Source: a bacterium (GTDB lineage Bacteria > Patescibacteriota > Patescibacteriia > SG8-24). From it: a stretch of 64,000 bases of DNA. Numbering within the stretch: the stretch's first letter is position 1; each line of letters starts with the position of its first letter. This document shows positions 1-64,000 of this stretch, in pieces. The stretch lies in contig JBDRRB010000018.1 of assembly GCA_043825985.1 (NCBI GenBank), forward strand, positions 16,934 to 80,933, in the 5' to 3' direction. The translations under genes were made by a program, and so were the position numbers. The notes under the pieces were generated by a model. That model was not told the origin of the DNA. It saw only the letters and a program-made list of their open reading frames with translations, and ran no database searches.

Positions 1-77
1 CCGAGAGGATCAAGCAGAATGCGACAAAGCCGACAGCGGAACGGGCCGACCGCGCCGACGAAGATGGCGAGACGAAC

Positions 78-1295
78 GTGCTGCACCTGACCGAGGACGA
101 CCTTGCCGGCACCGACGGTCCGAACATCATTCCTCCCCCTTCAGGCGGAGGACGGTTGGGACCGGCGTTCGACGCCTGGAGGTCCCTGGACCGACGGAGC
201 CGAAACCTGCTGCTCGCGGCGGTCGGACTGACGCTCGTCGTCATCGTCAGCCTGACCGGCCTGTTCTGGCGGCGCAGCTCCGACCAGACGACGGCCGGAT
301 TCGACAAGCAGGTGGCGGCCATCCGTCAGCAGATCGATTCGGCCGAAGCCAGCCTGATCTACCGCGACGAGGACCGGGCCCGTCGGCTGCTCGACGAGGC
401 AATGGCGGCGATCGCCGGACTGCCTGACCGGCCAGAAGACCGGGCTCAGACCAAACAGGAGCTGTCGGAGGAGATCCGACTCAGGTTCTCCGATCTCCGA
501 CGGGCCGTGCAGCTAGACGCGCCGGAAGTGATCGCGTCGATATCGAGCGACGGCCAGCCGGTCGAACTGCGGCTGCTGACCACCGAAACCAACGGCCGTC
601 TCTGGACCGCCGCCGCCGACGGCCGAATATTCCTGGTGTCAACTGACGGGTCGGCGGAACTGCTCCACACCCCGAACCCGTCCAAGGCACCGACCTTCCT
701 CCTGCCGAAGGGCAACGGCACCCTGGTCGGATACGACGATGGGCAGCTGGTCTCGGTCTCGACCGGCGGAAAGGTGGCCGAACTGCCCCTGTCGATCGGC
801 GACTACGAGACCGGCATCGGGGCGGCGGCCGTCTACGGGTCACGGATGTACCTGCTCGACCCGGGACACAACCGCATCCTGCGGCTGGCCGCGACCGGCA
901 ACGGCTACGGCAGTCCGGAAATCTACGTCAAGGACGGCACCGACCTGTCTAAGTCGGTATCGCTGACCATCGACGGCAGCGTCTACGTCCTGTCCTCCGA
1001 CGGCAAGATCGTCCGCCTGCTGCAGGGCAAGGGCACCGACTTCAACACCGACCCCACTGACCCACCCCTCAGCAGCCCCAGGCTGATCCGCTCGTCGAGC
1101 GACCGCGATGACCTCTACGTCCTCGACGGCGGACGCGTCGTCCGGTTCGACAAGACCGGCGGAAGGCTGATCCGACAGTACGAGTCCGCCGACCTGGAAT
1201 CGGCCGGCGACTTCCTGGCCGTGCAGTCGGAGAGGCACCTGCTGATCACGAACGGCAACCGACTGCTGCGCTTCACCTGGCCGGAGGAAAACTAA
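78..1295 (+). CDS. Membrane-anchored beta-propeller-like repeat protein (hypothetical)
   Basis: N-terminal TM helix (LLLAAVGLTLVVIVSLTGLFW), then repeated blade-like motifs (DGRIFLVSTDG, DGKIVRL, GGRVVRFD). Function unknown. Confidence 0.5.
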   Translation: MLHLTEDDLAGTDGPNIIPPPSGGGRLGPAFDAWRSLDRRSRNLLLAAVGLTLVVIVSLTGLFWRRSSDQTTAGFDKQVAAIRQQIDSAEASLIYRDEDRARRLLDEAMAAIAGLPDRPEDRAQTKQELSEEIRLRFSDLRRAVQLDAPEVIASISSDGQPVELRLLTTETNGRLWTAAADGRIFLVSTDGSAELLHTPNPSKAPTFLLPKGNGTLVGYDDGQLVSVSTGGKVAELPLSIGDYETGIGAAAVYGSRMYLLDPGHNRILRLAATGNGYGSPEIYVKDGTDLSKSVSLTIDGSVYVLSSDGKIVRLLQGKGTDFNTDPTDPPLSSPRLIRSSSDRDDLYVLDGGRVVRFDKTGGRLIRQYESADLESAGDFLAVQSERHLLITNGNRLLRFTWPEEN

Positions 1296-1317
1296 GTCGG
1301 TTCGACGATCACAAAAA

Positions 1318-1350
1318 ACAAATCCCTGACCGAATGTCGGGGATTTTTGT
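1318..1350. terminator. Bidirectional intrinsic terminator between convergent genes
   Basis: Hairpin aaatccctgaccgaatgtcggggattt followed by TTTTTG on plus; the complement gives a hairpin followed by TTTGTTTTTT on minus. Confidence 0.55.
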
Positions 1351-1369
1351 CCTATTAATCTAGATCCTT

Positions 1370-1786
1370 TTACAACTTCTCAACTATCTCGTAAATGTAC
1401 TGACCAAACTTGTCCTGTCCCATCGCCCGCCACTCCTCAGGAGTGTGCCACTCACCCCGCCGTTCTGGTTTATCCGTGATGAAACGGTCAACTTTGCCTA
1501 CCTTAACCAAATAGTCAGCGAAAATCATGTGAATCTTTTCCCCATCAGTACCTTGGACGTCCAAGCCATCCGTCAAACCGATTAACTCCAACTTCTCCAC
1601 ATCCAAATTGGTTTTCTTCTTGACGTTCTCACGTATGATTGAATCGATCGTCTGGCCCCACTTTATTTCTCCGTTAATACAGGTAAAACGATCATTCTGA
1701 GAAGGTGTGCTCCGCAAGTAAAGTCGCCCGGCCGGATCAAAAATAAATGCACCCGCCAAAAACTTTGGTTTTTTCTCTTCACTCAT
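1370..1786 (-). CDS. NUDIX-fold-like protein with degenerate NUDIX box (RENVKKK in place of REUxEE)
   Basis: G-x5-Q-x6-RE-NVKKK resembles G-x5-E-x7-REUxEExGU but the catalytic Glu are Lys. Start taken at ATG (MSEEKK), since the longer ORF starts with GTG. Local GC (~45%) is well below the flanks. Confidence 0.4.
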   Translation of the reverse strand: MSEEKKPKFLAGAFIFDPAGRLYLRSTPSQNDRFTCINGEIKWGQTIDSIIRENVKKKTNLDVEKLELIGLTDGLDVQGTDGEKIHMIFADYLVKVGKVDRFITDKPERRGEWHTPEEWRAMGQDKFGQYIYEIVEKL

Positions 1787-1904
1787 AGGTTTAAACGGCA
1801 CTGATTAACAGACCGATCATGGCAGGTATATTTTTCGAAGAAAACAAGAAGGCGGACCACATCGGTCCGCCTTCTGCGTCTCGAACGCGAGTTCGAACGC
1901 CCGA

Positions 1905-2330
1905 CTACTTCAGAGTGATCTTGGCGCCGGCCTCCTCGAGCTTCTTCTTCCACTCCTGGGCCTGTTCCTTGGCCACGCCCTCCTGGAGGACCTTCGGGGC
2001 GCTGTCGACGACACCCTTGGCGTCGGCGAGGCCCATCTGGGTCAGCTCGCGGATCGCCTTGATGACGCCGATCTTGTTCGAACCGGCCTCGGTGATCTCG
2101 ACGTCGAACGAAGACTTCTCGTCCTCGGCGGCGGCGTCGCCACCGACGGCCGGAGCGGCACCGGCGAAGGCCATCATCGGAGCGGCGGCCGAAACGCCGA
2201 ACTTCTCCTCGAGGACCTTGACCAGCTCGGCCAGATCCAGCACGGACATCTTCTCGATGCTGCCGACGAGGTCCTTGAACTTGGCCGGGGCCTCAACCTC
2301 CTTCTTCTCGTCCTGATTCTCTTCCGACAT
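1905..2330 (-). CDS. rplL: 50S ribosomal protein L7/L12
   Basis: The C-terminal domain ([20 protein letters not shown]...EAGAKITLK) and Ala-rich hinge are characteristic of L7/L12. Confidence 0.95.
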
Positions 2331-2379
2331 AACAGTCTCTTTTAAGTAATTGCGGTTAAAGCGTGTTTCGCCGACCAGG

Positions 2380-2901
2380 TCAGGACTTCGCGTCCTTGAC
2401 CGCGTTCAGCACGTAGACCAGGTTGCGGATGTTGCCCTGCAGCGCGCCGACCAGTCCGGACAGCGGTGCGCGGATAGATCCGACCACCTGAGAGATGAGC
2501 TGCTCCCGACCCGGCAGCTTGGAGAGGGCGATGATCTCGTCGGAGGTCACCCATCGCGACTCCAGGATTCCGCCCTGGACGTTGAGCTCCTTGCGCTCCT
2601 TGCGGATGTCGGCCACGAGCCTGGCCGGAGCCACCTCGTCGCCCAGACCCAGGAGAAGGGTCAGGCTGCCGCCGATCAAGTCCTCGTCGAACGACAGTCC
2701 GGCCTCCTTGGCCGCCCGGTGGAGCAGGGTCTTCTTGACGCCCCTCACCCGAACCGACTGCTGTCTCGCCTTCTGACGAAGCGCCGTGGTCTCCTGCACC
2801 TTGAGCGGCGACAGGTCGGCCATCACGATCGACTTGGCCTGCCTCAGGCTGTCGGCGATCTCGCGCACTTCGGCTTCCTTCTGTTCCCTTGTCTTGGCCA
2901 T
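2380..2901 (-). CDS. rplJ: 50S ribosomal protein L10
   Basis: [12 protein letters not shown]... N-terminus is typical of L10 and the gene sits immediately upstream of rplL. Start trimmed to the MAKT ATG. Confidence 0.9.
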
Positions 2902-3240
2902 AAAGCAATGCGTTTTCTTTTTCCGAACCCGAAGGTTCAACTCGACCTTTGGTGACACCCCGGAAACCGAGGCGCGAACCGCCGCCGGGCCGCCACGATG
3001 GCGTCCGACGAGGCCCGTCTGAAACTAAAATGCCGCGGCATTACCGCAGACATGGGTTCGCGAGACTGACGACGAAATTCCGTCCCGCTTGCCTGTGCAG
3101 GCGCCACAGCGTGGCTTTGTCCTCGCGGACCCGCAGTCTACGGCTATGCTTTGTCGAGGGCATGATAGTACCCCGCCGCGACACTGTCAAGCCAGCGCCG
3201 GACGGGGTACCTTCCTGCCCGTCTATCTTTAGATGGCGAA
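2902..3240 (-). promoter_or_regulatory. Long non-coding 5' leader upstream of rplJ (candidate L10-leader autoregulatory region plus promoter)
   Basis: About 340 nt without a credible ORF between rplJ and the next minus-strand gene. The call rests on position and on L10-leader precedent in other bacteria. Confidence 0.3.
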
Positions 3241-3242
3241 GC

Positions 3243-3719
3243 CTATTCCGGCACGCTCAGGGTAGCGTTGCCCAGTTCCGGCTCGATCTTGATCACCCGC
3301 TCGATCTCGGTGACCTGCCCGGCGTCGTCGGCGACGGAAATGCGCAGGGTCATCTGTCCGCGGGAGGCGATCTCGACGTTGCCGGCCAGCATGGCGAAGG
3401 AGACGCGCTCCTCGTAGTCGCGTCCGACCAAGTCGTCGCGCGAGATCTTGATCGTCTTGTTGAGCTCCACCACCTGCACCTTGAGCGTGCTGAAGTCGAT
3501 CGCGTAGTCGTCCTGTACGCGCACCATGCCGACCATCTCCGTCAGCCGGACACGGCCGATCGGCGTCCAAGTGAAGTCCACGGTCGGCTTGTTGTCCTGC
3601 CCGCGCGTCAGGTGGGAAAAACTCTTCCACCGGTCGGCCACCACCAGGACGGCGATGAAGATGACCGCCGCCACGATCGGGAAACTAATGATCCGCCTCT
3701 TTTTGGTCTGTCTTTCCAT
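3243..3719 (-). CDS. Hypothetical membrane-anchored protein
   Basis: ORF with one N-terminal TM helix (IISFPIVAAVIFIAVLVVA), abutting pyrH-like gene, no antisense competitor with better features. Confidence 0.45.
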   Translation of the reverse strand: MERQTKKRRIISFPIVAAVIFIAVLVVADRWKSFSHLTRGQDNKPTVDFTWTPIGRVRLTEMVGMVRVQDDYAIDFSTLKVQVVELNKTIKISRDDLVGRDYEERVSFAMLAGNVEIASRGQMTLRISVADDAGQVTEIERVIKIEPELGNATLSVPE

Positions 3720-3727
3720 ACTGAAAA

Positions 3728-4426
3728 TCACTCTCCGATGACGGTGCCGCGGAAACGGTCCCCGTCCAGGATCTTCTTTAGGTTGTCGAGCCGCCCGCCG
3801 TCCGCGATTATGACCCGCAGGCCGGACTCGTGCGCCAGCTTAGACGCAACCGGGTCAAAAGGCAAGTTGGAACCGGGCACCCATTTCGACCCGACCAGCT
3901 TCCGGTATTCCTTCCAGCCCATCTCCTTGAGCGGCCGCGCGTCGGGATGGCGTTTCGGGTCGCGGTCGTAGACGTAATCGATGTTGGTCAGGTTGATGAC
4001 GGTCGACGCAGCTAACTTCTTGGCCAGCAGAACCGCCTCGTAGTCGCTCGAGCAGCCGGGCTTCCATCCGGCGCTGACCACTATCGAATGCCTGACCCGC
4101 AACGGCAGCGTCGGGTTAAGGACCATCTCCGGATGTGCCATATCGCGAAATACGGTCCTGACCAGATGACCGTTCATCCGTGTCGCCTCAATACCCAGCA
4201 AGTCCAGCTCCCTACTCGTCAAGCGAACGACTGCCGAACTGGCGCGCTGATATTCGCGCGCGAGGCTACCGCCGCCGCAGATGATCGCGAATTTCCGACC
4301 AAGTTTCACTTGCGCCAGGATCAGACTTCGAAAACGGCCCAGGTAGCGATCGTCCACGCGACCGTCTGGATTAATCAACGACCCGCCAAGGGAAAGGACA
4401 AACGTTTCGGAGCTGCTTTTGGCCAT
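3728..4426 (-). CDS. pyrH: Uridylate kinase-like (amino-acid kinase family, short archaeal-type PyrH)
   Basis: FVLSLGGSLI...IICGGGSLAR...VVSAG...IIADGG motifs of the carbamate/UMP kinase fold; ~230 aa. Confidence 0.6.
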   Translation of the reverse strand: MAKSSSETFVLSLGGSLINPDGRVDDRYLGRFRSLILAQVKLGRKFAIICGGGSLAREYQRASSAVVRLTSRELDLLGIEATRMNGHLVRTVFRDMAHPEMVLNPTLPLRVRHSIVVSAGWKPGCSSDYEAVLLAKKLAASTVINLTNIDYVYDRDPKRHPDARPLKEMGWKEYRKLVGSKWVPGSNLPFDPVASKLAHESGLRVIIADGGRLDNLKKILDGDRFRGTVIGE

Positions 4427-4617
4427 AGCTGCGTAGTTATCTTATTCAAGAGAAGACCTGACTGGCGTCAGGTCTGGATGCTCATTTGGGCCGCCGGGGC
4501 GGAACGGGCTGCGGACGGCGGGGTGCCGACCGGAACGAGCTCGGCGTCCGATAGCCGAGCTTGGCGCTCTTTCCCCTGGTCCGGGCGTTGTTCTTCATAG
4601 GAAGAGGTGCAAAGAGA

Positions 4618-5382
4618 TCACTCGTCCTCGCGGCGGCGCAGCTCGATCCGTCCGATGTTGTCGACGTATCGGCGGGCGATGCCCCGGTACTCGGACGACA
4701 TGGAGTCGATCGCCGCTAGCAGGCTCGCCACGGCGGCGAATCCGGACAGTATCATGCCGGCCGAGAGACGTGCTGTCCAGGCGTCGGCCGTCGACAGCCA
4801 GACCGTCACCGCCAAGGCAAGCCAGAGCAGCACGATCGTGCCCCAGACGTAGGACGACATGCGCGAATCCTTAAGTTCCTTGATCTGCTGGCGCGACTCG
4901 GCCACCACGGCGACCGTGCGGAGCAACTCGTCGTACAGCACCTCCTCCTTGCTGGAACGCAGTTCAGGAACCTTGTAGACGTGGTAGCTCAGCTCGCGAA
5001 ACTTCGAGTTGAGGTCCTCGTAACGACTGAAGTCTATCTCGGAAAACGCGCTCAGGTAGTGGTAGAGATGGCCGTGCAGCTCGGTGAACCAGCCCCGGTA
5101 GCGCTGACCGTCGGTCTCGCTCAGGTTCTTGGAGATATGGTAGATGCGCCGGAGCTTGTTCAGCTCGAGATTGACCGTCTGCATGAGGCGGCGGCGCTTG
5201 TCGACGGCATACCCGAAGAGCAGGACCATGACCAGCGAGACCAGCATGGCCATCGGCAGGTCGAAGCGGGGGCGTCCGGACTGGCCGTAGGCCGGCAGCG
5301 CGAACATGACCGCGACCGGCACGACCAGCGACAGTCCGAGGTACAGGACCGTCCTCTTAGAGTGCATTATGTCCATAGGCAT
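4618..5382 (-). CDS. Hypothetical integral membrane protein
   Basis: 254-aa ORF with several predicted TM segments. Confidence 0.5.
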   Translation of the reverse strand: MPMDIMHSKRTVLYLGLSLVVPVAVMFALPAYGQSGRPRFDLPMAMLVSLVMVLLFGYAVDKRRRLMQTVNLELNKLRRIYHISKNLSETDGQRYRGWFTELHGHLYHYLSAFSEIDFSRYEDLNSKFRELSYHVYKVPELRSSKEEVLYDELLRTVAVVAESRQQIKELKDSRMSSYVWGTIVLLWLALAVTVWLSTADAWTARLSAGMILSGFAAVASLLAAIDSMSSEYRGIARRYVDNIGRIELRRREDE

Positions 5383-5418
5383 TGACGTTGGCCCTTAGCC
5401 CGGGCTGGGAGCAGTATA

Positions 5419-5646
5419 TCACACGGATTCGCCGAACTTTACCTTCAGCTCGTTGACCCGGGTCTCGACTTCGGTCAGTCGCTGGCGGCACCTCTGGGCC
5501 AGGTCGAGCCCGCGTTCGAACCTCTTGAGGCCCTCGTCGAGATCGATCTCGCCGGAATCGAACCACTTGATTATCTCCTCCAGCTCGGCGTAGCTGCGGC
5601 CGAAGTCGATCGGCTCGTCCTGCGCGGCGGTCTTTTTCTGTGTCAT
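5419..5646 (-). CDS. xseB: Exodeoxyribonuclease VII small subunit
   Basis: 75-aa helical protein (FEESLAELEEIIKWFDSGEIDLDEGLKRFERG...) immediately downstream of xseA. Confidence 0.85.
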   Translation of the reverse strand: MTQKKTAAQDEPIDFGRSYAELEEIIKWFDSGEIDLDEGLKRFERGLDLAQRCRQRLTEVETRVNELKVKFGESV

Positions 5647-5668
5647 GACTTTGATGGAAACGGACCGG

Positions 5669-6919
5669 TTAATCCCGGACCACTGACTCGACCCGAACGC
5701 CCACCCGACCGCGGTGCAGCTCGATGTCGAGGGTATCCCCGACCGACGCGCGGGAAGCCTCCCTGAGCGGCCGGCCGGCCAGGCGAACGATGGAATATCC
5801 CCGCTGCAGCACGGCCCGGGGATCGAGGCTCTCCAGGAGCCGGCGGCGATCCGCCAGCCGCTCGTTCAGCCTCGACAGGAACGGTCCCGGCGCCTCCAGC
5901 AGGCGGGGTTCGATCCGGCGCAGGTCATGCGACAGCATCGCCACCCGTTCGGCGAAGCGGCCGAAGACGTCGGTCAGGTCGCGCTGGCGATGGCGGAAGG
6001 ACGATACGGCCGACATGATGCCTCGTTCCATGACCCGAACCGCCCGGTCCATCTCCGCGACCCTCTCCCCGACGGCGGTATCCATGCCGTAGGTCAGGCG
6101 TCGGCGAAGCGACTCGACTGCCGCGCCGACCTCGTTGCGGTCCGGCACCACGATCTCCGCGGCGTTCGACGGCGTGGAGGCCCGGACGTCGGCGGCGAAG
6201 TCGGCCAGCGTCTCGTCGCGCTCATGCCCTACCCCGACCACGATCGGCATCGGCGACGAGAAGACTGCCCGAGCGACCTCCTCGGAGTTGAACGCCTGCA
6301 GGTCCTCGAGCGATCCGCCGCCCCTCGTGAGCACCAGCACGTCGGCCAGCTCCGGATGGGCGGCAAAATGGGCGAAGGCGGCCAGAATGTCGCCGACGGC
6401 ATCGCGGCCCTGGACCTGCACGTGGACGGAATTCACCTCGACGTCCGACCAGCGGTTGCCGAGGATGCGCAGGAAGTCGGAATAGGCGGCCGACTCGCGC
6501 GAGGCAATCAGGCCGATGCGCCGCGGAAACTTGGGCAGCGGCCGCTTGCGGGCCGGATCGAAGATTCCCTCCGCCTCGAGAGAGCGCCGCAGCAGGTCGT
6601 AGGCCCGACGCAGTGCGCCCTCGCCGACCGGCTCGACCCGATCGACCACGACCGAGAACTTGCCGCTCCGCTCATGGACCTTGGGCTGCCCGTAGATGCG
6701 GACCTGCATTCCGTCCTCGAGCGGCTGCCGGAGCTTCCAGGTGGTGCCGAAGCAGGACAGGACCGCGCCGTTGTCCTTGACCAGGAACCAGATCCACTTG
6801 CCCTGCGAGACGCGATATTCGGCCACCTCGCCCTCGATCGCCACCCCGTCAGGAAAAACCGCCTCGGACAGGGCGGAGTTCAGGAAGCCGACGAATTCGG
6901 TCACCGAAAAGTTGTGCAT
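5669..6919 (-). CDS. xseA: Exodeoxyribonuclease VII large subunit
   Basis: N-terminal OB-fold (FSGKFSVVVDRVEPVGEGAL) and catalytic core (LTRGGGSLEDLQAFNSEEVARAV) are typical of XseA. Confidence 0.9.
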   Translation of the reverse strand: MHNFSVTEFVGFLNSALSEAVFPDGVAIEGEVAEYRVSQGKWIWFLVKDNGAVLSCFGTTWKLRQPLEDGMQVRIYGQPKVHERSGKFSVVVDRVEPVGEGALRRAYDLLRRSLEAEGIFDPARKRPLPKFPRRIGLIASRESAAYSDFLRILGNRWSDVEVNSVHVQVQGRDAVGDILAAFAHFAAHPELADVLVLTRGGGSLEDLQAFNSEEVARAVFSSPMPIVVGVGHERDETLADFAADVRASTPSNAAEIVVPDRNEVGAAVESLRRRLTYGMDTAVGERVAEMDRAVRVMERGIMSAVSSFRHRQRDLTDVFGRFAERVAMLSHDLRRIEPRLLEAPGPFLSRLNERLADRRRLLESLDPRAVLQRGYSIVRLAGRPLREASRASVGDTLDIELHRGRVGVRVESVVRD

Positions 6920-6961
6920 CGAGTCGTTCCGTTAACTACGCGGTCCGGGAACAGCCGGACA

Positions 6962-7852
6962 TCAGGGCTGAAGAATGCCTTCGCTCTTGCCGTCGACGGT
7001 GATGACCACGCCCTTCACCTCGGGAAACTGCCTGAGCGTCGACTCGATCTGGCTGCGGATGGCGGTCACCCGGCACGAGCCGGCCACGCCGCGGTCCAGG
7101 GTTCGGTCGAAGTCGACCGTGACCACGCCGGTGGCGTCCGTGCCGACCGACTTTATCTTCACCCGGTCCGGCAGCTGCGTGACGTAGCCGACCTTGGACT
7201 CTTCGTCGGTCGGACCGGCCAGCAGTTCCTCGATCGCCGAGCGGAAGACGCTGCTGCGGCTGGTGACCGAACGGCTGACCGGAAACACCTTCTGGCAGTC
7301 GGTCCACGGGTCGAGCTGCGAATTGGAGAAATAGACCATCACGCTGACCGCATCCGGACGGCCGAAGCTGATCTGCCTGGTCTGAACGGCATCCGGGTCG
7401 TCGCTGCCGGACAGCGACACGCGCAGGATGAAGTCGCCGACCTGCCCGATGTCACCGACCGTCAGCGTGAATCGACCGTACTCCCCTTCGGCCGCGACCA
7501 CGTCCAGGCGCCGGCTGTAGATCTCGTCGCCGGCCGGACCGAGAACCGAAACTAGCACCTGACCGGCCAGCGAGCGGCCGGCCACCTCAAACGGGGGGCT
7601 GACCACTGTACCGTCCATCGGCGTCTCGAGCAGGATCGGCAGGCCGCCAGCCACGTCGACCGGCTCGCCCGGAACGTAGGGCTGGGATTCCGGCGGCGGC
7701 GGCGGAAGCGGATAGGACTCGTTGACCGGTCCTGAGCCTTCACCGGACGAAAAAGAAGTCAGGCTCGACCGACCAAGCCGAAACCCGACGAGCGCCACCG
7801 TCAGCAGAACCAGGATGAAAATCAGTCTCTTCATAATTTCACGCGTCAACAT
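6962..7852 (-). CDS. GerMN-domain lipoprotein-like protein
   Basis: Signal/TM N-terminus, Pro-rich linker, C-terminal GerMN-like segments (VMVYFSN...DCQKVFPVSR...VVTVDF). Confidence 0.5.
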   Translation of the reverse strand: MLTREIMKRLIFILVLLTVALVGFRLGRSSLTSFSSGEGSGPVNESYPLPPPPPESQPYVPGEPVDVAGGLPILLETPMDGTVVSPPFEVAGRSLAGQVLVSVLGPAGDEIYSRRLDVVAAEGEYGRFTLTVGDIGQVGDFILRVSLSGSDDPDAVQTRQISFGRPDAVSVMVYFSNSQLDPWTDCQKVFPVSRSVTSRSSVFRSAIEELLAGPTDEESKVGYVTQLPDRVKIKSVGTDATGVVTVDFDRTLDRGVAGSCRVTAIRSQIESTLRQFPEVKGVVITVDGKSEGILQP

Positions 7853-7993
7853 CGTACCATATCAGGACCGGGGCGGGCAGGCTGGCGGTCCGGCAAACAG
7901 AAAAGGCCGCGGCGACAGCCCGACCTCCTCTTCAGAGCTGACACGAAATGGCATGACGAAAGGTCCCGAGCAGGTCGGACGAGTCCCGCCGCC

Positions 7994-8953
7994 TCACTCG
8001 AAGACCTGACGAACGTATTCCGGATCGAGGCTATGGCGGAAGCTCTCCGCCATCTGCGCCCGAGCCGACCCGACATCGACCTCCGGATCGTCCTTCCAGC
8101 GCCAGAGCATCTCGAAAGACCTGACCAGCAGGCCGACCTGCAATGCGCCGAGATCGACCGGAAAGTGCTCCCTGATGGCCGCGACGTAACGGGCCTGCCA
8201 GTCCGGATTGCCCCACATCATGAGCCAGGCATGCACGGCGACGAACTCCCACGGATCAACCCCGCCGACCCAATCGACCACCGCCACCCGACCCTCCGGC
8301 AGGAGAATGAAGTTCCGCGGATAGAAGTCGCCGTTGGTGAACATCGACCCCTGATAGCGCTCGACCGGCGCCTGCACGAACAGCGCGGCGGCGGCGTCCA
8401 CGTCCGGCTGGGCCAGCCAGCCGAGCCGCACCAGGTCCGAAGCGCGGCGGCCGAACTCCTCGAACCACTGCCCGAAGTCGAACCGCCGGACGAACTCCGG
8501 CAGCGTGCCGATGTCCACCTGACGCAGGTCGCGCAGCACGTCGATCGACAGCGACGCGACATCCGGATCGAGTCCCTTTCCGCCCAGCACCTCCGGCTTG
8601 TGGTTCAGCTCCGACCACTCGTGGATCAGCGGTCGGCCGGCGATATACTGGGTCTCGAGCCAGTGCAGCCCGTCATGCTCTCCCGAGCCGAGCAGCTCCG
8701 GCACGACCAGGCGGCTGAAAGCCTCACGGTCCAGCGTCGGCAGGACCTCCCGCATGATGCGCATCTCATAGTCGATGCTCTCCGTCTTGCGGTGGTCGAC
8801 GCCGAACTTCAGGACATGCGTCGGAACGCTGCCGGAGTCCTCGGTCCGGACACAGAGCAGCAGGTTCCACTTCACGGCATCGACGATGCGCAGCCCCAAG
8901 TGCTCGAGCAGCGAAGGAATCTTGGGATGAAGCGGCGGGAGGGGAAGTTCCAT
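7994..8953 (-). CDS. Phosphotransferase-family protein (APH/choline-kinase-like)
   Basis: Kinase-like lobes with HGDFYPRNFILLPEGRVAVVDW (HGD..N..D catalytic pattern of the APH family). Confidence 0.6.
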   Translation of the reverse strand: MELPLPPLHPKIPSLLEHLGLRIVDAVKWNLLLCVRTEDSGSVPTHVLKFGVDHRKTESIDYEMRIMREVLPTLDREAFSRLVVPELLGSGEHDGLHWLETQYIAGRPLIHEWSELNHKPEVLGGKGLDPDVASLSIDVLRDLRQVDIGTLPEFVRRFDFGQWFEEFGRRASDLVRLGWLAQPDVDAAAALFVQAPVERYQGSMFTNGDFYPRNFILLPEGRVAVVDWVGGVDPWEFVAVHAWLMMWGNPDWQARYVAAIREHFPVDLGALQVGLLVRSFEMLWRWKDDPEVDVGSARAQMAESFRHSLDPEYVRQVFE

Positions 8954-8965
8954 CTGACCGAGGGG

Positions 8966-9643
8966 TTAGTCCTGCTTAGGCTCGACGGTCACGGTCTCCA
9001 TGACGTCGCCGACGACGATCGACCGGACGACATCCAGGCCCGAAGTCACCTGACCGAAGATGGTGTAGTTCTTGGGCAGCGCCGGCTGGTCGCCCAGGCA
9101 GATGAAGAACTGGCTGCCGTTGGTGTCCGGTCCGGCATTGGCCATGGCCACCGTGCCGTCCAGGTAGTCACGGGTCACCGGCTCGTCCTCGAAGCGGTAG
9201 CCGGGGCCGCCGGTGCCGTTGCCGTTCGGGTCACCGCCCTGGATGACGAAGTTCGGCACGACCCGATGGAAGGCCAGCCCGTCGTAGTAGCCGCTCTCGA
9301 CCAGGGCGACGAAGTTGGAGACGGCCTTAGGCGCGTCCTCGGCGTAGAGGCCGAAGACGATCTCGCCCTTGGCGGTCTTGATCCGGACCTGGCGGTTCTC
9401 GATCCGTTCGGCCGGCAGTACGCCGACCGGCTGGTCCGGAACCGGAGGCCGCTCGGAGACGGAAGCGTCCGGCTCGTTTGTCTGCTGTGTCATATCCTGC
9501 TCGTTAGCCGTCGACGACGGAATTTCGCTCTCGACCCCTGCCGGCTGTCCGGCACCGCAGCCCCCGCCCAAAAACATGATTCCGAGCAGGGCCAGTACGG
9601 GCAACTTTCGCATATTCATATACGTTAGTGGAAATCTGATCAA
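8966..9643 (-). CDS. Peptidyl-prolyl cis-trans isomerase, cyclophilin type (secreted/lipoprotein)
   Basis: FHRVVPNFVIQGGDP...GTVAMANAGPDTNGSQFFI cyclophilin signature; signal peptide ending GGGCGAG. Confidence 0.85.
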   Translation of the reverse strand: MIRFPLTYMNMRKLPVLALLGIMFLGGGCGAGQPAGVESEIPSSTANEQDMTQQTNEPDASVSERPPVPDQPVGVLPAERIENRQVRIKTAKGEIVFGLYAEDAPKAVSNFVALVESGYYDGLAFHRVVPNFVIQGGDPNGNGTGGPGYRFEDEPVTRDYLDGTVAMANAGPDTNGSQFFICLGDQPALPKNYTIFGQVTSGLDVVRSIVVGDVMETVTVEPKQD

Positions 9644-9664
9644 ATCGATCCCAAAAGAAAGGGA

Positions 9665-10924
9665 CTATTCGCGGTCCGGATCTGGCTCCAGGGCCGCTTC
9701 GGTGTAGACGTTCCGGGCGTTCCACAGCAGCCAGCCGCTGCCGCCGCCCTCCTCCGTGGCGCGCATCTGCTCCCGCACCAAGAACGGCGTGTAGACCGCG
9801 CCCAGGTCGAAGTCCTGGATCCAGGGACGGAAGGTGCCCAGCCTCTCGGCCGAAGCCTCGGCCGCCAGCCGCTCGTGCAGTTCCTGACCCCGCAGCAGGT
9901 TCAGGTAGACGACGTCGAACGGACGCGCGGCCGGATTCGGATAGCCGTTGAAGTTAGCCGGGTAGTGGGAAGGATACACCATGGGCGAGACAAAGTTGAA
10001 GTGGGGCAGGGCGTCCGACAGCTTCTGCCCGATGTTCAGGTCATATTCGTGCTGCCACATGGTCAGGCCGAACAGGTCGACCGAGATCGGCATGCCGGAC
10101 ATGACCCGCAGCTCCTTGTCCAGGTGGCCGAAGAATCCGGCCATGACCTCGGACTTGGACTCGGTCCGGTCCCAGACCGGAAACGACATGGTGCCGATGT
10201 TGCCGTCGGACGGAAAGCGGATGTAGTCGAACTGGACCTCGTCGAAGCCGCCGGAGTAGGCCTCCCGGGCGACCGCGACGTTGTACTTCCAGACCTCCTT
10301 CGAGGCCGGATCCAACCACGGAATGCCGCGGTAGTCGCGCCACAGGCCGCCGCCGGTCCGGGCCACGGCCAGCTCGGGACGCGACTCGGCCAGCATGGGA
10401 TCCTGAAAGACGAATATCCGGGCGATCAGGTAGATGCCCCTTTCCCTGAGCGGCGCGGTGAACTCGGCGATCCGCCCCAGTTGGGGACGCTTGGCCGCGT
10501 ACGGCCGGAGCGAATCCGACTCGGGCTCGAAGGACAGCGACCCGTCGGCGTCCTTGACGTCGATCACCATCGAGTTCAGCTCGGTCCGGCCGACCAGGTC
10601 CACCAGCTGGTCGAAGCGCTTGCGGTAGCCGGCCGTGGCCGCGGAGACGTAGATGCCGCGCACGAAGTCCGGAGTCGCGACATGGGCGGCGTCCGTGCCG
10701 TCACCCGGACCGACGAGCGACCTGACCGCCGCCGAGGCGAACCTCTCGGACGGATAGGACGGACGGCTGCGCTCGGTCGACATCTCGTGGGCCAGAAGCA
10801 GTATCAGCGGCAGGGACACGACGACCAGGATCGCCAGACCGAAGGGGACGGACCGCCGCAGCAAGAACGGACGGCCTCGCCGCCACGCCTCCGCCGCCGA
10901 CCTGAGCCCGTCCCGCCGAGTCAT
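9665..10924 (-). CDS. Membrane-anchored glycoside-hydrolase-like protein (GHL10/DUF4015-like)
   Basis: N-terminal TM, then a TIM-barrel-like sequence (GIYVSAATAG...MVIDVKDADG...DEVQFDYIRFP). Start reassigned to the MTRRDG ATG, which overlaps the pgi stop (ATGA). The longer track ORF would overlap pgi. Confidence 0.55.
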   Translation of the reverse strand: MTRRDGLRSAAEAWRRGRPFLLRRSVPFGLAILVVVSLPLILLLAHEMSTERSRPSYPSERFASAAVRSLVGPGDGTDAAHVATPDFVRGIYVSAATAGYRKRFDQLVDLVGRTELNSMVIDVKDADGSLSFEPESDSLRPYAAKRPQLGRIAEFTAPLRERGIYLIARIFVFQDPMLAESRPELAVARTGGGLWRDYRGIPWLDPASKEVWKYNVAVAREAYSGGFDEVQFDYIRFPSDGNIGTMSFPVWDRTESKSEVMAGFFGHLDKELRVMSGMPISVDLFGLTMWQHEYDLNIGQKLSDALPHFNFVSPMVYPSHYPANFNGYPNPAARPFDVVYLNLLRGQELHERLAAEASAERLGTFRPWIQDFDLGAVYTPFLVREQMRATEEGGGSGWLLWNARNVYTEAALEPDPDRE

Positions 10925-12312
10925 GACTTTCGGTATCCCTTCCGGCCGAGAAGGGTGTAGATGATCCGCTTGCCGCCCTCGACGCCCGGCTGGTCGTAGG
11001 CGTTCACGTCGAGCAGCTCGGCCATGACCGAAGTCGAGAGCATGAAGAACATCATCAGCGCGCCGACCGTCTCCGGACCGATCTCCGGCACCGACAGGAT
11101 GCCGTTCGGCCGACGGTCGTTGGCCAGGGCCTCGGAGGTGGCCCGGCATTCGGCGCGGAGTATCTCGCCGAACTTGCGGCCGGCCAGGTAGGACAGAGTC
11201 TCCAGGTCGGGGAACCCGTCGGGCACGGTCAGCTCGTCCCTCATCCGCCCGACCTCGACCAGCGTGATCAGCTTGTCGAACGGCCCACCGCTGTACAGCT
11301 GGATCTGCGAATGCTGGTCGGCCGGACCACTGGCCGCGATCGGCGTCAGTCCGTGGAAGACCGTCCGTCCGGACCGGCCGACACGCTTGCCCAGGCTCTC
11401 CCCCCACAGCTGGCGGAACCAGAAGGCGAACAGGTCAAGCCGGGCGGCATAGGGCATGAGCACGGACATGGGCTGACCTCGCTTGGCATAGCCCAGGTAG
11501 TGCAGGCCGGCGAACTTCAGCACGTCGTTGCCTTCCGCCGGAGACGACAGAAAGGCGTCGCGAACCTCGGCTGCGCCGCGGAGCAGCCCGTCGACCGGAA
11601 CCCCGGCGCAGGCCGCGGGAAAGAGCCCGACCGGAGTCAGGGCCGAATACCGTCCGCCGATGTCGTCCGGCACGGGCAGGGTGGCGTAGCCCTCGCGGTC
11701 GGCGATGGTCCGCAGCGTGCCGGAGACCCGATCGGTCGTGGCCACCACCCGTTCGGCATGCGCCTTCCGGCCGACGGCCCGTATCAGGCGATCGCGCAGC
11801 AGGAGAAAGCCGCTCATCGGCTCGACCGTATCGCCGGACTTGGAGACCACGTTCAGGAGCGCCGACTTGAGGTCAACGGTCCGCAGCAGGTCCGCGAGCT
11901 CCTCCGGATCGGTGGTCGATCCGGCGAACCTGACGTCGAGCCCCTTCCCGGCCGGCTTGAGCGCCCGAACCAGGGTCTTGACGCCGAGGTCGGACCCGCC
12001 GATGCCGATCACCACGAGGGTCTTCTTCCCGGCCGACAGCTTCCTGGCCAGGTCCTTGACCTGACGCAGGTCGGACCGCCTTTCGGGAATCGACAGGTAG
12101 CCGAGCGAGCCGTCGCGTCCGGCCTGGGCCAGGCGGTCACGGACTTTCTCCAGTCGCGGCAGCAGCCGGCCGAGCTCGCCGGAACCGGCGCCGGCCTTGC
12201 CGACCCGGTCCTTCATCATCCTCTCTGCGTCGTAGCCGATCAGTTTTGACTTTGGCATAGGCGGGAACCTTATATCTTGTTCAATCATGATGTGGACGAA
12301 AGACGAACCCAA
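10921..12312 (-). CDS. pgi: Glucose-6-phosphate isomerase
   Basis: SIS-domain motifs (VVIGIGGSDLG, ...SKSGDT...). True start may be the internal MPKSKL ATG. Confidence 0.8.
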   Translation of the reverse strand: MGSSFVHIMIEQDIRFPPMPKSKLIGYDAERMMKDRVGKAGAGSGELGRLLPRLEKVRDRLAQAGRDGSLGYLSIPERRSDLRQVKDLARKLSAGKKTLVVIGIGGSDLGVKTLVRALKPAGKGLDVRFAGSTTDPEELADLLRTVDLKSALLNVVSKSGDTVEPMSGFLLLRDRLIRAVGRKAHAERVVATTDRVSGTLRTIADREGYATLPVPDDIGGRYSALTPVGLFPAACAGVPVDGLLRGAAEVRDAFLSSPAEGNDVLKFAGLHYLGYAKRGQPMSVLMPYAARLDLFAFWFRQLWGESLGKRVGRSGRTVFHGLTPIAASGPADQHSQIQLYSGGPFDKLITLVEVGRMRDELTVPDGFPDLETLSYLAGRKFGEILRAECRATSEALANDRRPNGILSVPEIGPETVGALMMFFMLSTSVMAELLDVNAYDQPGVEGGKRIIYTLLGRKGYRKS

Positions 12313-12372
12313 ACTGGGTTGAGTATATCACGGCGCGGCCGGAGGCAGCATTGAGGCGAAACCCGGCCTGAC

Positions 12373-13380
12373 GTGATAAAATGCAGGACGACAGGCGCCA
12401 CCATAAACGACAACACCATGAGTCCCAGTCCAGAAAAACGAGACAGGCCGGACAATGCCGGCGTCGACGGCAGCAAGGCCGCCCCGGAAAGGAAAGACGG
12501 GACCGAGAACGACCAACGCAAACAGCTGAAGGCTGAAATGGCGACCCGCAGACGGAAATTCACGGCGCTCAAAAAACTGCTCGACGAATACGAAAAGGCG
12601 GCGGCCCTGGCCGATCCTGACGACCAGGACCAGCAGGTGCTGAAAAAGGTGGCCAAAAAAGGCGGACCGCACGCCGTCCGGCTCAAGATGCTGCAGGAGG
12701 AACGGTCCGGGCTGCTCCTGCAGCAAAGGATCATGACCGACCGGGTAAACGAGACACGCCGCGAGCTGAACGCCGGCACCGAGCCGCTGGAAACGACGGC
12801 CGAACGGCTCAAGTCCGAGCTGACGGTGGCCGGCGACGAGAAAAAGATCGCCGTGACCAAAAGGATGCTGAAGAAGGTCGAGGACGCGATCGCCCTGGAG
12901 CTGACACTGGTGACGCTCCAGTCCAGCCTAAACGAGAACCGAGCCGAAACCGATCAGGCCGAGAGAAACGCGCTGACAGCGGCCACGGCCGAGACCGCAC
13001 CGGACGACGACGAGCGACCGACGGTCGAGATGGCCGCCGCGGACGACGACGAAGACGACGACGAAAGGCCGACGGCCGAGATGGCCGCCGCGGACGACGA
13101 CGAAAGGCCGACGGTCGAGATGGCCGTCGCGGACGACGACGGACGGTCGACGGTCGAATACCGGGCGAAACCGAAAATGCAGCCGGATAGCGGGCGAAAC
13201 ACGGACGGAGAAACCGAAGAGCCGGCCAAAAAACCGACCCGATGGCAGCGTCTGAAGGACTGGTGGAACCGACCCAAAGGCCTGAATCCGCCGGAAGCGA
13301 AGCACGAGAAGAGAAACGACGACTTCGCCGAGATGCTCAAGGAGGTCTGGGCCGGAATCAAGTCGATGTTCAAGTTCTAG
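12373..13380 (+). CDS. Acidic coiled-coil protein with internal tandem repeats (hypothetical)
   Basis: Lys/Glu-rich helical N-terminus, then 3-4 in-frame repeats ERPTVEMAAADDDE. Confidence 0.5.
   Translation: MIKCRTTGATINDNTMSPSPEKRDRPDNAGVDGSKAAPERKDGTENDQRKQLKAEMATRRRKFTALKKLLDEYEKAAALADPDDQDQQVLKKVAKKGGPHAVRLKMLQEERSGLLLQQRIMTDRVNETRRELNAGTEPLETTAERLKSELTVAGDEKKIAVTKRMLKKVEDAIALELTLVTLQSSLNENRAETDQAERNALTAATAETAPDDDERPTVEMAAADDDEDDDERPTAEMAAADDDERPTVEMAVADDDGRSTVEYRAKPKMQPDSGRNTDGETEEPAKKPTRWQRLKDWWNRPKGLNPPEAKHEKRNDDFAEMLKEVWAGIKSMFKF
12990..13160 (+). repeat. In-frame tandem repeat (~45-54 nt unit) inside the acidic protein gene
   Basis: Unit ccgacggtcgagatggccgccgcggacgacgacgaa... recurs three to four times with small variations. 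Confidence 0.6.
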
Positions 13381-13408
13381 CTTCTTACACGCGAGACGAA
13401 CGGGCGAC

Positions 13409-13440
13409 GCAAAAAGACCGGCTGCCAGGCCGGTCTTTCG
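13409..13440. terminator. Bidirectional terminator between convergent genes
   Basis: agaccggc-tgccag-gccggtct hairpin flanked by AAAAA 5' and TTTCGG 3'. Confidence 0.5.
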
Positions 13441-13473
13441 GCTAAAAAACTCCATGACGCGACGAACGCCGGC

Positions 13474-14913
13474 TCAATCCGCCGCCGGACCGAAGAACCG
13501 GGCGTTCTCGCGCACCAGCCAGTCCTTCAGCTCGCGCGTGGCCACCACGTCGTCGCGGTTGTACTCGACGATGCTGTCGAGTGCGGCCCGGTCCCCCGTC
13601 TCCAGCCAGCGCTCGTAGACGGCGACCGACTCCCCGCCGCCGGCGATCTCGCCCTGCCGGTCGAAGCCGATGTACTTGCCGATGTCCTTGATGCCGTAGA
13701 AGTAGAGTGGCAGCACCACGCTGTCCTTGACCGTCTCGTTCAGGTCGACCAGCCGCGACCGGAACGTGTCCAGCCCGGCCGACCCGCCGTAGCGAGACTC
13801 GAGGGCGTTAAGTCGGACCAGCTCGAAGGTGCCGAAATGGTAGACCGCATAGTCGCCGGGCAGCCCGGACAGCCAGCGCAGGAACTCGCGCCACATCCCC
13901 TCCTCGCCCTCGGGCGACTCGGCCAGCTGACGCTCGTACCTCTCGCCGGAACCGTCGCGGACCAGGAAGCCGAACAGGTAGTCCACGCCGCGCAGCGGAT
14001 CGCTCTCGATGTCGAAGAAGATCTCGGTCGGAGACTCGGGCAGGCTGACCGGACGGCGGAAGACATGCTGACGGTCGATGAGCGCCGCGGCCTGAAGCTT
14101 GGCCCGCCGCAGCAGGTCGAGCTTGATGTCGCGGTTGCGGCCGTGCACCTCGTCCGGGTCCATGTCCGCCGCATCCTCGACCGACCGGATGCCCAGCTCG
14201 CGCAGCTGCTCCAGCGTCTTGGCCTTGATGTTGTAGAGCAGCGTAATGTCGTTCGTGCTCTCGGCCAGGGCGATGCACTCGGAGAACCACGGCGACACGC
14301 GGCAGCCGGACGACAGCCGCGGTCCGGGCCGGCGGCCGGACAGCAGCTCGCGCAGCTCGCCGAGCACCCGCCGGTAGAGCTCCTCGACCTCGTCCAGCTG
14401 GCAGCCGATGCGCACGCCGCTGGCGTTCAGTATGTAGCCGAACTCCGGCCGGGCCCCCTGCACCCGTTCCAGCAGGTCGCCGTACATGGCCAGCTGCAGC
14501 CGCATGGCGTCGGTGATCCGTTCGGCGCTCTTGATTTCCGTCGGCTCGTAGGAATACGAGCCGTACCTGGACGGCCGGCCGTCGCGCCGCTCAAGCAGGT
14601 CCGGCTCGCCGATCAGGTCGCCGTCCCTGAGCAGGCCGTGATAGATTCGTTCCGTGCCGGCGGCCATCAGCTCCTGGGTGCGGGCAAAGCGCGCGTCCTC
14701 GTCGCCGTCGCCGACCGGCTCGTACTCAAGCCCAGCCAGCAGCCGCTCCTCGTGCAGCAGCCCCCGCTCCAGGAGCAGGCCATGGAAGCGGGACGGCTCG
14801 GTCCGCCGGGACCGGTCGCCAAAACGGTCGAACCACAGCCAGTGGTTACAGGTGAAGTACTTGATGAACATCCCGGCGCTGATCCGGGGCGGTTGTTCTT
14901 GTCGGTTAGTCAT
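13474..14913 (-). CDS. RecB-family nuclease (COG2251/TM0106-like: Cas4-like PD-(D/E)xK domain plus RNase-H-like domain)
   Basis: N-terminal Cys/Trp-containing segment (YFTCNHWLWFD) and SYSYEPTEIKS...Y PD-(D/E)xK-like core. C-terminal IFFDIESD... RNase-H/DnaQ-like motif. Start uncertain (14913 or 14871). Confidence 0.6.
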   Translation of the reverse strand: MTNRQEQPPRISAGMFIKYFTCNHWLWFDRFGDRSRRTEPSRFHGLLLERGLLHEERLLAGLEYEPVGDGDEDARFARTQELMAAGTERIYHGLLRDGDLIGEPDLLERRDGRPSRYGSYSYEPTEIKSAERITDAMRLQLAMYGDLLERVQGARPEFGYILNASGVRIGCQLDEVEELYRRVLGELRELLSGRRPGPRLSSGCRVSPWFSECIALAESTNDITLLYNIKAKTLEQLRELGIRSVEDAADMDPDEVHGRNRDIKLDLLRRAKLQAAALIDRQHVFRRPVSLPESPTEIFFDIESDPLRGVDYLFGFLVRDGSGERYERQLAESPEGEEGMWREFLRWLSGLPGDYAVYHFGTFELVRLNALESRYGGSAGLDTFRSRLVDLNETVKDSVVLPLYFYGIKDIGKYIGFDRQGEIAGGGESVAVYERWLETGDRAALDSIVEYNRDDVVATRELKDWLVRENARFFGPAAD

Positions 14914-14989
14914 GTTTCGAGGAATCGATGTAATGAATGATCCCAGCACCAGCGGACTTCTGGTCGGGATCCACCTTCGCTAAAGCTAT

Positions 14990-15395
14990 GGTGGACAGGT
15001 GCAGTGTGCCGACCTAGGACAAATCCACGCAGGTTCTGGGCGGGACCCGCCTCCGCCCTTCGACTTCACTACGGGCGGGGCAAGTGTTATGTACTCGGTT
15101 TCACACGCCAGCGGACTTCAGGTTGAGATGATATGTGCCGGTCTGGGGCGAGTCACGCGAAGAAACCATCGGCAGGTTCTGGGCGGGACCCGCCTCCGCC
15201 CTTCGACTTCACTCAGGGATACGGGCGGACAAGTGTCATGTGCCGACACCCTGCATCTCAACATCAGTGGGCTTCGGACGGGATGCGATGTGCCCGGCTG
15301 GACCGAACGACGAAGCGAAACGTACTGAAAACGTACGTTGAGCTAGGAGCGAGGGAAGCCGGACGCAGCGCGCCCGATCCGGAGACCACTTATCT
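14990..15395. repeat. Nested intergenic repeat array: 42-nt exact direct repeat (15029-15070, 15172-15213) plus modules of the dispersed structured element (copy A 15271-15392)
   Basis: Exact duplicate gcaggttctgggcgggacccgcctccgcccttcgacttcact. Recurring (a)tgtgccg motifs. Copy A core atgcgatgtgcc...aacgtac-tgaaaac-gtacgtt...gcagcgcgcccgatcc with a pairing closing helix cttcgga/tccggag. Confidence 0.7.
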
Positions 15396-16646
15396 TTACT
15401 CGTACTTCAAGGCGGAGATGGGGTCCAATTCCGCCGCCTTCCTCGCCGGATACGCGCCAAACACCATGCCGATGACCATGGCCACGAGCAGGGCCGCCAG
15501 GAAGGACGGCAGGGACACGGCGTACTGGACGTCGAAGCCGGTATACCTGGCGTAGGCGATGACCGCAACCGTCAGGACCGTGCCGGACAGCCCGCCCAGG
15601 GCACCGCCGGCCGTGGTCAGGATGACCGCCTCGGCCAGGAACTGCTGCCAGATGACCGCATTCCGGGCGCCGAGTGCCTTGCGCAGTCCGACCTCGCGGA
15701 CGCGCTCGGTGACCGAAACCAGCATGATGTTCATGATGCCGATGCCGCCGACCAGGAGCGAGATCGCGGCCAGCAGGCCGAGCAGGATGGTGATGGCGTT
15801 CGTCACCGTGCCGATCGTCTCCATCACCTCGGTATATGTATGCACCATGAAGTCGTCCTTGTCCGGGTCAGTGATGTCATGCCGCCGCCGCAGCACGGCC
15901 GAGGCCTCCTCGGAGACCGGATCGATGTACCGCTTGTCGGAGACGATCAGGTCTATCTCCTGCACGTACTCGTCGCCGGACAGCCGCTTCTGCATCAGCT
16001 TGAGCGGCATCAGGACGATGGTGTCGAAGTCCATCGGACCGAACACGCCGCGCGGCTCGAGCACACCGACGACCTGGAGGTTCAGCCCCTTGAGGCGGAC
16101 CTTCTGGCCGATCGGGTCAGACTCGCCGAACAGGTGCTCGGCCACCTTGCTGCCGAGCACGATCACCGGCGTCATCGACTTCTCCTCGCGCTCGCTGAAG
16201 ATCCGGCCGGCGCCGATCTCGGCCTGCAGGTCGAACGACATGTAGTTGGCGGTCGTGCCGAAGACCAGTGACCGGTACTCGCTGTCGCGGAATGACACGA
16301 AGGCCTGGCTGGTGTCGAAGGCCACCGCCTCGAGCACGTGCGGCAGGGACCGGAGCGCCTCGGCGTCGTCGTAGGTGATCGAGACGACCTCGGCGGCGGA
16401 GAACTGCGAGGTGATCGCGCCCTGGTCCGACAGTCCGGGGACGGTGGCGTTGATGGTCACGAAGTTCTTTCCGAACTGCTCGACCTGGGCCAGGATGTAG
16501 CTCTTCAGGCCGAAGCCGAGGGAGACGATCAGGGTGACCGAAAAGACGCCGATGGTCACGCCCAGGAGCGACAGCACGGTGCGCAGGCGGTTGCGGCGAA
16601 GGTTCCTGAGCGCCAGTCCGACGGTATTGCGATAGGCGTGCGGCAT
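15396..16646 (-). CDS. ABC transporter permease, FtsX/MacB-type
   Basis: N-terminal TM, large periplasmic domain, C-terminal 3-TM FtsX domain. Confidence 0.85.
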   Translation of the reverse strand: MPHAYRNTVGLALRNLRRNRLRTVLSLLGVTIGVFSVTLIVSLGFGLKSYILAQVEQFGKNFVTINATVPGLSDQGAITSQFSAAEVVSITYDDAEALRSLPHVLEAVAFDTSQAFVSFRDSEYRSLVFGTTANYMSFDLQAEIGAGRIFSEREEKSMTPVIVLGSKVAEHLFGESDPIGQKVRLKGLNLQVVGVLEPRGVFGPMDFDTIVLMPLKLMQKRLSGDEYVQEIDLIVSDKRYIDPVSEEASAVLRRRHDITDPDKDDFMVHTYTEVMETIGTVTNAITILLGLLAAISLLVGGIGIMNIMLVSVTERVREVGLRKALGARNAVIWQQFLAEAVILTTAGGALGGLSGTVLTVAVIAYARYTGFDVQYAVSLPSFLAALLVAMVIGMVFGAYPARKAAELDPISALKYE

Positions 16647-16649
16647 AGG

Positions 16650-17885
16650 CTATTCCTCCCTCAGGGCGACGATCGGGTCGAGACGCGACGCGGTCATGGC
16701 CGGCGAGACTCCCGAGACCATGCCGATTCCGGCCGCGACCACGAGCGCGGTCAGGACATACGACACCGGCATGAAGAAGTTCCAGGAGTAGCCGTAGTGC
16801 TGGACGGCCACCGATATCAGGACCGAGAAGCTGACCCCGATCACGGCGCCGACGATGCCGCCGGCCAGGGACATCGCCCCGCTCTCGATCAGGAACTGCA
16901 TCAGGATGCGCCGGCTGTTGGCGCCGAGGGCCTTCCGGAGGCCGATCTCGCGCCGCCGCTCGCGCACCGAGACGAACATGATGTTCATGATGTTGATCCC
17001 GCCCACCAGGAGCGCGATCGCCGTCACCACCAGCAGGAACCCCTGCATGGCGCCGGTCACGTTGCCCAGCATCTCGGCCGCCTGGTCGGTGCTGCCGATG
17101 GTGAAGTCGTCCTTGGAAGGGTCCTTGATGTGATGCTGCCGCCGCAGGGCCCGGGCGGCGTCGTCCTTGACCGTCTCCAGATTCGCACCGTCGACGGACT
17201 TGAGTCGGATGGCCGAGACATAGTCGATGCCCGCGACCAGGCGCTGGGCGGTGGTGACCGGTATGATCACCCGGTCGTCGAGGTTCTGGAAGAAGGCCGT
17301 CCCCTGCTCGGTCGTCACGCCGACGACCGTGAACCGGATGCCCTTGATGTCGACCGTCTGCCCGACCGGGCTCCGGTCCGGCGACAGCCCCTCGGCCACG
17401 GTCGTCCCGACCACGGCCACCCGGGCGAAGCGGGCCACGTCCTCGGCGGACAGGAAACGCCCTTCGGCCATCTCCAGCCCCTCCAGGTCCCAGGCCTGCT
17501 CGTTCACCCCGACGACCGAGGTGACGACGGTCTCGCGGCCCATCGACACGGTCCGGGTCGAGTTTACGTACGGCACCACGGCCTGCACGCCGCTGACCTT
17601 CCGCAGCGCGTCGGCGTCGTCGAGCTTGAGCGTGCCGAGCACGATGCCCATGGCGATGGGCGGCGGCTCGTTCTCCTGGCTGCCGCCGGGAGTGACGCCG
17701 ATCAGGTCGCCGCCGAATGAGGTCACCTGGCTCAGGATCAGGTCCTGCGCGCTCAGGCCGACCGAAGCGACAGTCAAAACGGACATCACCCCGATGATGA
17801 TGCCCAAGGTGGACAGCACGGCCCGGCTCCTCATCGCCCACAGCGACTTGAGGACGGAGATTGCGTCGCGCCACCAGATATTCAT
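16650..17885 (-). CDS. ABC transporter permease, FtsX/MacB-type (second paralog)
   Basis: Same architecture as the downstream permease, with 3-nt spacing between the two genes. Confidence 0.85.
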   Translation of the reverse strand: MNIWWRDAISVLKSLWAMRSRAVLSTLGIIIGVMSVLTVASVGLSAQDLILSQVTSFGGDLIGVTPGGSQENEPPPIAMGIVLGTLKLDDADALRKVSGVQAVVPYVNSTRTVSMGRETVVTSVVGVNEQAWDLEGLEMAEGRFLSAEDVARFARVAVVGTTVAEGLSPDRSPVGQTVDIKGIRFTVVGVTTEQGTAFFQNLDDRVIIPVTTAQRLVAGIDYVSAIRLKSVDGANLETVKDDAARALRRQHHIKDPSKDDFTIGSTDQAAEMLGNVTGAMQGFLLVVTAIALLVGGINIMNIMFVSVRERRREIGLRKALGANSRRILMQFLIESGAMSLAGGIVGAVIGVSFSVLISVAVQHYGYSWNFFMPVSYVLTALVVAAGIGMVSGVSPAMTASRLDPIVALREE

Positions 17886-17887
17886 AG

Positions 17888-18564
<677 letters not shown>

Positions 18565-18572
18565 CGAAGCGG

Positions 18573-20330
18573 TTATTTTTCCAGGCGGTAGACGACGACG
18601 TCGTCGCCCTCCCGAAGGCCGGCGGTGATCTCGACGTGGTCGTCGGACTCCAGGCCGACGTCGACCGAGACGCGGCGCACCGCATCGCCGTCGCCGAGCA
18701 GCTCGACGTACGGACCGTCGCTGTCCCGACGGAGCGCCCGGACCGGGACGCGCAGGGCACCCGTCCGCCGATCGGTCTCGATCCCCAGGTCAGCGGTCAT
18801 GCCGGAGCGCAGGCGCTCGTCCTCGGCGTCGAACTTGACGGTCGTCTTGTAGAAGATGACGTTGTCGACCACTGTCTCGGCCGGCTGGATGGCGGTCACG
18901 GTACCGGTCCACGACTCGCCGCCCACGAACGCGTCCAGGGCCACCGAAACCGGATCGCCGACATGGAGCTTGGCGATGTCGATCTCCGAGATGTTGGCGA
19001 TGACCTCCAGGTTGCCCTTGGCGTTGAGCTCGACGACCGTCTGGCTGACCTGGACCCGTTCACCCAGCTCGACCGAGACCTTGGTCACCGTGCAGTCGAT
19101 CGGCGCTGAGACCAGCCGCTTGTTCAGGTCATTCTGCAGTCCGACCAGGCGGGCGCTCTCGGCCGCAACCGCCGCCCGCTGGGCCGCCACGCCCTCCGGA
19201 CGAACGCCGGCGCGCTTCAGGACGAGCGAGGCCTCGGCTTCGGCCAGCAGGCTCTCGTTGGTGGTGACGGTCTTCTCGGCGGTGTTCAGCGCGGCGACTG
19301 CGTTCGACACGCCGACCTCGGCGCTGATCAGGTCGGTATCGTTCTGCCGAACCTGAAGGTCCAGACCGGAACTGTCCGACAGCAGCGACTGCATGGCCGA
19401 CGACAGCGCGGCCCGCGCGGTGTTGGTGTTGGCCCGGTAGGTGGCGAGCGTAGTCGCGTCGACGCCGATGGCCGAGTTCAGGGCGGAGTTAACCGCCTCC
19501 AGGTAGGTCTTGACGCTCGACAGGTGCGGAACCATGTTCGCGTACTGCAGGCGCACCGTGTCCGGCGTCGGATCGGCCGCGGCCGTGATGCGGGCCGCCT
19601 CGATCGGAGCCAGGGCGTTCAGGGCGGCGCGCCGGGTGCTGATGGCGTCGTTCGAGGCCTGGGCGCTGTTGACGGAGAAGCTCAGGAAGCCGACCGAGTC
19701 GAAAAGCGGCGCGGTCAGGCGGTTCACGGCATCGTTGGCGGCGATGGACGCGTCGTCCATGTCGGTCAGAAAGGAATTGACCTTCACGCTGACCTGAATC
19801 TGGGCCTTCTCGCGCGCGTTGAGCAGGCTCTTCTGGGCATTGTCGAGCGCCACCTTGGCGTCGTCACGGGCCAGCCGGGAAGCCTCGAGCCGCGTCCGGG
19901 ACGTCTCGACCCCGCGTTCGGTCACCGCCAACTCGGCCTCGGTCGGACCGGCCTGGTACTCGGCCAGCTTGGCCTGGGCCGAAGCCAACGCGGCACGCTG
20001 GGCCAGTATCTGCGCCTCGATGTCCGCGGTGTCCAGGCGCACCAGCAGGTCCCCGGCCTTAACCTCCTGACCCTCGGCCACGGCGATCTCGGTCACCCGA
20101 CCGGACACCTCAGGCTGCAGCTCGATCTTCGAGCTGGGCGCGATCGATCCGGTCACCGAGATCACCTCGACCACGTCGCCGCGGTCGACCGCATAGGTCT
20201 CGTACTCGACCTTCGGCTGCCCCCCGAAGACGACCGACAGGACGACGATCAGGACCACGACGGCCCCGACCGCCGCCAGAATCTTCTTTCTCCGGCTAAG
20301 AACTGGAAATTTCATATTGTTGTCCGCCAC
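18573..20330 (-). CDS. HlyD-family periplasmic adaptor (membrane fusion protein)
   Basis: N-terminal TM, long coiled-coil, beta-barrel/lipoyl-like C-terminus. It is the first gene of the adaptor-ATPase-permease-permease operon. Confidence 0.8.
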   Translation of the reverse strand: MADNNMKFPVLSRRKKILAAVGAVVVLIVVLSVVFGGQPKVEYETYAVDRGDVVEVISVTGSIAPSSKIELQPEVSGRVTEIAVAEGQEVKAGDLLVRLDTADIEAQILAQRAALASAQAKLAEYQAGPTEAELAVTERGVETSRTRLEASRLARDDAKVALDNAQKSLLNAREKAQIQVSVKVNSFLTDMDDASIAANDAVNRLTAPLFDSVGFLSFSVNSAQASNDAISTRRAALNALAPIEAARITAAADPTPDTVRLQYANMVPHLSSVKTYLEAVNSALNSAIGVDATTLATYRANTNTARAALSSAMQSLLSDSSGLDLQVRQNDTDLISAEVGVSNAVAALNTAEKTVTTNESLLAEAEASLVLKRAGVRPEGVAAQRAAVAAESARLVGLQNDLNKRLVSAPIDCTVTKVSVELGERVQVSQTVVELNAKGNLEVIANISEIDIAKLHVGDPVSVALDAFVGGESWTGTVTAIQPAETVVDNVIFYKTTVKFDAEDERLRSGMTADLGIETDRRTGALRVPVRALRRDSDGPYVELLGDGDAVRRVSVDVGLESDDHVEITAGLREGDDVVVYRLEK

Positions 20331-20466
20331 AGCGCGCTAAACGAGGGAAAAACCGTTTCCATGACTGAATAATGATCCCGCTGCTTGAAAAGCGGGGAAC
20401 TTTAGACTAGGATAGCCTCATTTGGCCCGTAAATCAAGGGAGAACGCAAAAATCAGACCGACCTAA

Positions 20467-21411
20467 ATGATCGACTGGAAAGCCGAAAAAAAGCCGATAA
20501 TCGCCCTCGCGCCGATGGCCGACATGACCGACTCGGCCTTTTGCCGTATCGCCAAGCGTTGCGGGTGCCGGATCGTGTTCCGGGAGATGGTCAGCGCCGA
20601 GGCCCTGGTGCGCGAATCCGAGAAGACGCTGCGGATGGCCGACTTCCGCGAGGAGGAACGGCCGATCGTGCAGCAGGTCTTCGGCTCCGACCCGGCGATC
20701 ATGGCCGAGGCGGTCCGGCAGCTGGACGAACGGTTCGCCCCGGACGCCTTCGACATCAACATGGGCTGTCCGGCGACCAAGATCATCGGCGGGTTCAACG
20801 GCGCGGCGCTGATGCTGGAGCCGCAGCGGGCGGCGGAGATCGTCCGGTCGGTCAAGTCGGTGACCGGCCGAGAGGTCTCGGTCAAGACGCGCCTCGGATG
20901 GTCCGATCCGACCGAGATACTGGAGTTCGCCAAGGTGATCGAGGATGCCGGAGCAGACCTGATCTCGATCCACGGCCGGACCAAGAAGCAGGGCTATGCC
21001 GGAACCGCCGACTGGGAAATGATCGGCCGGGCCCGGAAGACGGTCAGCATTCCGATGCTCGCCAACGGCGACGTGTTCGGGCCGGACGACGCCGTGCGGG
21101 CCCTGCAGGTGACCGGCTGCGACGGACTGCTGGTGGCGCGGGGCAGCCTGGGCAATCCCTGGATATTCTCGCGCATCGAGGCGATGCTCGCCGGAAACGG
21201 TTCGGCCGGTCCGAGCGAAGACGAAAAGACGGCGACCGTGCTCGAGCATGCCCGACTTCACGCCGAACTGTACGGCGGAGAGAAGCCGCTGGTCACGTTC
21301 CGCAAGCACCTGGCCTGGTATTTCCGCGGCACGCCGGGAGCGAAGGCGCTGCGCGAACGGCTGATGCAGGTCGAGACGCTCTCCGACCTCGAACGCTGCC
21401 TGAGGGCGTAG
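20467..21411 (+). CDS. dus: tRNA-dihydrouridine synthase
   Basis: IALAPMADMTD...DINMGCP...VKTRLGW...IHGRT motifs of the Dus TIM barrel. Confidence 0.9.
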   Translation: MIDWKAEKKPIIALAPMADMTDSAFCRIAKRCGCRIVFREMVSAEALVRESEKTLRMADFREEERPIVQQVFGSDPAIMAEAVRQLDERFAPDAFDINMGCPATKIIGGFNGAALMLEPQRAAEIVRSVKSVTGREVSVKTRLGWSDPTEILEFAKVIEDAGADLISIHGRTKKQGYAGTADWEMIGRARKTVSIPMLANGDVFGPDDAVRALQVTGCDGLLVARGSLGNPWIFSRIEAMLAGNGSAGPSEDEKTATVLEHARLHAELYGGEKPLVTFRKHLAWYFRGTPGAKALRERLMQVETLSDLERCLRA

Positions 21412-21503
21412 CGCGTCACCGTTCCGCCGGGCCGCCGCCGTCTCCCGTGACGGCGGCTTTTGAGCTATGCTGAACCGGTAAGCGACCCAAACCGACAGTC
21501 ATC

Positions 21504-22226
21504 ATGGACATCAGTGACCAAGAACGACACGCATCGCACCGTCGGGCGGCCATCGGCCTGAGCCTGACGCTGCTGCTGCTGCTCACGGCGACGGTCGCCG
21601 GAATGGAGGCGTTCGCGCCGGACGGCGAATCGGCGCAGGTGCCAAGGACGAATCGAGCGGCTCGACCTGAAGGAAACGGAGCGGCCGAACAGGAAATTCG
21701 ACCAGCCGAACCGCTCCAGGCCGCGCTGGCCCCGACCGGCACGGAGGCCGTAGCCCGCGGACACGTCAGCCGGACGCTGGCCCTGGCATCAGCCGATGAC
21801 GGAACGGCGACCGGACAGCCGTCAGATGACAGTGAACCGGCCGGCGGCGGCACCGTGCAGGAAGGCAGCAGGCCCAGCTCCGAAGTGTCCGCAGCGGAGA
21901 CGCAAACAGACACGACGTCTCAGACTGGGATCGGCAGCAGCAGTTCCGGATCGTCGTCAGGCGGTAGCTCCGGACAGTCGTCCGGCAACAGTGCGGACAC
22001 GAACGACGACATCGAGGACAACGGCAACGACAGTGCCGATCCGTCTAGTTCAACAGCAGAAACCGATCAGGATCAGGATCCGGAACAGAGCGCCGTCGAC
22101 TCCCTGATCGAGGCACTGACCGGATTCTGGCTAAGGCTCTGGGAGACTGTCCGGGACGCAGCCATCGGACTGGCCGGATGGACCAGGGAGACGTTCGACG
22201 TCCGGGTCGAGGAAGGTTCGCAATGA
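21504..22226 (+). CDS. Membrane-anchored low-complexity Ser/Gly/Asp-rich protein (hypothetical)
   Basis: N-terminal TM (LSLTLLLLLTATVAG), long disordered acidic/Ser-rich region, amphipathic C-terminus. Terminator follows at ~22292-22325. Confidence 0.45.
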   Translation: MDISDQERHASHRRAAIGLSLTLLLLLTATVAGMEAFAPDGESAQVPRTNRAARPEGNGAAEQEIRPAEPLQAALAPTGTEAVARGHVSRTLALASADDGTATGQPSDDSEPAGGGTVQEGSRPSSEVSAAETQTDTTSQTGIGSSSSGSSSGGSSGQSSGNSADTNDDIEDNGNDSADPSSSTAETDQDQDPEQSAVDSLIEALTGFWLRLWETVRDAAIGLAGWTRETFDVRVEEGSQ

Positions 22227-22291
22227 TCAAACTCCGCCAACCAAAACCAGCCGCGTTGGACCGACCGATATCGTCCGTCACCACAAACCAA

Positions 22292-22325
22292 AACGCGCCC
22301 CTAAAGGGACGCGCTTTCTTTTTAT
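22292..22325 (+). terminator. Intrinsic terminator after 21504..22226
   Basis: cgcgcccc-taaa-gggacgcg hairpin followed by CTTTCTTTTT. Confidence 0.5.
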
Positions 22326-22343
22326 CGAGGGCCGACACTGCCG

Positions 22344-23408
22344 CTAGGCAGTTCCGTCTGACTCCGGTTCCGCACTTACATCCGAAACCTGCTGACGGAA
22401 ACGTCGCTCGTAGATGTCGTAGAGAGCCAAGGTCACGGCCAGGGTCAGCGGTCCGAGGATGAAGCCGGAGAAGCCGTAGAACTTCAGGCCGCCGAGGATC
22501 GACAGTAGGATCAGGAGCGGATGGATCTTGGTCTGACTCTCGACCAGCTTCGGCTGAAGGAAGTTGTCGACCGTGCCGATGAGGGCGACCGACACCAGCA
22601 GCAGCCCGACGGCGGCGGCCACGTGTCCGGTCAGCAGCAGGTAGGCGGCAGCCGGGACGGTGGTCAATGAGATGCCGAAGATCGGGACGAACGACGCGAT
22701 GCCGGTCATGCCGCCCCAGAAGAGCGGCGCCGGGACGCCGAACATCCAGAAGAAGAAACCGGCCAGGATGCCCTTGATGATGCCCATGATGAGGATACCG
22801 CCCATGACCGCGCGGACGGCCACGCTGACCCGACTGAACATGACCTCGTCGTACTCGTCGGCCAGGGGTGAGATGGCCAGCAGCTTCTTCTTGATCCGCG
22901 AACCGTCCTTGAGCAGGTAGTAGACCGAGATCAGCATCACCAGGAAGCCGAACACGATCGAGAAGGCGTTCGAGAACAGGCCGAGCAGGTTCGAGGACAG
23001 CGACTGGGCCATCCCGCTGGCCAACGATACGGCCTGCTCGATGAGGCGCGGAATCTGCGAATGCAGGTTCTGCGGCAGAATCCCGGCCAGATACTCCGGT
23101 ACGCTGAAGACCGTCAGCTGACCCTTCAGGTCGGCGAACACCCCGACCAGCTCGCTGGCCAGCGCAGCCAGGAAGAAGGACAGCGGCAGCAGCACGACCA
23201 GGGCTACGAAGATTACGGTCAGGAAGGCGGCGGACACCTCGGACTTGAATATCCGGTTGAGGCTCCGATAGAGCGGACGGGTGACTATGGCCAGCACGCC
23301 GCCGAAGGCCAGCAGGGTCAAATAGGGCTTAAATACGAGCAAAGTCAGGACAGTGCTCAGTCCCAAGGTGACCAGGAAAAAGATTGTCTCGTATCTCTTT
23401 TGGCTCAT
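22344..23408 (-). CDS. AI-2E family transporter (PerM-like permease)
   Basis: 354-aa polytopic membrane protein with the AI-2E/UPF0118 topology and a conserved C-terminal region. Confidence 0.75.
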   Translation of the reverse strand: MSQKRYETIFFLVTLGLSTVLTLLVFKPYLTLLAFGGVLAIVTRPLYRSLNRIFKSEVSAAFLTVIFVALVVLLPLSFFLAALASELVGVFADLKGQLTVFSVPEYLAGILPQNLHSQIPRLIEQAVSLASGMAQSLSSNLLGLFSNAFSIVFGFLVMLISVYYLLKDGSRIKKKLLAISPLADEYDEVMFSRVSVAVRAVMGGILIMGIIKGILAGFFFWMFGVPAPLFWGGMTGIASFVPIFGISLTTVPAAAYLLLTGHVAAAVGLLLVSVALIGTVDNFLQPKLVESQTKIHPLLILLSILGGLKFYGFSGFILGPLTLAVTLALYDIYERRFRQQVSDVSAEPESDGTA

Positions 23409-23556
23409 AACACCTTAAGTATAGCAAAAAATCGGCCCCTCCGCCAGCCCCCCCACCCGACATGGCCGATGCAGCCGAGACCTAAAACAAAAGCCGAGTC
23501 GACCGACGCGGTTCGATGCTGGCCGTCGTTTTTGACAGAAAATCCAGTCAGTCGCG

Positions 23557-24528
23557 CTAGTCCGCGAACTCGAGGACGAACATCCGACCCCGACTGCCGG
23601 CGTTCATGACTCCCACGCCGACCCTGGCATGGGCCGACGAAAGAGCGGCCGAGACGAATTCCTGGTTGGCGGTCAAACCCCGAAAGACCAAGTCGACGTC
23701 CGGCGCATGGGCCAGGCTCTCAGTCAGCCGAACGAACGCGATCCCGGAGTCGGTCGCCCGATTGTCCGGCGTCCGGCCTTCGGGCGTAAGAGACGAGAGG
23801 TAGCCGCGGACGAACATGTCGTCGCCGTGCCGACGGGCCACGGCCACGAGCGACTGGTCCATGACCAACGGACGCAGTCCTTCGGACTGACGCCGTTCGT
23901 TCAGCCGCGCAAACAGTTCTTCCTCGGCCAACGTGTCCGGAAACGTCTCGACAGTCGAAGGCCAGAGCACGACCGCGGTTCCGCTGCCGCCGGGCGAAGA
24001 GAAGGCCAGGCTCTCGTAGGCGTCCGAACCTCCGGTCAGGCGGGCACCGAACGACTCGACGGTCTGGGCCGACCGAACGAGCGCCGAACCAGACCTGGAC
24101 AGCATGACCTTCTGCTTGACCGACACCGGAAACTGGAACGACAGCAGCAAAGACAGGACGAACATGGCCAGAACCGGCACCTCGACCGCCGCAACCAGCG
24201 CACCGACCGGCTTAGTCCATGACGACTTCGACCAGCAGGTCGACGAACGGGAATGCAGAAAACTGAAGATCGGGGGAACGACGATCTCCGCCGCCGCCCA
24301 AACCGCCAGGAACGACAGCGGCTTGCCCAACGGATACGGCAGGCCGAATACGTCGGCCAGGAGACGGGCAGCCGGAACGTACGACAGCAGCGCCAGCAGC
24401 AGCCCGGCGACCAGTCCGGACATCTCCAAGACTACGGCCGCCGCACCCTTGCGGTAGCCATGCAGCAGAAAGACGAGCGCTGCGGCCAGCAGCCCGAAAT
24501 CCACCAAATTCAACGCCATGTTTGGCAT
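23557..24528 (-). CDS. CvpA-family membrane domain fused to CAP/SCP (PR-1-like) domain
   Basis: N-terminal four-TM CvpA-like region. C-terminal ...NERRQSEGLRPL...HGDDM...Y...ENL... CAP-domain-like. Confidence 0.55.
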   Translation of the reverse strand: MPNMALNLVDFGLLAAALVFLLHGYRKGAAAVVLEMSGLVAGLLLALLSYVPAARLLADVFGLPYPLGKPLSFLAVWAAAEIVVPPIFSFLHSRSSTCWSKSSWTKPVGALVAAVEVPVLAMFVLSLLLSFQFPVSVKQKVMLSRSGSALVRSAQTVESFGARLTGGSDAYESLAFSSPGGSGTAVVLWPSTVETFPDTLAEEELFARLNERRQSEGLRPLVMDQSLVAVARRHGDDMFVRGYLSSLTPEGRTPDNRATDSGIAFVRLTESLAHAPDVDLVFRGLTANQEFVSAALSSAHARVGVGVMNAGSRGRMFVLEFAD

Positions 24529-24645
24529 GACTGCATTATAACAGAAGGCGCGACGCGACGGCCGAACGGCCCCGCCGAATCCGACGCTTCCAGATCGTGA
24601 CTCATGCCAAACGAAAAGGACGTCCCGATTCGAGACGTCCTGCGT

Positions 24646-25683
24646 TCAGTTCAGGCTGATGTGCTCCCAAGGAAACTCGTCGCGGCCGAAGTGCCCGTAG
24701 GCGGCGGTCGCGCGGTAGATCGGCCGGCGCAGACCGAGCCGCTCGATGATGGCCATCGGCCGGAAGTCAAAATGCTCCCGGAGATATTCGGACAGGTCAC
24801 GTCCGTCGCCCGACCGGGCCTCGAGCATGACCGGCTCCTCACGACCGATGGCGTAGGCCACCGTCACCAGGCAGCTCCTGGCCACGCCGTTCGCGACGAT
24901 GTTCTTGGCCGCAAACCGGGCCATGTAGGCCGCCGAACGGTCGACCTTGGTCGGATCCTTGCCGGAGAACGCGCCGCCGCCGTGCGGCATGAGCCCGCCG
25001 TAGGTGTCGACCATGATCTTGCGTCCGGTCAGTCCGGTGTCGGCCGAAAAGCCGCCGACCGAGAACGAGCCGGTCGGATTGATCAGCAGCCGGGAGTCGT
25101 CCATCTCCCCGACGGTCGGAAGTATCAGGTGTTCCTTCAGGAGCGACCTGACCTTCTCCGGATCGGTACCCTCGGCATGCTGAGCCGACACGACGACCGT
25201 CTGCACCCGTGAACCGTCGACCGTCACCTGGGTCTTGCCGTCCGGCCGCAGCCACTTGAACTCGGAATGATGACGGCGCAGATTCCCCAGCCCCCAGGAA
25301 AGCCGATGGGCCAGCACCATGCACTCGGGCAGGTACTCCGGCGTCTCCGCCGTGGCGTATCCGTACATGATGCCCTGATCCCCCGCCCCGCCGAGATCAA
25401 CGCCGCGGGCGATGTCCGGCGACTGCTCCTCGATGTTGGTGAATACCTCGATGTCGTCCTCGTAGCCGATCTCCTTATAGACGGCCTGCGCCACCTGCGC
25501 CGGATCGACCTCGGCCATCGACGTCACCTCCCCGCCGACCATCACCGCCCCGTGGGAACCGAAAACCTCCACCGCCACGCGGCTGCGGGGATCCTTGGCC
25601 AGATAGGCATCAAGGATGGCGTCGGCGATCTGATCACAGATCTTGTCCGGATGCCCTTCGGTGACCGATTCGACTGTCTTCAT
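24646..25683 (-). CDS. metK: S-adenosylmethionine synthetase
   Basis: ESVTEGHPDKICDQIADAILD, GAGDQGIMYGYA, GGGAFSGKDPTKVDRSAAY signatures. Start trimmed to MKTVESV. Confidence 0.92.
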   Translation of the reverse strand: MKTVESVTEGHPDKICDQIADAILDAYLAKDPRSRVAVEVFGSHGAVMVGGEVTSMAEVDPAQVAQAVYKEIGYEDDIEVFTNIEEQSPDIARGVDLGGAGDQGIMYGYATAETPEYLPECMVLAHRLSWGLGNLRRHHSEFKWLRPDGKTQVTVDGSRVQTVVVSAQHAEGTDPEKVRSLLKEHLILPTVGEMDDSRLLINPTGSFSVGGFSADTGLTGRKIMVDTYGGLMPHGGGAFSGKDPTKVDRSAAYMARFAAKNIVANGVARSCLVTVAYAIGREEPVMLEARSGDGRDLSEYLREHFDFRPMAIIERLGLRRPIYRATAAYGHFGRDEFPWEHISLN

Positions 25684-25869
25684 AGTTATGGAAACCGCCT
25701 CGACACGGCGATGGGCTGCCTTCAGGACGCCAGAAAGGTCCAAACGGCCAAAATAGCGCCCACCTTCAGGAGCCTACCTTATATGATCGTCCGCCTTACC
25801 GCAAGAATTCACTCAACAGTCGAAAACGGGAGCGATCTGGGGGTCCGGCGAGTCGACCGGCCGGACGAT

Positions 25870-28014
25870 TCAGACGTCGCGAAGATACGAACCCTTCTTC
25901 TTCCAGCTGGCCACGCGACGCCTGACGGCGCTCATCTCGCCCAGGTCATCGACCTCGATCGTCTCGTCCTCGTAGTCGGGGTCGGCATAGAGATGGACCG
26001 AACCGGACCCCGAACGTCCGCCGTCTGATTCGTCGTCCGGAAAGTCGAGGCACGAACGGTCGGCCTCGGTGATAAACATCGACGGGTACTCGATCCCGCC
26101 GTCAAAGCCGGCCCGTCGCGGATAGCACAGGAACAGCCGCTGCCTGGCCCGGGTGACGGCGACGTAAAACAGGCGCCGCTCCTCCTCCAGACCGCCCGGC
26201 TCGGCGAACGCCCGCTGGTTGGGAAAGCCGGAGCCGGTCAGGTGCATGACGAAGACGGTGTCCCATTCGAGTCCCTTGGCCTGATGGATGGTCGACAGCA
26301 CGACCTGCCGTCCCTGGTTCCGGCTGCGGCCGCCGTTCCGCGAATGGACCGCGTCGTTCAGCGCGACCTCGGCCAGGAAGTCCACGACCTTCTCGTAGCC
26401 GTCGGCGAAGGCCGCGAGCTGGCCCAGGTCCTCGAGCCGCTCGCGCGAGTTGGGGTATTCCGAATTCAGGTAGCTGACATAGGGCGAGTCGAGGAGGGCC
26501 CGGACCATGTCGGCCGGACGTCCGGCTGCTGCCGAGACTCCTTCGAGCGTGGTGCGCAGGTCGCGCCAGCCGACGGCCGCGCGGCGTCCGGCGATCGACT
26601 CGACGGCCGGCGACAGCAGCGCCTGCTCGAGCGAGCCGAACGACAGCACGGCGGCGAAGATTCGGTCAGCGGTGACGTCGCCGATCCCCTGCTGGAACGA
26701 CAGCACCCGCCGCCAGGCCGCCTCGTCCGCCAGGTTGCTGGTCAGCCGCAGGAAGGCCAGCGCGTCCTTGACGTGGGCCCGCTCGAAGAAACGCAGCCCG
26801 CCCCGGTACTCGTACTCCAGGCCGCGCCGCATCAGCTCGAACTCCAGCGCCTGCGAGTGGTGGGTGGCACGGAACAGCACGGCGATCTCCCTCGGGTCGA
26901 CCGCCGCGGACGACACCAGGTCGGCGATCCGGTCGGCGATGTAGGCGGCCTCGGCGGCGACCGACGGCAGCGACATGACGCGCGGCAGCGACGATCCCGG
27001 ACGGACGGCCCGCAGGCGCTTGGGAAACTGGTCGACGTTACGGGAGATGACGTCGTTCGCCAAGTCGAGTATCTCGGGAGTCGAACGATAGTTGGTCTCC
27101 AGCCGGAACTGACGGGCGCCGGGAAAGTGCTGCGGGAAGTCGAGGATGTTCCTGACGTTCGCCGCCCGAAATGAATAGATGCTCTGGGCGTCGTCGCCGA
27201 CCGCCAGCACGTTTCCGTGCGCCTCGGAAAGCAGGCGCACGATGCTGTCCTGGAGGGCGTTCGTGTCCTGGTACTCGTCGACCAGGATGAAACGAAAGCG
27301 AGACGAAACTGACTTCCGCACGTCCGCCTCGTCCGACAGCAAAAAGTACAGGTGCAGCAGCAGGTCGTCGAAGTCCATGGCGTTGCCGTCCCGCTTCTTG
27401 CGGTCGTACGTCTCGAGCACGCCGACGATGTCCCTCTCCAGGTGCATGAAGTCCGGATACTTCCGTTCCAGTACCGAACTGACCGACACCATGGCGTTCT
27501 TGGCGTAGCTGGCCACGGACTGCACCACGGCCGGCGACGGGAAACGGCTCTCCTTAGTGTCGAGGACCAGCTCGCGGATGCAGGCCTTGACCATCGTCTT
27601 GGCGTCCTCCTGGTCGAGGATGGTGAAATTGGGACGGAAGCCTAGGCGTTCGGCGTGCTGCCGGAGCAGCCGATTGGCGACCGAATGAAAGGTGCCGCCC
27701 CACAGGCCGCCGACGTCGCCGCGGCCGGAGAGCAGCTCGGTGATGCGGCCCATCATCTCGTCGGCCGCCTTGTTGGTGAAGGTCAGGAGCAGGATCTCTT
27801 CCGGCCGGACACCCTGACCGATCAGGTGGGCCACGCGGTAGACGACCGTCCTGGTCTTGCCCGAACCGGCGCCGGCCAGCACCAGGCAGTGCCCGTCGCC
27901 CTCAGTCACGGCCCGGTACTGCTCGTCGTTCAGCAGGTTCCGAAAGTCAGCCGACGTCTCCGTCCGTCCGTCGGCCTTCGGTGTCCTGACCCTGGTCGTC
28001 GTGTCTCCGCTCAT
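25870..28014 (-). CDS. UvrD/PcrA-type superfamily-1 DNA helicase
   Basis: Motif I AGAGSGKT, motif II/III region FILVDEYQDTN, motif VI VAVTRARQRL. Start uncertain (28014 vs 28083). Confidence 0.88.
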   Translation of the reverse strand: MSGDTTTRVRTPKADGRTETSADFRNLLNDEQYRAVTEGDGHCLVLAGAGSGKTRTVVYRVAHLIGQGVRPEEILLLTFTNKAADEMMGRITELLSGRGDVGGLWGGTFHSVANRLLRQHAERLGFRPNFTILDQEDAKTMVKACIRELVLDTKESRFPSPAVVQSVASYAKNAMVSVSSVLERKYPDFMHLERDIVGVLETYDRKKRDGNAMDFDDLLLHLYFLLSDEADVRKSVSSRFRFILVDEYQDTNALQDSIVRLLSEAHGNVLAVGDDAQSIYSFRAANVRNILDFPQHFPGARQFRLETNYRSTPEILDLANDVISRNVDQFPKRLRAVRPGSSLPRVMSLPSVAAEAAYIADRIADLVSSAAVDPREIAVLFRATHHSQALEFELMRRGLEYEYRGGLRFFERAHVKDALAFLRLTSNLADEAAWRRVLSFQQGIGDVTADRIFAAVLSFGSLEQALLSPAVESIAGRRAAVGWRDLRTTLEGVSAAAGRPADMVRALLDSPYVSYLNSEYPNSRERLEDLGQLAAFADGYEKVVDFLAEVALNDAVHSRNGGRSRNQGRQVVLSTIHQAKGLEWDTVFVMHLTGSGFPNQRAFAEPGGLEEERRLFYVAVTRARQRLFLCYPRRAGFDGGIEYPSMFITEADRSCLDFPDDESDGGRSGSGSVHLYADPDYEDETIEVDDLGEMSAVRRRVASWKKKGSYLRDV

Positions 28015-28134
28015 GCGTCTGTCGTTAATGGGCCCGAGCCCGCAATGGTCTCCACTATACAGTCGTCCGGACAGGCCGGGCAAACCGCAAAAGGCGGAAC
28101 CGCGAGCCCGAGCCGCCGGTCCCGCCGAAACCGC

Positions 28135-29892
28135 TCACCATGAGCCGCCTCCGCCGCCGCCGGAACCGCCGCCCGACGACCCGCCGGAGAATCCGCTGCC
28201 GCCGGAACTGCGCTGCGGACTCGCGGTCACGGCCCGGGTCAGGCCGGACTGCAGCCCACCCAACGAGCGGGACAGAACGACGGCGTTGAACCCGGAGGCG
28301 AACGACTGGCCCCGATACCAGTCCGGACGGGGCAGGGTCATGTCCTTGAACGCCTCGGACCACCGGTCGACCACGCCGAAGACCATGGCGTACGGCAGGA
28401 ACCTCTCGAAGACATGCTCGTCCTCCTGCCACCTGAGCCGATACCTCTCGGCCGTGTTCAGGTACTCGCGGAAGCCGCGCAGATGCTCCAGGGCCTGCAC
28501 GCCCTTCTTGGTCCGACGGGGCATCCGCGACCCGAAAGCCAAGACGACTATTCCGGTCAGAACCAGACCGATCGACACCAGCAGAAGGTTGGCCGTAGTG
28601 TCGACCACCAGAAGAAACGTGCCCGCAAACATGGAAAACGCCCCGGCCAGGAACAGCAGGAAGGCGAACTTGTAGTACCGCTGCCTGACCTTGTCCGGAC
28701 TTCGGTCAAAGTAGCCGCCGTTGACCAGTTGGCCGTACAGCCGCCGCTGCAGCAGCCCCAAGGCCTGGTCAAACTTGTAGTCGTCGGCCAGCTCGTTTAG
28801 GGTGGCCTCCTTACGCGGACCGAACATGACCTTCAGCACCTTGATCTCGTGAGGGCGGAGCGACTCGTCTTCACGGAAGTCGCCGCGCAGCAGGTCGAAC
28901 CGGTAGTCCTGCCGGCTGAGCAGACGCTTCGGGAGTTCGGTGATCATCAGGTATCCGCGGACGGCCAGGTCGACGATGGTGGCGCTGACGTCCAGCGCAT
29001 CGGCCCGCTCGTCCTGAAGGGTGCCGACCTCGGCCGGCGTCAGACCGTCCGGCTGCTCATACTGAACGACCAGCGTGCCCGATCCCTGCGGGTCCCGGCC
29101 GCGACGCCGCCAAATACCCAACATGACGGCCAGGACCAGCAGAGGGCAGGCAAGACCGATCACCAAGCCGAACGTGTTCGGCCATACATAGTCGTTCCAA
29201 AAACTGGCCGGAATCGGCTCGATGACCGCGACTGCACCCTTGGGGCCCCAACCGGCGACCACGGTCAGCGGACCCTCGTCGGCGGAAAACCGAACGGTAC
29301 GGCCGAGCGTGTCGAACCGACAGTCGCTCTCGGTCGATCCCAGCGGTCCGGTGTAGCAGGTGGCCGACAGGCTGCCCGGATCGACAGAGTCCGGCAGGCT
29401 CACGGTGGCCGTAACCTGTCGGAGCGGCACCTCCCAGTCGTGACCGGTCACGTTCCAGTAGACCTCGTCGTGGTCGTCGAAATAACGGACCGCGCCGCTG
29501 ACGCGGTAGGTGATGACGTAACGCCGGACGCCGGATATCGTCACGTCCGGGTCACCGATCACGATCCTGATCGCCGCTGCCGAACGATCCAGTTCGTACG
29601 GCGCGCCGTCGACCGACAGCACTTCGATCGGCACGGTGACCTGACGCCCGTCCTCCATCTCGTAGCGAATCGGCAGGTCGCGAAAGATTCCGTGGCGCGG
29701 GGACGGGAACCGGTAATCGATGGTCTCGACCACGGTCATGGTGCCGTCGCCGTGCACGGTCACGGCGGACGAGAAGGCGGATACCTCCTCGTAGTATTCG
29801 ACCTGCGCCGACGTCGAGAGCGGCCGGACGACGACGGTCAGGGCGACCGCCAGGCAAAACAAACCGACGATGAACGACCTGCTTTTTAGCAT
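28135..29892 (-). CDS. DUF2207-family membrane protein
   Basis: Signal/TM, large extracytoplasmic domain, multi-TM region, C-terminal Gly/Ser-rich tail (GGSGFSGGSSGGGSGGGGGGSW). Confidence 0.65.
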   Translation of the reverse strand: MLKSRSFIVGLFCLAVALTVVVRPLSTSAQVEYYEEVSAFSSAVTVHGDGTMTVVETIDYRFPSPRHGIFRDLPIRYEMEDGRQVTVPIEVLSVDGAPYELDRSAAAIRIVIGDPDVTISGVRRYVITYRVSGAVRYFDDHDEVYWNVTGHDWEVPLRQVTATVSLPDSVDPGSLSATCYTGPLGSTESDCRFDTLGRTVRFSADEGPLTVVAGWGPKGAVAVIEPIPASFWNDYVWPNTFGLVIGLACPLLVLAVMLGIWRRRGRDPQGSGTLVVQYEQPDGLTPAEVGTLQDERADALDVSATIVDLAVRGYLMITELPKRLLSRQDYRFDLLRGDFREDESLRPHEIKVLKVMFGPRKEATLNELADDYKFDQALGLLQRRLYGQLVNGGYFDRSPDKVRQRYYKFAFLLFLAGAFSMFAGTFLLVVDTTANLLLVSIGLVLTGIVVLAFGSRMPRRTKKGVQALEHLRGFREYLNTAERYRLRWQEDEHVFERFLPYAMVFGVVDRWSEAFKDMTLPRPDWYRGQSFASGFNAVVLSRSLGGLQSGLTRAVTASPQRSSGGSGFSGGSSGGGSGGGGGGSW

Positions 29893-29920
29893 AGGAAAAA
29901 ACTAAGGCTGACCGAGACGG

Positions 29921-30958
29921 TCAGCGGTTCAGAAAGCGGGACTTGTTGGAGTTGTGCTCGGAGAGCGATCGCGCGTAATGCACGGAACCGGAGGCATCAG
30001 TCAGGAAATACCAGTAGTCGTTCGGTTCGGGGTCGACCGCCGCCCGCAGCGCCTCCAGGCCGGGATTGCCGATCGGTCCGGCCGGCAAACCGCGGTACAG
30101 GTAGGTGTTGAACGGCGAGTCGATGCGGGTGTCGTCATAGCTCACGGATGGACGGCTGCCGCCGGTGGCGTAGTTGACGGTCGAGTCGGCCTGCAGCGGC
30201 ATGCCGGCATCCAGCCGACGCCAGAACAGGTCGGCGGCCAGCCGCATGTCCTCGCCTCCCCTGACCTCGCGTTCCAGCACGCTGGCCATGGTCACGACCT
30301 CGAACATGGTGCGGCCCTCGTTCTGCGCTCCGGCCTCGATCTCCGGCCCGACCCGCCGACCGAAGTTGTCGAGCAGGCGATGGACCACGTCCGAGGTGCT
30401 GGCGTCGGAGTACAGACGGTAGGTGTCCGGAAAAAGATACCCTTCGAGGCCACGGCCGGACGGCACGTCGGACAGGAACGGATACTCGCCCCTCAACTGC
30501 TCCATGGCCGGCGAGTCGGAACCGGCCACGGCTGCCGGCTGGCCGGTCAGGAAGTACAGGTCGGCCGCCGCCTGGTTCAGGCCGAGGGACTCGAGCGAAT
30601 CGTGCAGCTCGCGCAGGGTCTCGCCCTCGCGCAGCAGCAGCGTCACCTCCCGGTCGGCCGCCCCGACCTCAGCCAGCCGGCGGGCGATGTCGCCGTACGA
30701 GCCGACCCCGGTCAGGACGTGCTCGCCGGGCTGGATCCGGGTGGCCAGGCCGCTCCGCAGCAGCGACAGCCTAAACAGCGTCCGGCTGCGGACATAGCCG
30801 TCCTCGACCAGCCGATCGACGATGCCGTCGATGCTCTCCCCCTCCGACACGACGAACAGCCCGCCGTCCGGTCGGCCGGGAGTCAGCAGGTAGAGCAAAA
30901 ACGACGCCGCCAGGATGACGGCCGCCGCCGCGACAATCTTACGTCCGAGACGCGCCAT
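29921..30958 (-). CDS. mltG: Endolytic murein transglycosylase MltG (YceG-like)
   Basis: N-terminal TM plus YceG-like domain (...LQADSTVNYATGG...RIDSPFNTYLYRGLPAGPIGNPG). Confidence 0.8.
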   Translation of the reverse strand: MARLGRKIVAAAAVILAASFLLYLLTPGRPDGGLFVVSEGESIDGIVDRLVEDGYVRSRTLFRLSLLRSGLATRIQPGEHVLTGVGSYGDIARRLAEVGAADREVTLLLREGETLRELHDSLESLGLNQAAADLYFLTGQPAAVAGSDSPAMEQLRGEYPFLSDVPSGRGLEGYLFPDTYRLYSDASTSDVVHRLLDNFGRRVGPEIEAGAQNEGRTMFEVVTMASVLEREVRGGEDMRLAADLFWRRLDAGMPLQADSTVNYATGGSRPSVSYDDTRIDSPFNTYLYRGLPAGPIGNPGLEALRAAVDPEPNDYWYFLTDASGSVHYARSLSEHNSNKSRFLNR

Positions 30959-30961
30959 GCC

Positions 30962-32041
30962 TTACAGAAAACAATTGAGACGTTCGTCGTCCTTCAGCCG
31001 GTCGACGATCTGCTTGACCTCGTGGGCCCGGTCCTGCGGACAGATCAGCAGCGCGTCGCCGGTATCGACGATGACCATGCCGGAGACGCCGACTGTAGCG
31101 ACCAGCTTGCCCTCCGGGCACTGGACCAGGTTGCCGACCGAGTCGATCCCGACATGCTGGCCACGCACCACGTTCTCGTCCGCATCGCGAGCCAGTACCT
31201 CGCGCACCGTCCGCCAGTTGCCGATGTCCATCCAGCCGAACTCAGCCGGCACCACCAGCAGCCGACGCTCCTTCTCGAGAATTCCGTAGTCGATGCTGAC
31301 CGAGACCAGGCGGTCGAAGCAGGCAGAAACGGTCTCGTCCTCGGACGGCGTGCCGAACGACTCGCGCATCTGGCCGAACAGCTCGGCATGCTGCGGCAGG
31401 TGCAGCCAGTACAGCTCGAGGAACGAGCGCACCCGCCCGACGATCAGGGTCGGATTCCACAGGTAGCGGCCGTCGGCCAGATATCCCTCGGCCGTGGCGC
31501 GGTCCGGCTTCTCGACGAACTGGCTGACCTCGAAGATGTCCCAGCCGTCGTCATGCCCGACCTGGGCGTCGAGTCGGATGTAGCCGTAGCCGGTCTCCGG
31601 ATAGGTCGGACGGATGCCGATCAGCACTGTCCGGCTCGGGTCGGACTCGACCGTCCGGCCGGCCGCGGCGATCGCGGAGTGGTAGGCGTCCGGGTCGCGC
31701 ACGTGGGCATCGGAGTTGATCACGACGAAGGTCTCGTCGGGACGGTCGACGGACAGCCGAAGCAGCGCGTACCCGATGGCCGAAGCGGTGTCGCGCCGGC
31801 ACGGCTCACGAACGACGTGGCCGGCGGGCAGCTCCGGCAGCTGGGCCATAACCGCCGCCGCCTGCTCGTCGGCCGTGGCGACGTAGATGTCCTGCGGCGA
31901 GAAGCGGGACCGGACGCGAGCATAGGTGGCCTTAAGCATGGACAGCGAACCGACGATCGCTTCCAACTGCTTGGGACTGCCCTTTCTCGATACCGGCCAG
32001 AGACGGGTCCCGCCTCCGCCGGCCAAAATTACGGCGATCAT
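30962..32041 (-). CDS. Mannose-1-phosphate guanylyltransferase (GDP-mannose pyrophosphorylase)
   Basis: MIAVILAGGGGTRLWP nucleotidyltransferase N-terminus; C-terminal mannose-6-P isomerase-like/LbH region absent or short. Overlaps PAP2 gene stop by 4 nt. Confidence 0.78.
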   Translation of the reverse strand: MIAVILAGGGGTRLWPVSRKGSPKQLEAIVGSLSMLKATYARVRSRFSPQDIYVATADEQAAAVMAQLPELPAGHVVREPCRRDTASAIGYALLRLSVDRPDETFVVINSDAHVRDPDAYHSAIAAAGRTVESDPSRTVLIGIRPTYPETGYGYIRLDAQVGHDDGWDIFEVSQFVEKPDRATAEGYLADGRYLWNPTLIVGRVRSFLELYWLHLPQHAELFGQMRESFGTPSEDETVSACFDRLVSVSIDYGILEKERRLLVVPAEFGWMDIGNWRTVREVLARDADENVVRGQHVGIDSVGNLVQCPEGKLVATVGVSGMVIVDTGDALLICPQDRAHEVKQIVDRLKDDERLNCFL

Positions 32042-32670
32042 AATTGCTTGCTCCGATTAGCCTCCTCCGATCCGGACCGGCGAACCAGCCGCCCGGAAAT
32101 TTTCTGACGATCCCCGTACCAGTTACCGACAACGCCCACGACCGCCGCCCAGGCGGTGCCCAGCAGCGCTCCGGCCAGCACGTCGAGCGGGAAGTGAACC
32201 CCGACGGCGACCCGGCCGACGGCAACCAGGACAGCGACGGCCAAAGCCGGCAGGCCGTACCGTCGATTGACCATCAGCACCGAGACGGCCAGGGCAAAGG
32301 CCAACGTCGCGTGGTCCGACGGAAACGACTTGGCCAGAAGCGGCGGATCGACCAGCAGGCGCACGCCGTCGAGTGAGACGAACGGCCGCTCACGGAACAG
32401 GATCATGGCCAGCACGGCGCTGTCGACGGCCGACAGGGCCACGGCCACGAGCGAACGAACCGCAATGACCGGACCGTCGACGCCACGACTCCTCCGTCCA
32501 CCCCAGAGACGGTCGCTGACCGACACGACGGCCGCCAACAGCACCGCCGCGGCCAAGACGTAAATCAGCCATTTGGCGGCAACTACGGCAGCGAAATCAA
32601 AGACGTGACTGGTACCGGCCAGGCCGTTGAGCCACCTGAATGCCGACAGGTCATAAGGTAAAGTTGGCAT
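32038..32670 (-). CDS. PAP2-family membrane phosphatase
   Basis: Multi-TM protein with PAP2 motifs (KSFPSDHATLAFA...GVHFPLDVLAGA). Confidence 0.7.
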   Translation of the reverse strand: MPTLPYDLSAFRWLNGLAGTSHVFDFAAVVAAKWLIYVLAAAVLLAAVVSVSDRLWGGRRSRGVDGPVIAVRSLVAVALSAVDSAVLAMILFRERPFVSLDGVRLLVDPPLLAKSFPSDHATLAFALAVSVLMVNRRYGLPALAVAVLVAVGRVAVGVHFPLDVLAGALLGTAWAAVVGVVGNWYGDRQKISGRLVRRSGSEEANRSKQL

Positions 32671-32813
32671 GGATTCAAGTTACATCGTAAGGTCGACATT
32701 TGGCAAAGCCGGTTGGACAAATTGAGGACAGCGAAACGAACCCGGAATTCATTTCGGCGACAACAAAAAAAACGACCGCTAGGCGGTCGCCGCGAGGCTC
32801 GCGTCGGCTGACG

Positions 32814-33770
32814 TCAGTCCATACCGACGACATCATCCGAAGAATCAAGCTGATCAGTGAAATCCTTCAGGGGCATCAAGACGAAACCATGATACGTGTC
32901 GACTAGAAAAAATTTCCTAGCCTGGCCATTGTCGACTATCGTCACTGTGGGAGGAAAGACCTTCGCCGGCACCAATACCCCATGCCTTCTGAGCACACTC
33001 AAAAAATGACGAAGTTCATCATCCTTCGGCCTCCAGTCCAGCTCGCTGAAAAGTCCTTCCTTCTTCAGCCCCCTTACCATGGCCCAGAAATTGAGAGGTG
33101 TCGTATCGAGCCGCATTTCCAGCAGGAGCACGTTGACTATCTGCCGCAGCCGAACCAGGACCAGAAACGCCTCCATGTCACCATTTGAACTGAACTGCTT
33201 CCTGCCGAGCATGTCGGACGCCCGCTTGAGTGGAGAATCCTCGCTGTCGACTAAATCCTCATAGGTCATGAAACCGTCTGCCGACCCGATCAGGTCGGAG
33301 CTGCTTCTGTTGGCCGGTTTCAGGATCAGAACTGCCTGTCCCTGATTTCGCAGATCCTGAATAGCCGGAATGAAGTCCCGATCGAGGCTGGCGAAGATCA
33401 ACGTGTCAAAAATAACGTACCTCGCCAGAAACCCAAGCAAGGAAATGATGTTGGGGTCAGCCGTATCCTTGTCTCGCCGCAGACGGGGACAGTCAATGAC
33501 CTCTATTCCACACCCATGCAGCAGGTCGCGCTGACGAATCGTCAGCCGGCTGGCGTCGGCGAACGCCATCGCCCTGATGACATGCCCAACCTCCCGAGCC
33601 ACGTTCAGCAGTCCGGCCGGAGAGAAAAGAAGACCTTCCCCACCGGTGACCGACTCAAACCCTTCTCCTTTGAGGGACAAGGAAAAATTTTCGAGGTCCA
33701 GGACCAGTATGACCTTCCGGGCATTGGGATTCGAATTCCAATCCGGTCCGGAACTGTGCGGTCCGCCCAT
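32814..33770 (-). CDS. NYN/LabA-like (PIN-like nuclease) domain protein with uncharacterised C-terminal domain
   Basis: N-terminal VILVLDLENF...IFASLDRDF pattern typical of NYN/LabA domains, plus a ~160-aa C-terminal region of unknown fold. Gene GC (~50%) is markedly lower than surroundings. Confidence 0.55.
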   Translation of the reverse strand: MGGPHSSGPDWNSNPNARKVILVLDLENFSLSLKGEGFESVTGGEGLLFSPAGLLNVAREVGHVIRAMAFADASRLTIRQRDLLHGCGIEVIDCPRLRRDKDTADPNIISLLGFLARYVIFDTLIFASLDRDFIPAIQDLRNQGQAVLILKPANRSSSDLIGSADGFMTYEDLVDSEDSPLKRASDMLGRKQFSSNGDMEAFLVLVRLRQIVNVLLLEMRLDTTPLNFWAMVRGLKKEGLFSELDWRPKDDELRHFLSVLRRHGVLVPAKVFPPTVTIVDNGQARKFFLVDTYHGFVLMPLKDFTDQLDSSDDVVGMD

Positions 33771-33876
33771 TGTATCCTCCTTCCCGTCGAACCGACGTTC
33801 GACAGGTCATGGCAACCTAGCGCCCACGGCGACAAATGTCAATGACCAGACGAAAAACCGCCGTACGGACGGCGGG

Positions 33877-34704
33877 CTACTTCTGACAGCTGGGGCAGTA
33901 GTGCGTACCCCGTCCGCCGAGACGGACCTTGCGGATCGATCCGCCGCAGCGCGAGCACGGCTGACCCTCGCGCCCGTAGGCCTCGAGCTCGCGCTCGTAT
34001 CCGCCCCGCCGGCCATGGGCGTCGCGATAGGAATCGACCGACGTACCACCGATCCGTATCGAACGGCGCAGGACATGTCGGACTGCCTCGAACAGCGACC
34101 GCACCTCGTCCGGCCGCAGCTTGCCCGCGGCCCGGCCGGGCCTGATCCCGGCCCGCCACAGCGACTCGTCGGAATAGATGTTGCCCACTCCGACCACGCA
34201 CTTCTGCGACAGCAGCAGCGGCTTGATCGCCGCCCGCGAATGGGCCTTCAGGCAGGCGGCGAACCCGTCGAGAATAAAATCCTTGCCCATTGGCTCCGGA
34301 CCGTAGCCGAGCGGTCCGAGAACTTTCCTCTCCAGCTCGTCCGTTCGGCAGACTCGCAGGAAGCCGAACTTGCGCAGGTCGTCGAAGAACATGACCTTTC
34401 CGCCGGACAGCCGGAACACGACGTGCGTATGGCGGCCCGGCTCGTGGTCCGGCTCGACCAGCAGCATCCGGCCGGTCATCTTCAGGTGCACGACCAGGGT
34501 ATCCCCGCCGGACAGCCCGATCAGCAGCAGCTTGGCGCGCCGGCCGACGGACTCGATGCGCCGGCCGGTCAGACAGTCGGCGAAGCGTCGGGCGCTCAGG
34601 TTGAGGCGGCCGGCGAAACGCACCTCGACCGAACTGATCCTGCGTCCGACGACAGCCCGTTCCAGCTGCCGGCGCACGGTCTCAACTTCGGGCAATTCGG
34701 GCAT
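33877..34704 (-). CDS. mutM: Formamidopyrimidine-DNA glycosylase
   Basis: MPELPEVETVRR N-terminus (catalytic P2, E3), H2TH region, C-terminal zinc finger CSRCGGSIRKVRLGGRGTHYCPSCQ. Confidence 0.9.
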   Translation of the reverse strand: MPELPEVETVRRQLERAVVGRRISSVEVRFAGRLNLSARRFADCLTGRRIESVGRRAKLLLIGLSGGDTLVVHLKMTGRMLLVEPDHEPGRHTHVVFRLSGGKVMFFDDLRKFGFLRVCRTDELERKVLGPLGYGPEPMGKDFILDGFAACLKAHSRAAIKPLLLSQKCVVGVGNIYSDESLWRAGIRPGRAAGKLRPDEVRSLFEAVRHVLRRSIRIGGTSVDSYRDAHGRRGGYERELEAYGREGQPCSRCGGSIRKVRLGGRGTHYCPSCQK

Positions 34705-34791
34705 AAGTTAGGCTATAGGTTTCAGGAAATGGGTTATGGGCTCGAAAGAAGCGGGACAACGATCCCATCACCCATGGACTACCCCTATAGC

Positions 34792-36387
34792 CTAGATGAG
34801 CGGAGAGCCGGTCATACCGTCGGGCTTGTCGACGCCGAGAAGCCTGAGCACCGTCGGCGCGGTGTCGGCCAGCATTCCGGCCGGAGACATCAGCGACAGG
34901 TCGCCGCCGACGCCCTCACTGCCGCTGGGGGCGGACTGACCGCGCCAGCGCTCGCCGACGACGATGAACGGAACCGGATTGGTGCTGTGCTCCTTGTCCA
35001 GCTCGCCGGTCTGCAGATTCAGGACCTCCTCGCCGTTGCCGTGGTCGGCGGTGATGACCACCGCGCCGCCCCTGGGCAGCACGGCGTTGACGATCCGCCC
35101 GACGCAGCGGTCGACCGTCTCGCAGCCGACCTTCGTGGCCTCGAAGTTTCCGGAGTGCCCGACCATGTCGGCATTGGCGAAGTTGGCGACGATGAAGTCA
35201 AACTCGCCCCGTTCGACCTCCTGCAGGATACGGTCGGCGATCTTGGACGCCGACATCTCCGGTGCCTGGTCGTAGGACGAGACGCGCGGCGACGGGATGA
35301 TGACCCGAGACTCACCGGGGAACTCGTCCTCACGCATCCCGTTCAGGAAAAACGTGACGTGGGCGTACTTCTCGGTCTCGGCGATGTGCAGCTGCTTCAG
35401 TCCGGCGGCCGAGACGACCTGGGCCAGGCAGGTCTCGATGATCTCGGGCGGAAACGCCACCCTGACCGGCAGGCCCCTCTCGTACTCGGCCATCGTGCCA
35501 AAGAACAGCTCCGGCAGCAGCGTCCGCTCGAACTTGGAGAAGTCCGGTCTGACGAAGGCGGAAGTGATCTGCCTGGCCCGGTCCGGACGGAAGTTGGCGA
35601 AGATCACCGCGTCGCCGTTCTTGATCGGCCCGACCGGCCTGCCGTCCGGGCCGACCACGGCCACCGGCACGAACTCCTCGTCGTAGACCTCGGCCGCATA
35701 CGACTTCTCCAGCGCCGCCGCCGGATCCTGGCAGGTGCTGTCGGTCTCGCCGGTCACCGCCCGGTAGGCCTTCTCGACGCGGTCCCAACGGTTGTCGCGG
35801 TCCATGGCATAGAAGCGTCCGCTGACCGAACCGATCCGGCCGAAGCCCAGCTCCTTCAGCTTGGCCTGCAGCTCGCGCACGAAATCGATGCCCGCGTTGA
35901 ACTTGGTGTCGCGCCCGTCGGTGAAGACGTGCACCACCACGTCCTTGATCTCCTGCTTCTGGGCGAACTCCAGCAGCGCATGGACGTGCGCATCCGAGCC
36001 GTGCACGTTGCCCGGACTCAGGATGCCCATGATGTGCAGGGTGGAACCGTGCTGCCGGACGTGCTCGGCCGCCGCCAGGAACACCTCGTTCTGAAAGAAG
36101 CCGCCGTTCTGTATCGACAGGTTGATGCGCGGAAAGGTCTGATAGAAAATCCGGCCGGCACCGATGGTCAGGTGGCCGACCTCCGAGTTTCCCATCTCGC
36201 CCCACGACAGGCCGACCGCCTCGCCTGAGGCATGGACCGTCATGGTCGGAAAGGTGGTGATGATCTCGTCCAGATAGGGCGTGTCGGCGGCCTCGACCGG
36301 ATTGCCCGGCCCGGACTGGGCGACGCCCCAGCCGTCCAGGATCAGCAGAACCACCGGTTTGAACTTTTCTTCGGCCATATTCGTCAA
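34792..36387 (-). CDS. gpmI: 2,3-bisphosphoglycerate-independent phosphoglycerate mutase
   Basis: VLLILDGWG, ...SEVGHL..., ...ITADHGN... motifs. 531 aa. Confidence 0.9.
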   Translation of the reverse strand: MTNMAEEKFKPVVLLILDGWGVAQSGPGNPVEAADTPYLDEIITTFPTMTVHASGEAVGLSWGEMGNSEVGHLTIGAGRIFYQTFPRINLSIQNGGFFQNEVFLAAAEHVRQHGSTLHIMGILSPGNVHGSDAHVHALLEFAQKQEIKDVVVHVFTDGRDTKFNAGIDFVRELQAKLKELGFGRIGSVSGRFYAMDRDNRWDRVEKAYRAVTGETDSTCQDPAAALEKSYAAEVYDEEFVPVAVVGPDGRPVGPIKNGDAVIFANFRPDRARQITSAFVRPDFSKFERTLLPELFFGTMAEYERGLPVRVAFPPEIIETCLAQVVSAAGLKQLHIAETEKYAHVTFFLNGMREDEFPGESRVIIPSPRVSSYDQAPEMSASKIADRILQEVERGEFDFIVANFANADMVGHSGNFEATKVGCETVDRCVGRIVNAVLPRGGAVVITADHGNGEEVLNLQTGELDKEHSTNPVPFIVVGERWRGQSAPSGSEGVGGDLSLMSPAGMLADTAPTVLRLLGVDKPDGMTGSPLI

Positions 36388-38009
36388 GACAAAAGCGAGT
36401 GTCCGGTCATCTCGTCCGGCTTAGGAAGGCCCAGCACCTCCAATATGGTAGGGGCCACGTCGGCCAGCGTGCCGTCCCTGAGGCGACGGCGGCGAAGGCG
36501 CTTGCCGATTATGACGAAAGGAACGGGATTGGTCGAATGTTCGGTGATCACCTCACCGGTCCGACGGTCGGCCATCCGCTCGGCGTTGCCGTGGTCGCCG
36601 ACTATGGCCAGCGTGCCGTCGCGGGCCAGGACCTCCTTGGCCAGGGTGTCCAGGCATGCGTCCACGCACCGAACCGCCTCGACGGTCGCCGGAATGTTTC
36701 CCGAATGTGCCACCATGTCGGCGTTGGCGAAATTCAGGGCGATGAAGTCGTCCCGGCCGGCGCGCAGCCGACGGACCACCTCGTCCGTGATGACCCGAGC
36801 CCGCATCTCCGGCCGCAGGTAGTGGTGCGGCACGAACTGGGACGGGATGCGCATCCGCTCCTCGCCGAACCGTATCTGGGAAAAGCCGCCGTTCAGGAAG
36901 TACGTCACGTGGGCGAACTTCTCGCTCTCGGCGATGTACAGCTGACGCATCCCGTTCCGGCCCAGGACCTCGGTCAGGCCCATCTTAACGTCGCGGCTGG
37001 GAAAGGCGGTCATGATGCTGTCCAGGTCGGGACCGAAGTCGGTCATGGCCACGAACCGAAGATCCCTGACCACCTTATGGCGAACGAAGGCACCGTCGTT
37101 GCGCCGGGTGAATTCCTTCTGGACGAAGGTCTTAGCCAGCTGCCGGGCCCGGTCCGATCGAAGGTTGAAGAACACGATCGAGTCGCCGTCGTCGACGGGG
37201 CCGATCGGCCGATGCCTGGCGTCGACGATGACTGTCGGCAGCAGAAACTCGTCGGTCTCGCCGCGGTCGTAGCCGCGCCGGACGGCCGTCGCCGGATCCG
37301 GGGCGGCCACTCCCCGACCGCAGACGATGGCGTTGTAGGCATGCTGGGTCCTGACCCACCACTTGTTGCGGTCCATGGCGTAGAACCGCCCCATGATCGA
37401 GGCGACCCGCTGACCGTCGGACAGGTGCCTGTTCAGGGCCTGCAGCAGCTTGAGGGCGGAATGGGGCGACGAGTCACGTCCGTCGGTGAACAGGTGCAGC
37501 CGAACGTCGCGAATCCTTTCCCGGCGCATCATCTCGAGCAGGGCGTACAAGTGGGCCGGCGAGGAGTGGGCGCTGTTGCCGTTGGACAGCAGTCCCATGA
37601 CGTGAAGGCACGATCCGTTTCGTCGGACGTGCTTGACCGCCTCCCTGAGGGCCGAATTCTTGAAGAACGTCCCGTCCTTGATGGCCTCGGTCACGTAGAG
37701 GATGTCCTGATGGACGATCCGCCCGGCGCCGATGTTGGAGTGTCCGGCCTCGGAGTTGCCCTCCTGATTCGGGAGAAGGCCGACATGACGACCGTGGGCC
37801 ATCAGGCGCGAGCTGGGAAATTTCTTCTGCAAAGCGGACAGCGACGGCGTGCCGGCCAGGCAGATGGCGTTGCCGCGGCCCGGCGGGGCGATTCCCCAAC
37901 CGTCGAGGATAGCCAAAACAAACGGACCGGAACCCTGTCCCGCCCCATCCTGCCCGCCCCTACGGACGGCGACTCTTTTGGCCCTGGATGACCGCACTGG
38001 CATGGCCAT
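36384..38009 (-). CDS. 2,3-bisphosphoglycerate-independent phosphoglycerate mutase paralog (second copy, diverged)
   Basis: VLAILDGWG, SEAGHS, IVGDHGN motifs. Its stop overlaps the start of the downstream gpmI by 4 nt. Start trimmed to MAMPVRSS. Confidence 0.82.
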   Translation of the reverse strand: MAMPVRSSRAKRVAVRRGGQDGAGQGSGPFVLAILDGWGIAPPGRGNAICLAGTPSLSALQKKFPSSRLMAHGRHVGLLPNQEGNSEAGHSNIGAGRIVHQDILYVTEAIKDGTFFKNSALREAVKHVRRNGSCLHVMGLLSNGNSAHSSPAHLYALLEMMRRERIRDVRLHLFTDGRDSSPHSALKLLQALNRHLSDGQRVASIMGRFYAMDRNKWWVRTQHAYNAIVCGRGVAAPDPATAVRRGYDRGETDEFLLPTVIVDARHRPIGPVDDGDSIVFFNLRSDRARQLAKTFVQKEFTRRNDGAFVRHKVVRDLRFVAMTDFGPDLDSIMTAFPSRDVKMGLTEVLGRNGMRQLYIAESEKFAHVTYFLNGGFSQIRFGEERMRIPSQFVPHHYLRPEMRARVITDEVVRRLRAGRDDFIALNFANADMVAHSGNIPATVEAVRCVDACLDTLAKEVLARDGTLAIVGDHGNAERMADRRTGEVITEHSTNPVPFVIIGKRLRRRRLRDGTLADVAPTILEVLGLPKPDEMTGHSLLS

Positions 38010-38133
38010 ATTATATAGTAAGCCCGATTTAAGTTGAATCTGGAGAATTGATATCCGACGACCATGGCAAACAACGGCCACGGAAAACAAAAGACGCCGC
38101 ATTCGGCAGCGTCATCCGGAACCAGTCGCGACT

Positions 38134-39396
38134 TCAGGCCGCCAGCTCGGACTCGATCTCCATCATCCGGTTGTACTTCTCCAGCCGCTCGCTGCGGGAC
38201 AACGAGCCGGTCTTGATGAACTCGGAATTCACGGCGACGGCCAGGTCGGCGATGAACGTGTCGGCGGTCTCGCCGGACCGGTGCGAGATGGCCGTCCGAT
38301 AGCCGCTGGCATGGGCCAGCTCGATGGCGTCGATCGTCTCGGACAGGCTGCCGATCTGGTTGACCTTGATCAGGATGGCGTTGGCCGCCCCGGTCTCGAT
38401 CCCGCGCCGCAGCCGGTCGACGTCGGTCACGAACAGGTCGTCACCGACCAGGACCAGCTTCTTGCCGAGCTGCCGGGTCTGTTCGGTCCAGTTGTTCCAG
38501 TCGTCCTCGGCCAAACCGTCCTCGAGCGTCATGAACGGGTACTTCTTGATCCAGCCGGCGTACATCTCCGTCATCTGCGCCGCGGTCATCGAGCGGCGGT
38601 CCAGGCGCAGCTCATAGCGCCGCCGCTTCTCGTCGTAGAACTCGGAGGCAGCCACGTCGGCACCGAGCATGACGTCGCGGCCGGGCCGGTAGCCGGCCTT
38701 GCGGATGGCCTGGACAATCAGCTTGAAGGCCTGCTCGTTCGACTCCAGGTGCGGCGCGTAGCCGCCCTCGTCGCCGACCGAAGTGACGTAGCCGGATTCC
38801 TTGAGTATGCCCCTGAGGGCATGGAAAATCTCGGCCCCGGCCCGCACCCGCTCGGCGAACTTCCGCTGCTGCGGGATGATCAGGCACTCCTGAAAGTCGA
38901 TCGCCCAGTCGGCATGACGGCCGCCGTTAAGCACGTTCATCATCGGCAGCGGCATCTTGTATCCGCGGTACGACAGCCGAAAAGCCGAACGCAGGTAGGC
39001 GTAGAGAGGCCGGCGACGGACGGCGGCACCGGCCCGGGCCGCGGCCAGCGAGACGGCCAGGATGGCGTTGGCCCCCAGCTTCGACTTGTTCTCCGTGCCG
39101 TCGAGCTCGATCAGTTCCCGGTCGAGCGCCCGCTGCCGGGTCACGTCGAAACCGACGAGCTGCCCGAGGATGCGGGTGTTCACGTTCCGGACCGCCTTGG
39201 TCACGCCCAACCCGCCGTACCTCTTTCGGTTACCGTCGCGCAGCTCCAGCGCCTCATGGGTGCCGGTCGAGGCGCCGGACGGAACGGAGGCGACGCCGCT
39301 GAACCCGCCCTCGACGTCGATCCGGACCGACAGCGTCGGATTGCCGCGCGAGTCCAGGATCTCGCGGGCCTTGATGTTCTTGATTCGGCTGGTCAT
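38134..39396 (-). CDS. eno: Enolase
   Basis: IKAREILDSRGNPTL N-terminus and the ...SHRSGETED... family signature (here SHRSGETADTFIADLAVA). Confidence 0.95.
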   Translation of the reverse strand: MTSRIKNIKAREILDSRGNPTLSVRIDVEGGFSGVASVPSGASTGTHEALELRDGNRKRYGGLGVTKAVRNVNTRILGQLVGFDVTRQRALDRELIELDGTENKSKLGANAILAVSLAAARAGAAVRRRPLYAYLRSAFRLSYRGYKMPLPMMNVLNGGRHADWAIDFQECLIIPQQRKFAERVRAGAEIFHALRGILKESGYVTSVGDEGGYAPHLESNEQAFKLIVQAIRKAGYRPGRDVMLGADVAASEFYDEKRRRYELRLDRRSMTAAQMTEMYAGWIKKYPFMTLEDGLAEDDWNNWTEQTRQLGKKLVLVGDDLFVTDVDRLRRGIETGAANAILIKVNQIGSLSETIDAIELAHASGYRTAISHRSGETADTFIADLAVAVNSEFIKTGSLSRSERLEKYNRMMEIESELAA

Positions 39397-39423
39397 GGCA
39401 GTTGCGTCAGGGTTGAAACGGCC

Positions 39424-40611
39424 CTAGGCCAAAAGCGGGGCGATCCCCGGCAGGGTGTGTCCGGACAGGTACTCGAGCATCGCCCCGCCGCCGGTCGAGA
39501 CGAAGTCGACGTAGTCGGACATGCCGGTCTGCTCCAGGGCGACGATGGTCTCGCCGCCGCCGACCACGCCGAAGGCCCGACCGCTGGACCGGGCGGCGAC
39601 GATCCTGGCCAGCGACATCGTCCCGTGGCTGAACTGCGGTATCTCGAAGACGCCCATCGGACCGTTCCAGACGATCGTCCGGGCGCGCTTGATGCGGGCG
39701 GCGAAGTCACGGGTCGTCTCCGGACCGATGTCGAGGACGAACTCGTCGCGACGGACGTCGTCCACCGACGCCACGCGCGTGCGCGCTCCGGCGGACAGGG
39801 AAGACGCCGCCAGCACGTCGCTCGGCAGCACTATCTTCCGGCTGCGGACCAGCCGCCGGGCAGCCATGACCTCCTGACGCGGAACCTCGGAACGGCCGAC
39901 CGACAGTCCACGCGCCCGCAACAGGCTGTTGGCCAGCCCGCCGCCGACCAGGACCTCGTCGGCCACCTTGAGCAGCTTCTTCAGAGTCGGCAGCTTGGTC
40001 GATATCTTCGCCCCGCCGAGCAGGACAACGAACGGACTACCCGACCGCTTCAACAGGCGGTTCAGGTTATGGACCTCGGCCTCCATCAGCGAACCGGCAT
40101 AGCTGCGCAGGTACCGGGTGACGCCGACGTTCGAGGCGTGCTTACGGTGTGCGACAGCAAAGGCGTCGTCCACGTACAGGTCGGCTAGGGACGCCAGGCG
40201 ACGGGCGAAAAAGCGGTCGTTCCTCTCCTCGCCGGGATAGAAGCGGACGTTCTCGAGCAGGGCCACCTGCCCGTCCCGAAGCTTGGACAGGACATCCTCG
40301 GCACCGTGGTCGGCCGTGATGTCGGGCCGGACGAACAGGACCTTCCGCCGCAGCAGCTTCTCCAGCCGCGAGGCGACCGGCGCCAGCGACAGCCCGCGCT
40401 CGTGGCCGTCCGGACGCCCGAGATGCGAGACCAGGATCACCTTGGCCTTGCGTTCGGTCAGGTGTCCGATCGTCGGCAGCGAGGCGCGCAGCTTGGCGTC
40501 GTCGCCCGACGCGACCAGTCCGCGCGTCAGCGGCACGTTGTAGTCGACGCGCACCAGCACCCGCTTTCCGGCCAGATGCGGCAGCTCGCCCAGTCCCTTG
40601 ATCCTCCTCAT
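39424..40611 (-). CDS. pgk: Phosphoglycerate kinase
   Basis: GKRVLVRVDYNVPL N-terminus and the GGGAMLEYL C-terminal signature. Start trimmed to MRRIKG. Confidence 0.92.
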   Translation of the reverse strand: MRRIKGLGELPHLAGKRVLVRVDYNVPLTRGLVASGDDAKLRASLPTIGHLTERKAKVILVSHLGRPDGHERGLSLAPVASRLEKLLRRKVLFVRPDITADHGAEDVLSKLRDGQVALLENVRFYPGEERNDRFFARRLASLADLYVDDAFAVAHRKHASNVGVTRYLRSYAGSLMEAEVHNLNRLLKRSGSPFVVLLGGAKISTKLPTLKKLLKVADEVLVGGGLANSLLRARGLSVGRSEVPRQEVMAARRLVRSRKIVLPSDVLAASSLSAGARTRVASVDDVRRDEFVLDIGPETTRDFAARIKRARTIVWNGPMGVFEIPQFSHGTMSLARIVAARSSGRAFGVVGGGETIVALEQTGMSDYVDFVSTGGGAMLEYLSGHTLPGIAPLLA

Positions 40612-40696
40612 AGTACGATGACGAAACGGATTTACTGTCTGCAGTATAACATCCCGGCGACGAAGCCGCCGCACAAAAAATTTTTCCGGAAGAAAT

Positions 40697-41590
40697 TTAG
40701 TACGCGATGTCGAGCAATACGATCTCCGGCGGGTCGAGCAGGCGGGCCCGAACGGTCGACTCGCCGACGCCGGACGTGATGAACAGGTCCATCGGTCCGT
40801 ACGGGAACAGGCCCCGGTCGTAGCGCTGGTCGATGAGGATCGGCAGCGGCACGACCGGACCGACGAACGGCAGCCGCACCTGCCCGCCGTGCGTATGCCC
40901 GGACAGCATCAGGTCGACGCCGTAGTACTCGGCCTGGTTGGCCGGGTCAGGATTGTGGACCGCCAAAATGACGGCCGCATCCTCCGGCAGTCCGCGGAAG
41001 GCCTCCCTCCAGTCGGGAGTCCCGTACCAGATGTCGTCCAGCCCGACCAGAAACGGACCGTCGTCGCCGAGCCGGACCGACTCGTTGGTCAGCACCTCGA
41101 CGCTCTGTCCCTCGACCGCCCGCCGGACGTCGACCGCACCGACGCGATAGTCGGTGTTGCCCAGAACGGCAAAGGTCCCGTAGCGGCTCCGCAGCGACCG
41201 AAAGGGAAAGAGGTCGCCCAGGCCGTCCTCACCGTCGGCGATGTCCCCCAGGACCAGCACGGCGTCCGGCTCCAGCCCGTTGATCCTCTCGACCACCCGA
41301 CGCAGCCAGTCAGCATGGCGGTAAAGCCCGAGATGACTGTCGGAGATGATGGCCAGCGAGAGATGCGAGTCTCCCGGACCGACCGTCACGGCCTGCCGCC
41401 GGACGACCAGCCGATGCGTCTCGACCAGGCTGGCGTAGCCGACCACCAGCCAGACCAGAACAAGAAAAAACGCCAGACCGGCATGCAGCCCGCGGGAAAA
41501 CAGTCCGGACCAGCGGTAGTGCAGCCAGGTCAGGTAGAGCGGAACCGCCGCCAGGAGCAGCGCGATGGTCAGGTCAAACCAAAATGACAT
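40697..41590 (-). CDS. Membrane-anchored metallophosphoesterase (YkuE-like)
   Basis: Two N-terminal TM helices, then a calcineurin-like core (ISDSHLG...LGDIADGED...GNTDY...GHTHGGQ). Confidence 0.75.
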   Translation of the reverse strand: MSFWFDLTIALLLAAVPLYLTWLHYRWSGLFSRGLHAGLAFFLVLVWLVVGYASLVETHRLVVRRQAVTVGPGDSHLSLAIISDSHLGLYRHADWLRRVVERINGLEPDAVLVLGDIADGEDGLGDLFPFRSLRSRYGTFAVLGNTDYRVGAVDVRRAVEGQSVEVLTNESVRLGDDGPFLVGLDDIWYGTPDWREAFRGLPEDAAVILAVHNPDPANQAEYYGVDLMLSGHTHGGQVRLPFVGPVVPLPILIDQRYDRGLFPYGPMDLFITSGVGESTVRARLLDPPEIVLLDIAY

Positions 41591-41629
41591 GTCGGTCGTG
41601 ATCCTTCGGTCAGCGTTTAGAGATTGGCG

Positions 41630-42637
41630 TCAGAGAGTCCGGCCGATCTGCTCGGCCATCTCGGCCAGGCGCATCGAATAGCCCCATTCGTTGTCGTACC
41701 AGGCCACGACCTTCACGAAGTCGCCGCCGACGACCTTGGTCAGCGACAGGTCGACGATGGCCGAATGCGGATTGCCGATGAAGTCGGACGAGACCAGCGG
41801 CTCGTCGGTGACGTCGACAATGCCCCGATAGCGAATCCCCTTGGTCGCCTTGTGCAGCGTGTCGTTGACCTCGTCGACCGTGACCTTGCGCTTGAGAAGG
41901 AAGGTGAAGTCGGACAGCGACACCACCTGGGTCGGCACGCGAATCGCCATGCCGTCGAACATGCCCTTCAGCTCTGGAATGACTTCCGTGGTGGCGATGG
42001 CCGCACCGGTAGTGGTCGGAACGATGTTGGCCGCCGCAGCCCGGGCCCGACGCAGGTCCTTATGCGGACCGTCCTGCAGATTCTGGTCGGCGGTGTAGCT
42101 GTGGACCGTGGTCATGAGCGCCCGCCGCACCCCGAACGAGTTGTGCATGATCTCGGCCACCGGCGCGATGCAGTTGGTGGTGCAGGAGGCGTTGTTCGTG
42201 ACCTTGGCCCGCGGCTTGCCGCCGTCGTTCACCCCGATGACGTGGGTCGGGACGTTGCCGCCCTTGGCCGGAGCGGAGATGATGACGTGCCGCGCCCCGG
42301 CGGTCAGGTGCTGGCTGGCCAGTTCCTCGGTGCAGAACCGCCCGGTGCACTCGAGCACGATGTCGATCTTGTCCTTGGCCCACGGCAGTTTGGTTGGATC
42401 CTTTTCCTGATAGACCCGCACTCTCTTGCCGCCGACGATCAGGCTGGTCGAATCGGACTCGACCTTCCGATCGTACTGGCCGTAGACCGTATCGTACCTG
42501 AGCAGATGGGCCAGCGTGTCGGTGTCGGTCAGGTCATTGATGGCCACGAACTGCAGTGACTTGAGACGGCCGAAGGCGGCCTTGAATGTATTGCGTCCGA
42601 TGCGTCCGAAACCGTTGATGGCGACTCTGATGGGCAT
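41630..42637 (-). CDS. gap: Glyceraldehyde-3-phosphate dehydrogenase
   Basis: INGFGRIGR NAD-binding N-terminus and the ASCTTNCIAP active-site motif. Confidence 0.95.
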   Translation of the reverse strand: MPIRVAINGFGRIGRNTFKAAFGRLKSLQFVAINDLTDTDTLAHLLRYDTVYGQYDRKVESDSTSLIVGGKRVRVYQEKDPTKLPWAKDKIDIVLECTGRFCTEELASQHLTAGARHVIISAPAKGGNVPTHVIGVNDGGKPRAKVTNNASCTTNCIAPVAEIMHNSFGVRRALMTTVHSYTADQNLQDGPHKDLRRARAAAANIVPTTTGAAIATTEVIPELKGMFDGMAIRVPTQVVSLSDFTFLLKRKVTVDEVNDTLHKATKGIRYRGIVDVTDEPLVSSDFIGNPHSAIVDLSLTKVVGGDFVKVVAWYDNEWGYSMRLAEMAEQIGRTL

Positions 42638-42689
42638 AGCCGAATTACGTTAGGGCATTTCTTCTCCTTATTTGCCGCTTGATTATACA

Positions 42690-42716
42690 ACAAAAAAGAG
42701 CGCGGAACACGCTCTA
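42690..42716 (-). terminator. Minus-strand intrinsic terminator at the edge of the low-GC islet
   Basis: On minus: agagcgtgttccgcgctct hairpin followed by TTTTTTG. Confidence 0.5.
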
Positions 42717-42814
42717 CGAAAAGGAACTCGTCTCTATCGTTCAACAACGGCAGCGCTGGCTGAGGTGCAGCCGACGATAGGCCTGATCAGCCAGCGGACA
42801 GAACAACCCAGGAT

Positions 42815-43054
42815 TCAGTTCGGAAGTGGCATCCAAACCGAGCCATTCGGTTCAAACATCCACTGATTCATGATGTTCACCAACTCACCACGGTCTGAGG
42901 GTACGACCTTGAAAAAGTTGTGAACGAGCTGAACATAACGACGGGACTCGGGATCGGTGTGGGAAATGTCATCGAAAACCATTTCCTCGCCACAGCTCAG
43001 CACATCACCGGCCAACAGGCTCGAACTGACCAGCCCGGACATGAAGCCAGACAC
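42815..43054 (-). pseudogene. Short ORF or gene remnant of unknown function
   Basis: 79-aa ORF in a 650-bp gene-poor stretch with intermediate GC. No start context and no recognisable complete domain. A minus-strand terminator lies downstream. Confidence 0.2.
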
Positions 43055-43288
43055 CGTTTCGACCAGGGTATCGCCCTTTGTGACCGGAATGCCAGGGAAA
43101 GAAAGTTAAAGTAGCCTCCTGAAAAAATCTAATAACAAAAAAATTTATTTCATATAACGTTCCAGAATATGCGATGTTTGGCAGTGGTAAAATTTGGAGC
43201 GGAGCGACATACCACTGCCAAATATGAGAGAGCGAACGGAGCGATAGCGGAGTGAGTGAACCAGTTATTCATTGTTAAGTGATGTGAT

Positions 43289-43765
43289 TTAAATTTTCTC
43301 CATCATTTTCTCAACTGTTTCTTCAACTGTCAGATCGGTATTGTCAATTTCATGACCTGCTTGAATTTTTGTAGTAACCATGTGCACGAATCGAGCAGAA
43401 TCTTCACCGTAAACTTTTTTCCTTTTGGAATCCCTCTCGATACATTTATCTACGTGGCTGGTTAGAGTGAAAATTTCTACATCATTATCAAATTTTTCCA
43501 CTAAATCATCAATTTGTTCTTGATAGTAGAAACACCCATCAATAATAAAGGAATTTTCACTCTTCTTTGCTAAATCGAGGATGATTTGATTTGCTTTTAA
43601 GTAGCTCTCGAGAGGGATTCCATCTGAATTAGCTGGAACCAGTTTGTTATCATCAACAATTTGATCTAGTGATAAATATTCTAGGTGAAGATTCTGCGAC
43701 AACAGTTGAGAAACAGTTGTTTTGCCAACACCTAATGGACCTCTGATTATTATTAGTTTTTTCAT
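43289..43765 (-). CDS. Small P-loop kinase (AAA_33/NMP-kinase-like, predicted nucleotide or small-molecule kinase)
   Basis: Walker A GPLGVGKTT at residues 9-17 and a 158-aa single-domain kinase fold. Gene and flanks are ~35-40% GC against ~65% for the window. Confidence 0.6.
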   Translation of the reverse strand: MKKLIIIRGPLGVGKTTVSQLLSQNLHLEYLSLDQIVDDNKLVPANSDGIPLESYLKANQIILDLAKKSENSFIIDGCFYYQEQIDDLVEKFDNDVEIFTLTSHVDKCIERDSKRKKVYGEDSARFVHMVTTKIQAGHEIDNTDLTVEETVEKMMEKI

Positions 43766-43971
43766 AGACTGAAAAATTAAATCATTTCACATAACGTTGG
43801 GCTTATGCGAAGTTCAAAATTTGAGGCAACCCACAAATTTTGAATTTGGGAAACCGAAGTGCAACGAGGTTTCCGCATAAGCCCTGTTATGTGCCCCGAG
43901 CGTAACGCAGTGAAGCGAGAGTGCAACGTGGTCGACCGACTGAAAGGAGGGAGAAGTTAGGGTGGCGGACA

Positions 43972-44334
43972 TCATTCAATGAATCCATCTCTCTTCAGCT
44001 TCTCAAGTGAATTATTGATGGATTCTTCTAATTCTTTATCTGCTTTGTAATAAGCACATATTTGGAGGGCTGAACGTAAGACATCTTGAATCTCTTTGGC
44101 GAGCTTCTTTTTGTCTGGTTCTCCATGCTTATCTTTTTTAACTCCGGTATTCTCAAAATGATTTACTTCACTAGCAAGCTCGCCACATTCTTCAACGAGT
44201 CGTGTGATTATTTGAAAAGGATCTTTGCCATTCGGAAACTTCTTATCTAATCCCGCGTTAATTTTTATAACTTTGTCTAACATATTTGTTGTGAAGCCCT
44301 CCAAATATTTAAAGATGATGTAATTGTCCGCCAC
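43972..44334 (-). CDS. MazG-like nucleotide pyrophosphohydrolase (small all-alpha NTP-PPase)
   Basis: EECGELASEV (EExGE motif) and a second acidic helix (EIQDVLRSAL). 120 aa. Low GC, with an AT-rich upstream region. Confidence 0.65.
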   Translation of the reverse strand: MADNYIIFKYLEGFTTNMLDKVIKINAGLDKKFPNGKDPFQIITRLVEECGELASEVNHFENTGVKKDKHGEPDKKKLAKEIQDVLRSALQICAYYKADKELEESINNSLEKLKRDGFIE

Positions 44335-44399
44335 CCTAATTGCACATAACTAGTTTTTATCCGAACTTTGTATTCCAAGTGTGATAAATTCTTGTTTGT

Positions 44400-44871
44400 T
44401 ATACAAACTTTTTTAAAAAAGCCGAACTCTCGAGGTTGAGAAAACAATAGTAAGGTTTAAACCGGAATCCGGTTCAATCGTTTCTGGATCCCGGATCTCC
44501 TTCCCTCCGGTCAGTCGTCCGGGATGACAGGCTAGGGGGCTGGTCAGTCGTCCGGGATGACAATAACTGTTGTCATGGCAAGCAGAAAAAGCAGCAGTGA
44601 TCAGAAAAACAAGCAGCCCTTGGACGGGAGGCGATGTACCGATCGAAAAACAAAGCAGGCCACAGATTGGACCCACCTCCACCAAGACTTCGGTGGGCAG
44701 GTGAAGTGTGTCCTAACCGGTCCCGGAAAATGAAACAGCCCTTGGACGGGATGCGATGTGCCTGCTTGGAGGAAATCGTACGACGAGGCGTACTAGTGCA
44801 ATACGTCGAGTAAACGATTTCCGAAAGCTGGTGCAGCGCGCCCGATCCAAGGGCTGCCATTCCTTGACGGT
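44400..44871. repeat. Repeat-dense spacer: 21-nt direct repeat (ggtcagtcgtccgggatgaca x2), two 5' modules of the structured element (44617, 44739), and copy D (44737-44858) ending 14 nt from the tsf stop
   Basis: cagcccttggacggga[gt]gcgatgt[ag]cc occurs twice. Copy D closing helix cagcccttgga/tccaagggctg is a perfect 11 bp. Conserved gtgcagcgcgcccgatcc 3' core. Confidence 0.65.
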
Positions 44872-45459
44872 CTAGAGAGCGAAACGAATGAAGCGTCTAA
44901 TCTGCATGTTCTCGCCGATCTTGGCGATATTGTTCTTGAGATGGTCCTGGACGGTCAGGTCCTCGTCCTTGATGAACCGCTGATTAAGCAGACAGACATC
45001 CTGACGGTACTTATCCAACTTACCCTCGACGATCTTGGCGATGACGTCGGCCGGCTTGCCGGAACCGGCGAACTCCTCGGCTGCCAGCTCGCGTTCCTTC
45101 TCCAGGACGTCGGCCGGTATGTCGTCCGCGGTCAGGTACAGCGGATTGGCCGCCGCAACGTGCATAGCCAGGTCATGAACGAATTCCTTGAACTGCTCGT
45201 TGAGAGCGACAAAATCCGTCTCACACAGCACCTCGACCATGGCGCCGACCTTGCCCGTACCATGAATGTAGGCATGAACCAGCCCTTCCTTGACCTCGCG
45301 GTCGCCTTTCTTGTCGGCCTTGGCGATGCCCTTCTTGCGGAGGATGTCCGCCGCCTTGTCGATGTCTCCGCCGGCCTCGTCGAGGGCGGTCTTGCAGTCG
45401 ACCATGCCGGCGTTGGTGCGGGCACGGAGTTCGGCGATGGTCCTGGTGTCAACGGCCAT
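44872..45459 (-). CDS. tsf: Elongation factor Ts (short form)
   Basis: N-terminal UBA-like IAELRARTNAGMVDCKTALDEAGGDIDKA and the dimerisation core. 195 aa. Immediately downstream of rpsB. Confidence 0.9.
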   Translation of the reverse strand: MAVDTRTIAELRARTNAGMVDCKTALDEAGGDIDKAADILRKKGIAKADKKGDREVKEGLVHAYIHGTGKVGAMVEVLCETDFVALNEQFKEFVHDLAMHVAAANPLYLTADDIPADVLEKERELAAEEFAGSGKPADVIAKIVEGKLDKYRQDVCLLNQRFIKDEDLTVQDHLKNNIAKIGENMQIRRFIRFAL

Positions 45460-45537
45460 AGAGTTGTTTTGGCTAGGGTTGAAAAGACGATTCTAGAAAT
45501 CGAACGCGGCCGGAAGCCTCGGCCGAAAACGGACCGG

Positions 45538-46284
45538 CTAGGCCTGCGACGGCTCGGCGGCGACAGCGGCCGGGGCCGGCTGGCGCGCGGCGACCGGATG
45601 GGCCTGGCCCTCCTTGATCGCGTCGGCGAACAGCTTGACGAACATGTTCACGGTCTTGACCGCGTCGTCGTTGGCCGGAATGCCGTAGGCGATGTCGTCC
45701 GGATTGACGTTGGTGTCGAGCAGGGCGAAGACCGGCACGCCGACGCTGTTCGCCTCGCGCAGGGCGGTCTTCTCCTTCTTGGTGTCGATGATGATGATCG
45801 CGTCCGGCAGCTTCTTCATGTTCTTGATGCCGCCGACCTTGCGCTCGAGCTCCTCGATCTCGCGCAGGAACACGACCTGCTCCTTCTTGGTGTACTTCCG
45901 CGCCAGGACGCCGCTCTCCTGCTTGTCCTTCAGGTCGTGGTAGCGCCGGATCTGGCCGGAGACCTCGCTGAAATTGGTGAACGTGCCGCCCAGCCAGCGG
46001 TTGGTGACGTACGGCATGCCGCATTCCTCGGCGTTGCGGCGCACGGTCTCGCTGACCTGCTTCTTGGTGCCGACGAACAGGACGGTGCCGCCGCGGGAGA
46101 CGATCTCCTGCAGCTTGCCGAGGACGGCCTTCGTCATGGACAGCGTCCGGTCGAGGTCGATTATGTTAATGCCGCTCCGTTCGCCGAAGATGTACGGCTT
46201 CATCTTGGGGTGGCGCCGCGCGGTCTTGTGACCGAAGTGGACGCCGGCCTGGAGCAGCTCCAGCATCGAGGGTAACTTAGGCAT
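45538..46284 (-). CDS. rpsB: 30S ribosomal protein S2
   Basis: LLQAGVHFGH, ...VLFVGTKKQ..., NRWLGGTFTNF motifs. AAGGAG Shine-Dalgarno 8 nt upstream. Confidence 0.95.
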   Translation of the reverse strand: MPKLPSMLELLQAGVHFGHKTARRHPKMKPYIFGERSGINIIDLDRTLSMTKAVLGKLQEIVSRGGTVLFVGTKKQVSETVRRNAEECGMPYVTNRWLGGTFTNFSEVSGQIRRYHDLKDKQESGVLARKYTKKEQVVFLREIEELERKVGGIKNMKKLPDAIIIIDTKKEKTALREANSVGVPVFALLDTNVNPDDIAYGIPANDDAVKTVNMFVKLFADAIKEGQAHPVAARQPAPAAVAAEPSQA

Positions 46285-46537
46285 ATCTATACTCCTTATA
46301 ACCTCTACGCCACCGCGGCCGAATCCCCCGGCTGAGCCGAAGGACAGGGACGGACGCGTTACCGTGACGTATGAGAGATGACTTTAGAAGCCCCTTATTG
46401 GGGCCGATCCGACTGGCGGATGCGGAAATAGGCTACAACAAAAGGCAAAAACAGGCAAGAGCCGACCCCAGCCGGCCGTTCGGGGCCCTCCAGCCGCCGA
46501 ACGGAAAACCGAACTGACGGTGGCACGGGTCCGGGGC

Positions 46538-46566
46538 TTGCACTTTTGCCTGACCGGTGCTAATCT
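46538..46566 (+). promoter_or_regulatory. Sigma70-like promoter for rpmE-prfA operon (TTGCAC-N17-TAATCT)
   Basis: -35 TTGCAC 46538-46543, 17-nt spacer, -10 TAATCT 46561-46566. AAGAGG Shine-Dalgarno precedes the rpmE ATG. Confidence 0.45.
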
Positions 46567-46596
46567 CCCACCGTCAAAGAGGCCAAACCATCATAT

Positions 46597-46875
46597 ATGA
46601 AGAAAGGCATCCACCCAACCTACTATCCGGAAGCTAAGGTCGTCTGCGCCTGCGGGAACACCTTCACGGTCGGCGCGACGGTCAAGGAAATCGACGTCGA
46701 GCTCTGCTCCGAGTGCCATCCGTTCTATACCGGCAAGCAGAAGCTGGTCGACACGGCCCGTCGGGTCGAGAAGTTCGAGGAGCGCGCCGCCAAGAAGTCG
46801 ACCGCAGCGGTCGCCGGCAAGAAGGCGAAGACCGCCCGGCGCAAGGCCAGCACCAAAAAGGAGGAGGAGAACTAA
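46597..46875 (+). CDS. rpmE: 50S ribosomal protein L31 (Zn-ribbon type, Lys-rich C-terminal extension)
   Basis: MKKGIHP N-terminus and CxxC...CxxCHPFYTG zinc-ribbon motif. Confidence 0.9.
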
Positions 46876-46958
46876 GGAACACGAAACCAACGCGGGACTG
46901 CATCCATGGGCACCGAAAGCGCGTATCCATGGCCAGCATGCCCGCGTTGTGCGTTGAT

Positions 46959-48017
46959 ATGGACTTCGAAGCGGCACTAATCGCCAAGCGGACCAGGGTC
47001 TCGGAGCTCGAGGCCCAGCTTGCCGACCAGTCGATCTTCTCCGACCAGAAGCGGCTGGAGGAGGTCAACCGCGAATACGGCGCGGCCAAGGAGTGCCTGG
47101 AGATCGGCGGACGCTATGAGCGGACCAGGGACGCGCTCGACGAGGCCCGGACCACGGCGGCGGAATCGGACGACGACGAGATGCGCCAGCTGGCCGAGGG
47201 AGAGGCAGTCCGTCTGGCCGACGAGCTGGCCGCGGTCGAGACAGAACTGGCCGCCGCGCTGGTGCCGCCGGGACCGCTGGACGGAAAGAACGTCTACCTG
47301 GAAATCCGCGCCGGGACCGGAGGCGACGAGGCGGCGCTGTTCGCCGCCGAGCTGTTCCGCATGTACGTCCGCTACGCCGAACGGCGCGGCTGGCGGGTAA
47401 AGACCGTCTCGATCAACCGGACCGAGCTGGGCGGACTGAAGGAGGGCGTCATGCTGATCGACGGAGACAGCGTCTACCGGCAGCTGAAGTTCGAGAGCGG
47501 CGTCCATCGCGTCCAGCGCGTGACCGAAACCGAAAAGGCCGGCCGGATACACACCTCGGCCGCCACGGTCGCGGTCATGCCCGAGGCCGAGGACGTCGAC
47601 GTCAAGATCGAGGCCAAGGACCTGCGCATCGACACCTTCCTGTCCGGCGGGCACGGCGGACAGAGCGTCCAGACGACCTACTCGGCCGTCCGCATCACCC
47701 ATCTGCCGTCCGGACTGGTGGTCCAGTGCCAGGACGAGCGTTCGCAGGCCCAGAACAAGGAGCGCGCCATGGGCATCCTGCGGGCCCGCCTGCTGGCCGT
47801 CGAGGAGGAGAAGCGCCGCGCGTCCGAGGAGTCGCTGCGCCGCGGGCAGGTCGGAACGGGAGACCGGTCGGAGAAGATCCGAACCTACAACTTTCCGCAG
47901 GACCGACTGACCGACCACCGGATCAAGAAGTCATGGCACAACCTGGACGGGGTCATGGACGGCGACCTGGACCAGATCGTCAACGCCGTCCGATCCGAAC
48001 TGACCAGCCTGAACTAG
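46959..48017 (+). CDS. prfA: Peptide chain release factor 1
   Basis: GGQ motif ([12 protein letters not shown]), RF1-specific PxT region and [12 protein letters not shown]. Start taken at [10 protein letters not shown]; 46929 is an alternative. Confidence 0.92.
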
Positions 48018-48040
48018 AGGCCGGCGCTGCAGACAGAACG

Positions 48041-48796
48041 ATGACTTCCGCAATCACGAAAACGAAGCGGTTTCCGACGCCGAGGCAGGCGCTGCTCATG
48101 GCCGCCGGCCGGGGCAAGCGCCTCCGTCCGCTTACGGACACGGTTCCGAAGCCGATGATCGAGGTGGCCGGACACCCGATACTCGAGTGGTCCATCGCCG
48201 CCCTGCCCGCCGGAATCGAGGAGGTGGTGATCGTCGTCGGCTACCTGAAGGAGGCGATCACCGACCATTTCGGACAGGAGTGGAACGGCCGCTCGGTCCG
48301 CTACGTCGAGCAGTCCGAACTGAAGGGCACCGGCCATGTCGTCCATGTCGCCCGACCGCTGCTCGACAGCCGCTTCATGGTGCTGAACGGCGACGACCTG
48401 TATCTGCCGTCGGACCTGGAACGGCTGGCCGGATACGAGCTATCCGCGCTCGGGCTGCGGCTCGACGACAACGGAAGGTTCGGCCTACTATCGGTCGACC
48501 GGGACGGCTGGCTGACCGGCATCACCCGGGACGAGCCGCAGGGCTCGGGAGGGCTAGTCAACATCGGCGCCTACGTCATCGACCAGCGCTACTTCGACTA
48601 CGACCTGGTCCCGGTCGGCGACGGCTCGGAGTTCGGCCTGCCCCACACCATCGCCTCCATGTCGCCGGACCACAGGATCAAGGTCGTCGAGGCCGAAAGC
48701 TGGTTCCCGATCGGTTTCCCCCAGGACATCGGCCCAGCCGAGGAATGGATCAGAAAGCACCGAACTGAACCTCCGGATAAAATCAGACGAACATGA
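48041..48796 (+). CDS. Sugar-phosphate nucleotidyltransferase (NTP_transferase fold)
   Basis: ALLMAAGRGKRLRPLT G-x-G-x-R-L motif and ...VLNGDDLY... pattern. Stop overlaps the prmC start (ATGA). Confidence 0.7.
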   Translation: MTSAITKTKRFPTPRQALLMAAGRGKRLRPLTDTVPKPMIEVAGHPILEWSIAALPAGIEEVVIVVGYLKEAITDHFGQEWNGRSVRYVEQSELKGTGHVVHVARPLLDSRFMVLNGDDLYLPSDLERLAGYELSALGLRLDDNGRFGLLSVDRDGWLTGITRDEPQGSGGLVNIGAYVIDQRYFDYDLVPVGDGSEFGLPHTIASMSPDHRIKVVEAESWFPIGFPQDIGPAEEWIRKHRTEPPDKIRRT

Positions 48797-49680
48797 ACCT
48801 AAAAGAAGCCTACGCCCTTGCCATAGCCCAGCTCCGCGAACATCGCTGCCCGGAATCGGATCCGGAACGCGAGGCCGCGGAGCTTTTGTCCGTCGCCGCC
48901 GAATGTCCGCCCGAACGGCTGCTGGCCCATTCCGAGGACACGCTGACCTCGGACCAGGAAGACGCCCTGCATGACCTGATCGGCCGGCGAATCCGGCACG
49001 AGCCGATCGAGCGGTTGCGTGGACAAGCTACGTTTCTGGGACGCCCGTTCACGGTCTCGCCGTCGACGCTGATTCCGCGACCGGCGACGGAGATCCTGGT
49101 CGAGGCGGCGCTCCGACGGTCGGACGGCTGGCAGGCAGGATATGCGCTGGACGTCGGGACCGGCAGCGGCTGCATTGCGGTGACCCTGGCCGGATCGCTG
49201 CCGGAACTGCGGCTGATCGCCACGGACACGTCGGCCGAGGCCCTGCGGACGGCACAGCTAAATGCCGAGGCCCACCTGGTCGCCGACCGGATCACCTTCC
49301 TGCTGGGAGACCTGATCGCACCGACCGGACGGCACCTGCCGGACCGGACCGATCTGGCCGTATTCGCCAACCTGCCGTACGTGCCGGCCGACCACCTAGT
49401 TAGCCTGAGTCCCGAGGTCAGGGACTTCGAGCCGCCGACCGCGCTCTACGGCGGGCCGGACGGGCTCGACCTGTACCGGCGACTGCTGGACCAGATCTCC
49501 GTCCTGGGCCGGGAGCTTCAGCCGACGTCCGTCTGGCTGTTCGCCGAACACCTGCCGGGACAGCGAATGCCGCTGGACGAGGAGATCAAGCGGCGTTTTG
49601 GGCACTCGACCACGGAAACCATCGAGACCGAAAGCACCGACGGACCGACCGTCATCGGAACAGTGGCCAGGCTGATCTAG
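48793..49680 (+). CDS. prmC: Release-factor glutamine N5-methyltransferase
   Basis: HemK N-terminal domain, SAM-binding DVGTGSGCIAV, substrate motif NLPY (FANLPYVP). Confidence 0.85.
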   Translation: MNLKEAYALAIAQLREHRCPESDPEREAAELLSVAAECPPERLLAHSEDTLTSDQEDALHDLIGRRIRHEPIERLRGQATFLGRPFTVSPSTLIPRPATEILVEAALRRSDGWQAGYALDVGTGSGCIAVTLAGSLPELRLIATDTSAEALRTAQLNAEAHLVADRITFLLGDLIAPTGRHLPDRTDLAVFANLPYVPADHLVSLSPEVRDFEPPTALYGGPDGLDLYRRLLDQISVLGRELQPTSVWLFAEHLPGQRMPLDEEIKRRFGHSTTETIETESTDGPTVIGTVARLI

Positions 49681-49778
49681 TCCGAAAAAATCATACCGAC
49701 CAACCAAAATTCCGGGCCACAACAGCCCGGAATTTATGTTGTCGTGAAACCGCTCTGCCTAAGACTGAACGGCAGCAG

Positions 49779-50945
49779 TCAATAGGACACCGAATCGACG
49801 CCGTCGACCACCTCGATCCAGGTCGTGCCGACGTTCAGCGCAATCTCGTCGCCGGTCTTCGGATCGACGAACCTGGTCCGTCCGCCGTCTTGCTTGGACC
49901 AACGGGCATCCAGGACCAGCCCGTCGCGTATCACCAGGGCCGCACCGGTGCCGGAAGTCCTGATGCTGCGCCGCCCGACCGAGTCGATGACGCTGATGTC
50001 GGTGAACTGCACAACTATATTGTTCGCCATGACTGCGGTGCCGTTCTCGTCCTTGAACTTGCCACTGCCCTGATGCCGAAGGTAGGTTCCGGTGTCGCGA
50101 TCGAAGGTCCAGGTGACCGTCGCCTCGGCTGCCCCGAACGTGATCTCGATCTCGTCCGTGTCGCCGTATTCTGCGCCGGCGACCCTGAACGGCCGATCAG
50201 TGTCGAGTTTGACCTCATGGCCGTCAAAGTCGAAGTCATCGAGCGACTCATGCAGCAGGTCTGAAGACGTGTAGGCGTTGTGCGGCGCGGAACGGGAACG
50301 ATCACGCCAGAAGTAGCCGCCGTTCCTCATCTCGTCCAGTTCCGGCCAGCCGGAATCGTGCAGCTCCTGCAGGGCCTGAGGACTGCCGCCGACATGAGTC
50401 ATGACGGCACCGTACTCCTCGGCCCAATCGATGAAGTAGGGACGAACCGAACGGACCGGACCGATCCGACGCAGGCCGGCACCGTCGCGGACCAGGATCA
50501 GCAGGCGCGTTATGCCGCCCTCGACCGGTGCTTCCCAGACTAGGCTGGCCGCGGCGACCGAGGCCGAAGGGCGGGCCACGGCGATGTTGTCGATGGTCAC
50601 GGCGAACAGGCGTCCGTCTTCCTGCTCGGCCAGCGACCGTCCGTCGATGGCGCTCCTCGGCCGGTCCGACGGCAGCAGCCCGTCCTGCTCGCTCAGGGCT
50701 CCGTCCGACGAAGACGTATCGACCGGGATCGAACCGCAGGAATCGTCGTCTGACCAGTAAGCGAAGGAAATCGCGCCGACTCCGACCATCGTCATCAGGA
50801 CCACCAGCACCCAACCGGCCGGCCCGCGCCAGAAATCGGCGTCGACAGCAAAAACCGTCCGACGGGCATCGGATTGCCTACGGACGGTTTTGTCCCCCAG
50901 ACCTATCATCTGCAGCGACACCGGTCGGCGCAGCGCCGACCGCAT
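49779..50945 (-). CDS. DUF3048-family secreted/membrane-anchored protein
   Basis: N-terminal TM, then a conserved architecture (...IDNIAVARP..., ...LILVRDG...) typical of DUF3048. Confidence 0.5.
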   Translation of the reverse strand: MRSALRRPVSLQMIGLGDKTVRRQSDARRTVFAVDADFWRGPAGWVLVVLMTMVGVGAISFAYWSDDDSCGSIPVDTSSSDGALSEQDGLLPSDRPRSAIDGRSLAEQEDGRLFAVTIDNIAVARPSASVAAASLVWEAPVEGGITRLLILVRDGAGLRRIGPVRSVRPYFIDWAEEYGAVMTHVGGSPQALQELHDSGWPELDEMRNGGYFWRDRSRSAPHNAYTSSDLLHESLDDFDFDGHEVKLDTDRPFRVAGAEYGDTDEIEITFGAAEATVTWTFDRDTGTYLRHQGSGKFKDENGTAVMANNIVVQFTDISVIDSVGRRSIRTSGTGAALVIRDGLVLDARWSKQDGGRTRFVDPKTGDEIALNVGTTWIEVVDGVDSVSY

Positions 50946-50956
50946 TACTGAAAGCG

Positions 50957-51610
50957 TTAGCTCTTCGGTTCTTCCTTCTTGTCTTCCTTGCCCTTGCTGG
51001 CGACCTGAACGGATTCGACGTCGCCGGCCGTCGGAGCGGCCTCTTCCTCGACCTCCTCGACCGCGCTGGCCATGGCGATCAGGTCTTCCGGCTCAGCCAG
51101 GATCTCCAGCCCGGACGGAACCACCAGGTCACGGACGTGAATGGCATCGCCGATCTCCTTCAGCTGACCGAGATCGACATCGATGCCGTGAACCAGGTCG
51201 TTCGGCAGGCAGCGAACGTTGACGCCGTCCATGCCCTTGACCAGCATTCCGCCGGACACCTTGACCGCCGGCGCCTCACCGACAAAGGCGAACTCGACGA
51301 AGATCTCCATCTTCTCGGTCATGCTGACCTCATGCAGGTCGACATGGGTGACGTGGCACTTGAGCGGATCCTTCTGGACCGCCCGAATGACCACCATCCT
51401 CGGCTTCTGGCCGTCGATCGACAGCTCCACCAGGGACGAGTCGCCGGCCTCGGCATAGAACTTGCTGAACTCCCGCCCGTCCAGGGACAGGTTCATGCTC
51501 TCGATGCCGTGACCGTAGACCACCGCCGGAATCTTGCCTTCACGCCGCAGCGCACCGACCTGGTTGCCGGTCATCTCCCGAACCCAGGCACTCAACTTGA
51601 ACGTCGCCAT
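50957..51610 (-). CDS. rplY: 50S ribosomal protein L25/general stress protein Ctc
   Basis: N-terminal ...REGKIPAVVYG... and a C-terminal acidic/Lys-rich tail. 217 aa. Confidence 0.85.
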   Translation of the reverse strand: MATFKLSAWVREMTGNQVGALRREGKIPAVVYGHGIESMNLSLDGREFSKFYAEAGDSSLVELSIDGQKPRMVVIRAVQKDPLKCHVTHVDLHEVSMTEKMEIFVEFAFVGEAPAVKVSGGMLVKGMDGVNVRCLPNDLVHGIDVDLGQLKEIGDAIHVRDLVVPSGLEILAEPEDLIAMASAVEEVEEEAAPTAGDVESVQVASKGKEDKKEEPKS

Positions 51611-51969
51611 AGAAATTCTACTAAAAAGCCGTGTCTTAGTCGAAATCGTTTTCGGCAGCCGATCGACAGCCTGCCGGACGGACCGGCTACCGATACCGTC
51701 AGTCCAATTTCACGCGTGCATTTATACCCCGCCGCCCTTTTTTTGGCAAGACCAAGGGCCAGCCAAAAGAAAAAGCCCTCGGTTCGAGCCGGCCCAGTGC
51801 CGTCGATCCCGAAGACCCTACCCTGTCGCCGGCCGGACCGACGGGCCGGACATGCGTCCGTACCCGCACCCCATGGCGGACGAAAGGCCGATCGCCCCTT
51901 CCGAAACGGAAGCCGTGGCGAACGGCCGGTGTTCAATCCGATTGTACGGTCAGTGCGGCCGCCCGACCG

Positions 51970-52332
51970 CTAGCACCCCAGCTGGGCGAAGAGCTGGTCG
52001 TCGTTCTGCAGCAGGTGATGCATGTCGATCACGTCGTTGGTGCTGACCACCGGAGAATTCTTGAAACGATCCACCTCGTCGCAGGCCAGGTCAGTCGACA
52101 GTCCGACTGAGCTGACACCGGCCGAAGAAATAATAACCAACGCCAGAATTGCGTTGGAACATTTTCCGCACGTCATGTGCAGCAGATGACTGCCCTCCTT
52201 CTCGCCCAGGACGCGCGTCTGTGACGGCGTGTAGCTGGACTCGCACAACGGGCAATAAGAGATAAGCTTGACGTCCTCTCCGCAGAAAGAAGTCTCGGCC
52301 CGCTTAGGTACGCTATTAGAAGATAAGGACAT
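51970..52332 (-). CDS. Small zinc-ribbon protein (hypothetical)
   Basis: CPLC...x27...CGKC four-cysteine arrangement. No other recognisable domain. Confidence 0.4.
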   Translation of the reverse strand: MSLSSNSVPKRAETSFCGEDVKLISYCPLCESSYTPSQTRVLGEKEGSHLLHMTCGKCSNAILALVIISSAGVSSVGLSTDLACDEVDRFKNSPVVSTNDVIDMHHLLQNDDQLFAQLGC

Positions 52333-52443
52333 ACTTTTTTATTTTTTCGGCGGCGGATTTTTTGTTTTTTGTTCCGCAGCTCTGTGAATATCTTACCATT
52401 TTTTGACCCTTCGGTCAACGGAAAAATCCACAGGCCGAGACGA

Positions 52444-53580
52444 CTACGCACGCACGCCCTTCATGGACATCGACTCCAGAAGACCGATCATCGCGAACTT
52501 CACGAGCAGCGAACTGCCGCCGTAGCTGACGAACGGCAGGGTCACTCCGGTCACCGGCATCAGCCTCAGGTTCCCTCCCAGATTGACGAACACCTCAAGG
52601 GCGATGGAGACCGTGATGCCCGTCGCCAGGTACACCGAAAAGTCGTCGCTCGACCGAACCGCCAGCCGATACCCGCGCCAGAACACCACGCCGAACATCA
52701 GGCACAGGACGAACACTCCGACGTAGCCCAGCTCCTCGGCGATGACCGCGAAGATGAAGTCGGTCTGTCGTTCCGGCAGGAAGCGCAGCTGACTCTGCGA
52801 CCCGTAGCCCATGCCCTTGCCGGTCAGCCCGCCGGATCCGATGGCGATTATCGACTGGGTGACGTTGTAGCCGCGCCCGAGCGGATCGCTTTCCGGATCA
52901 AGAAACGACAGGATGCGGTCCTTCTGGTACGGCTTGAGCAGCAGGGTCCAGGCCAGCAGCGCCACCGCCCCGACGCCCACTGCCAACAGCAGCAGGTGCG
53001 AACGCCTGATGCCGGACAGCAGGACCAGCACTCCCCAGACGCCCATTATAAGGAATGCGGAACCGAAGTCCGGCTGCAGCAGCACCAGGCCGACGACCGG
53101 CAGGACGGCCAGGCCGGAGACGATCACGTGCCGCAGTCCCCTCTCCTTTCCGGCGAAGTCGCTCAGGTATTTCGCCAAAAAGATGATGACCAGCAGCTTG
53201 ACCAGCTCGACCGGCTGCACGCCGAATCCGGCGATGCCGAACCAGCCGGTCGTGCCGCGAATCCGCGTGCCGAAGACCAGGACCAGCAGCAGCAGGACAA
53301 CCGAAATCGACAGAACCTGACGCGACATTCGCGACAGCGAACGGTAGTCGAAGGCCGGCAGGGCGAAGGCCAGGACCAGGCCGAGACCGACGAACCAGAG
53401 CTGCTTCCAGAAGTTTCCCAGGTCCGGACCGGCGGAAGACGAACCGGAAACCAACGCACTGCCGGCACCGGCCAACGAGGTGCTGTAGAGCGCCGACAGG
53501 CCGAACACGGCCAGCAGAACGCAGGCCCCCAAAAGGAGCCAGTCGAACTTGAGGACGTCGTAAGTTGATGTTCTGGACAT
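52444..53580 (-). CDS. ftsW: SEDS-family peptidoglycan glycosyltransferase (FtsW/RodA)
   Basis: About 10-TM topology with the conserved ...GLTGKGMGYGSQ... and C-terminal ...LPFVSYGGSS... SEDS motifs. Confidence 0.85.
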   Translation of the reverse strand: MSRTSTYDVLKFDWLLLGACVLLAVFGLSALYSTSLAGAGSALVSGSSSAGPDLGNFWKQLWFVGLGLVLAFALPAFDYRSLSRMSRQVLSISVVLLLLVLVFGTRIRGTTGWFGIAGFGVQPVELVKLLVIIFLAKYLSDFAGKERGLRHVIVSGLAVLPVVGLVLLQPDFGSAFLIMGVWGVLVLLSGIRRSHLLLLAVGVGAVALLAWTLLLKPYQKDRILSFLDPESDPLGRGYNVTQSIIAIGSGGLTGKGMGYGSQSQLRFLPERQTDFIFAVIAEELGYVGVFVLCLMFGVVFWRGYRLAVRSSDDFSVYLATGITVSIALEVFVNLGGNLRLMPVTGVTLPFVSYGGSSLLVKFAMIGLLESMSMKGVRA

Positions 53581-53762
53581 GGCCGAAAGATTATCGCGGA
53601 CTAAGTCTATGCGCGCCGGCCAGACGAGTCAAAACAGGACCGAACAATAAAGCTGTACCCATTTCCCGACGACGAATGACGAGCCGAGACGAAGAACAAT
53701 CGCGTCCGTTCGATGCCGAATCGGACCGAGAAAAAACAAAAACCGTCGACAATGGCAGTGAA

Positions 53763-53792
53763 CAAAAAAACCGCTCACTGCTAGTGAGCGGC
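53763..53792 (-). terminator. Minus-strand intrinsic terminator ~450 nt downstream of the nearest minus-strand gene
   Basis: On minus: ccgctcactagcagtgagcgg hairpin followed by TTTTTTTG. Confidence 0.5.
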
Positions 53793-54109
53793 AATCATGT
53801 CATTGCGAGCGAGTGCGGCGAGCGTGGAAATCCCGACCGAAGCACAGACCCCGACGGGATCATCACGTTACGTCGATTCCTGCCTGCCCCGCCTGCCGGC
53901 GTGCAGGAACAGGCAGGCGCTCCTCCATTCGTGACGAGAACATCCCCGTGGATTCCCGATACGTCGTTCGCGAACGACGTATCCCGCCGGAGCCTGCCCT
54001 CGCGAAGGCGGGGGGCGGTAATGACATGCGGTTAGATGAAAAACAAACCGACCAGGACTCTCTGGTCGGACGTAACTACTATGGCAAGCAGGTTCTGGAT
54101 GGAATTCAT

Positions 54110-54250
54110 CTTAAAACAAAGCGGACTTCAGGTTGGATGAAGTGTGCTTGGCTGGAGCGATCCGTGCAGCGAAACGTACTAAGAACGTACGTTGAGCAAA
54201 CGGATCGCGAAGCCAAGTGCAATTCGCCAAGCTGGAGTCCGCCCAATCTA
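54110..54250. repeat. Structured repeat element, copy B (diverged)
   Basis: gcggact...agtccgc 7-bp closing helix, atgaagtgtgc core, gcgaaacgtac-taagaa-cgtacgttgagc hairpin, gtgcaattcgcc 3' core. Overlaps the stop codon of 54248..55249. Confidence 0.6.
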
Positions 54251-55249
54251 ATCCTCCGGCGCAAGGTAGATGGCCGGATCGAACAGGTTCAACTCCGGCC
54301 TAACTTCGACTCGGGTCACGCTCGGCAGGTCATTGAACCAGCTGGCCTCGACAGTCCTGGTCTCGCCGGCCTTCAGCCCGCTCGCCACGACCCGGTTGGC
54401 CGCCACTACCCGTTCGCCGCTCAGCAGGGCCACCATGAACGGCACCGAAACGTAGCCGTAGGCGGTGTTGTTGGTGACGCTGAAACGGGCCCGGCTGACC
54501 GGCAGCGACGACTTCGGGTCCGGCGGCATGAACTCCGGATCGGCGATGACGAAATCCAGCCGGCTGGTCGCCCAAGTCTGGTAGTCGGGACGGACGACAT
54601 GCCCGTCAACCCGATGCCAGGACAGGTCGACTATCTCGAAGCTGGGGCTCGGCCGTCGGTCGGCGTCGACCGCCAGCTGATACAGGTAGCGGGAGTCGGC
54701 CGGCAGGAGATATCCGTGCTGCACGCGGTCCGGCAGCCCGGAATCGACGAATCGGTAGTCGAACTCGACCCACCAGCGACGGTTCGGGTTGGCCACCCGG
54801 GCCAGCAGGTCGTACTTGCCCTCGCCGGACGTCAGCACGATCGGCGTCTGGACGGACAGGCGCTCCGGCATGGAGGCCTCGCGGAATCCGGCGTAGTCGG
54901 TCAGATTCTGGGTCAGGAGGGCGGTTCCGGCCCGCTCCCGCACGCCGGACCCGAAGAACCAGTCGGCGAAACCCCAGACGCCGTAGGCCAGAAGAGAAAA
55001 TCCGACCACTGCCAGCAGCACGGTCAGCCCGGTCTTGAGCTGCGCCTTGTGATGAAGCCACCACAGGCCCCACCTGAGCTGATCCTCCGAAAGACGGTCA
55101 TCGTTCTCGATTGGTGTCTCCATATAATATAGGTAGCCGGTTAACGACTCCATGATAGCAGACTCGGGCGGCCGGGCCGAGAGACTTGACCGAGACCGAC
55201 GGCTGTGTTGTACAGGCCGGCTGTGACCTCTCCTCGAGAGGCACTGCAA
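54248..55249 (-). CDS. Hypothetical membrane protein
   Basis: N-terminal TM region (GLTVLLAVVGFSLLAYGVWGF) and a ~250-aa extracytoplasmic domain. No recognisable motif. Confidence 0.5.
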   Translation of the reverse strand: MQCLSRRGHSRPVQHSRRSRSSLSARPPESAIMESLTGYLYYMETPIENDDRLSEDQLRWGLWWLHHKAQLKTGLTVLLAVVGFSLLAYGVWGFADWFFGSGVRERAGTALLTQNLTDYAGFREASMPERLSVQTPIVLTSGEGKYDLLARVANPNRRWWVEFDYRFVDSGLPDRVQHGYLLPADSRYLYQLAVDADRRPSPSFEIVDLSWHRVDGHVVRPDYQTWATSRLDFVIADPEFMPPDPKSSLPVSRARFSVTNNTAYGYVSVPFMVALLSGERVVAANRVVASGLKAGETRTVEASWFNDLPSVTRVEVRPELNLFDPAIYLAPED

Positions 55250-55255
55250 AGGAGG

Positions 55256-57947
<2,692 letters not shown>

Positions 57948-57980
57948 AACCGGTCACCCGAAAAATCACAGTCGTCAAAA

Positions 57981-58008
57981 AGATGGCCCTACCAAGGACC
58001 GTCTTTTG
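57981..58008 (+). terminator. Putative terminator after gyrB
   Basis: Imperfect hairpin agatggcc...ggaccgtct, then CTTTTG. Confidence 0.35.
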
Positions 58009-58035
58009 ATTCCATCGAGTCGGCTGCCCCTGGCC

Positions 58036-58064
58036 TTGACGACAGGCAGCACACCGGTTAATCT
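58036..58064 (+). promoter_or_regulatory. Sigma70-like promoter (TTGACG-N17-TAATCT) for small Cys-protein gene 1
   Basis: -35 at 58036-58041, -10 TAATCT at 58059-58064. AAGGAGG Shine-Dalgarno at 58108-58114. ATG at 58120. Confidence 0.45.
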
Positions 58065-58119
58065 GACCGGTCCACTCAAAACAACATCCGTTTGGATGCC
58101 GAGACACAAGGAGGACGAG

Positions 58120-58560
58120 ATGGACCATGACAAAAGGAGGACCAAACGGATCAGAAGCACTATCCTGACGGTCATTCTGACCTCGGTGCTGGTAGTCTCG
58201 ATCGTCTGCATCCACTGGCACCGCTCGACGACCGATACCTACGTCACGGAGACAGTCGAGCTGCTGGATGGCCACGTCGTCGAACTGCTGCTCGAGGACG
58301 GCTCTCACTGTGCGGCCGCTCCGCCCGACCGGCTGGTGACCAGGCTGCTGCAGAGCGGTGACAACGGACTGACGGCCATGACCGAGTACCGCCGCGACGA
58401 TCCGAACCAGAACGGCTGGGAAAGCCTGTGCCCGGACCGGCAGAGGGCAACCGTGACGTTAGACCAATGGCGACAGATCATCCGCACGGCGGGCTACCAT
58501 CGCCGTCTGGCCGAGTATCGACGAGGCCTGGACGGACGGCCGACGACGGATCAGCCGTAG
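58120..58560 (+). CDS. Small membrane-anchored two-cysteine protein, paralog 1
   Basis: TM helix (ILTVILTSVLVVSIVCI). Shared motifs with the two downstream genes: HC..PPDRLV, EY, CPD, W[QR]. Confidence 0.5.
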   Translation: MDHDKRRTKRIRSTILTVILTSVLVVSIVCIHWHRSTTDTYVTETVELLDGHVVELLLEDGSHCAAAPPDRLVTRLLQSGDNGLTAMTEYRRDDPNQNGWESLCPDRQRATVTLDQWRQIIRTAGYHRRLAEYRRGLDGRPTTDQP

Positions 58561-58667
58561 CAGCCGCCGCAGACCAACCTGCCGACCGCTGGACAGCCGT
58601 CGACAGGTTGACGAGCAGACCGAATTCCACTACCATCAACCGTCGCTCCGCCAAAACCGAACGAACT

Positions 58668-58695
58668 TCAGGCGATCCGCGGATCGCCTTTTGTT
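58668..58695 (+). terminator. Intrinsic terminator after paralog 1
   Basis: ggcgatcc-gc-ggatcgcc hairpin followed by TTTTGTTCTG. Confidence 0.6.
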
Positions 58696-58796
58696 CTGTC
58701 CGGTCGTCAGAACGCGCCCGACATGCTTGACAGCGCGGCCGAGAGGGTCAAACATACGTCCGTCGGTCGACACGACCGACGGATCCGGAGGACAAG

Positions 58797-59291
58797 ATGG
58801 ATAAGCAACAATCCGAAACCGACGAGAGACCGCGGGCAGACAAGTCGAACTTCAACCCGCACCGAACGATGCTCCTGTTTGCGACACTGCTCCTTGCCGT
58901 GGCATGTGTAGGGCTGTTCGTGCTGGCGGCGGTATTCAGCGTGTACTTAAGCTTCGACACGGAAATCCCGAACGAACACCGAGAGAACGCCCCAGCAGTC
59001 GAGCTGGTCGGCTACCACTCGCCGGTACTACCGCTCGGCCGTGACGAGCACTGCCTAACCGTACCGCCAGGCAGGTTGGTCTTCGTCGACCCGATGAACC
59101 CAGAACCGACAACGGTCGACCGTCTCATCACGGTCGAGTACCAACGGACTGAAGGGATGCCGGTCAGGCTGGGCCGAACGGTCGAGTGTCCGGCCGGCCG
59201 ATACCACATCAGGTTGAGCAAGTGGCAACGGATCGTCGCCGAAGCCCGGCTGCAGCGGGACTTGGCCGGCCGTGCCGACGAACCGAACTGA
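58797..59291 (+). CDS. Small membrane-anchored two-cysteine protein, paralog 2
   Basis: TM helix (LLFATLLLAVACVGLFVLAAVF). EHCLTVPPGRLVF, VEYQR, CPAGRY, SKWQRI motifs. Confidence 0.5.
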   Translation: MDKQQSETDERPRADKSNFNPHRTMLLFATLLLAVACVGLFVLAAVFSVYLSFDTEIPNEHRENAPAVELVGYHSPVLPLGRDEHCLTVPPGRLVFVDPMNPEPTTVDRLITVEYQRTEGMPVRLGRTVECPAGRYHIRLSKWQRIVAEARLQRDLAGRADEPN

Positions 59292-59334
59292 GCCGGTCGG
59301 CGCGTCCCCGCCAGCACACACGCGAGCGAACCTC

Positions 59335-59366
59335 AAGGCAGCCGACCTACAGGCTGTCTTTTTCTT
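59335..59366 (+). terminator. Intrinsic terminator after paralog 2
   Basis: ggcagcc-gacctaca-ggctgtc hairpin (one G-U) followed by TTTTTC. Confidence 0.55.
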
Positions 59367-59539
59367 TCTAACAGTGTCCGGACCAGGCTTGACGGACCGG
59401 TCGGGAAATGTTTCACTGCACCCTCCGCGAAATTCATGACTGGCCGGCTAGTCGCCGGACCGAACTGCGGAAGAAGGAAGGTCAGATGAACGACCAAGAC
59501 TCAGAAACCACCAACTGATCGATTATAGACGAGGCCCCT

Positions 59540-60049
59540 GTGCCCGAATGGCTCAAGAAGACGGTGAGAACGGAAACTGCCATCGCCGCAGAGGAACTGC
59601 GACAGCAGAAGAAACTCCAGTTCAGACGCAGACTGATTGCGCCAATGCTGGTCATCGTGATCATCATCCCGATCATTGGCCACGTCAGTCGGCTCATCAA
59701 CAACTACCGATACGGAAACTCCGATGGGCCGTACCCGATAGTGAACGACCTGCCTACCTCATACGTCGGCGACCTACCGACGCATGACCTGGCGAACCAG
59801 TGGGACGGCGGCACCTGCACCGCGCACGGCCGGCTGACCGTCATAAACCAGGACTCAGAACTCATACTGCTCAGGTATCAGGATGAACGTGACAGCCTGA
59901 CCGTCAGGTCGGACAATGACTGCCCGGACGGATATCTGACGGTACTGCCGCTCGAGGTCTGGAACCTGGCCTGTCAGACCTGGCAGGCTCGAACGGTGCA
60001 AGAGCTGAGCATTGAGCCGGAGCGCGTCACCGGACTGTTCGCCAGGTAA
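59540..60049 (+). CDS. Small membrane-anchored two-cysteine protein, paralog 3
   Basis: TM helix (LIAPMLVIVIIIPIIG). GGTCTAHGRLTV, RYQDE, CPDGYL, EVWNLACQTWQAR motifs. Confidence 0.5.
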   Translation: MPEWLKKTVRTETAIAAEELRQQKKLQFRRRLIAPMLVIVIIIPIIGHVSRLINNYRYGNSDGPYPIVNDLPTSYVGDLPTHDLANQWDGGTCTAHGRLTVINQDSELILLRYQDERDSLTVRSDNDCPDGYLTVLPLEVWNLACQTWQARTVQELSIEPERVTGLFAR

Positions 60050-60073
60050 CAGACGAAGCCGAAGCCGAATTTA

Positions 60074-60098
60074 CGAGGCCGAACTGGCCTCTTTTTTG
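60074..60098 (+). terminator. Intrinsic terminator after paralog 3
   Basis: gaggcc-gaact-ggcctc hairpin followed by TTTTTTG. Confidence 0.65.
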
Positions 60099-60126
60099 TC
60101 CGTCCACCGCCTTCCGGTCGTCAGCC

Positions 60127-60155
60127 TTGCCAAACCGCAATCGAGGAGGTATGCT
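60127..60155 (+). promoter_or_regulatory. Sigma70-like promoter upstream of secE (TTGCCA-N17-TATGCT)
   Basis: -35 at 60127-60132 and -10 at 60150-60155. Confidence 0.4.
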
Positions 60156-60175
60156 AGCAGCAAGAAATCGAGACG

Positions 60176-60197
60176 ACCGCCACCGGGGCGGTTTTTA
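60176..60197 (+). promoter_or_regulatory. Terminator-like hairpin plus U-tract inside the secE leader (candidate attenuator)
   Basis: accgcc-accgg-ggcggt then TTTTTAG, ending 10 nt before the secE ATG and about 20 nt after the predicted -10. Confidence 0.35.
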
Positions 60198-60207
60198 GAA
60201 CCAAAAT

Positions 60208-60414
60208 ATGGCTAAGATATCACTAAGCAACAATCCGCTCGTCAACTACGCCCGCAATTCCCGGGACGAGCTGAAGAGGGTCTCCTGGCCGACCCGCCAG
60301 CAGATCATCAAGGACACGCTGATCGTGATCGGCGTCTCGGTCGCCATGGGCGCGTTCTTCGCGCTGGCGGACAAGCTGTTCGAGATCGGCTTCCGTCAGG
60401 CCATCGGCCAGTAG
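60208..60414 (+). CDS. secE: Preprotein translocase subunit SecE
   Basis: 68-aa protein with a single C-terminal TM helix (LIVIGVSVAMGAFFALADKLF), immediately upstream of nusG. Confidence 0.8.
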   Translation: MAKISLSNNPLVNYARNSRDELKRVSWPTRQQIIKDTLIVIGVSVAMGAFFALADKLFEIGFRQAIGQ

Positions 60415-60478
60415 GCCACGACAGATAAAGTACTTTACTCCATCGGGCGTCCGGCGCCCGACAGCACGAACCATAACT

Positions 60479-61024
60479 ATGCCAAAGCAGACAGAAGGAC
60501 GCGGACGCCGCTGGTACGCGATCCACACCGCCTCTGGCTACGAGGAGAACGTCCGTCACAACCTGGAGCAGCGCATCGAGTCGCTGGACATGCGGGAAAA
60601 GATCTTCAACGTGCTGATCCCCAAGGAAAAGAAGATCAAGATCAAGAACGGCAAGCGCAAGGTGGTCGAGGAGAAGATCTTCCCCGGCTACGTGCTGGTC
60701 GAGATGCTCGTGGACGACGCCTCCTGGTACGTGGTCCGCAACACGCCGAACGTGACCGGCTTCATCGGCACCGGCACCATTCCCACTCCCCTGTCCGACG
60801 CCGAGATCAAGGCCCTGCAGAAGCGCATGGGCGTCGAGGAGCCGGAATACAAGATCGACGTCGAGGTCAACTCGCCGGTCGGCATCACCGACGGCCCGTT
60901 CAAGGGCTTCGAGGGCAAGGTGGCCGAAATCGACCAGTCACGCGGCAAGATCAAGGTCCTGGTCTCGATGTTCGGCCGCGAGACGCCGGTCGAGCTGGAC
61001 TTCCTGCAGATCAAGAAGATCTAG
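60479..61024 (+). CDS. nusG: Transcription termination/antitermination factor NusG
   Basis: WYAIHTASGYE NGN domain and C-terminal KOW (GPFKGFEGKVAEID...KIKVLVSMFGRETPVEL). Confidence 0.93.
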   Translation: MPKQTEGRGRRWYAIHTASGYEENVRHNLEQRIESLDMREKIFNVLIPKEKKIKIKNGKRKVVEEKIFPGYVLVEMLVDDASWYVVRNTPNVTGFIGTGTIPTPLSDAEIKALQKRMGVEEPEYKIDVEVNSPVGITDGPFKGFEGKVAEIDQSRGKIKVLVSMFGRETPVELDFLQIKKI

Positions 61025-61063
61025 CCCGGACCGAAACGACGGATAGGCAGCCAACCACAGAAC

Positions 61064-61399
61064 ATGAAAACGTATCCGATGAGGCTGCATCCCGAACCGT
61101 TCGAGCGGATCAGGTCCGGCCAGAAAACCGACGAGCTGCGGCTCAACGATCCCAAGCGGCAGCAAATCCAAGTTGGCGACCGGATCGAGTTCAGCCGACG
61201 GCCCGAATGCACGGAAAAACTGCTGGCCGAAGTCTCCTACCTGAAGCACTACCCGACCTTCGCCGAGATGTACGACGGGGTGAAGGACAGGTATCCGGAG
61301 GCCAGCCGCGACTCGTTCGTCGCCGGCATGCACCAGTACTACCCGCCCGAGGAGGAAGCCGAGTTCGGCACGGTCGAGATCGGCCTGCGAGTGGTCTAG
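61064..61399 (+). CDS. ASCH-domain protein
   Basis: RLHPEPFERIRSGQKTDELRLNDPKRQQIQVGDRIEF is a small beta-barrel ASCH/PUA-like pattern. Inserted between nusG and rplK. Confidence 0.6.
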   Translation: MKTYPMRLHPEPFERIRSGQKTDELRLNDPKRQQIQVGDRIEFSRRPECTEKLLAEVSYLKHYPTFAEMYDGVKDRYPEASRDSFVAGMHQYYPPEEEAEFGTVEIGLRVV

Positions 61400-61417
61400 C
61401 CAGAAACCAAACCAACG

Positions 61418-61450
61418 AGTGCCAGAACCAAAATCTGGCACTTTTGTTTC
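61418..61450 (+). terminator. Intrinsic terminator after the ASCH gene
   Basis: gtgccaga-accaaaat-ctggcac hairpin followed by TTTTGTTTC. Confidence 0.6.
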
Positions 61451-61505
61451 GGTTAAACCAAAAAGAAGGCAAATCGACCGAAAACTTGGCAGCTAAACCA
61501 ACCCC

Positions 61506-61534
61506 TTGCTAAAACCGCCCAAAACCGCTAATCT
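61506..61534 (+). promoter_or_regulatory. Sigma70-like promoter for rplK (TTGCTA-N17-TAATCT)
   Basis: -35 at 61506-61511, exact 17-nt spacer, -10 TAATCT at 61529-61534. A ~237-nt leader follows. Confidence 0.45.
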
Positions 61535-61639
61535 TCGCACGCATACGGTGGGTCCCCGGACTCGGGACCGCTTCTCTCCGTAGACAAACGGAAACCCCGC
61601 TTCTTAAAGCGGAGCCGTCCAATTCATTCCAAACATCGA

Positions 61640-61762
61640 CGGGCACTGGGCGGGATGCAGTGTGCCCCGCTGGACCGAGCGACGACGCGAGACGTACCCA
61701 AAATGTACGGCGAGCTAGGAGCACGGGAAGCGGGGTGCAATGCGCCCGACCCAGTGACCGCA
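61640..61762. repeat. Structured repeat element, copy C, within the rplK 5' leader
   Basis: Closing helix cactggg/cccagtg (perfect 7 bp), junction cggg/(A)/cccg, core atgcagtgtgcc, hairpin gacgtac-ccaaaat-gtacgg, gagctaggagc, gcaatgcgcccga. Ends about 10 nt before the rplK ATG. Confidence 0.65.
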
Positions 61763-61771
61763 TAGAAAAAT

Positions 61772-62197
61772 ATGGCTAAGAAGGTAAAGACACAGATTAA
61801 GCTCCAGATCCCGGCCGGCCAGGCCAACCCAGCGCCGCCAGTCGGTCCGGCCCTCGGTCAGCATGGCCTGAACATCGCCGAGTTCTGCCAGAAGTTCAAC
61901 GCCGCCACCCAGCAGATGATGGGCGACATCACGCCGGTCGTGATCACGGTCTACGAGGACCGGACCTACGACTTCATCCTCAAGACCCCGCCGGCAGCCG
62001 AGCTGCTCAAGAAGGCGGCCGGAGTCAAGAAGGGCTCCGGCAAGCCGCTCTCGGACAAGATCGGTTCCGTCACCAAGGCGCAGGTCCGCGAGATCGCGGA
62101 AAAGAAGCTGGCCGACCTGAACACCGACGACGTGGAGGCCGCCATGCGCACCATCGAGGGCACGGCCCGGCAGATGGGCCTGACAGTCAAGGAATAA
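61772..62197 (+). CDS. rplK: 50S ribosomal protein L11
   Basis: [35 protein letters not shown]... is the canonical L11 N-terminus. Confidence 0.95.
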
Positions 62198-62206
62198 GCC
62201 TCACAC

Positions 62207-62231
62207 GACCCCGCTCCGGCGGGGTTTTGTG
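62207..62231 (+). terminator. Intrinsic terminator directly after rplK
   Basis: gaccccgc-tccg-gcggggt hairpin followed by TTTTGTG. Confidence 0.6.
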
Positions 62232-62298
62232 TTATGATCATCATAGAATCACATGCGAAGGCAGTGATTCCCCGAACAATCCTTAGGCAACTTCGTCT

Positions 62299-62733
62299 AT
62301 GAAACGAAACATCATCCGCCAGATCTATTTCTATGCGGCGAGCCTCATCACCCTCGTGATCATGGTCGTCGCCGGCGCCCAACTCGTGAACCTCGGCCTC
62401 AAGTCAACCGTCTTCCCGAAAGCCGACGACATCTACAATGTCCGCTGCGACCAGGAAGGCAACCGCGTCTACGGATATGATCGTCCGCTGTCGGTCGAAG
62501 AAACTGTCGCCGTGGAAGGCCAGCCGAAACAGAGAGAGCTAACCGCTGAGGAACGGGCCGCACTGGAGGAAGAATGCGAGGCGTACGTCGAGGAAGAGCG
62601 TTCCGCCCAGCGCCAGCGCGACTTCGTGCAGAACTTCTCGATGATCTTCGTCGCCGCCCCGGTCTTCTGGTTCCACTTCCGCATCGCCCAACGCGAACGC
62701 GAGGAGGAGAAAAAGCAGGTCGAGAAAGCCTGA
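62299..62733 (+). CDS. Hypothetical membrane protein inserted between rplK and rplA
   Basis: Two hydrophobic segments (N-terminal and C-terminal) flank an acidic coiled region. Its own terminator is at 62743-62768. Confidence 0.45.
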   Translation: MKRNIIRQIYFYAASLITLVIMVVAGAQLVNLGLKSTVFPKADDIYNVRCDQEGNRVYGYDRPLSVEETVAVEGQPKQRELTAEERAALEEECEAYVEEERSAQRQRDFVQNFSMIFVAAPVFWFHFRIAQREREEEKKQVEKA

Positions 62734-62742
62734 ACCGCACCA

Positions 62743-62768
62743 GCCGCCCGCAGGGGCGGCTTTCGATT
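62743..62768 (+). terminator. Intrinsic terminator after 62299..62733
   Basis: gccgccc-gcag-gggcggc hairpin followed by TTTCGATT. Confidence 0.55.
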
Positions 62769-62965
62769 GCCGTCGAAAGCAACTTGGCTCACGAACCCCG
62801 CCCAAACGAGTTTCCCTGCCCTATACGCCCAGGATACGGACGCCGCCATGGCCGAAGGGCAACATCCCCGGAGACTCTTGCCAAATTCCCCTTATTCCGC
62901 TAGAGTGGCGCCATTACTAATGAACGTGGGAGGATCGATAGATCCGCTCGCACCACATCAAGAAT

Positions 62966-63649
62966 ATGAAACACGGAAAGCGCTACAACGAACTCAAGGC
63001 CTCGTTCGACGACAGCAAGACCTACGAGCTGTCCGAGGCGATCGCCCTGATCAAGAAGACCGCCAACACCAAGTTCGACTCCTCGGTCGAGGTGCACGTG
63101 CGCCTGGGCATCGACCCCAAGAAGGGCGACCAGCAGGTCCGCACCACCGTCTCCCTGCCGCACGGCACGGGCAAGACCAAGCGGGTCGCCGCCTTCGTCT
63201 CCTCCCCGGAGCACGAGAAGGAGGCCAAGGAGGCCGGCGCTGAACTGGTCGGCGGAGAGGAGCTGGTGGCCGAGATCGTCAAGACCGGCAAGTGCGACTT
63301 CGACGTGGCCGTCGCCTCGCCGGACATGATGCCCAAGCTGGCCAAGGCGGCCAAGATCCTCGGTCCGCGCGGCCTGATGCCGAGCCCGAAGAACGAGACG
63401 GTCACGCCGAACGTCGGCCAGGCGGTCCGCGACATGAAGGGCGGCAAGGTCGCCTTCAAGAACGACGACACGGCCAACGTTCATCAGGCCATCGGCAAGG
63501 TCTCGTTCGCGGACGAGAAGATCGCCGAGAACTTCGCGGCGTTCATGGACGCGCTGAGGCGCTCCAAGCCGAGCTCTTCCAAGGGGGCCTACATCAAGGG
63601 CGTGGTCATCGCCTCGACCATGGGTCCGGGAATCAGGGTCTCCGCCTAG
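62966..63649 (+). CDS. rplA: 50S ribosomal protein L1
   Basis: [51 protein letters not shown]... is the canonical L1. Confidence 0.95.
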
Positions 63650-63665
63650 AAAAAGATGAGACAGA

Positions 63666-63695
63666 GACGACCCCACAGGGGGTCGTTTTGTTTCG
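63666..63695 (+). terminator. Intrinsic terminator after rplA
   Basis: gacgacccc-acag-ggggtcgt hairpin followed by TTTTGTTTCG. Confidence 0.65.
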
Positions 63696-63707
63696 TAAAC
63701 TTCCAAC

Positions 63708-63736
63708 TTGCCCGTTCCACCTGCATTGCATAATCT
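63708..63736 (+). promoter_or_regulatory. Sigma70-like promoter (TTGCCC-N17-TAATCT) giving a near-leaderless dCMP deaminase transcript
   Basis: -35 at 63708-63713 and -10 at 63731-63736. The ATG at 63745 is only 8 nt after the -10. Confidence 0.4.
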
Positions 63737-63744
63737 TCAAGCAT

Positions 63745-64000
63745 ATGAATACCTACACACGCCCGAGCTGGAACGACTATTTCATGAGCATCGCCAAGAT
63801 CGTGGCTACCCGCTCGACCTGCGACCGACTGCGAGCCGGCGCCGTGCTCGTCAAGAACAAACGCATCATCTCCACCGGTTACAACGGTGCGCCTCCCGGC
63901 CTGCCGCACTGCGACGGTGAGGAGGGCCACAAGATGGAGGAGGGCCACTGCATCCGCACCATCCATGCCGAAGAGAACTGCATCCTACAGGCGGCCCTGC
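63745..64000 (+). CDS. Deoxycytidylate (dCMP) deaminase, ComEB-like (partial, continues beyond window)
   Basis: MNTYTRPSWNDYFMSIA...STCDRLRAGAVLV...GYNGAPPGLPHCD...HAEENCI carries the CDA zinc motifs (H-A-E, and C..C presumably beyond the window end). Confidence 0.8.
   Translation, partial: MNTYTRPSWNDYFMSIAKIVATRSTCDRLRAGAVLVKNKRIISTGYNGAPPGLPHCDGEEGHKMEEGHCIRTIHAEENCILQAAL

Follow-up and report, generated by a model that had tools for sequence, protein, structure and literature searches.

The window analysed here, a stretch of 64,000 nucleotides, contains four copies of a dispersed element of ~128 nt that folds into one 44-bp rod with fixed purine-rich internal loops and whose fold is under selection. 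We give about an even chance to the explanation that the element is a non-autonomous, hairpin-forming dispersed repeat family of Patescibacteria, resembling REPINs and ERIC, which uses a single-stranded intermediate and is partly retained by the host at gene ends.

A covariance model (R1), built from an alignment of the four window copies (A1) that was obtained without trouble, was used to scan the window. The scan confirms the places given in the initial annotation, with all copies on the + strand and exactly four of full length in 64 kb. The scores range from 125.7 to 137.4 bits:

15266..15393, + strand: copy 1, R1 score 136.3 bits
44734..44861, + strand: copy 2, R1 score 128.4 bits
54120..54246, + strand: copy 3, R1 score 125.7 bits
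61638..61765, + strand: copy 4, R1 score 137.4 bits, in sense orientation

The best unrelated match in the window scores 13.8 bits (E 0.6), and the reverse strand of the four sites scores 30–38 bits under the same model. The core motif GGATGNNNTGTGCNNNNNTGGA occurs four times in the window, compared with 0.00 expected from 100 shuffles. The motif GAGCTAGGAGC, which had been taken as general to the copies, is present only in copies 1 and 4. Pairwise identity among the window copies is only 53–76%, and the closest match of copy 4 overall is a copy from the Ga0265297 metagenome (80%).

Gene calls and domains agree with the earlier placement of copies 1–3 beside minus-strand stop codons and of copy 4 in the rplK 5' leader. 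Specifically, the distance between the end of the copy and the stop codon of its minus-strand neighbour is 2 nt for copy 1 (MacB/FtsX-type permease gene, 15396..16646), 10 nt for copy 2 (tsf, 44872..45459; EF_TS domain), and 1 nt for copy 3 (gene with no Pfam match, 54248..55249). The end of copy 4 lies 6 nt upstream of the ATG start codon of rplK (61772; L11 domains). The usual gene block around rplK is nusG-rplKAJL. This block is broken up in the present genome, because rplL (1905-2330) lies 60 kb from rplK on the opposite strand and an ASCH-domain gene (61064-61399) with its own terminator-like site is interposed between nusG and rplK (60479-62197 region). The window (1-64000) contains no tRNA gene, despite the presence of nusG, rplK, rplL, and tsf.

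Pattern scans of 185,579 species genomes and a metagenome collection, in which true copies score 46–126 bits, identified the element at further loci, hereinafter designated by L numbers. The carriers are MAGs labelled Parcubacteria, Patescibacteria or Uhrbacteria and unlabelled metagenome contigs. Two further carriers bear other labels, L006 (Vicinamibacterales) and L012 (Gammaproteobacteria), and both have good copies; L012 matches the Parcubacteria contig L016 at the khpA site, with rods that are 86% identical. L006 and L012 may be Patescibacteria DNA placed in the wrong genome bin. These two off-label contigs aside, the scans found the element only in Patescibacteria-type contigs. Ca. Uhrbacteria RIFOXYC2_FULL_47_19 has 3–4 copies in 8 kb of its str/S10 region, and the EF-Ts encoded in the window is 86% identical to the protein of this carrier genome and 100% identical to a protein of a MAG labelled 'bacterium'. 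The neighbours of the element are enriched for translation genes (rpsG, fusA, rpsJ, rplK, rplL, tsf, rpmB, gatB, and the khpA (rpsP) operon). Searches of phage, plasmid, and viral-contig collections gave nothing similar to the element, and no prior description was found in the literature on Patescibacteria, the candidate phyla radiation, and Uhrbacteria.

Covariation in the four copies and in a set of 27 overwhelmingly supports the earlier proposal that the fold is under selection. RNAalifold folds the four window copies into one 44-pair rod, with two-sided changes in 23 pairs and an energy of −67.4 kcal/mol on the + strand versus −49.6 kcal/mol on the − strand. The 27 distinct copies were aligned to the model (A6), a fitted alignment whose counts lean towards structure; in it, 94.5% of pair cells are standard pairs, compared with 76.7% after shuffling and 29–42% with the partners slid. 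Two-sided changes occur in 37 of the 44 pairs, and none of 500 shuffles reached any of the measures. A MAFFT-based fold of the four window copies agrees with the A6 fold. The rod is a single continuous fold, and neither arm makes a hairpin of its own.

The pairing also defines the folding strand. Across the 27 copies there are 97 G-U/U-G cells and 10 A-C/C-A cells (51 versus 10 at variable pairs). Because G-U outnumbers A-C about 10:1, the + strand of the element is the folding strand. With RNA parameters it is stabler than the complementary strand in 25 of 27 copies, and with DNA parameters in all 27; the mean energies are −77 versus −62 kcal/mol (RNA) and −41 versus −34 kcal/mol (DNA).

Several unpaired or non-canonical features of the rod are conserved. 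A bulged A in GGG-A-UG is invariant, a purine-purine mismatch alternates between A-G and G-A in a covarying manner, a 3x2 internal loop GGA/GA is conserved, and so is a tandem G-A loop, CGA/GAG, beneath the apical CGUAC stem. The bulged A that had been described near the base holds for part of the family; in the rest, the position is G or U, or the bulge is absent. The foot of the rod reads RGCRG...CYGC in nearly all 27 copies, and copy 1 alone has GTGG...CCAC. The sequence is compatible with either RNA or single-stranded DNA as the selected molecule and cannot decide between them. The tandem G-A pairs, the covarying A-G/G-A mismatch, and the ~10% share of G-U resemble a functional RNA more than a DNA hairpin bound by a transposase, a point against the repeat-family explanation.

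At ~20 of 22 judgeable sites, the 3' end of the folding strand is the end that faces a convergent gene's stop codon or terminator. Copy 4 and L001 are the exceptions and end 5–6 nt before the start codons of rplK and gatB. Copy 4, L001, L022, L023, and L031 are in sense orientation; most other copies are antisense, including those in the str and S10 operons, and the antisense copies too have G-U, not A-C, on the folding strand. The folding strand is the C-rich strand at roughly 21 of 25 sites, with L056, L011, and L013 as exceptions. GC skew in element orientation is negative at 20 of the 22 loci listed, and likewise for genes called on both strands; in Pfam-verified genes, GC skew in coding orientation is ~0.00 on the strand of the rod versus +0.083 on the opposite strand, a polarity confounded by gene-specific composition. 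A link between rod orientation and replication direction is suggestive only. If it is real, the C-rich-strand bias would be opposite to that of IS608-type elements.

Within the window, terminator-like sites are located beside copies 2, 3, and 4:

44652..44679, − strand: terminator-like hairpin and T-run downstream of copy 2 (consensus scan; 10 pairs, 4 G-C; moderate evidence)
54048..54069, − strand: terminator-like hairpin and T-run downstream of copy 3 (8 pairs, 6 G-C, then TTTGTTTTT)
61417-61443, + strand: terminator-like site after the ASCH gene, upstream of copy 4 (scan)

Copies 2 and 3 are each flanked by a minus-strand stop codon on one side and, ~50 nt beyond the copy on the other, by a minus-strand terminator-like site; mRNA of the neighbouring gene is therefore expected to contain the strand complementary to the folding strand. 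For copy 2, the position of the terminator-like site implies that the tsf transcript would cross the copy in antisense. Because a + strand terminator-like site follows the ASCH gene, the rplK promoter probably lies upstream of copy 4. The scanner reported no intrinsic terminator (a short G+C-rich hairpin followed by a U-run) at the elements themselves, the sites beside copies 2, 3, and 4 being separate. The + strand shows no promoter-like site upstream of or near the four window copies, and no shared promoter was seen by eye in ~25 upstream flanks or in the 5' segment common to recent copies. In five copies a terminator-like hairpin with a T-run abuts the 5' end of the rod, leaving no space for a promoter. 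On the folding strand, a hairpin and a T-run come after the rod in many copies.

Two hairpins recur upstream of rods elsewhere. One is terminator-like (AAACTCCCCGG...CCGGGGTATCTT) and is found 5' of several rods in the Ga0265297 metagenome. A second hairpin, CCCCGGGC-N4-GCCCGGGG with TTTT, lies directly 5' of the rod in L036 (2419-2474), L030 (1364-1419), and L011 (5412-5440), with nearly the same sequence in two different organisms. Upstream of it, L036 and L030 have a GGGGTTC...GAACCCC pairing that would compete with this second hairpin in an attenuator-like manner. The second hairpin may be part of the element or a preferred insertion target. The first hairpin is one of the short repeat families, of 35–90 nt with 85–100% identity, that the Ga0265297 contigs share besides the rod (L022 1778-1857, L031 3930-4009, and L034 11718-11777; L026 747-832 and 5048-5132, and L036 1488-1580).

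The closing helices had been considered unrelated between copies. Instead, they are diverged homologues of one stem theme, CcCUGGa/uCCAGgG, and occupy the same columns throughout. Four variants are present in the window, and further ones are GGCGAGCCCUGGA/UCCAGGGCUCGC in one metagenome and GGCUUUCAG/UGGAAGCC in Uhrbacteria; among recent copies elsewhere the helix is identical. Because it keeps the same columns and one theme and is identical in recent copies, the closing helix belongs to the element and is not a split host terminator. Very little probability is thus left for the idea that a conserved core was inserted into the loops of pre-existing terminator hairpins, the closing helix being the split terminator of the neighbouring gene. 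T-rich tracts do follow copies 2 and 3 on the minus strand (TTTCATTTT and TTTGTTTT), but a T-run at that position is missing in most other copies, and copies 2 and 3 have minus-strand terminator-like sites of their own ~50 nt further on. Insertion into terminator loops was rejected on the homology of the closing helices between copies and across genomes.

The initial annotation could not match the element to tRNA, tmRNA, RNase P, SRP RNA, or hammerhead and twister cores. A comparison with Rfam 15 gives no match either: no family reaches the gathering score in the whole window. With E up to 10, copies 1 and 4 give only chance-level matches (E > 2), and 11 related loci give only tRNAs. Comparisons by eye led us to drop a kink-turn (the 3-nt bulge beside the G-A pairs is absent), a sarcin-ricin loop (UGGA/GAA is incompatible with AGUA/GAA), and 4.5S RNA (the common short words are not collinear). 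Likeness to an L1-binding leader, 6S RNA, Y RNA, bridge RNA, and TnpB/IscB guide RNAs was considered in the same way and dropped. A ribosomal-protein leader of the L1/L11 operon, which would be a single structure confined to the rplK-rplA leader in different species, was rejected because the rod is also found after tsf, rpsJ, rpsG, fusA, rplL, rpmB, khpA, clpB, and transporter genes.

A short open reading frame would start at an invariant ATG in GGATG, which is present in 26 of 27 aligned copies (GAATG in L018:5441). In copy 4 and the recent metagenome copies this frame runs over 36 codons and ends with a stop in the GCATAG/GCATAA tail. There is next to no probability, however, that the element is a small protein-coding or toxin-antitoxin-type locus. 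Copy 2, L026, and L022 stop after 20–21 codons, substitutions track base pairs rather than codons, and insertions and deletions of 1–3 nt in the apical loop put the copies out of frame with one another, on which ground a conserved reading frame was rejected.

The initial annotation had also implied a contrast between the element and repeat or mobile elements. The analysis does not support this contrast, since the family shows recent amplification, presence/absence differences, insertion beside or into resident copies, and remnants, as is typical of REPIN/MITE-type DNA. In the Ga0265297 metagenome, five copies on five contigs are 94–99% identical over 161–196 nt and have unrelated flanks. No target-site duplication or exact transposon end could be defined, and no flanking direct repeats were seen at these five recent copies. 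The tsf 3' spacer, occupied by copy 2 in the window, has no rod in the five closest relatives, where it contains only a terminator and a promoter-like region. Conversely, the rplL 3' spacer has a rod in the syntenic contig L026 and none in the window:

1802..1904, no strand assigned: empty site downstream of rplL (1905..2330, minus strand), with a plain terminator hairpin only

The rpsJ 3' site is filled in five genomes (L018, L005, L044, L045, and L047) and empty in at least four (L050-52, L053, L055, and L056). An orthologous rod at the rpsJ/rplC site is common to L025/L018 and L044. In L045, the rpsJ site holds the first 42 nt of the resident rod, followed by a complete rod that abuts the stop codon (A7); the new rod is self-complementary and belongs to another lineage, with 45–57% identity in paired columns. 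The rpsG/fusA site shows the converse: the old rod is intact in L045, while L018 has a ~35-nt relic and a new copy (A8).

The intervals around these sites have some further peculiarities. The rpsJ-rplC spacer, expected to be a few tens of bases, is 400–760 nt in Uhrbacteria-like genomes, even where there is no rod (L044 955-1555; L045 10348-11105; L050 5668-6196; L053 9801-10207; L056 10345-10811), and one annotation places there an 80-aa ORF with no Pfam match. The fusA-tuf interval of the str operon encodes a 798-823-aa protein (L045 4465-6861 / L046 4390-6861) and a 185-aa protein (L045 7896-8453), neither with a Pfam match. Proteins of 174–189 aa, also lacking a Pfam match, precede tuf in L018, L053, L055, and L056 and are alike in position to the 185-aa protein of L045.

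Remnants are found beside intact copies: L023 has two 5' halves, L034 has one 5' half, and L018 has one 3' half. The remnant is always 5' of the intact copy, as seen in L023 (two), L034, L018 (two), L045, and the window (two, at 14949-15265). In the window, the 315-nt spacer 5' of copy 1 (14949-15265) consists of two diverged tandem units of ~158 nt, each made of the 5' half of a copy-3-like rod and a ~85-nt non-rod segment, the latter common to both units (CAGGTTCTGGGCGGGACCCGCCTCCGCCCTTCGACTTCACT...). The units are visible by alignment only; Tandem Repeats Finder run on 14900-15420 reported nothing. The annotated parts are as follows:

14949..15108, + strand: older tandem unit with a more decayed 5' rod fragment, AGCGGACTTCTGGTCGGGAT...GGTGCAGTGTGCCGACCTAGG (seen by eye and in alignment A9 only; weak)
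15109..15165, + strand: decayed 5' half of a copy-3-like rod (AGCGGACTTCAGGTTGAGATGATATGTGCCGGTCTGGGGCGAGTCACGCGAAG), which opens the second tandem unit (nhmmer 15116-15160 versus model 6-50, E 0.004; A9)

A 491-aa protein (13474-14949) with a C-terminal RNase_H_2 domain (PF13482) and an unannotated N-terminal portion of 300 aa adjoins these remnants; it is not recurrent beside other copies. None of the ~40 neighbouring proteins scanned across ~0.5 Mb was recognised as a transposase, an integrase, a reverse transcriptase, or a nuclease of the HUH or Y1 type, although a trans-acting gene elsewhere in the genome would escape this survey.

Orthologous copies at two site pairs nevertheless keep their pairing. 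Between the orthologues L018:272 and L044:956, 13 of 88 paired positions differ, and the differences include five compensated doubles, a number reached in 0 of 50,000 simulations. Between the orthologues L016 and L012, 13 of 88 paired positions differ as well, with four compensated doubles (P = 1.6e-4). In both comparisons 42 pairs are intact, compared with 34–36 under random substitution. Detection with the model favours intact copies, but such bias cannot create double changes.

These observations fit a repeat family akin to REPINs, ERIC, or Rickettsia palindromic elements, with the following life cycle. Copies would spread within and between genomes via a single-stranded intermediate of one defined strand, and a putative enzyme encoded elsewhere would recognise the fold of that single strand. 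Because the enzyme would recognise the fold, we propose, the fold rather than the sequence is kept along active lineages. New copies are located at gene boundaries, typically such that the folding strand's 3' end adjoins a convergent gene at its stop codon or terminator. Often they lie immediately 3' of a copy already resident, or of another hairpin, and a resident copy displaced in this way then decays by deletion. At least some copies would have been co-opted by the host as gene-end hairpins, since orthologous copies at two site pairs keep pairing via compensating changes. The same compensation in place counts against the repeat-family explanation, as it is not expected of purely selfish fixed copies. 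Further points against it are that no mobilising enzyme was found beside the copies, that neither a target-site duplication nor exact ends could be defined, and that the REP hallmark at the hairpin foot is absent.

The main alternative, which we consider less likely, is that the rods are host-functional structured RNAs whose internal loops are bound by a common protein and whose duplication is occasional and secondary. They would act in cis, from UTRs and intercistronic regions, or be small RNAs whose genes converge with a neighbour. The covariation is as strong as in curated RNA families, G-U is far above A-C, and the tandem sheared-type G-A loops, the covarying purine-purine mismatch, and the invariant bulged A, as well as compensation at orthologous sites, are what such RNAs would show. 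The neighbourhood of translation genes and the hairpin with a T-run that follows many copies on the folding strand point in the same direction, as do the positions of copy 4 and L001 in the 5' leaders of rplK and gatB and of L022, L023, and L031 in sense 3' UTRs; because these five are in sense leaders or 3' UTRs, folding-strand RNA should arise from them. Yet there is no conserved promoter, and five copies leave no room for one. Most copies are antisense to a transcript that demonstrably or probably crosses them, yet G-U is kept on the antisense strand. Moreover, an identity of only 53–76% between paralogues of one genome would be unusual for an RNP RNA that acts in trans. Sites also undergo gain, loss, and overwriting by copies of foreign lineages, and decaying remnants adjoin intact copies.

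It is unlikely, but worth stating, that the rods are a new class of strand-specific structured RNA or single-stranded DNA that has a host role at gene ends in bacteria of the candidate phyla radiation, is the ligand of a conserved protein, and renews itself by mobilisation without the known transposase types. If so, its replication-linked polarity would be opposite to that of IS608-type elements. Highly unlikely, by comparison, are attC-like recombination sites of an integron-like system. attC sites fold as a single strand, have unpaired conserved bases, and lie right after stop codons, where the strand that folds is antisense to the preceding gene. The rods resemble them in size (~60–140 nt), in keeping structure over sequence, in their unpaired conserved bases and post-stop-codon position, and in the antisense orientation of the folding strand to the upstream gene at most sites. 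But the foot of the rod has no RYYYAAC / GTTRRRY boxes (R boxes) and no AAC...GTT pair, the core sequence is conserved across distant genomes, and several copies are sense to or upstream of genes. There are no cassette arrays, the neighbours being core housekeeping genes in conserved operons, and no integrase was found among the neighbours scanned.

Almost no non-coding elements have been described in Patescibacteria, whose genomes are tiny and tightly packed. With 27 distinct copies and 37 covarying pairs, the family can now be defined for RNA and repeat catalogues. Its insertion flush with the ends of core translation genes extends to sites inside the str and S10 ribosomal operons. Replacement by foreign-lineage copies, together with in-place selection on orthologues, makes it a tractable case of the co-option of a selfish repeat. 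A dedicated enzyme or binding protein, if it exists, would be a new piece of Patescibacteria biology. The element is also useful as a marker for assigning contigs to genomes.

Among known systems, the ends of IS200/IS605 elements and their ORF-less derivatives act through hairpins in a strand-specific and replication-linked manner (PMC6006769). Their hairpins are short and subterminal; their active strand is on the lagging-strand template, whereas the folding strand of the rod tends to be C-rich; and neither TnpA nor TnpB was seen among the neighbours of the rods. Rickettsia palindromic elements, Correia elements, and other MITEs are likewise small palindromic repeats that spread in compact or reduced genomes, where they can serve for termination or processing of transcripts. 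The rods are strictly intergenic, unlike Rickettsia palindromic elements, which enter genes in frame. A MITE is recognised by conserved terminal inverted repeats, a target-site duplication, and a related autonomous IS; neither of the first two could be demonstrated for the rod, whose outer stem varies between copies, and no insertion sequence that shares the rod ends was found.

REPINs undergo compensatory hairpin changes, form clusters via insertion into or next to existing copies, persist for long in lineages, and contain no transposase (PMC3116915). Similarly, the rod is a long-persisting, intergenic, multi-copy hairpin of ~100 nt in single-stranded DNA or RNA, without a transposase of its own, whose stem is kept by compensation and which inserts at existing copies. 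The REP hallmark is GT[AG]G located 0–2 nt 5' of the hairpin foot (PMC6006769). The rod family lacks this hallmark and has, in nearly all copies, the foot RGCRG...CYGC. A REPIN consists of two inverted REP units of 20–40 nt, each an imperfect palindrome, and a spacer, whereas the arms of the rod are not two self-palindromic units. The rod core contains G-U pairs, tandem G-A pairs, and a bulged A and is thus markedly asymmetric. REPINs are further recognised by a single-copy RAYT (Y1 HUH) flanked by copies; no RAYT was found among the ~40 neighbouring proteins scanned. The host phylum, Patescibacteria, is different as well.

ERIC/IRU of enterobacteria are imperfect palindromes of ~127 bp that are intergenic, occur in either orientation and partly as orthologous copies, and form a long RNA hairpin in mRNAs. 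To our knowledge, ERIC has no comparable invariant internal loops, and flush placement at gene ends has not been reported for it. There is no sequence similarity between ERIC/IRU and the rods; the likeness is in size, intergenic location, occurrence in both orientations and at some orthologous sites, and long-hairpin behaviour inside mRNAs.

What the first reader, a model, noticed from the sequence alone, without database searches (positions are those of the whole stretch)
14990..15395. Nested tandem array of repeat modules between the RecB-family nuclease and the FtsX operon
The 450-bp spacer contains an exact 42-nt direct repeat (15029-15070 and 15172-15213, gcaggttctgggcgggacccgcctccgcccttcgacttcact) that itself holds a GGGCGG/CCGCCC hairpin. 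It also holds three copies of a (c)aagtgt(c/t)atgtgcc-like module, a half-copy resembling the 5' half of copy B (gcggacttcaggttgagatg...), and then full copy A. The element family therefore appears modular and locally amplified here. The two long plus-strand ORFs in the track (14999-15328 and 15133-15555, sharing GSGRDPPPPFDFT) are simply translations of the 42-nt repeat. Two copies are too few and too irregular for a CRISPR array. The gcaggttctgg module also appears at 54088, next to copy B.
Basis: seen in the sequence. Interest (0 to 1): 0.5.

Follow-up and report, generated by a model that had tools for sequence, protein, structure and literature searches.

The report
Rod-hairpin repeat family, locally amplified
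The spacer holds one intact copy and four broken copies of a previously undescribed ~130-base hairpin-forming repeat that is scattered through the small genomes of some Patescibacteria (candidate phyla radiation, CPR) and has been inserted here into an operon junction.

Summary
An exact 42-nt direct repeat (15029-15070 and 15172-15213) lies in a run of related modules that ends in a full element. The full element (15262-15394) is one of four same-strand copies in the window. Each is a ~130-nt imperfect palindrome that folds into a rod.

- **Structure:** across 23 non-redundant copies from Patescibacteria genomes and metagenomes, 93% of cells pair, 32 of 44 pairs show compensatory changes, and internal loops are invariant. 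G·U outnumbers A·C 103:18, so the + strand is the folding strand.
- **Modules:** the four upstream modules are truncated or rearranged 5' arms with no significant fold of their own. Arrays of 5' halves also precede full copies in other genomes.
- **Insertion:** relatives with the same FtsX-nuclease operon have overlapping genes and no spacer. The tsf-site copy is likewise missing in relatives. One genome has five copies 93-98% identical.
- **Negative searches:** there is no Rfam, plasmid or phage match, and no transposase in the window.

Best reading: a new small structured interspersed repeat, like REPIN, ERIC or BOX elements, locally amplified. It is not CRISPR, not coding and not an artefact. 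How it spreads, and whether RNA or single-stranded DNA folds, remain unknown.

The parts
14949..15028 (+). Module M1. It has a 5'-arm-like sequence (AGCGGACTTCTGGTCGGGAT ... GTGCAGTGTGCC) interrupted by a small CCACC/GGTGG hairpin (14971-14994). It has no 3' arm.
   Evidence: D2, D3; weak 5'-half hit 15000-15031. The fold is not significant (z=-1.16). The sequence is confirmed by independent unitig L024.
15029..15109 (+). Module M2 ('type-2' module). Copy 1 of the exact 42-nt repeat is at 15029-15070. It has the GGGCGGG/CCCGCC palindrome, a CCGCCC...GGGCGG hairpin, and then AAGTGTTATGTAC.
   Evidence: The fold is not significant (z=0.07).
15110..15171 (+). Module M3. It is an orphan 5' half of the element, truncated near the apical GCGAA(AC).
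   Evidence: nhmmer 5'-half profile hit 15111-15158, E=0.0012. Alignment. No fold of its own (z=+0.57).
15172..15265 (+). Module M4 (type-2). Copy 2 of the exact 42-nt repeat is at 15172-15213. The rest is about 80% identical to M2, with a 7-nt indel.
15262..15394 (+). Full element, copy A. The rod hairpin spans 15266-15390. Its 3' end lies 1 nt from the stop codon of the convergent FtsX gene.
   Evidence: cmsearch 139.8 and 120.6 bits. MFE -67.1 kcal/mol, z=-7.33. Covariation. Neighbour distances.
44613..44641 (+). Orphan 5' arm upstream of copy D.
   Evidence: D13; E=0.053. In the MFE fold it can pair with the 3' arm of copy D.
44655..44715 (+). Type-2-like module upstream of copy D. It carries CCACC/GGTGG where M2 and M4 carry CCGCC/GGCGG.
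   Evidence: A - strand terminator-like site overlaps it (44679-44652).
44730..44862 (+). Full element, copy D, 9 nt from the stop codon of the convergent tsf gene.
   Evidence: Reproduced by unitig L022. Absent from the tsf-gap spacer of relatives.
54081..54115 (+). Truncated type-2 module (GCAGGTTCTGG at 54088) directly upstream of copy B.
54116..54247 (+). Full element, copy B, abutting the stop codon of the convergent ORF 54248-55249. A - strand terminator lies beyond it at 54069-54048.
61634..61766 (+). Full element, copy C, co-oriented with rplK and ending 5 nt before its ATG (61772).
13474..14913 (-). TM0106-family RecB-like nuclease gene (RNase_H_2 domain), the left border of the spacer. 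The start codon is uncertain: 14871, 14913 or 14949.
15396..16646 (-). MacB/FtsX-type permease gene, the right border of the spacer. In relatives its stop overlaps the nuclease start.

Best explanation
The spacer is a lineage-specific insertion, into the FtsX-nuclease operon junction, of a small non-coding interspersed repeat. It holds one intact unit and four truncated or rearranged 5'-arm derivatives.

Shown. The intact unit is a ~130-nt imperfect palindrome. Its + strand folds into a rod of about 44 base pairs. The rod has invariant internal loops: three tandem G.A/A.G loops and a U.G/G.U-containing helix. Copies are dispersed at about one per 16 kb in this window. They occupy different sites in different Patescibacteria genomes. 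Within a genome they range from near-identical to about 50% identical. They keep the fold through compensatory changes. They sit mostly just beyond the stop codon of a gene on the other strand.

Inferred. The family spreads, or once spread, by copy-and-insert. The intermediate would be a strand-specific single-stranded molecule (RNA or DNA) recognised through the conserved loops. The enzyme would act in trans and is not encoded in this window. Locally, partial duplication, gene conversion and decay build up orphan halves on the upstream side only. The likely reason is that the 3' end is pinned against a gene end. The perfect 42-nt identity between M2 and M4, set in ~80%-identical surroundings, marks the most recent such duplication or conversion tract. 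The partial modules are most likely inert remnants, like REP singlets.
For: Structure: on 23 non-redundant copies, 93.4% of cells pair against 28-43% for slid controls. 32 of 44 pairs change on both sides, and 0 of 500 shuffles reach any measure. Copy A has z=-7.3. The folding strand is +: G.U:A.C is 103:18 overall and 53:15 at covarying pairs.

Dispersal: there are four + strand copies in 64 kb. Copies occur in Parcubacteria, Uhrbacteria and other Patescibacteria MAGs and in four metagenomes.

Insertion polymorphism: relatives with 80% and 66% identical nucleases have an ATGA stop/start overlap with FtsX and no spacer. Another relative has 95 nt and no rod. The tsf-gap spacers of six related contigs have no rod. 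The rplL-downstream site is filled in L012 and empty in the window. The rpsJ-downstream site is filled in L002 and L007 but not in L019.

Burst and decay pattern: five copies in one metagenome are 93-98.5% identical with unrelated flanks. The window copies are 51-76% identical to each other, and two of them (A, C) match copies in other genomes as well as or better than any copy in the window.

Remnants: orphan halves lie directly upstream of full copies in the window, L009, L019 and L007. The partial modules do not fold significantly on their own.

Analogy: REPINs show hairpins, compensatory changes, singlet remnants and tandem clusters (PMC3116915). BOX elements are modular with tandemly amplified modules, and such repeats are enriched beyond convergent gene ends (PMC3049150).
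Against: No transposase, RAYT, reverse transcriptase or integrase is encoded in the window. None sits next to any copy. A memory-based Y1-transposase query found nothing in about 300 kb of held DNA (a lead only). No target-site duplications are evident. No transposition event was observed directly. Loop sequences are conserved across genomes of 43-66% GC, and the apparently orthologous rpsJ-site copies of L002 and L007 differ by compensatory changes. Both facts could mean a host function maintained in place. Many copies are followed by bidirectional terminators, which would also suit small RNA genes. There are no expression data. Total copy number in the genome is unknown.
Confidence: 0.65

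Rival explanations
1. The rods are genes or modules for a multi-copy structured small RNA with a cellular function, for example a protein-binding or sponge RNA. The upstream 5'-arm modules would add unpaired GGA-containing binding sites, or would act as alternative pairing partners for the single 3' arm.
For: There is strong covariation and a + strand G.U excess. Non-canonical loop motifs are invariant. Terminators directly follow many copies, and in L012 one lies on the element's own strand. An orphan 5' arm can pair with the 3' arm of copy D. Loop sequence is conserved across distant genomes.
Against: No promoter-like site lies upstream of the window copies on the + strand. In several genomes a GC hairpin followed by TTTT abuts the 5' end, leaving no room for a promoter. 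Copies occupy different sites in related genomes and are missing at orthologous sites. The density of about 1 per 16-27 kb, and the mix of near-identical and ~50%-identical copies, is typical of repeats and not of sRNA genes. Copies lie antisense inside the str and S10 operons. The partial modules do not fold significantly.
Confidence: 0.17
2. The element is a host cis-acting device at gene ends. It could be a 3'-end stabiliser, an RNase processing site, or a terminator or insulator between convergent or tandem genes. Any earlier mobility would be irrelevant to its present role.
For: The downstream neighbour is a convergent ORF in about 18 of 21 copies, and its stop codon is within 70 nt in 14. 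Window copies B and D lie between a - strand gene's stop and a - strand terminator, so their reverse complement is in a 3' UTR. Many neighbours are translation genes: tsf, rplK, rplL, rpsJ, fusA, rpsG and gatB. ERIC and Correia elements have orientation-dependent effects on mRNA (PMC3049150).
Against: Selection acts on the + strand fold, not on the strand that the neighbouring mRNAs carry. In L021 and L015 the neighbour's own terminator lies between the gene and the rod, so the rod is outside that transcript. No U-tract follows the rod in the window copies. Relatives manage without it at the same sites. Two copies sit in the sense orientation just before start codons.
Confidence: 0.12
3. The region is a degenerate CRISPR-like or TIGR-like guide-RNA array.
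For: It has direct repeats containing small hairpins. TIGR arrays occur in CPR bacteria (PMC12045711).
Against: There are only two exact repeats, 143 nt apart. The 'spacers' between them are themselves related modules. TIGR units are 36 nt and lie next to a Tas (Nop-domain) gene. No cas or Tas gene is in the window.
Confidence: 0.01
4. The region is an assembly artefact: duplicated or collapsed reads created the repeat.
For: No independent contig spans the whole spacer.
Against: The repeat is only 42 nt, and its flanks have diverged. The independent unitig L024 breaks exactly k-1 nt into the repeat, which implies two real left contexts in the reads. The same architecture is seen at the independently assembled D locus and in other genomes, L009 and L019.
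Confidence: 0.03

Closest known systems
REPINs (REP doublets forming hairpins) of Pseudomonas, E. coli and others
   Same: Both are non-coding, extragenic and multi-copy. Both form a long hairpin from two inverted arms. In both, compensatory changes keep the hairpin, decayed half-elements ('singlets') are left behind, and tandem clusters occur (PMC3116915; here).
   Different: No RAYT gene was found. There is no REP-like 16-mer or GTAG motif. The arms are consistently non-identical, with invariant G.U pairs and bulges. Loop sequence is conserved across genomes of very different GC content. The host is a reduced CPR genome.
ERIC / IRU elements of enterobacteria
   Same: By my own recollection, not checked in a paper here, ERIC units are imperfect palindromes of about 127 bp that are conserved between genera, lie in intergenic regions and occur as shorter or longer variants. 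Orientation-dependent effects on mRNA are reported (cited in PMC3049150).
   Different: The sequence is unrelated and the phylum is different. ERIC units are not known for polar arrays of 5' halves. No sequence comparison with ERIC was run here.
BOX elements of Streptococcus pneumoniae
   Same: Both have a modular, mosaic build. In BOX, end modules that pair with each other flank a variable number of tandemly repeated internal modules. BOX copies are enriched downstream of genes and between convergent genes (PMC3049150).
   Different: In BOX the amplified module (boxB) lies inside the hairpin. Here the amplified modules are truncated 5' arms outside and upstream of the intact hairpin. There is no sequence similarity, and no IS with matching ends is known.
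Correia elements (NEMIS) of Neisseria
   Same: Both are small hairpin-forming repeats of about 100-155 bp inserted near genes. Both can be co-transcribed, and Correia elements can be cleaved by RNase III or create promoters (summarised in PMC3049150). A - strand promoter-like site lies inside M3.
   Different: Correia elements have defined terminal inverted repeats and a TA duplication. Neither was seen here.

Membership tests
REPIN / REP-RAYT system | Two inverted arms forming a hairpin, kept by compensatory changes | tested here: met
   44 pairs, 93.4% paired, 32 pairs with double changes.
REPIN / REP-RAYT system | A RAYT (Y1/HUH transposase) gene in the genome, flanked by the repeats | tested here: inconclusive
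   None among about 50 window proteins. None next to any copy. A memory-based query found nothing. Only 64 kb of this genome is available.
REPIN / REP-RAYT system | Tens to hundreds of extragenic copies per genome | tested here: inconclusive
   4 copies in 64 kb. 3 in 8 kb in L007. At least 5 on 5 contigs of one metagenome. No whole genome was available.
REPIN / REP-RAYT system | Decayed singlets and tandem clusters | tested here: met
   Orphan halves were found in the window, L009, L019 and L007.
MITE | Target-site duplication flanking each copy | tested here: not met
   The flanks of 28 copies show no direct duplication. Inspection was by eye only.
MITE | Terminal inverted repeats shared with an autonomous IS in the same genome | tested here: inconclusive
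   The arms are inverted repeats, but no IS or transposase was found in the held sequence.
MITE | AT-rich composition | tested here: not met
   The GC content of copies is 42-69%, and most lie at 50-68%.
CRISPR array | At least three near-identical repeats at regular spacing, separated by unique spacers, usually with cas genes | tested here: not met
   There are two copies 143 nt apart. The interval is made of related modules. No cas gene was found.
TIGR-Tas array | Tandem 36-nt units (or stem-loop units with box C/D-like motifs) adjacent to a Nop-domain Tas gene | tested here: not met
   Unit size and layout differ, and there is no Tas gene in the window.
Any Rfam 15 family | Match to a curated covariance model | tested here: not met
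   There were 0 gathering-score hits in the window. The spacer gave only noise at E<=10. L002, L007 and L019 gave nothing relevant.
Independent small-RNA gene | Own promoter and terminator, and a discrete transcript | tested here: inconclusive
   No + strand promoter-like site lies near the window copies. Terminators follow many copies elsewhere. Transcripts cannot be tested with these tools.
Independent small-RNA gene | Conserved genomic position among relatives | tested here: not met
   Orthologous sites are empty in relatives at the A, D and rplL sites and at the rpsJ site of L019.

The most novel reading that the evidence does not exclude
The rod may be more than a passive repeat. It could be the substrate of a dedicated, still unidentified enzyme or RNA-binding protein of Uhrbacteria-like Patescibacteria. 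That would make it either a new kind of structure-guided mobile element that works without a neighbouring transposase, or a domesticated RNA module whose three tandem G.A loops and invariant wobble helix are read by a host protein. In the second case it might control processing or antisense pairing at the ends of highly expressed genes. Its orientation would be tied to the direction of replication: the folding strand lies on the C-rich strand in 16 of 18 loci.
Probability: 0.25. Interest if true: 0.75.

Novelty: new member of a known kind. Interest (0 to 1): 0.5.

Why it matters
CPR/Patescibacteria genomes are very small, and by my own recollection they are usually described as poor in repeats and mobile DNA. 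This region shows a well-supported, structure-constrained repeat family at roughly one copy per 16-27 kb in the sequence examined. It is shared by several lineages, inserted even inside core operons, and absent from Rfam and from the literature searched. The family gives a ready covariance model for annotating these genomes, and it explains spurious ORFs and assembly breaks. It also raises a concrete question: what spreads or maintains a 130-nt rod in genomes where no transposase was seen nearby? The polar arrays of 5' halves and the strand and orientation bias are testable clues to that mechanism.

Tried and rejected
- **Known RNA families:** Rfam found nothing at gathering thresholds or at permissive thresholds. 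ARAGORN found no tRNA or tmRNA.
- **TIGR-Tas arrays:** considered after a literature hit and rejected on unit size and the lack of a Tas gene.
- **CRISPR:** rejected.
- **Coding repeat:** rejected.
- **Plasmids and viruses:** no match in the plasmid or phage collections or in viral contigs.
- **A recurring neighbouring protein:** the only shared genes reflect ordinary synteny.
- **Transposase:** a Pfam screen of about 50 window proteins found none. A Y1-transposase query written from memory found nothing, and this counts as a lead only.
- **Partial modules as independent structured RNAs:** their folds are not significant.
- **Further modules shared among window spacers:** an all-against-all comparison found only this family plus two small palindromes.
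- **More copies in the window:** a second covariance model built from 23 copies found none.
- **Kink-turn reading of the G.A loops:** rejected by inspection, because the required 3-nt bulge is absent.
- **Exact boundaries of the insertion at the operon junction:** the nuclease N-termini differ between relatives, so no boundary or duplication could be defined.
- **GC-skew analysis:** suggestive but confounded by coding-strand effects.
- **Independent contig spanning the whole spacer:** exact-protein look-ups of the spacer's flanking genes found none.

Full report
**1. The observation**

The spacer between the - strand nuclease gene (13474-14913) and the - strand FtsX-type permease gene (15396-16646) contains an exact 42-nt direct repeat at 15029-15070 and 15172-15213. 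None is expected by chance. The match extends to 47 nt at 96%. The shorter 'aagtgtYatgtgcc' modules, the half copy and the full copy are all present. GCAGGTTCTGG recurs at 54088 next to another full copy. The two long + strand ORFs are listed mechanically. They lack the GC3 signature of genes in this 63%-GC window, and their only 'homologue' is another translated element.

**2. What the unit is**

A repeat search over the window found a dispersed ~95-nt family. Aligning four copies showed stems with compensatory changes. A covariance model finds exactly four full copies, all on the + strand: 15262-15394 (A), 44730-44862 (D), 54116-54247 (B) and 61634-61766 (C). Copy A folds into a rod of -67 kcal/mol, z=-7.3.

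One scan each of the genome and metagenome collections with the conserved signature gave 21 loci. All named ones are Patescibacteria, Parcubacteria or Uhrbacteria MAGs, except one probably mis-binned 'Gammaproteobacteria' MAG. The model found further copies in them.

On 23 non-redundant copies the consensus has 44 pairs.
- 93.4% of cells are paired, against 28-43% when partners are slid.
- 32 pairs change on both sides.
- No shuffle out of 500 reaches any observed measure.

The variable stems are separated by invariant motifs: GGGAUGC.RUGUGC, CUGGA, GCGA/GAGC, GAAG and GUGCA..GCGCC. These include three tandem G.A/A.G loops and invariant U.G pairs. G.U outnumbers A.C 103 to 18 overall, and 53 to 15 at covarying pairs. 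So the + strand, as RNA or as single-stranded DNA, is the strand under selection.

**3. The anatomy of the spacer**

Upstream of copy A lie four modules.
- M1 (14949-15028) is a 5' arm interrupted by a CCACC/GGTGG hairpin.
- M2 (15029-15109) and M4 (15172-15265) are 'type-2' modules with the same build and a CCGCC(C)/(G)GGCGG hairpin.
- M3 (15110-15171) is a plain 5' half that ends near the apex.

None of the four folds significantly on its own (z from +0.6 to -1.75).

M2 and M4 are identical for 42 nt but only about 80% identical beyond that, with a 7-nt indel. This points to a recent duplication or gene-conversion tract rather than one clean tandem duplication.

The same layout recurs elsewhere in the window. 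An orphan 5' arm and a type-2 module, with CCACC/GGTGG in place of CCGCC/GGCGG, precede copy D. A truncated type-2 module precedes copy B.

In other genomes, separate profiles of the two halves find orphan 5' halves upstream of full copies in L009 (two) and L019. An orphan 3' part lies upstream of a copy in L007. Every orphan is upstream of a full copy and in the same orientation, and truncation points vary.

**4. Is it real DNA?**

Independent Logan unitigs from run SRR26275510 reproduce the D and C loci exactly. Unitig L024 matches window 13085-15058 at 100% and ends exactly 30 nt into the first 42-mer. That is the behaviour of a k=31 graph (the k I assume for these Logan unitigs) at a repeat with two different left contexts. 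So the duplication is in the reads. No single independent contig spans the whole spacer.

**5. Insertion, not a conserved feature**

The nuclease is a TM0106-family RecB-like nuclease of Patescibacteria. The closest named EF-Ts (86%) is from Candidatus Uhrbacteria RIFOXYC2_FULL_47_19, the genome of locus L007.

Relatives keep the operon MFP-ABC-FtsX-FtsX-nuclease.
- In L025 (80% identical nuclease) and L026 (66%), the FtsX stop and the nuclease start overlap (ATGA).
- In L027 and L028 there is a 95-nt AT-rich spacer.
- None contains a rod.

Other sites behave the same way.
- In relatives tsf is followed by gap after 139-263 nt with no rod. This includes the Uhrbacteria genome that carries rods elsewhere.
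- L012, syntenic with window 198-6906, has a rod after rplL where the window has none.
- The rpsJ-downstream site is filled in L002 and L007 but holds only a 14-nt hairpin in L019.

Identity patterns fit a repeat family with old and young lineages. Five copies from one metagenome are 93-98.5% identical with unrelated flanks. The window copies are 51-76% identical to each other. Copies A and C resemble a copy from another genome (L008) as closely as or more closely than any other window copy.

**6. Context and orientation**

No protein family recurs next to the copies. The window encodes only housekeeping proteins, with no transposase, reverse transcriptase or integrase.

The downstream neighbour is a convergent ORF in about 18 of 21 copies, and its stop codon is within 70 nt in 14. 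Between tandem genes the element is antisense about 12 times to 2 (with manual correction for L001). The exceptions are copy C and L001, which end 5-7 nt before the start codons of rplK and gatB.

Relations to neighbouring transcripts differ between genomes.
- In the window, - strand terminators lie beyond copies B and D, so their reverse complements are in 3' UTRs.
- In L021 and L015 the neighbour's terminator lies between the gene and the rod.
- In L012 a terminator follows the rod on its own strand.

No + strand promoter-like site precedes the window copies.

In element orientation the surrounding DNA has negative GC skew in 16 of 18 loci, and the window is negative throughout. After averaging out the coding-strand effect at third codon positions, 13 of 16 loci remain negative. 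This hints at an orientation tied to replication, with the folding strand on the C-rich strand. It is confounded and stays an open observation.

**7. Interpretation**

The evidence fits a small, non-autonomous, structure-constrained interspersed repeat of the REPIN, ERIC, BOX or Correia kind.

Shown:
- dispersal
- site polymorphism
- old and young copies
- remnants and local arrays
- a preference for positions beyond gene ends
- a strand-specific fold kept by compensatory change

Inferred:
- spread through a single-stranded + strand intermediate read by a trans-acting protein
- build-up of orphan halves on the upstream side because the 3' side is pinned against a gene end
- the 42-mer as a recent duplication or conversion tract

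REPINs show the same hairpin, compensatory changes, singlet remnants and clusters (PMC3116915). BOX elements show modular tandem amplification and enrichment beyond convergent genes (PMC3049150).

Membership in either family is not claimed. No RAYT, no target duplication and no sequence similarity was found.

Rival readings are less likely, mainly because orthologous sites lack the element.
- A multi-copy functional small RNA is not excluded, since the loops are conserved across genomes of 43-66% GC.
- A cis-acting device at gene ends is not excluded either.
- CRISPR-like or TIGR-like arrays and an assembly artefact are effectively excluded.

**8. Novelty**

Nothing matches in Rfam 15, the plasmid and phage collections or viral contigs. 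Four literature searches found no description of such an element in Patescibacteria. I file it as a new member of a known kind. A minority reading remains in which it is the substrate of an unknown enzyme or RNA-binding protein.

Noticed in passing
L019:4280-4570 (also L002 about 4990-5260 and L007 about 1-260): A non-coding block of about 300 nt is conserved between rpsJ and rplC in three Patescibacteria genomes. It has no Rfam hit at gathering score. It may be a leader, an intron remnant or an unannotated RNA on the operon strand.
   Followed up: partly
window 53958-53983: A perfect 26-nt palindrome. Its core, ACGTNGTTCGCGAACNACGT, recurs once each in L008, L012, L014 and L021, which suggests a second, much smaller palindromic repeat family shared by these related genomes.
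   Followed up: partly
window 42638-44871: Relatives have tsf followed directly by gap (139-263 nt). The window instead has about 2.2 kb of lower-GC DNA (0.52-0.57) carrying a MazG-like gene, a small AAA/kinase-like gene, long spacers and the D array. This looks like an inserted island.
   Followed up: partly
window 1296-1904: A variable spot lies between ORF 78-1295 and rplL. The window holds a low-GC3 143-aa ORF with no Pfam match and two terminator-like hairpins. The syntenic L012 holds a different gene, other repeats and a rod element.
   Followed up: partly
window 15156-15128 (- strand): A sigma-70-like promoter match (GTGACT-17-TATCAT) lies inside module M3 and points towards the nuclease gene. 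The insertion may supply a new promoter for the gene it cut off from its operon.
   Followed up: no
window 44509-44529 and 44542-44562: A direct repeat of GGTCAGTCGTCCGGGATGACA (two copies 33 nt apart) lies upstream of the D array, followed by the palindrome TGACAATAACTGTTGTCA.
   Followed up: no
window 12995-13157: In-frame tandem repeats with a period of 39-51 nt, rich in acidic codons (GACGACGAC...), lie inside ORF 12373-13380, which has no Pfam match.
   Followed up: no
all loci; window 1-64000: The folding strand of the element lies on the C-rich strand in 16 of 18 independent loci. The window has negative GC skew throughout, with no switch where gene orientation flips at about 46-55 kb.
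   Followed up: partly
window 61772-62733 and 1905-2958: rplK is followed by a DUF5671 protein. rplJ and rplL lie about 59 kb away on the other strand, so the usual rplKAJL cluster is split. Whether ORF 62966-63649 is rplA was not checked.
   Followed up: no
L007:3043-3093 versus L020:1-79: Two assemblies of closely related Uhrbacteria differ in how much of a second, partial element copy precedes the fusA-downstream copy. This suggests strain-level variation in array structure.
   Followed up: partly

What the first reader, a model, noticed from the sequence alone, without database searches (positions are those of the whole stretch)
43100..44400. Low-GC islet encoding a small P-loop kinase and a MazG-like NTP pyrophosphohydrolase, bounded by diverged copies of the structured repeat
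About 1.3 kb at roughly 35-40% GC is embedded between gap (66% GC) and tsf. It carries two convergently terminated minus-strand genes. One is a 158-aa P-loop kinase (GPLGVGKTT). The other is a 120-aa MazG-type all-alpha pyrophosphohydrolase (EECGELASEV). Each gene is followed, in gene orientation, by an AT-rich variant of the repeat element. These variants carry long imperfect palindromes (43150-43240, ggcagtgg...ccactgcc, and 43800-43960, gggcttatgcg...cgcataagccc) and share the ATGCGA(A/T)GT and GTGCAACG motifs. The GC-rich repeat array at 44400-44871 follows. The compositional contrast argues for horizontal acquisition. Kinase plus MazG pairs that manipulate nucleotide pools are typical of phage auxiliary or anti-phage modules and of some toxin-antitoxin-like pairs. 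This pairing with these flanking elements is not a system I recognise.
Basis: partly seen in the sequence, partly recalled or inferred. Interest (0 to 1): 0.6.

Follow-up and report, generated by a model that had tools for sequence, protein, structure and literature searches.

The report
Two integron gene cassettes, no integrase
The low-GC islet is a short array of two integron-type gene cassettes (a MazG pyrophosphatase and a small P-loop kinase, each followed by its own attC recombination site) inserted between tsf and gap of a high-GC Patescibacteria (CPR) genome; it is a known kind of mobile element, not a new kinase-MazG system.

Summary
The low-GC islet is real. It sits at 34-40% GC in a window of about 65% GC, with GC3 of 0.28 and 0.34 against 0.75-0.93 for host genes. 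It is a genuine insertion: two relatives keep rpsB-tsf-gap-pgk-eno synteny with about 145 bp between tsf and gap, where this genome has 2,234 bp. The two "AT-rich palindromes" are not diverged copies of the host's GC-rich structured repeat. They are attC-type recombination sites. A covariance model built only from attC sites of two foreign cassette arrays (L010, L008) hits the 64-kb window exactly twice, at 43146-43283 (E 1e-17) and 43783-43895 (E 5e-14). A model of the GC-rich repeat finds nothing in the islet. The kinase ORF recurs at 89-96% identity in unrelated contigs, with homology starting at GTTAAGT and ending at ACTTAAC, and with different neighbours each time. Kinase and MazG do not co-occur in any other locus sampled, so they are two independent cassettes and not a functional pair. 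No integrase was detected in the window, so the element is a two-cassette CALIN (cluster of attC sites lacking an integrase). This is a new member of a known kind. Its mild interest is the host phylum (CPR) and some unusual attC features.

The parts
42638..44871 (-). Whole segment inserted between tsf (stop at 44872) and gap (start at 42637). Relatives have only about 140-150 bp here.
   Evidence: L031 (tsf 86% identical) and L034 (81%) keep rpsB-tsf-gap-metallophosphatase-pgk-eno. BLAST shows no match to window 42639-44867.
44344..44350 (-). R'-type core GTTATGT at the upstream boundary of the MazG cassette. It is preceded by an AT-rich stretch (44351-44420) that may be a decayed attC or attI remnant.
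   Evidence: first of three direct repeats GTTATRTGMAAT. The weak fold and lack of an R1 hit leave the upstream stretch unassigned. A similar AACNAGTTAYNNGAAAT junction flanks a MazG homologue in L037.
43972..44283 (-). MazG-family NTP pyrophosphohydrolase, 103 aa, YpjD-like. It carries EECGE and KEIQD metal-binding motifs.
   Evidence: PF03819. (P0121, 100% identical, 103 aa). (2gta YpjD, E 2e-6). (conserved E32, E35, E64).
43957..43971 (.). Right arm of a perfect 15-bp inverted repeat (TTAGGGTGGCGGACA / TGTCCGCCACCCTAA) that brackets the MazG ORF. The left arm is at 44325-44339.
   Evidence: I12, 15/15. I read it as the cassette's own extended R'/R'' complementarity (TTAGGG / CCCTAAC). That reading is an inference.
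43783..43895 (-). attC site of the MazG cassette. R'' is ACATAAC (43892-43886), followed by an 11-bp L stem and a two-hairpin variable part. R' is GTTATGT (43795-43789). About 45 nt upstream (to about 43940) is also conserved in the family.
   Evidence: R1: 58.2 bits, E 4.7e-14; this site was not in the training set. (DNA fold -29.8 kcal/mol, z -6.7). (only strict core-plus-stem hit in the window). (5' extension shared with L008 and L010).
43289..43765 (-). 158-aa P-loop kinase (NMP-kinase / gluconate-kinase / chloramphenicol-phosphotransferase fold). Its substrate is unknown.
   Evidence: (AF2 pLDDT 95; best structural matches 2bdt, 1ko5, 1qhs). (dN/dS 0.04-0.12 among copies).
43146..43283 (-). 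attC site of the kinase cassette. R'' is ACTTAAC (43280-43274), with a central hairpin at 43174-43225. R' is GTTATAT (43158-43152). The L stem is partly broken, and the 3' 20 nt differ from the L010 copy.
   Evidence: R1: 70.4 bits, E 1.3e-17; four non-canonical L pairs flagged. (same attC behind the kinase in L010, closing properly there).
43771..43795 (.). Left arm of the 25-nt (84%) inverted repeat that brackets the kinase ORF. The right arm is at 43274-43298. It corresponds to the cassette 5' end (G)TTATGTGAAATGATTTAA pairing with TTAAATCACATCACTTAAC.
   Evidence: I4; the same two ends bound the kinase unit in L010, L008, L007 and L001.
43100..43151 (-). AT-rich start of a possible truncated third cassette (TTATATGAAATAAATTTTTTTG...). 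It keeps the family's GAAAT motif after R'.
   Evidence: GAAAT after R' is invariant in the attC family. Inference only.
42815..43054 (-). ORF79, an orphan ORF (GC3 0.65) inside the inserted segment. It is followed by a terminator-like hairpin at 42697-42715. Origin unknown.
   Evidence: no family. (only itself among 1.84 billion representatives). (terminator).
44726..44866 (+). Copy of the host's GC-rich 141-nt structured repeat, adjacent to the islet but not part of the cassette array. Degenerate pieces extend down to about 44500.
   Evidence: R2: 139 bits here; no R2 hit in the islet; no R1 hit here.

Best explanation
The islet is a short cluster of integron-type gene cassettes without an integrase (a CALIN), inserted between tsf and gap of a high-GC Patescibacteria chromosome.

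Layout in gene orientation:
- a boundary core, GTTATGT;
- the MazG cassette (ORF plus a 113-nt attC);
- the kinase cassette (ORF plus a 138-nt attC);
- the AT-rich beginning of a further, truncated unit.

Each cassette is an independent mobile unit. It is a promoterless ORF followed by an imperfect palindrome: R'' (RYYYAAC), an L'' stem, a variable part, an L' stem, and R' (GTTRRRY).

Established integron biology gives the mechanism. The folded bottom strand of attC is recombined by an IntI tyrosine recombinase at G|TT. The partner site can be attI, another attC, or a loose genomic attG site. I infer that the cassettes came from a low-GC cassette pool circulating among CPR and other uncultivated organisms. 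They arrived either by IntI acting in trans at a genomic site or as a fragment of a larger array. They are now probably fixed, because no integrase was detected in the window and the kinase attC has a damaged L stem.

The two enzymes most likely act separately.
- The MazG is YpjD-like and probably hydrolyses non-canonical NTPs (house-cleaning).
- The kinase has the fold of small-molecule and NMP kinases. It is under strong purifying selection, and its substrate is unresolved.

Expression, if any, would depend on read-through from rpsB-tsf. This is inferred and not shown.
For: 1. Insertion. Relatives with 86% and 81% identical Ts keep the same gene order with about 145 bp between tsf and gap, against 2,234 bp here. 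An independent Logan assembly (L030) is 100% identical across the host/islet junction.

2. Foreign composition. GC3 is 0.28 (kinase) and 0.34 (MazG), against 0.75-0.93 for host genes.

3. attC identity.
- Locus L010 is a textbook array. Nine same-strand sites match the model at strong E-values and follow small co-oriented ORFs by 10-20 nt. Their cores include GTTAGGC, GTTAGCC and GTTAAGT.
- Ten sites from L010 and L008 align to one family. It has a 12-bp L stem, and 8 of those pairs show compensatory changes. No shuffle out of 500 reached the observed covariation score.
- Model R1, built from these ten sites only, hits the window twice and nowhere else below E=2: 43146-43283 (70.4 bits) and 43783-43895 (58.2 bits).

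4. Cassette behaviour. The kinase unit recurs in L010, L008, L007 and L001. Homology starts at G|TTAAGTGAAATGATTT and ends at ...ATCACATCACTTAAC. The neighbours differ: acetyltransferase and GmrSD, NUDIX, a methyltransferase, HNH plus a PRA-PH-like protein.

5. R1 finds no site in the 19 loci L011-L029, which include the kinase homologues of 55-82% identity resident in CPR genomes, nor in the two host relatives.

6. No tyrosine-recombinase motif sits in a plausible reading frame of the window.

7. Precedent.
- Small CALINs and SALINs are common, and insertion at genomic attG sites has been shown experimentally (PMC9024848; bioRxiv 10.1101/2022.09.11.507474).
- The nearest plasmid relative of the kinase (30% identity) is itself a cassette in a class 1 integron.
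Against: - No integron integrase, attI or Pc was found here or in any related locus. The link to IntI therefore rests on site architecture alone.
- The reference attC model of IntegronFinder could not be run. My family-specific model R1 does not recognise class 1 attC sites.
- The spacer between the R and L boxes is unusual: 1 nt on one side and 3-4 nt on the other. No bulged extrahelical bases are evident in the L stem.
- The conserved site extends beyond a canonical attC. It has ATC before R'', GAAAT after R', and about 45 nt upstream.
- The same kinase ORF is followed by different attC bodies in L008, in L001, and in the window/L010 pair. Strict G|TT recombination does not predict this.
- The integrase search was only a regular-expression scan, and only over 64 kb of an 83-kb contig.
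Confidence: 0.8

Rival explanations
1. Kinase and MazG form a dedicated two-gene module (nucleotide-pool manipulation, anti-phage defence or toxin-antitoxin-like) that moves as one unit.
For: - They are adjacent and co-oriented.
- In L001 the kinase cassette is followed by a different all-alpha NTP-pyrophosphatase-like gene. In L008 a NUDIX cassette lies upstream. Nucleotide hydrolases therefore recur near the kinase.
- PHROGs gives weak matches to phage dNMP/thymidylate kinases and NTP pyrophosphohydrolases.
Against: - Each gene has its own attC.
- No other kinase locus sampled carries this MazG, and no MazG locus carries the kinase.
- PADLOC gives only N-terminal P-loop matches of 22 bits or less for the kinase and nothing for MazG.
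- No phage record encodes a relative of the MazG.
- The kinase fold matches gluconate, shikimate, chloramphenicol and adenylate kinases about equally, with no evidence for a nucleotide substrate.
- Small hydrolases are common cassette cargo in general.
Confidence: 0.07
2. The palindromes are AT-rich, diverged members of the host's own GC-rich structured repeat, and they mediated or mark the insertion.
For: - Short motifs are shared: ATGCGAWGT and GTGCAAYG.
- A full GC-rich copy lies directly next to the islet at 44726-44866.
Against: - Model R2 of the GC-rich repeat scores 137-150 bits on its four copies. It finds nothing in 43100-44400 at E<=10.
- R1 hits the palindromes and none of the GC-rich copies.
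- The shared motifs play different structural roles. They form a stem in one element and a hairpin loop in the other.
- The palindromes have close homologues in unrelated contigs.
Confidence: 0.03
3. A non-integron element: a cassette-like system of CPR and other uncultivated organisms. It would use attC-like palindromes but a different recombinase, or the palindromes could be mobile REP/MITE-type elements that insert between genes.
For: - No IntI is seen in any of the four attC-bearing contigs.
- The conserved ends are longer than a canonical R box, and there is an extra conserved stretch of about 45 nt.
- The same ORF occurs with different palindrome bodies.
- The ORFs are bracketed by 15-25 nt inverted repeats.
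Against: - The cores, their orientation, the ORF-then-site order, site lengths of 67-138 nt and the same-strand arrays are exactly those of integron cassettes.
- The contigs are short (6-15 kb), so absence of intI is weak evidence.
- Most archaeal integrons found in metagenome-assembled genomes are CALINs, and CALINs are also very common in bacterial genomes (PMC9668308, PMC9024848).
Confidence: 0.08
4. Assembly or binning artefact: a low-GC fragment from another organism was joined into a high-GC contig.
For: The composition contrast is extreme, and the source is a metagenome-assembled genome.
Against: - Both junctions lie inside one contig, between syntenic host genes.
- A separately assembled Logan contig reproduces the tsf / GC-rich repeat / MazG junction at 100% identity over 1,788 bp.
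Confidence: 0.02

Closest known systems
CALIN (cluster of attC sites lacking an integron integrase; Cury et al. 2016; IntegronFinder 2.0, PMC9024848)
   Same: - Two attC-type sites lie about 640 bp apart on one strand.
- Each follows a small co-oriented ORF.
- No integrase was detected nearby.
- The element is small. In RefSeq, 1,362 of 2,961 CALINs have only two cassettes (bioRxiv 10.1101/2022.09.11.507474).
   Different: - The host is a Patescibacteria/CPR genome. I found no specific report of integron cassettes in this phylum in the searchable library.
- The attC family has extended conserved ends and an unusual R-L spacer.
- Identification rests on a model I built, not on IntegronFinder's.
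Cassette insertion at genomic attG sites / SALINs (bioRxiv 10.1101/2022.09.11.507474)
   Same: Cassettes sit in an ordinary intergenic region between housekeeping genes, far from any integron platform. This is the outcome that work describes for IntI-mediated attC x attG insertion.
   Different: The junctions here are not clean. An AT-rich remnant lies upstream, and a truncated third unit plus an orphan segment of about 460 bp lie downstream. A simple single attG event is therefore not demonstrated.
Archaeal integrons and cross-domain cassette exchange (PMC9668308)
   Same: - Cassette arrays occur in uncultivated, small-genome lineages, mostly as CALINs.
- The window's MazG has a 71% identical homologue annotated in a Pacearchaeota (DPANN) genome.
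   Different: The Pacearchaeota copy is not flanked by this attC family. Cross-domain transfer of this particular cassette is therefore not shown.
gar / Gar-GrdA integron-borne P-loop aminoglycoside resistance protein (PMC7085159; NF038208)
   Same: It is a small P-loop ATP-binding protein carried as an integron cassette. It is the best NCBIfam match of the kinase (E 5e-10). The nearest plasmid relative is a cassette in an intI1 array.
   Different: The score is only 39 bits against a cut-off of 170, with 30% identity over 130 residues. The kinase is not an equivalog, and no resistance function can be inferred.
B. subtilis YpjD-type single-domain MazG (PDB 2gta, 5ie9)
   Same: Same length class (about 100-120 aa). 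It has the EExGE and ExxD motifs, and it is the best solved-structure relative by sequence.
   Different: The similarity is moderate (31.7 bits, matched over residues 15-96), and substrate specificity is unknown.

Membership tests
Integron attC site | Inverse core R'' (RYYYAAC) at the 5' end and core R' (GTTRRRY) at the 3' end, on the coding strand of the cassette | tested here: met
   Kinase attC: ACTTAAC (exact) and GTTATAT (1 mismatch). MazG attC: ACATAAC (1 mismatch) and GTTATGT (1 mismatch).. Family members in L010 have GTTAGGC, GTTAGCC and GTTAAGT.
Integron attC site | Imperfect palindrome with a conserved L''/L' stem whose pairing, rather than its sequence, is conserved | tested here: met
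   Family alignment A1 has 12 L pairs, 8 with compensatory changes, and 92.6% of cells paired against 22-42% when the partner is slid. The window's MazG attC has 11-12 bp intact. The window's kinase attC has 4 broken pairs.
Integron attC site | Length about 57-141 nt, variable central part | tested here: met
   Core to core the sites are 104 nt (43892-43789) and 129 nt (43280-43152). Family range is 67-128 nt.
Integron attC site | Unpaired central spacer and extrahelical bases that set strand choice | tested here: inconclusive
   The R-L spacer is asymmetric: 1 nt on the 5' side and 3-4 nt (RRAC) on the 3' side. No bulged bases are seen in the L stem. Whether this is equivalent to the canonical extrahelical bases cannot be judged from sequence.
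Integron attC site | Recognised by the reference covariance model (IntegronFinder attc_4) and recombined by IntI at G|TT | not testable with these tools
   The model is not available here, and no experiment is possible. My model R1 is family-specific and does not score class 1 attC sites.
Integron gene cassette | The same ORF+site unit is found in different arrays with breakpoints at the core sites | tested here: met
   The kinase unit occurs in the window, L010, L008, L007 and L001. Homology starts at GTTAAGT/GTTATGT and runs to ACTTAAC. Flanks and neighbours differ. Caveat: the attC body after R'' is shared only with L010.
Complete integron | intI tyrosine recombinase gene with adjacent attI and Pc promoter | tested here: not met
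   No tyrosine-recombinase box-II motif lies in a plausible frame of the 64-kb window. Genes around the islet are rpsB, tsf and gap. No promoter signal exceeds shuffles. The regex-level search is not exhaustive.
CALIN | At least two attC sites clustered (within 4 kb) without an integrase | tested here: met
   Two R1 hits lie about 640 bp apart on the same strand, and no integrase was detected in the window.
MazG (PF03819) | Match above the Pfam gathering score, with EExxE...ExxD metal-binding motifs | tested here: met
   29.5 bits against a cut-off of 22. E31/E32/E35 and E64/D67 are conserved in 33 homologues.
Gar/GrdA (NF038208) or any named NMP / shikimate / gluconate kinase equivalog | Score above the curated NCBIfam cut-off | tested here: not met
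   The best match is 39.2 bits against a cut-off of 170. All 25 listed families are far below their cut-offs. Only membership of the P-loop kinase fold is supported.
Known anti-phage defence systems (PADLOC) | Significant full-length match of the components to a defence-system model | tested here: not met
   Kinase: only residues 1-41 match VakA (22.5 bits). MazG: no match.
Host GC-rich 141-nt structured repeat | Match to the covariance model of the four window copies | tested here: not met
   R2 gives no hit in 43100-44400 at E<=10, while its own copies score 137-150 bits.

The most novel reading that the evidence does not exclude
Patescibacteria (CPR) and neighbouring uncultivated lineages may maintain their own integron-like cassette pool with a distinct attC family. 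That family has an R box of about 12 bp (ATC-R'' / R'-GAAAT), a conserved 5' extension of about 45 nt, and a 1-versus-4-nt spacer.

In this pool an ordinary CPR gene family (the 158-aa kinase) has been converted into a cassette. attC bodies are exchanged between cassettes.

If so, these loci would give a rare before-and-after view of cassette genesis, because genome-resident and cassette-borne copies of one gene can be compared. They might also point to a non-canonical recombinase.
Probability: 0.25. Interest if true: 0.6.

Novelty: new member of a known kind. Interest (0 to 1): 0.35.

Why it matters
The finding turns an apparently novel kinase-MazG "system" into a recognisable element, and it stops a false functional pairing from being propagated.

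The residual value is ecological and evolutionary.
- It shows integron-type cassettes lodged in the core ribosomal/glycolytic neighbourhood of a CPR bacterium. CPR is a phylum with reduced genomes where such traffic is barely documented.
- The cargo is still completely unameliorated: 35% GC in a 65% GC genome.
- The kinase family exists both as a resident CPR gene and as a cassette under strong purifying selection. This could inform the open question of how cassettes and their attC sites originate.

Tried and rejected
- Rfam on the window (gathering threshold) and on the islet (E<=5): nothing meaningful.
- tRNA/tmRNA scan as a possible integration target: none.
- Exact look-ups of the two window proteins: not on record.
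- Promoter/terminator scan of the islet: counts no higher than in shuffles.
- IS-like "mobile insertion cassette" reading of the inverted repeats that bracket the ORFs. I rejected it because the two brackets differ in sequence, there are no target duplications, and the arms coincide with R'/R'' cores.
- Metagenome scan for MazG loci: only two short contigs, neither with the kinase.
- Genome scan for kinase loci: 19 loci, mostly Patescibacteria, none with this attC family. The window's own genome was not among them.
- BLAST of the L010 array against plasmids: only its GmrSD gene matched.
- R1 on a genuine class 1 integron (L046): no hit. R1 therefore cannot stand in for a general attC detector.
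- Weak R1 hits at 1308-1366 and 9566-9636. I judged them chance: one is a terminator-like hairpin and the other overlaps a signal-peptide coding region.
- Attempt to name the organisms behind L001, L007, L008 and L010: no names on record.
- ORF79: no family and no homologue.
Full report
**Observation**

The window averages about 65% GC. Between 43100 and 44450, GC drops to 0.34-0.37.

Two minus-strand ORFs lie there.
- A 158-aa P-loop protein at 43289-43765 matches AAA_18 and AAA_33.
- A MazG-domain protein matches PF03819 at 29.5 bits, above the cut-off of 22.

The MazG start is the ATG at 44283, giving 103 aa. All 52 homologues and the deposited annotation use that start.

The genes are tandem, not convergent.

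GC3 is 0.28 (kinase) and 0.34 (MazG), against 0.75-0.93 for the surrounding host genes.

**Host and insertion**

Ts of the window is 86% identical to that of Candidatus Uhrbacteria RIFOXYC2_FULL_47_19. The remaining named hits are almost all Patescibacteria too, so the host is a high-GC CPR bacterium.

In two relatives (Ts 86% and 81% identical) the order rpsB-tsf-gap-metallophosphatase-pgk-eno is kept. There, tsf and gap are 140-150 bp apart. In the window they are 2,234 bp apart, and nothing in 42639-44867 matches the relatives.

A separately assembled Logan contig (L030) is 100% identical over 45693-43906. It spans the junction between GC-rich host DNA and the islet. The islet is therefore a true insertion and not a chimera.

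**What the flanking palindromes are**

Each ORF is bracketed by an inverted repeat: 15/15 nt around MazG, and 25 nt at 84% around the kinase. A motif GTTATRTGMAAT occurs three times in gene orientation.

Close kinase homologues (89-96% identity) sit in unrelated contexts:
- HNH and a PRA-PH-like gene (L001);
- a methyltransferase and phosphoketolase (L007);
- NUDIX, rpsT and holA (L008);
- acetyltransferase and GmrSD (L010).

In these loci the homology to the window begins at G|TTAAGTGAAATGATTT... and ends at ...ATCACATCACTTAAC. Those ends correspond to the integron core GTTRRRY and inverse core RYYYAAC. Outside them the sequences differ.

L010 is a textbook cassette array. It has small co-oriented ORFs, each followed within 10-20 nt by a 67-128-nt palindrome. 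Each palindrome starts with RYYYAAC and ends with GTTAGGC, GTTAGCC, GTTAAGT and similar cores.

Ten such sites from L010 and L008 align as one family. Their L stem has 12 pairs, 8 of which show compensatory changes. No shuffle out of 500 reached the observed covariation, and slid controls collapse to 22-42% pairing.

A covariance model built from those ten sites only (R1) was run with filters off over both strands of the 64-kb window. It gave two significant hits:
- 43146-43283(-), 70.4 bits, E 1.3e-17;
- 43783-43895(-), 58.2 bits, E 4.7e-14.

The next best hit has E=2.6.

These two sites lie directly downstream of the kinase and MazG ORFs, on the coding strand.

The MazG attC folds as single-stranded DNA at -29.8 kcal/mol (z = -6.7).

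R1 finds further sites in L001, L008 and L010. It finds none in the 19 loci from the genome scan (L011-L029), which include the kinase homologues resident in CPR genomes. It also finds none in the host relatives or the MazG loci.

A model (R2) of the four GC-rich 141-nt repeats scores 137-150 bits on its own copies. It finds nothing in 43100-44400 even at E<=10. R1 does not hit the GC-rich copies. The shared short motifs occupy different structural positions. The palindromes are therefore not diverged copies of that repeat.

**Is kinase+MazG a pair?**

I ran tblastn of both proteins against every fetched locus. Apart from L030, which is the same genome assembled independently, no locus other than the window encodes both.
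- About 17 independent loci with a clear kinase homologue, plus a few with distant P-loop relatives and with up to 10 kb of flank, lack this MazG.
- Three independent MazG loci lack the kinase.

Other evidence points the same way.
- PADLOC gives only P-loop-level matches for the kinase and nothing for MazG.
- No phage record encodes a relative of the MazG.
- PHROGs matches are generic.

Nucleotide hydrolase genes do recur near the kinase: NUDIX in L008 and a PRA-PH-like gene in L001. Such small enzymes are ordinary cassette cargo, and I could not test for enrichment.

**The proteins**

The kinase family is large. It has 331 hits, and most of the named ones are Patescibacteria. In CPR genomes it is an ordinary resident gene without attC.

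The cassette-borne copies and the resident L002 copy are 80-93% identical at nucleotide level. Their dN/dS is 0.04-0.12, so the protein is functional.

The AlphaFold model (pLDDT 95) matches several kinase types about equally. These are putative gluconate kinase 2bdt, gluconate kinases, archaeal adenylate kinase, Fap7, shikimate kinase, TmrD and chloramphenicol phosphotransferase (TM 0.80).

The best NCBIfam match is the integron-borne Gar/GrdA family, but at 39 bits against a cut-off of 170. The nearest plasmid relative (30% identity) is a cassette in an intI1-aacA4-AAA-aac(6') class 1 integron. The substrate is unresolved, and a nucleotide substrate is not indicated.

The MazG is YpjD-like (2gta, E 2e-6). 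Its EExGE and ExxD motifs are intact.

**Mechanism**

- Shown: there are two ORF+attC units, in tandem, inserted in a housekeeping intergenic region. No integrase was detected in the window by a motif scan.
- Established knowledge (PMC9024848; bioRxiv 10.1101/2022.09.11.507474): IntI recombines folded attC bottom strands at G|TT with attI, attC or loose genomic attG sites. Small CALINs and SALINs may arise this way.
- Inferred: the cassettes came from a low-GC pool and were inserted by an integrase in trans or as an array fragment. They are now largely fixed, because the L stem of the kinase attC has four broken pairs. Expression would need read-through from rpsB-tsf, since no promoter signal exceeds chance.

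**Unexplained details**

- The conserved site is longer than a canonical attC. It has ATC before R'', GAAAT after R', and about 45 nt upstream that is shared behind MazG (window), NUDIX (L008) and an L010 cassette.
- The R-L spacer is 1 nt against 3-4 nt.
- The kinase ORF carries different attC bodies in L008 and L001. In the window, the last 20 nt of its attC differ from the L010 copy. This may reflect homologous exchange between similar attC sites.
- The 15-bp perfect repeat around MazG ends in TTAGGG/CCCTAAC. It is offset by 11 nt from the GTTATGT boundary.
- The segment 42640-43100 (50-55% GC) holds an orphan ORF with no homologue among 1.84 billion representatives.

**Novelty**

CALINs are well known. 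I found no specific report of integron cassettes in Patescibacteria in the searchable library, though archaeal and broad bacterial surveys exist (PMC9668308, PMC9024848).

Verdict: a new member of a known kind. Interest is modest at 0.35.

Noticed in passing
window 15258-15398, 44726-44866, 54112-54251, 61630-61770 (all + strand): A 141-nt GC-rich structured repeat with 44 predicted base pairs occurs in four copies. All are in the same orientation: 137-150 bits on the + strand against 31-42 bits on the - strand. They lie in intergenic regions, one directly upstream of rplK and one directly after tsf. There is no Rfam match. The strand bias suggests a directional RNA or DNA element.
   Followed up: partly
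window 44500-44725: Between the full GC-rich repeat and the islet lie a partial repeat copy (44604-44640, 86% to 44726-44762), a hairpin with a T-run (44652-44679, - strand) and a perfect 21-nt direct repeat GGTCAGTCGTCCGGGATGACA (44509 and 44542). This stretch of about 470 bp is also absent from relatives.
   Followed up: no
window 42815-43054 (-): ORF79 is an orphan ORF inside the inserted segment. Its GC3 (0.65) is intermediate between host and cassettes. It has no family match and no homologue other than itself among 1.84 billion representatives. A clean terminator hairpin follows at 42697-42715.
   Followed up: partly
L008 1848-1945 and L001 6483-6564, versus window 43146-43283 and L010 3354-3490: The same kinase ORF (92% nucleotide identity between window and L008) is followed by different attC bodies after the shared R'' ACTTAAC. 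The window's attC is a hybrid whose L' no longer pairs with its L''. Canonical G|TT recombination does not predict this. It hints at exchange between similar attC sites.
   Followed up: partly
L007 2876-2900: Behind the kinase, almost the whole attC is deleted. It reads ATCACATC|GCATACACGCGGAC, leaving only the L'-end remnant. This is an example of attC decay after a cassette becomes fixed next to a phosphoketolase gene.
   Followed up: no
L037 230-380 and 700-800: A MazG homologue (62% identity) is flanked on both sides by a repeated promoter-like block (TTGGCT-N17-TATAAT). Both flanks also have a junction ATAAC(T/G)AGTTAYNNGAAAT that resembles the window's upstream boundary AAAACTAGTTATGTGCAAT. 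This may be a second, AT-rich attC type.
   Followed up: no
window 1001-2000: A second region of lowered GC (0.54) contains a weak R1 match at 1308-1366 (E 2.6). The match looks like a terminator hairpin.
   Followed up: no
window 34795-36420 / 36387-38111, and 15399-16649 / 16653-18572: There are two tandem paralogue pairs, shown by direct repeats spaced 1550 and 1254 bp apart. By synteny with relatives, the first pair is two adjacent phosphoglycerate-mutase-like genes. The second pair is two adjacent paralogous ORFs that I did not identify.
   Followed up: no
window 12995-13157: An imperfect tandem repeat of 39-51-nt units rich in GACGACGAC lies inside a + strand ORF. It is likely an acidic or low-complexity protein repeat.
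   Followed up: no

What the first reader, a model, noticed from the sequence alone, without database searches (positions are those of the whole stretch)
53581..54247. 670-bp highly structured non-coding region with its own minus-strand terminator, a candidate ncRNA locus
Between ftsW and the 54248 gene there is no credible ORF but several strong palindromes. These include ccgctcactg-ctagtgagcgg (a minus-strand terminator with a 7-T run, 53763-53792), cctgcctg...caggcagg, a perfect 26-nt palindrome gatacgtcgttcg|cgaacgacgtatc (53958-53983), a gcaggttctgg module, and copy B of the structured element. Copy B overlaps the stop codon of the upstream minus-strand gene. A terminator about 450 nt beyond the nearest minus-strand stop implies either a very long structured 3' UTR or an independent non-coding transcript. 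Loose resemblances to RNase P and tmRNA motifs (GGAAAUCCCGA, ACAGACCCCGAC, UUCUGGAU) do not hold up in spacing.
Basis: seen in the sequence. Interest (0 to 1): 0.5.

Follow-up and report, generated by a model that had tools for sequence, protein, structure and literature searches.

The report
Repeat-stuffed spacer, not an RNA gene
The 670-base "structured non-coding region" is an ordinary terminator-plus-promoter gap, swollen about four-fold by inserted miniature hairpin repeats. One of these repeats belongs to a large family of 125-base hairpins in candidate-phyla-radiation (CPR) bacteria that I could not find described anywhere.

Summary
The palindromes, the minus-strand terminator and the lack of a credible ORF are all real. 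The inference of a dedicated ncRNA locus is not supported.

- **Ancestral parts.** In the two closest relatives (SEDS protein 80% identical) the same spacer is about 162 bp: stop codon, terminator, TTGACN17TAAACT promoter, ATG. The window's terminator T2 (53760-53792) is the ortholog of that terminator, and the promoter is conserved too.
- **Inserted parts.** About 455 bp lie between the stop codon and T2:
  - hairpin "copy B" (54120-54243), 4 nt from the stop codon;
  - a possible 5'-arm remnant ("gcaggttctgg");
  - a 233-bp unit bounded by inverted repeats (53796-54028), built around the 26-nt palindrome.
- **The palindrome** has a 20-nt core that is itself a dispersed repeat (24 sites in the held DNA).
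- **The copy B family** is widespread. There are 4 full copies in this window and 66 distinct copies in metagenomes. 42 of 44 base pairs show compensatory change. Rfam has no match and I found no paper.
- **Behaviour of the family.** It is patchy between relatives. Copies are 90-99% identical at different loci in one sample. Its strand bias does not follow host transcription.

It behaves like REPIN/ERIC-type mobile palindromic DNA. A function as an RNA is not excluded.

The parts
52444..53580 (-). SEDS-family gene (RodA/FtsW). Its start codon bounds the spacer.
   Evidence: Pfam FTSW_RODA_SPOVE, E = 3e-94. NCBIfam RodA 336.8 bits, FtsW 312.4 bits.
53604..53632 (-). Sigma-70-type promoter of the SEDS gene (TTGACT, 17 nt, TAGACT). 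Ancestral.
   Evidence: Promoter scan. The same TTGAC-N17-TAAACT motif sits at the same distance from the ATG in L001 and L012.
53760..53792 (-). Terminator T2, the ancestral intrinsic terminator of gene X, displaced by the insertions.
   Evidence: Terminator scan. Orthologous to AGCCGC..GCGGCTTTTTTGTTCAC in L001 and L012, where it lies about 22 nt after the stop. The TTTTTTGTTCAC tail is shared.
53796..54028 (.). 233-bp unit made of hairpins and bounded by the inverted repeat CATGTCATT / AATGACATG. Inserted relative to the closest relatives.
   Evidence: Sequence. The closing stem appears in the folds of both strands. Absent from L001 and L012. A unit of the same build (CATTGCGAGCG...palindrome...CGCAATGAC) lies upstream of a hairpin copy in L187.
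53958..53983 (.). Perfect 26-nt palindrome. Its 20-nt core ACGTCGTTCGCGAACGACGT is a dispersed REP-like repeat.
   Evidence: the repeat finder I4. 24 sites with at most 3 mismatches in the held DNA, including variants that change both halves and keep the palindrome.
53877..53917 (.). cctgcctg...caggcagg hairpin inside the unit.
   Evidence: the repeat finder I13 and I1.
54038..54069 (-). Terminator T1 (CCGACCAGAGAGTCCTGGTCGG followed by TTTGTTTTT). First terminator after gene X. Not present in relatives.
   Evidence: Terminator scan. Absent from L001 and L012.
54083..54102 (+). Possible remnant of a hairpin 5' arm (ggcaaGCAGGTTCTGGATGg).
   Evidence: The exact 11-mer occurs three times in the window (15029, 15172, 54088), all on the + strand upstream of copies A and B, and nowhere exactly in about 1.9 Mb of other loci. 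It resembles the 5' arm TCAGGTTGGATG. Tentative.
54120..54243 (+). Hairpin repeat copy B. It is read on the + strand, which is antisense to the flanking genes. It lies 4 nt from the stop of gene X.
   Evidence: Covariance models R1 and R2 score it 125.2 and 119.5 bits. Fold -80 kcal/mol, z = -11.7.
54248..55249 (-). Gene X, 333 aa, no Pfam or NCBIfam family. Conserved next to gyrB and the SEDS gene in relatives.
   Evidence: Homologs in L001 (8917-9837), L012 (3543-4499) and L005 (1987-2865).
15266..15390 (+). Hairpin copy A, 5 nt from the stop of a MacB/FtsX permease gene.
15110..15162 (+). Partial copy containing only the 5' arm. Its first 16 nt are identical to copy B.
   Evidence: Sequence.
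44734..44858 (+). Hairpin copy C, 13 nt from the stop of tsf. A partial 5'-arm copy lies at 44604-44640.
61638..61762 (+). Hairpin copy D, inside the rplK 5' UTR, 9 nt before the ATG.

Best explanation
The spacer is a normal terminator-promoter gap that has been expanded by a mosaic of miniature palindromic repeats. This resembles the BIME/REPIN clusters of proteobacteria.

**Shown**
- T2 and the promoter are ancestral.
- About 455 bp between the stop codon of gene X and T2 are extra compared with the closest relatives.
- The extra DNA consists of copy B, a possible arm remnant, T1 and a unit bounded by inverted repeats.
- Copy B and the 20-nt palindrome core each belong to a dispersed repeat family.

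**Inferred**
- Copy B's family is REPIN-like mobile or selfish DNA. It would be selected as a strand-specific single-stranded hairpin, most likely DNA during mobilisation.
- It settles next to gene ends.
- At this locus the gene X transcript reads the reverse complement of copy B as a very stable hairpin straight after the stop codon, then ends there or at T1.
- T2 is now largely redundant.
- No separate ncRNA gene is needed to explain the region.
For: **Insertion into an ancestral spacer**
- The spacer is about 162 bp in L001 and L012, with a conserved terminator tail and a conserved -35/-10.

**The hairpin family is real and structured**
- The window holds 4 full copies plus partial copies, all intergenic.
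- A MAFFT alignment of the 4 copies shows compensatory change at 22 of 44 pairs.
- Across 66 distinct copies, 93.4% of cells are paired, against 27-41% when partners are slid. 42 of 44 pairs show compensatory change.

**It behaves like mobile DNA**
- It is patchy. Among 80 related genome loci, model R2 finds it only in L043 and L056. Model R1 with filters off adds a weak 31-bit hit in L005. It is absent from the two closest relatives.
- Copies at different loci in sample Ga0265297 are 90-99% identical.
- Occupied sites differ between related genomes around nusG-rplK.
- Partial 5'-arm copies pile up beside full ones.
- A 50-nt module is nested inside some copies.

**The strand bias does not follow host transcription**
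- The better-pairing strand, called "sense" here, is antisense to co-directional flanking gene pairs in about 24 cases and sense in about 5.
- It is antisense to the rRNA in four 23S-5S spacers.
- G-U pairs still outnumber A-C pairs 63:14 on the sense strand in exactly those contexts. Overall the ratio is 161:44.
- The sense strand folds better in 69 of 70 copies.
- G+C skew of the neighbourhood, read on the sense strand, is negative in 32 of 41 cases.

**Other points**
- No conserved promoter shows in the 5' flank.
- REPINs are described as inverted REP doublets that form hairpins in ssDNA or mRNA, with compensatory changes (PMC3116915).
Against: - No transposase partner was found. Both are weak tests, and the whole genome is not available.
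- There is no target-site duplication and no clean empty-versus-filled site pair.
- The most conserved bases are purine-rich internal loops with tandem G.A pairs, not the element ends. That pattern is more typical of a protein-binding RNA.
- The element's 3' end sits 6-9 nt before tRNA 5' ends (7 loci) and start codons (4 loci). A copy is kept before rplK in two genomes. This could reflect function.
- The 4 copies in this window are only 54-76% identical, so they are old and maintained.
- The alignment was fitted to the model. The fishing pattern fixed TGGA, CGA, CGTAC, TACG and GAG, so conservation of those bases is partly built in.
Confidence: 0.6

Rival explanations
1. The 125-nt hairpin family, including copy B, is a functional structured RNA made from the "sense" (+) strand. 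It would be either its own small transcript or a leader element, and a protein would recognise it through the conserved tandem G.A loops and the bulged GGGAUG. Copy B would then be a small RNA convergent with gene X.
For: - Covariation is strong.
- G-U pairs exceed A-C pairs 161:44, and the sense fold is more stable by 14.8 kcal/mol on average.
- The loop bases UGGA/GAA and CGA/UGAG are conserved.
- The 3' end lies 6-8 nt before tRNA 5' ends in 7 loci and 7-9 nt before start codons in 4 loci. In those places it is certainly transcribed in sense.
- Copy D lies within the rplK leader, downstream of a conserved L1-type motif, in both the window and L153.
- In many Ga0265297 copies a hairpin follows the element. 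In some of them it carries a U-tail on the sense strand.
Against: - No conserved promoter lies at a fixed distance upstream.
- In most contexts only the opposite strand is known to be transcribed. This covers about 24 of 29 co-directional gene pairs and four 23S-5S spacers.
- The family is absent from the closest relatives and its positions vary.
- Recent near-identical copies, partial copies and nested insertions look like selfish DNA.
- Copy B has no terminator on the + strand.
Confidence: 0.25
2. An independent non-coding RNA of about 280 nt is transcribed on the minus strand between T1 and T2, with T2 as its own terminator.
For: - The stretch is flanked by terminators on the same strand, T1 upstream and T2 downstream.
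- It is highly structured, with z = -4.7.
- It has no coding signal.
Against: - T2 is orthologous to the gene X terminator of relatives that lack the unit.
- No promoter-like site lies between 54037 and 53990.
- The unit as a whole has no homolog in about 1.9 Mb of related DNA. Only its palindrome recurs.
- Both strands fold equally well, as expected for palindromic DNA.
- No Rfam family matches.
Confidence: 0.07
3. The region is a long regulatory 5' leader or attenuator of the SEDS (rodA/ftsW) gene.
For: It lies directly upstream of that gene on the same strand, and it contains terminator-like hairpins.
Against: - The conserved promoter (53632-53604) lies downstream of all the palindromes. 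That leaves a leader of only about 17-25 nt, as in the relatives.
- Relatives manage without the extra 500 bp.
Confidence: 0.03

Closest known systems
[quoted passage not shown]
   Same: - Extragenic and multi-copy.
- A hairpin of about 100-125 nt made of two imperfectly inverted conserved arms (cgGGATGnnnTGnGcc / ggcnCAnnnCGCCcg) separated by a spacer that keeps pairing through compensatory changes.
- Arm-only "singlets" and mosaics with other small palindromes.
- Near-identical copy populations within one genome.
- Strand asymmetry compatible with a single-stranded intermediate.
   Different: - No RAYT or IS200-like gene was found in the DNA held.
- The host is CPR/Patescibacteria, not proteobacteria.
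- An outer variable stem of about 12 bp flanks the conserved arms.
- The conserved tandem G.A loops and the apical CGUAC stem are not REPIN features.
- Partial copies are direct repeats of one arm, not alternating as in BIMEs.
- One end abuts gene boundaries tightly.
ERIC/IRU (about 127 bp) and Correia/NEMIS miniature repeats of enterobacteria and Neisseria (from general knowledge, not tested here)
   Same: - Imperfect palindromes of about 125 bp in intergenic regions.
- Co-transcribed with neighbouring genes in either orientation.
- Fold into long RNA hairpins that can affect mRNA ends.
   Different: - No sequence relationship is known.
- No terminal inverted repeats with a TA duplication.
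- The stems covary, instead of the ends being conserved.
Intrinsic (Rho-independent) terminators
   Same: T1 and T2 are standard G+C-rich hairpins followed by T-tracts. T2 is orthologous to the terminator of relatives.
   Different: Copy B is not itself a canonical terminator. Its stem has 44 pairs, and only its reverse complement is followed by a U-rich run at this locus.
Integron attC sites
   Same: - Imperfect palindromes of 57-141 nt, conserved in structure rather than sequence.
- Strand-specific folding as ssDNA.
- Located right after the stop codons of genes.
   Different: - No RYYYAAC / GTTRRRY core sites at the ends.
- Copies are dispersed next to core genes (tsf, rplK, rRNA, tRNA), not in cassette arrays.

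Membership tests
REPIN / REP-RAYT system | Extragenic, multi-copy palindromic repeat | tested here: met
   The window has 4 full copies plus partial ones, all intergenic. 66 distinct copies come from metagenome contigs.
REPIN / REP-RAYT system | Two inverted conserved REP arms plus a spacer, folding into a hairpin with compensatory changes | tested here: met
   42 of 44 pairs show compensatory change. One difference remains: an outer variable stem flanks the conserved arms.
REPIN / REP-RAYT system | Populations of near-identical copies within a genome (recent replication) | tested here: inconclusive
   Copies are 90-99% identical at distinct loci in sample Ga0265297. The window's own copies are only 54-76% identical. 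Contigs from one sample may come from more than one strain.
REPIN / REP-RAYT system | A cognate single-copy RAYT (HUH Y1 transposase) gene, usually flanked by the repeats | tested here: inconclusive
Both tests are weak, and the full genomes are not held.
Classical MITE (terminal inverted repeats plus target-site duplication) | Conserved terminal inverted repeats and a duplicated target at both ends | tested here: not met
   The outer stem is the most variable part. The flank logos show no duplication.
Known RNA families (RNase P, tmRNA, 6S, SRP, riboswitches, ribozymes; Rfam 15) | Covariance-model match at gathering score | tested here: not met
   There are 0 matches in the whole window. Only chance-level hits appear at E up to 10 in the spacer and over copy D. 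ARAGORN finds nothing.
Intrinsic terminator (T2, T1) | G+C-rich hairpin followed by a T-tract, downstream of a gene on the same strand | tested here: met
   Both were found by the scan. T2 is orthologous to the terminators in L001 and L012.
Integron attC | R''/R' core sites (RYYYAAC ... GTTRRRY) at the ends, and cassette arrays beside intI | tested here: not met
   The end logos lack the core sites. Copies are 7-30 kb apart, beside core genes.
TIGR-Tas guide arrays (PMC12045711) | Tandem arrays of short box C/D-like units with unpaired spacers, next to a Nop-domain tas gene | tested here: not met
   The copies are dispersed, almost fully paired hairpins without spacer loops. The neighbouring genes tested are housekeeping genes.

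The most novel reading that the evidence does not exclude
The 125-nt hairpin is a new multi-copy structured RNA of CPR bacteria, not just selfish DNA. It would be made from, or selected on, its own strand, and a protein would bind it through two conserved tandem G.A (k-turn-like) loops. Its placement would mark or process transcript ends. The evidence for placement is that it sits 6-9 nt before tRNA 5' ends and start codons, right after stop codons, and in 23S-5S spacers. On this reading, the reduced genomes of these organisms use a dispersed RNA "punctuation" element.
Probability: 0.2. Interest if true: 0.75.

Novelty: new member of a known kind. Interest (0 to 1): 0.42.

Why it matters
**For this finding.** It removes a false lead. 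The "own terminator" is an old gene terminator displaced by insertions, and the structure comes from stacked palindromic repeats.

**More broadly.**
- CPR/Patescibacteria genomes are tiny and streamlined. Even so, this one carries a hairpin repeat about every 15 kb, including inside an r-protein leader. In other genomes the same family sits inside rRNA spacers and tRNA leaders.
- The family has 66 distinct copies and near-complete covariation. It is absent from Rfam, and five full-text searches for a description of such a repeat found none. It therefore deserves a curated model, if only to mask it in ncRNA screens.
- Its strand asymmetry follows the element rather than the host transcript. Its end abuts gene boundaries. 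These two features make it a workable system for asking how REPIN-like elements move and persist in organisms where no partner transposase is known.

Tried and rejected
- **RNase P, tmRNA or any Rfam family.** No match.
- **Small proteins in the spacer.** Five ORFs of 45-156 aa have no Pfam hit at E<=1 and no codon-position G+C signal.
- **Decayed hairpin copies inside the T1-T2 unit.** Model R1 with filters off finds only generic hairpins scoring under 7 bits.
- **The whole T1-T2 unit as a repeat.** Only the palindrome recurs.
- **Origin of replication at the gene-strand switch near 55.5 kb or in the low-GC stretch at 42.6-44.9 kb.** G+C skew does not flip, and there is no DnaA-box cluster.
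- **An autonomous parent element.** I looked for hairpin arms separated by a transposase gene and found no convincing case.
- **An IS200/RAYT-like gene near copies.** None found. These are weak tests.
- **Phage origin.** The pattern has 0 hits in IMG/VR.
- **attC and TIGR arrays.** Their defining features are not met.
- **A sigma-70 promoter for copy B on the + strand.** None found.
- **"gcaggttctgg" as a family-wide motif.** It is exact only in this window.
- **Literature.** Five full-text searches for a description of such a repeat in CPR bacteria found none, and a search for the string GTCATTGCGAG found only unrelated papers. A seventh search retrieved the REPIN papers used for comparison.

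Full report
**Anatomy of the spacer.** The spacer 53581-54247 lies between two minus-strand genes. One is a SEDS-family gene (52444-53580; Pfam FTSW_RODA_SPOVE, E = 3e-94; NCBIfam RodA 336.8 bits, FtsW 312.4 bits). The other is an unknown 333-aa gene, here called gene X (54248-55249). Reading the minus strand from the stop of gene X, the features come in this order:
- a 4-nt gap;
- the reverse complement of hairpin copy B (54243-54120), followed by TTTGTTTT;
- a short spacer that contains the "gcaggttctgg" module;
- terminator T1 (stem 54069-54048, T-tail to 54038);
- a 233-bp unit closed by CATGTCATT/AATGACATG (54028-53796), which holds the cctgcctg/caggcagg hairpin and the perfect 26-nt palindrome (53958-53983);
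- terminator T2 (53792-53760);
- about 125 nt of unremarkable sequence;
- a TTGACT-17-TAGACT promoter (53632-53604);
- the ATG.

No ORF in the spacer has a Pfam hit or a coding-type codon-position G+C pattern. Rfam finds nothing at gathering score in the whole window, and only chance-level hits at E up to 10 in the spacer. ARAGORN finds no tRNA or tmRNA. The folds are far more stable than shuffled sequence: z = -11.7 for copy B and -4.7 for the T1-T2 stretch on either strand.

**Comparison with relatives.** The SEDS protein places the window in CPR/Patescibacteria. The best matches, at 80% identity, are a Candidatus Uhrbacteria MAG (L001) and a Parcubacteria MAG (L012). Both keep the gene order gyrB, gene X, SEDS gene. 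Their gene X-SEDS spacer is only about 162 bp:
- stop codon;
- about 22 nt;
- AGCCGC..GCGGC TTTTTTGTTCAC;
- about 100 nt;
- TTGAC-N17-TAAACT;
- ATG.

The window's T2 (GCCGCTCACTAGCAGTGAGCGG TTTTTTTGTTCAC) is clearly the same terminator, and the promoter is the same promoter. The C-terminus and stop codon of gene X also align (…YLAPED* against …YLAPES*). About 455 bp (53793-54247) have therefore been added between the stop codon and the ancestral terminator. It now lies closest to the stop.

**The copy B family.** Copy B is one of four full copies in the window:
- A, 15266-15390;
- C, 44734-44858;
- B, 54120-54243;
- D, 61638-61762.

All four are on the + strand. Partial 5'-arm copies lie at 15110-15162 and 44604-44640. 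Each full copy folds into an almost fully paired hairpin of about 125 nt (-67 to -80 kcal/mol). A plain MAFFT alignment of the four copies already shows compensatory changes at 22 of 44 pairs.

A covariance model built from these four copies (R1) found copies in L043 (Ca. Uhrbacteria). It also found a weak copy in L005, directly after the gene X homolog. From those loci and the window, 70 matches (66 distinct sequences) were aligned. On that alignment:
- 93.4% of cells are standard pairs, against 27-41% when partners are slid by 1-3 columns;
- 42 of 44 pairs have double changes;
- the covariation score is 0.60, against 0.19 in shuffles.

The conserved bases are a bulged GGGAUG, a UGGA/GAA loop, a CGA/UGAG loop (both loops are tandem G.A) and CA…CGCC.

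Two caveats apply. The fishing pattern fixed TGGA, CGA, CGTAC, TACG and GAG. The alignment is also fitted to the model.

No Rfam family matches. Five full-text searches found no description of such a repeat. The only CPR-related RNA paper retrieved describes TIGR-Tas arrays, which have a different architecture.

**Distribution of the family.** A broader model (R2) run over the 80 related genome loci hits only the window, L043 (twice) and L056. It finds nothing in L001 or L012. Occupied sites differ between related genomes:
- before rplK in the window and L153;
- after rplK in L138;
- before nusG in L101;
- empty in L001.

In sample Ga0265297, copies at different loci are 90-99% identical. They share a 5' extension (GGTACTCCCGGGCTGACGCCCGGGGTTTT) and a 3' TAAACAAAAA, while the flanks beyond these differ. 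The window's own copies are only 54-76% identical. IMG/VR has no match. Some copies carry a 50-nt nested module inserted at the GCG^(G)AA loops. Arm-only copies form arrays next to full copies.

**Strand and genomic context.** I call the strand on which the models were built "sense"; in the window this is the + strand. It folds better than its complement in 69 of 70 copies, by 14.8 kcal/mol on average. In variable pairs it holds 161 G-U against 44 A-C.

Genes were called with a codon-position G+C filter and tRNAs with ARAGORN. On that basis, the sense 3' end abuts a gene boundary in most cases:
- the stop codon of a convergent gene at 0-13 nt, or at 33-50 nt with a small terminator in between (about 26 copies);
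- a tRNA 5' end at 6-8 nt on the same strand (7 loci);
- a start codon at 7-9 nt on the same strand (4 loci, including rplK in the window and in L153).

Between co-directional gene pairs the element is antisense in about 24 cases and sense in about 5. In four 23S-5S spacers it is antisense to the rRNA. So the host transcript usually carries the reverse complement.

Even so, the G-U excess stays on the sense strand in exactly those contexts: 63:14, against 22:10 where the host transcribes the sense strand. The asymmetry therefore belongs to the element, not to the host mRNA. The G+C skew of the surrounding ±6 kb, read on the sense strand, is negative in 32 of 41 cases. This includes copies that are co-directional with their neighbouring genes. 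The window itself shows no skew flip. The 5' flank holds no conserved promoter. The 3' flank is T-A-A and then A-rich. There is no target duplication and there are no attC core sites.

**The other modules.** The 20-nt core of the 26-nt palindrome, ACGTCGTTCGCGAACGACGT, occurs 24 times (at most 3 mismatches) in the held DNA. All other sites are in high-GC contigs of sample Ga0265297. Several variants change both halves and keep the palindrome. In L187 this core sits inside a CATTGCGAGCG…CGCAATGAC unit about 125 nt upstream of a hairpin copy, which is the same order as in the window. The exact "gcaggttctgg" 11-mer occurs three times in the window, always upstream of copies A and B, and nowhere exactly in the other loci. 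It resembles the hairpin's 5' arm. R1 finds no decayed hairpin copies inside the T1-T2 unit.

**Interpretation.** The best-supported reading is that the spacer is an ancestral terminator-promoter gap filled with a mosaic of miniature palindromic repeats. I put about 0.85 confidence on that part.

The hairpin family behaves like REPIN/ERIC-type selfish DNA. REPINs are inverted REP doublets that form hairpins in ssDNA or mRNA and show compensatory changes (PMC3116915). A selection signature that follows the element strand and not the host transcript, together with the skew-linked orientation, points to a single-stranded DNA intermediate. My confidence in that part is about 0.45. No partner transposase was found, but the tests were weak.

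At this locus the gene X mRNA would carry the -62 kcal/mol reverse-complement hairpin immediately after its stop codon and would end there or at T1. This step is inferred.

The main rival holds that the hairpin is a functional sense-strand RNA bound through its G.A loops. Three things keep this rival alive:
- the conserved purine loops;
- the tight spacing to tRNA and start-codon boundaries;
- the copy kept in the rplK leader, downstream of a conserved L1-type motif.

I give it about 0.25. An independent minus-strand small RNA between T1 and T2 is unlikely, at about 0.07.

**Verdict.**
- copy B does not overlap the stop codon;
- T1 was missed;
- the gene is SEDS family and marginally RodA-like.

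The ncRNA-locus interpretation is only partly supported. The by-product is a well-supported hairpin repeat family of CPR bacteria that I could not find described. It is a new member of a known kind, of moderate interest.

Noticed in passing
window 61545-61582: The motif acggtgggtccccggactcgggaccgcttctctccgta upstream of rplK is conserved in L153, L001, L064, L003 and L043 (…gcttctctcc…). It is probably the L1-binding leader of the rplKA operon. Rfam did not call it at gathering score.
   Followed up: partly
window 42600-44900: A low-GC stretch (about 0.52 against 0.63-0.66) downstream of tsf holds only small ORFs (158, 120 and 90 aa). It also contains an AT-rich 40-nt inverted repeat at 43464-43563. 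There is no DnaA-box cluster. It may be acquired DNA.
   Followed up: partly
L119 8285-8459, L112 5372-5546, L164 920-1093, L143, L156, L090 7690-7865: The 175-nt variants of the hairpin carry the same 50-nt module (CCCCGCCACTGTATTTCATCAAAGAGGGCGGGGTCCCGCCAWCGGCGGGAA). It is nested at one of two GCG^(G)AA loop positions. This is a second miniature element that targets the first. Related GGGCGGGACCCGCC modules occur in the window at about 15040 and 15183.
   Followed up: partly
L172 1150-1900 (minus strand); window 14950-15265: Direct arrays of copies containing only the 5' arm (GGGATGnnnTGnG…CTGGAG) lie upstream of one full hairpin. No 3'-arm remnants are present. How such one-sided arrays arise is unexplained.
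   Followed up: partly
L107 10646-10765, L191 3463-3582, L188 603-725, L130 896-1016: In four different metagenome contigs the hairpin repeat sits in the 23S-5S spacer, 8-21 nt from the matched 3' end of the 23S rRNA (L107, L191, L188) and antisense to the rRNA. L188 also has a group I intron in its 23S gene.
   Followed up: yes
L003, L005, L006, L064 and others (record titles): Several records titled "uncultured Gammaproteobacteria" (and one "Binatia", one "Acutalibacteraceae") encode a SEDS protein 57-68% identical to the window's. Most also share long stretches of nucleotide similarity with the window over gyrB and neighbouring genes. Their taxonomic labels look wrong, and they are probably CPR bacteria.
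   Followed up: no
window 15396-16646 and 16650-17885: Two adjacent paralogous MacB/FtsX-type permease genes, with repeat spacing of 1254 nt.
   Followed up: no
window 12995-13157: Tandem 39-51-nt repeats rich in GACGAC, inside ORF 12373-13380. They would encode an acidic repeat tract.
   Followed up: no
L005 2866-2967: A shorter hairpin (102 nt) scoring 31 bits with R1 sits directly after the stop of the gene X homolog. This is the same place and orientation as copy B, although the two closest relatives lack it. It is unclear whether this reflects shared ancestry or an independent insertion.
   Followed up: partly
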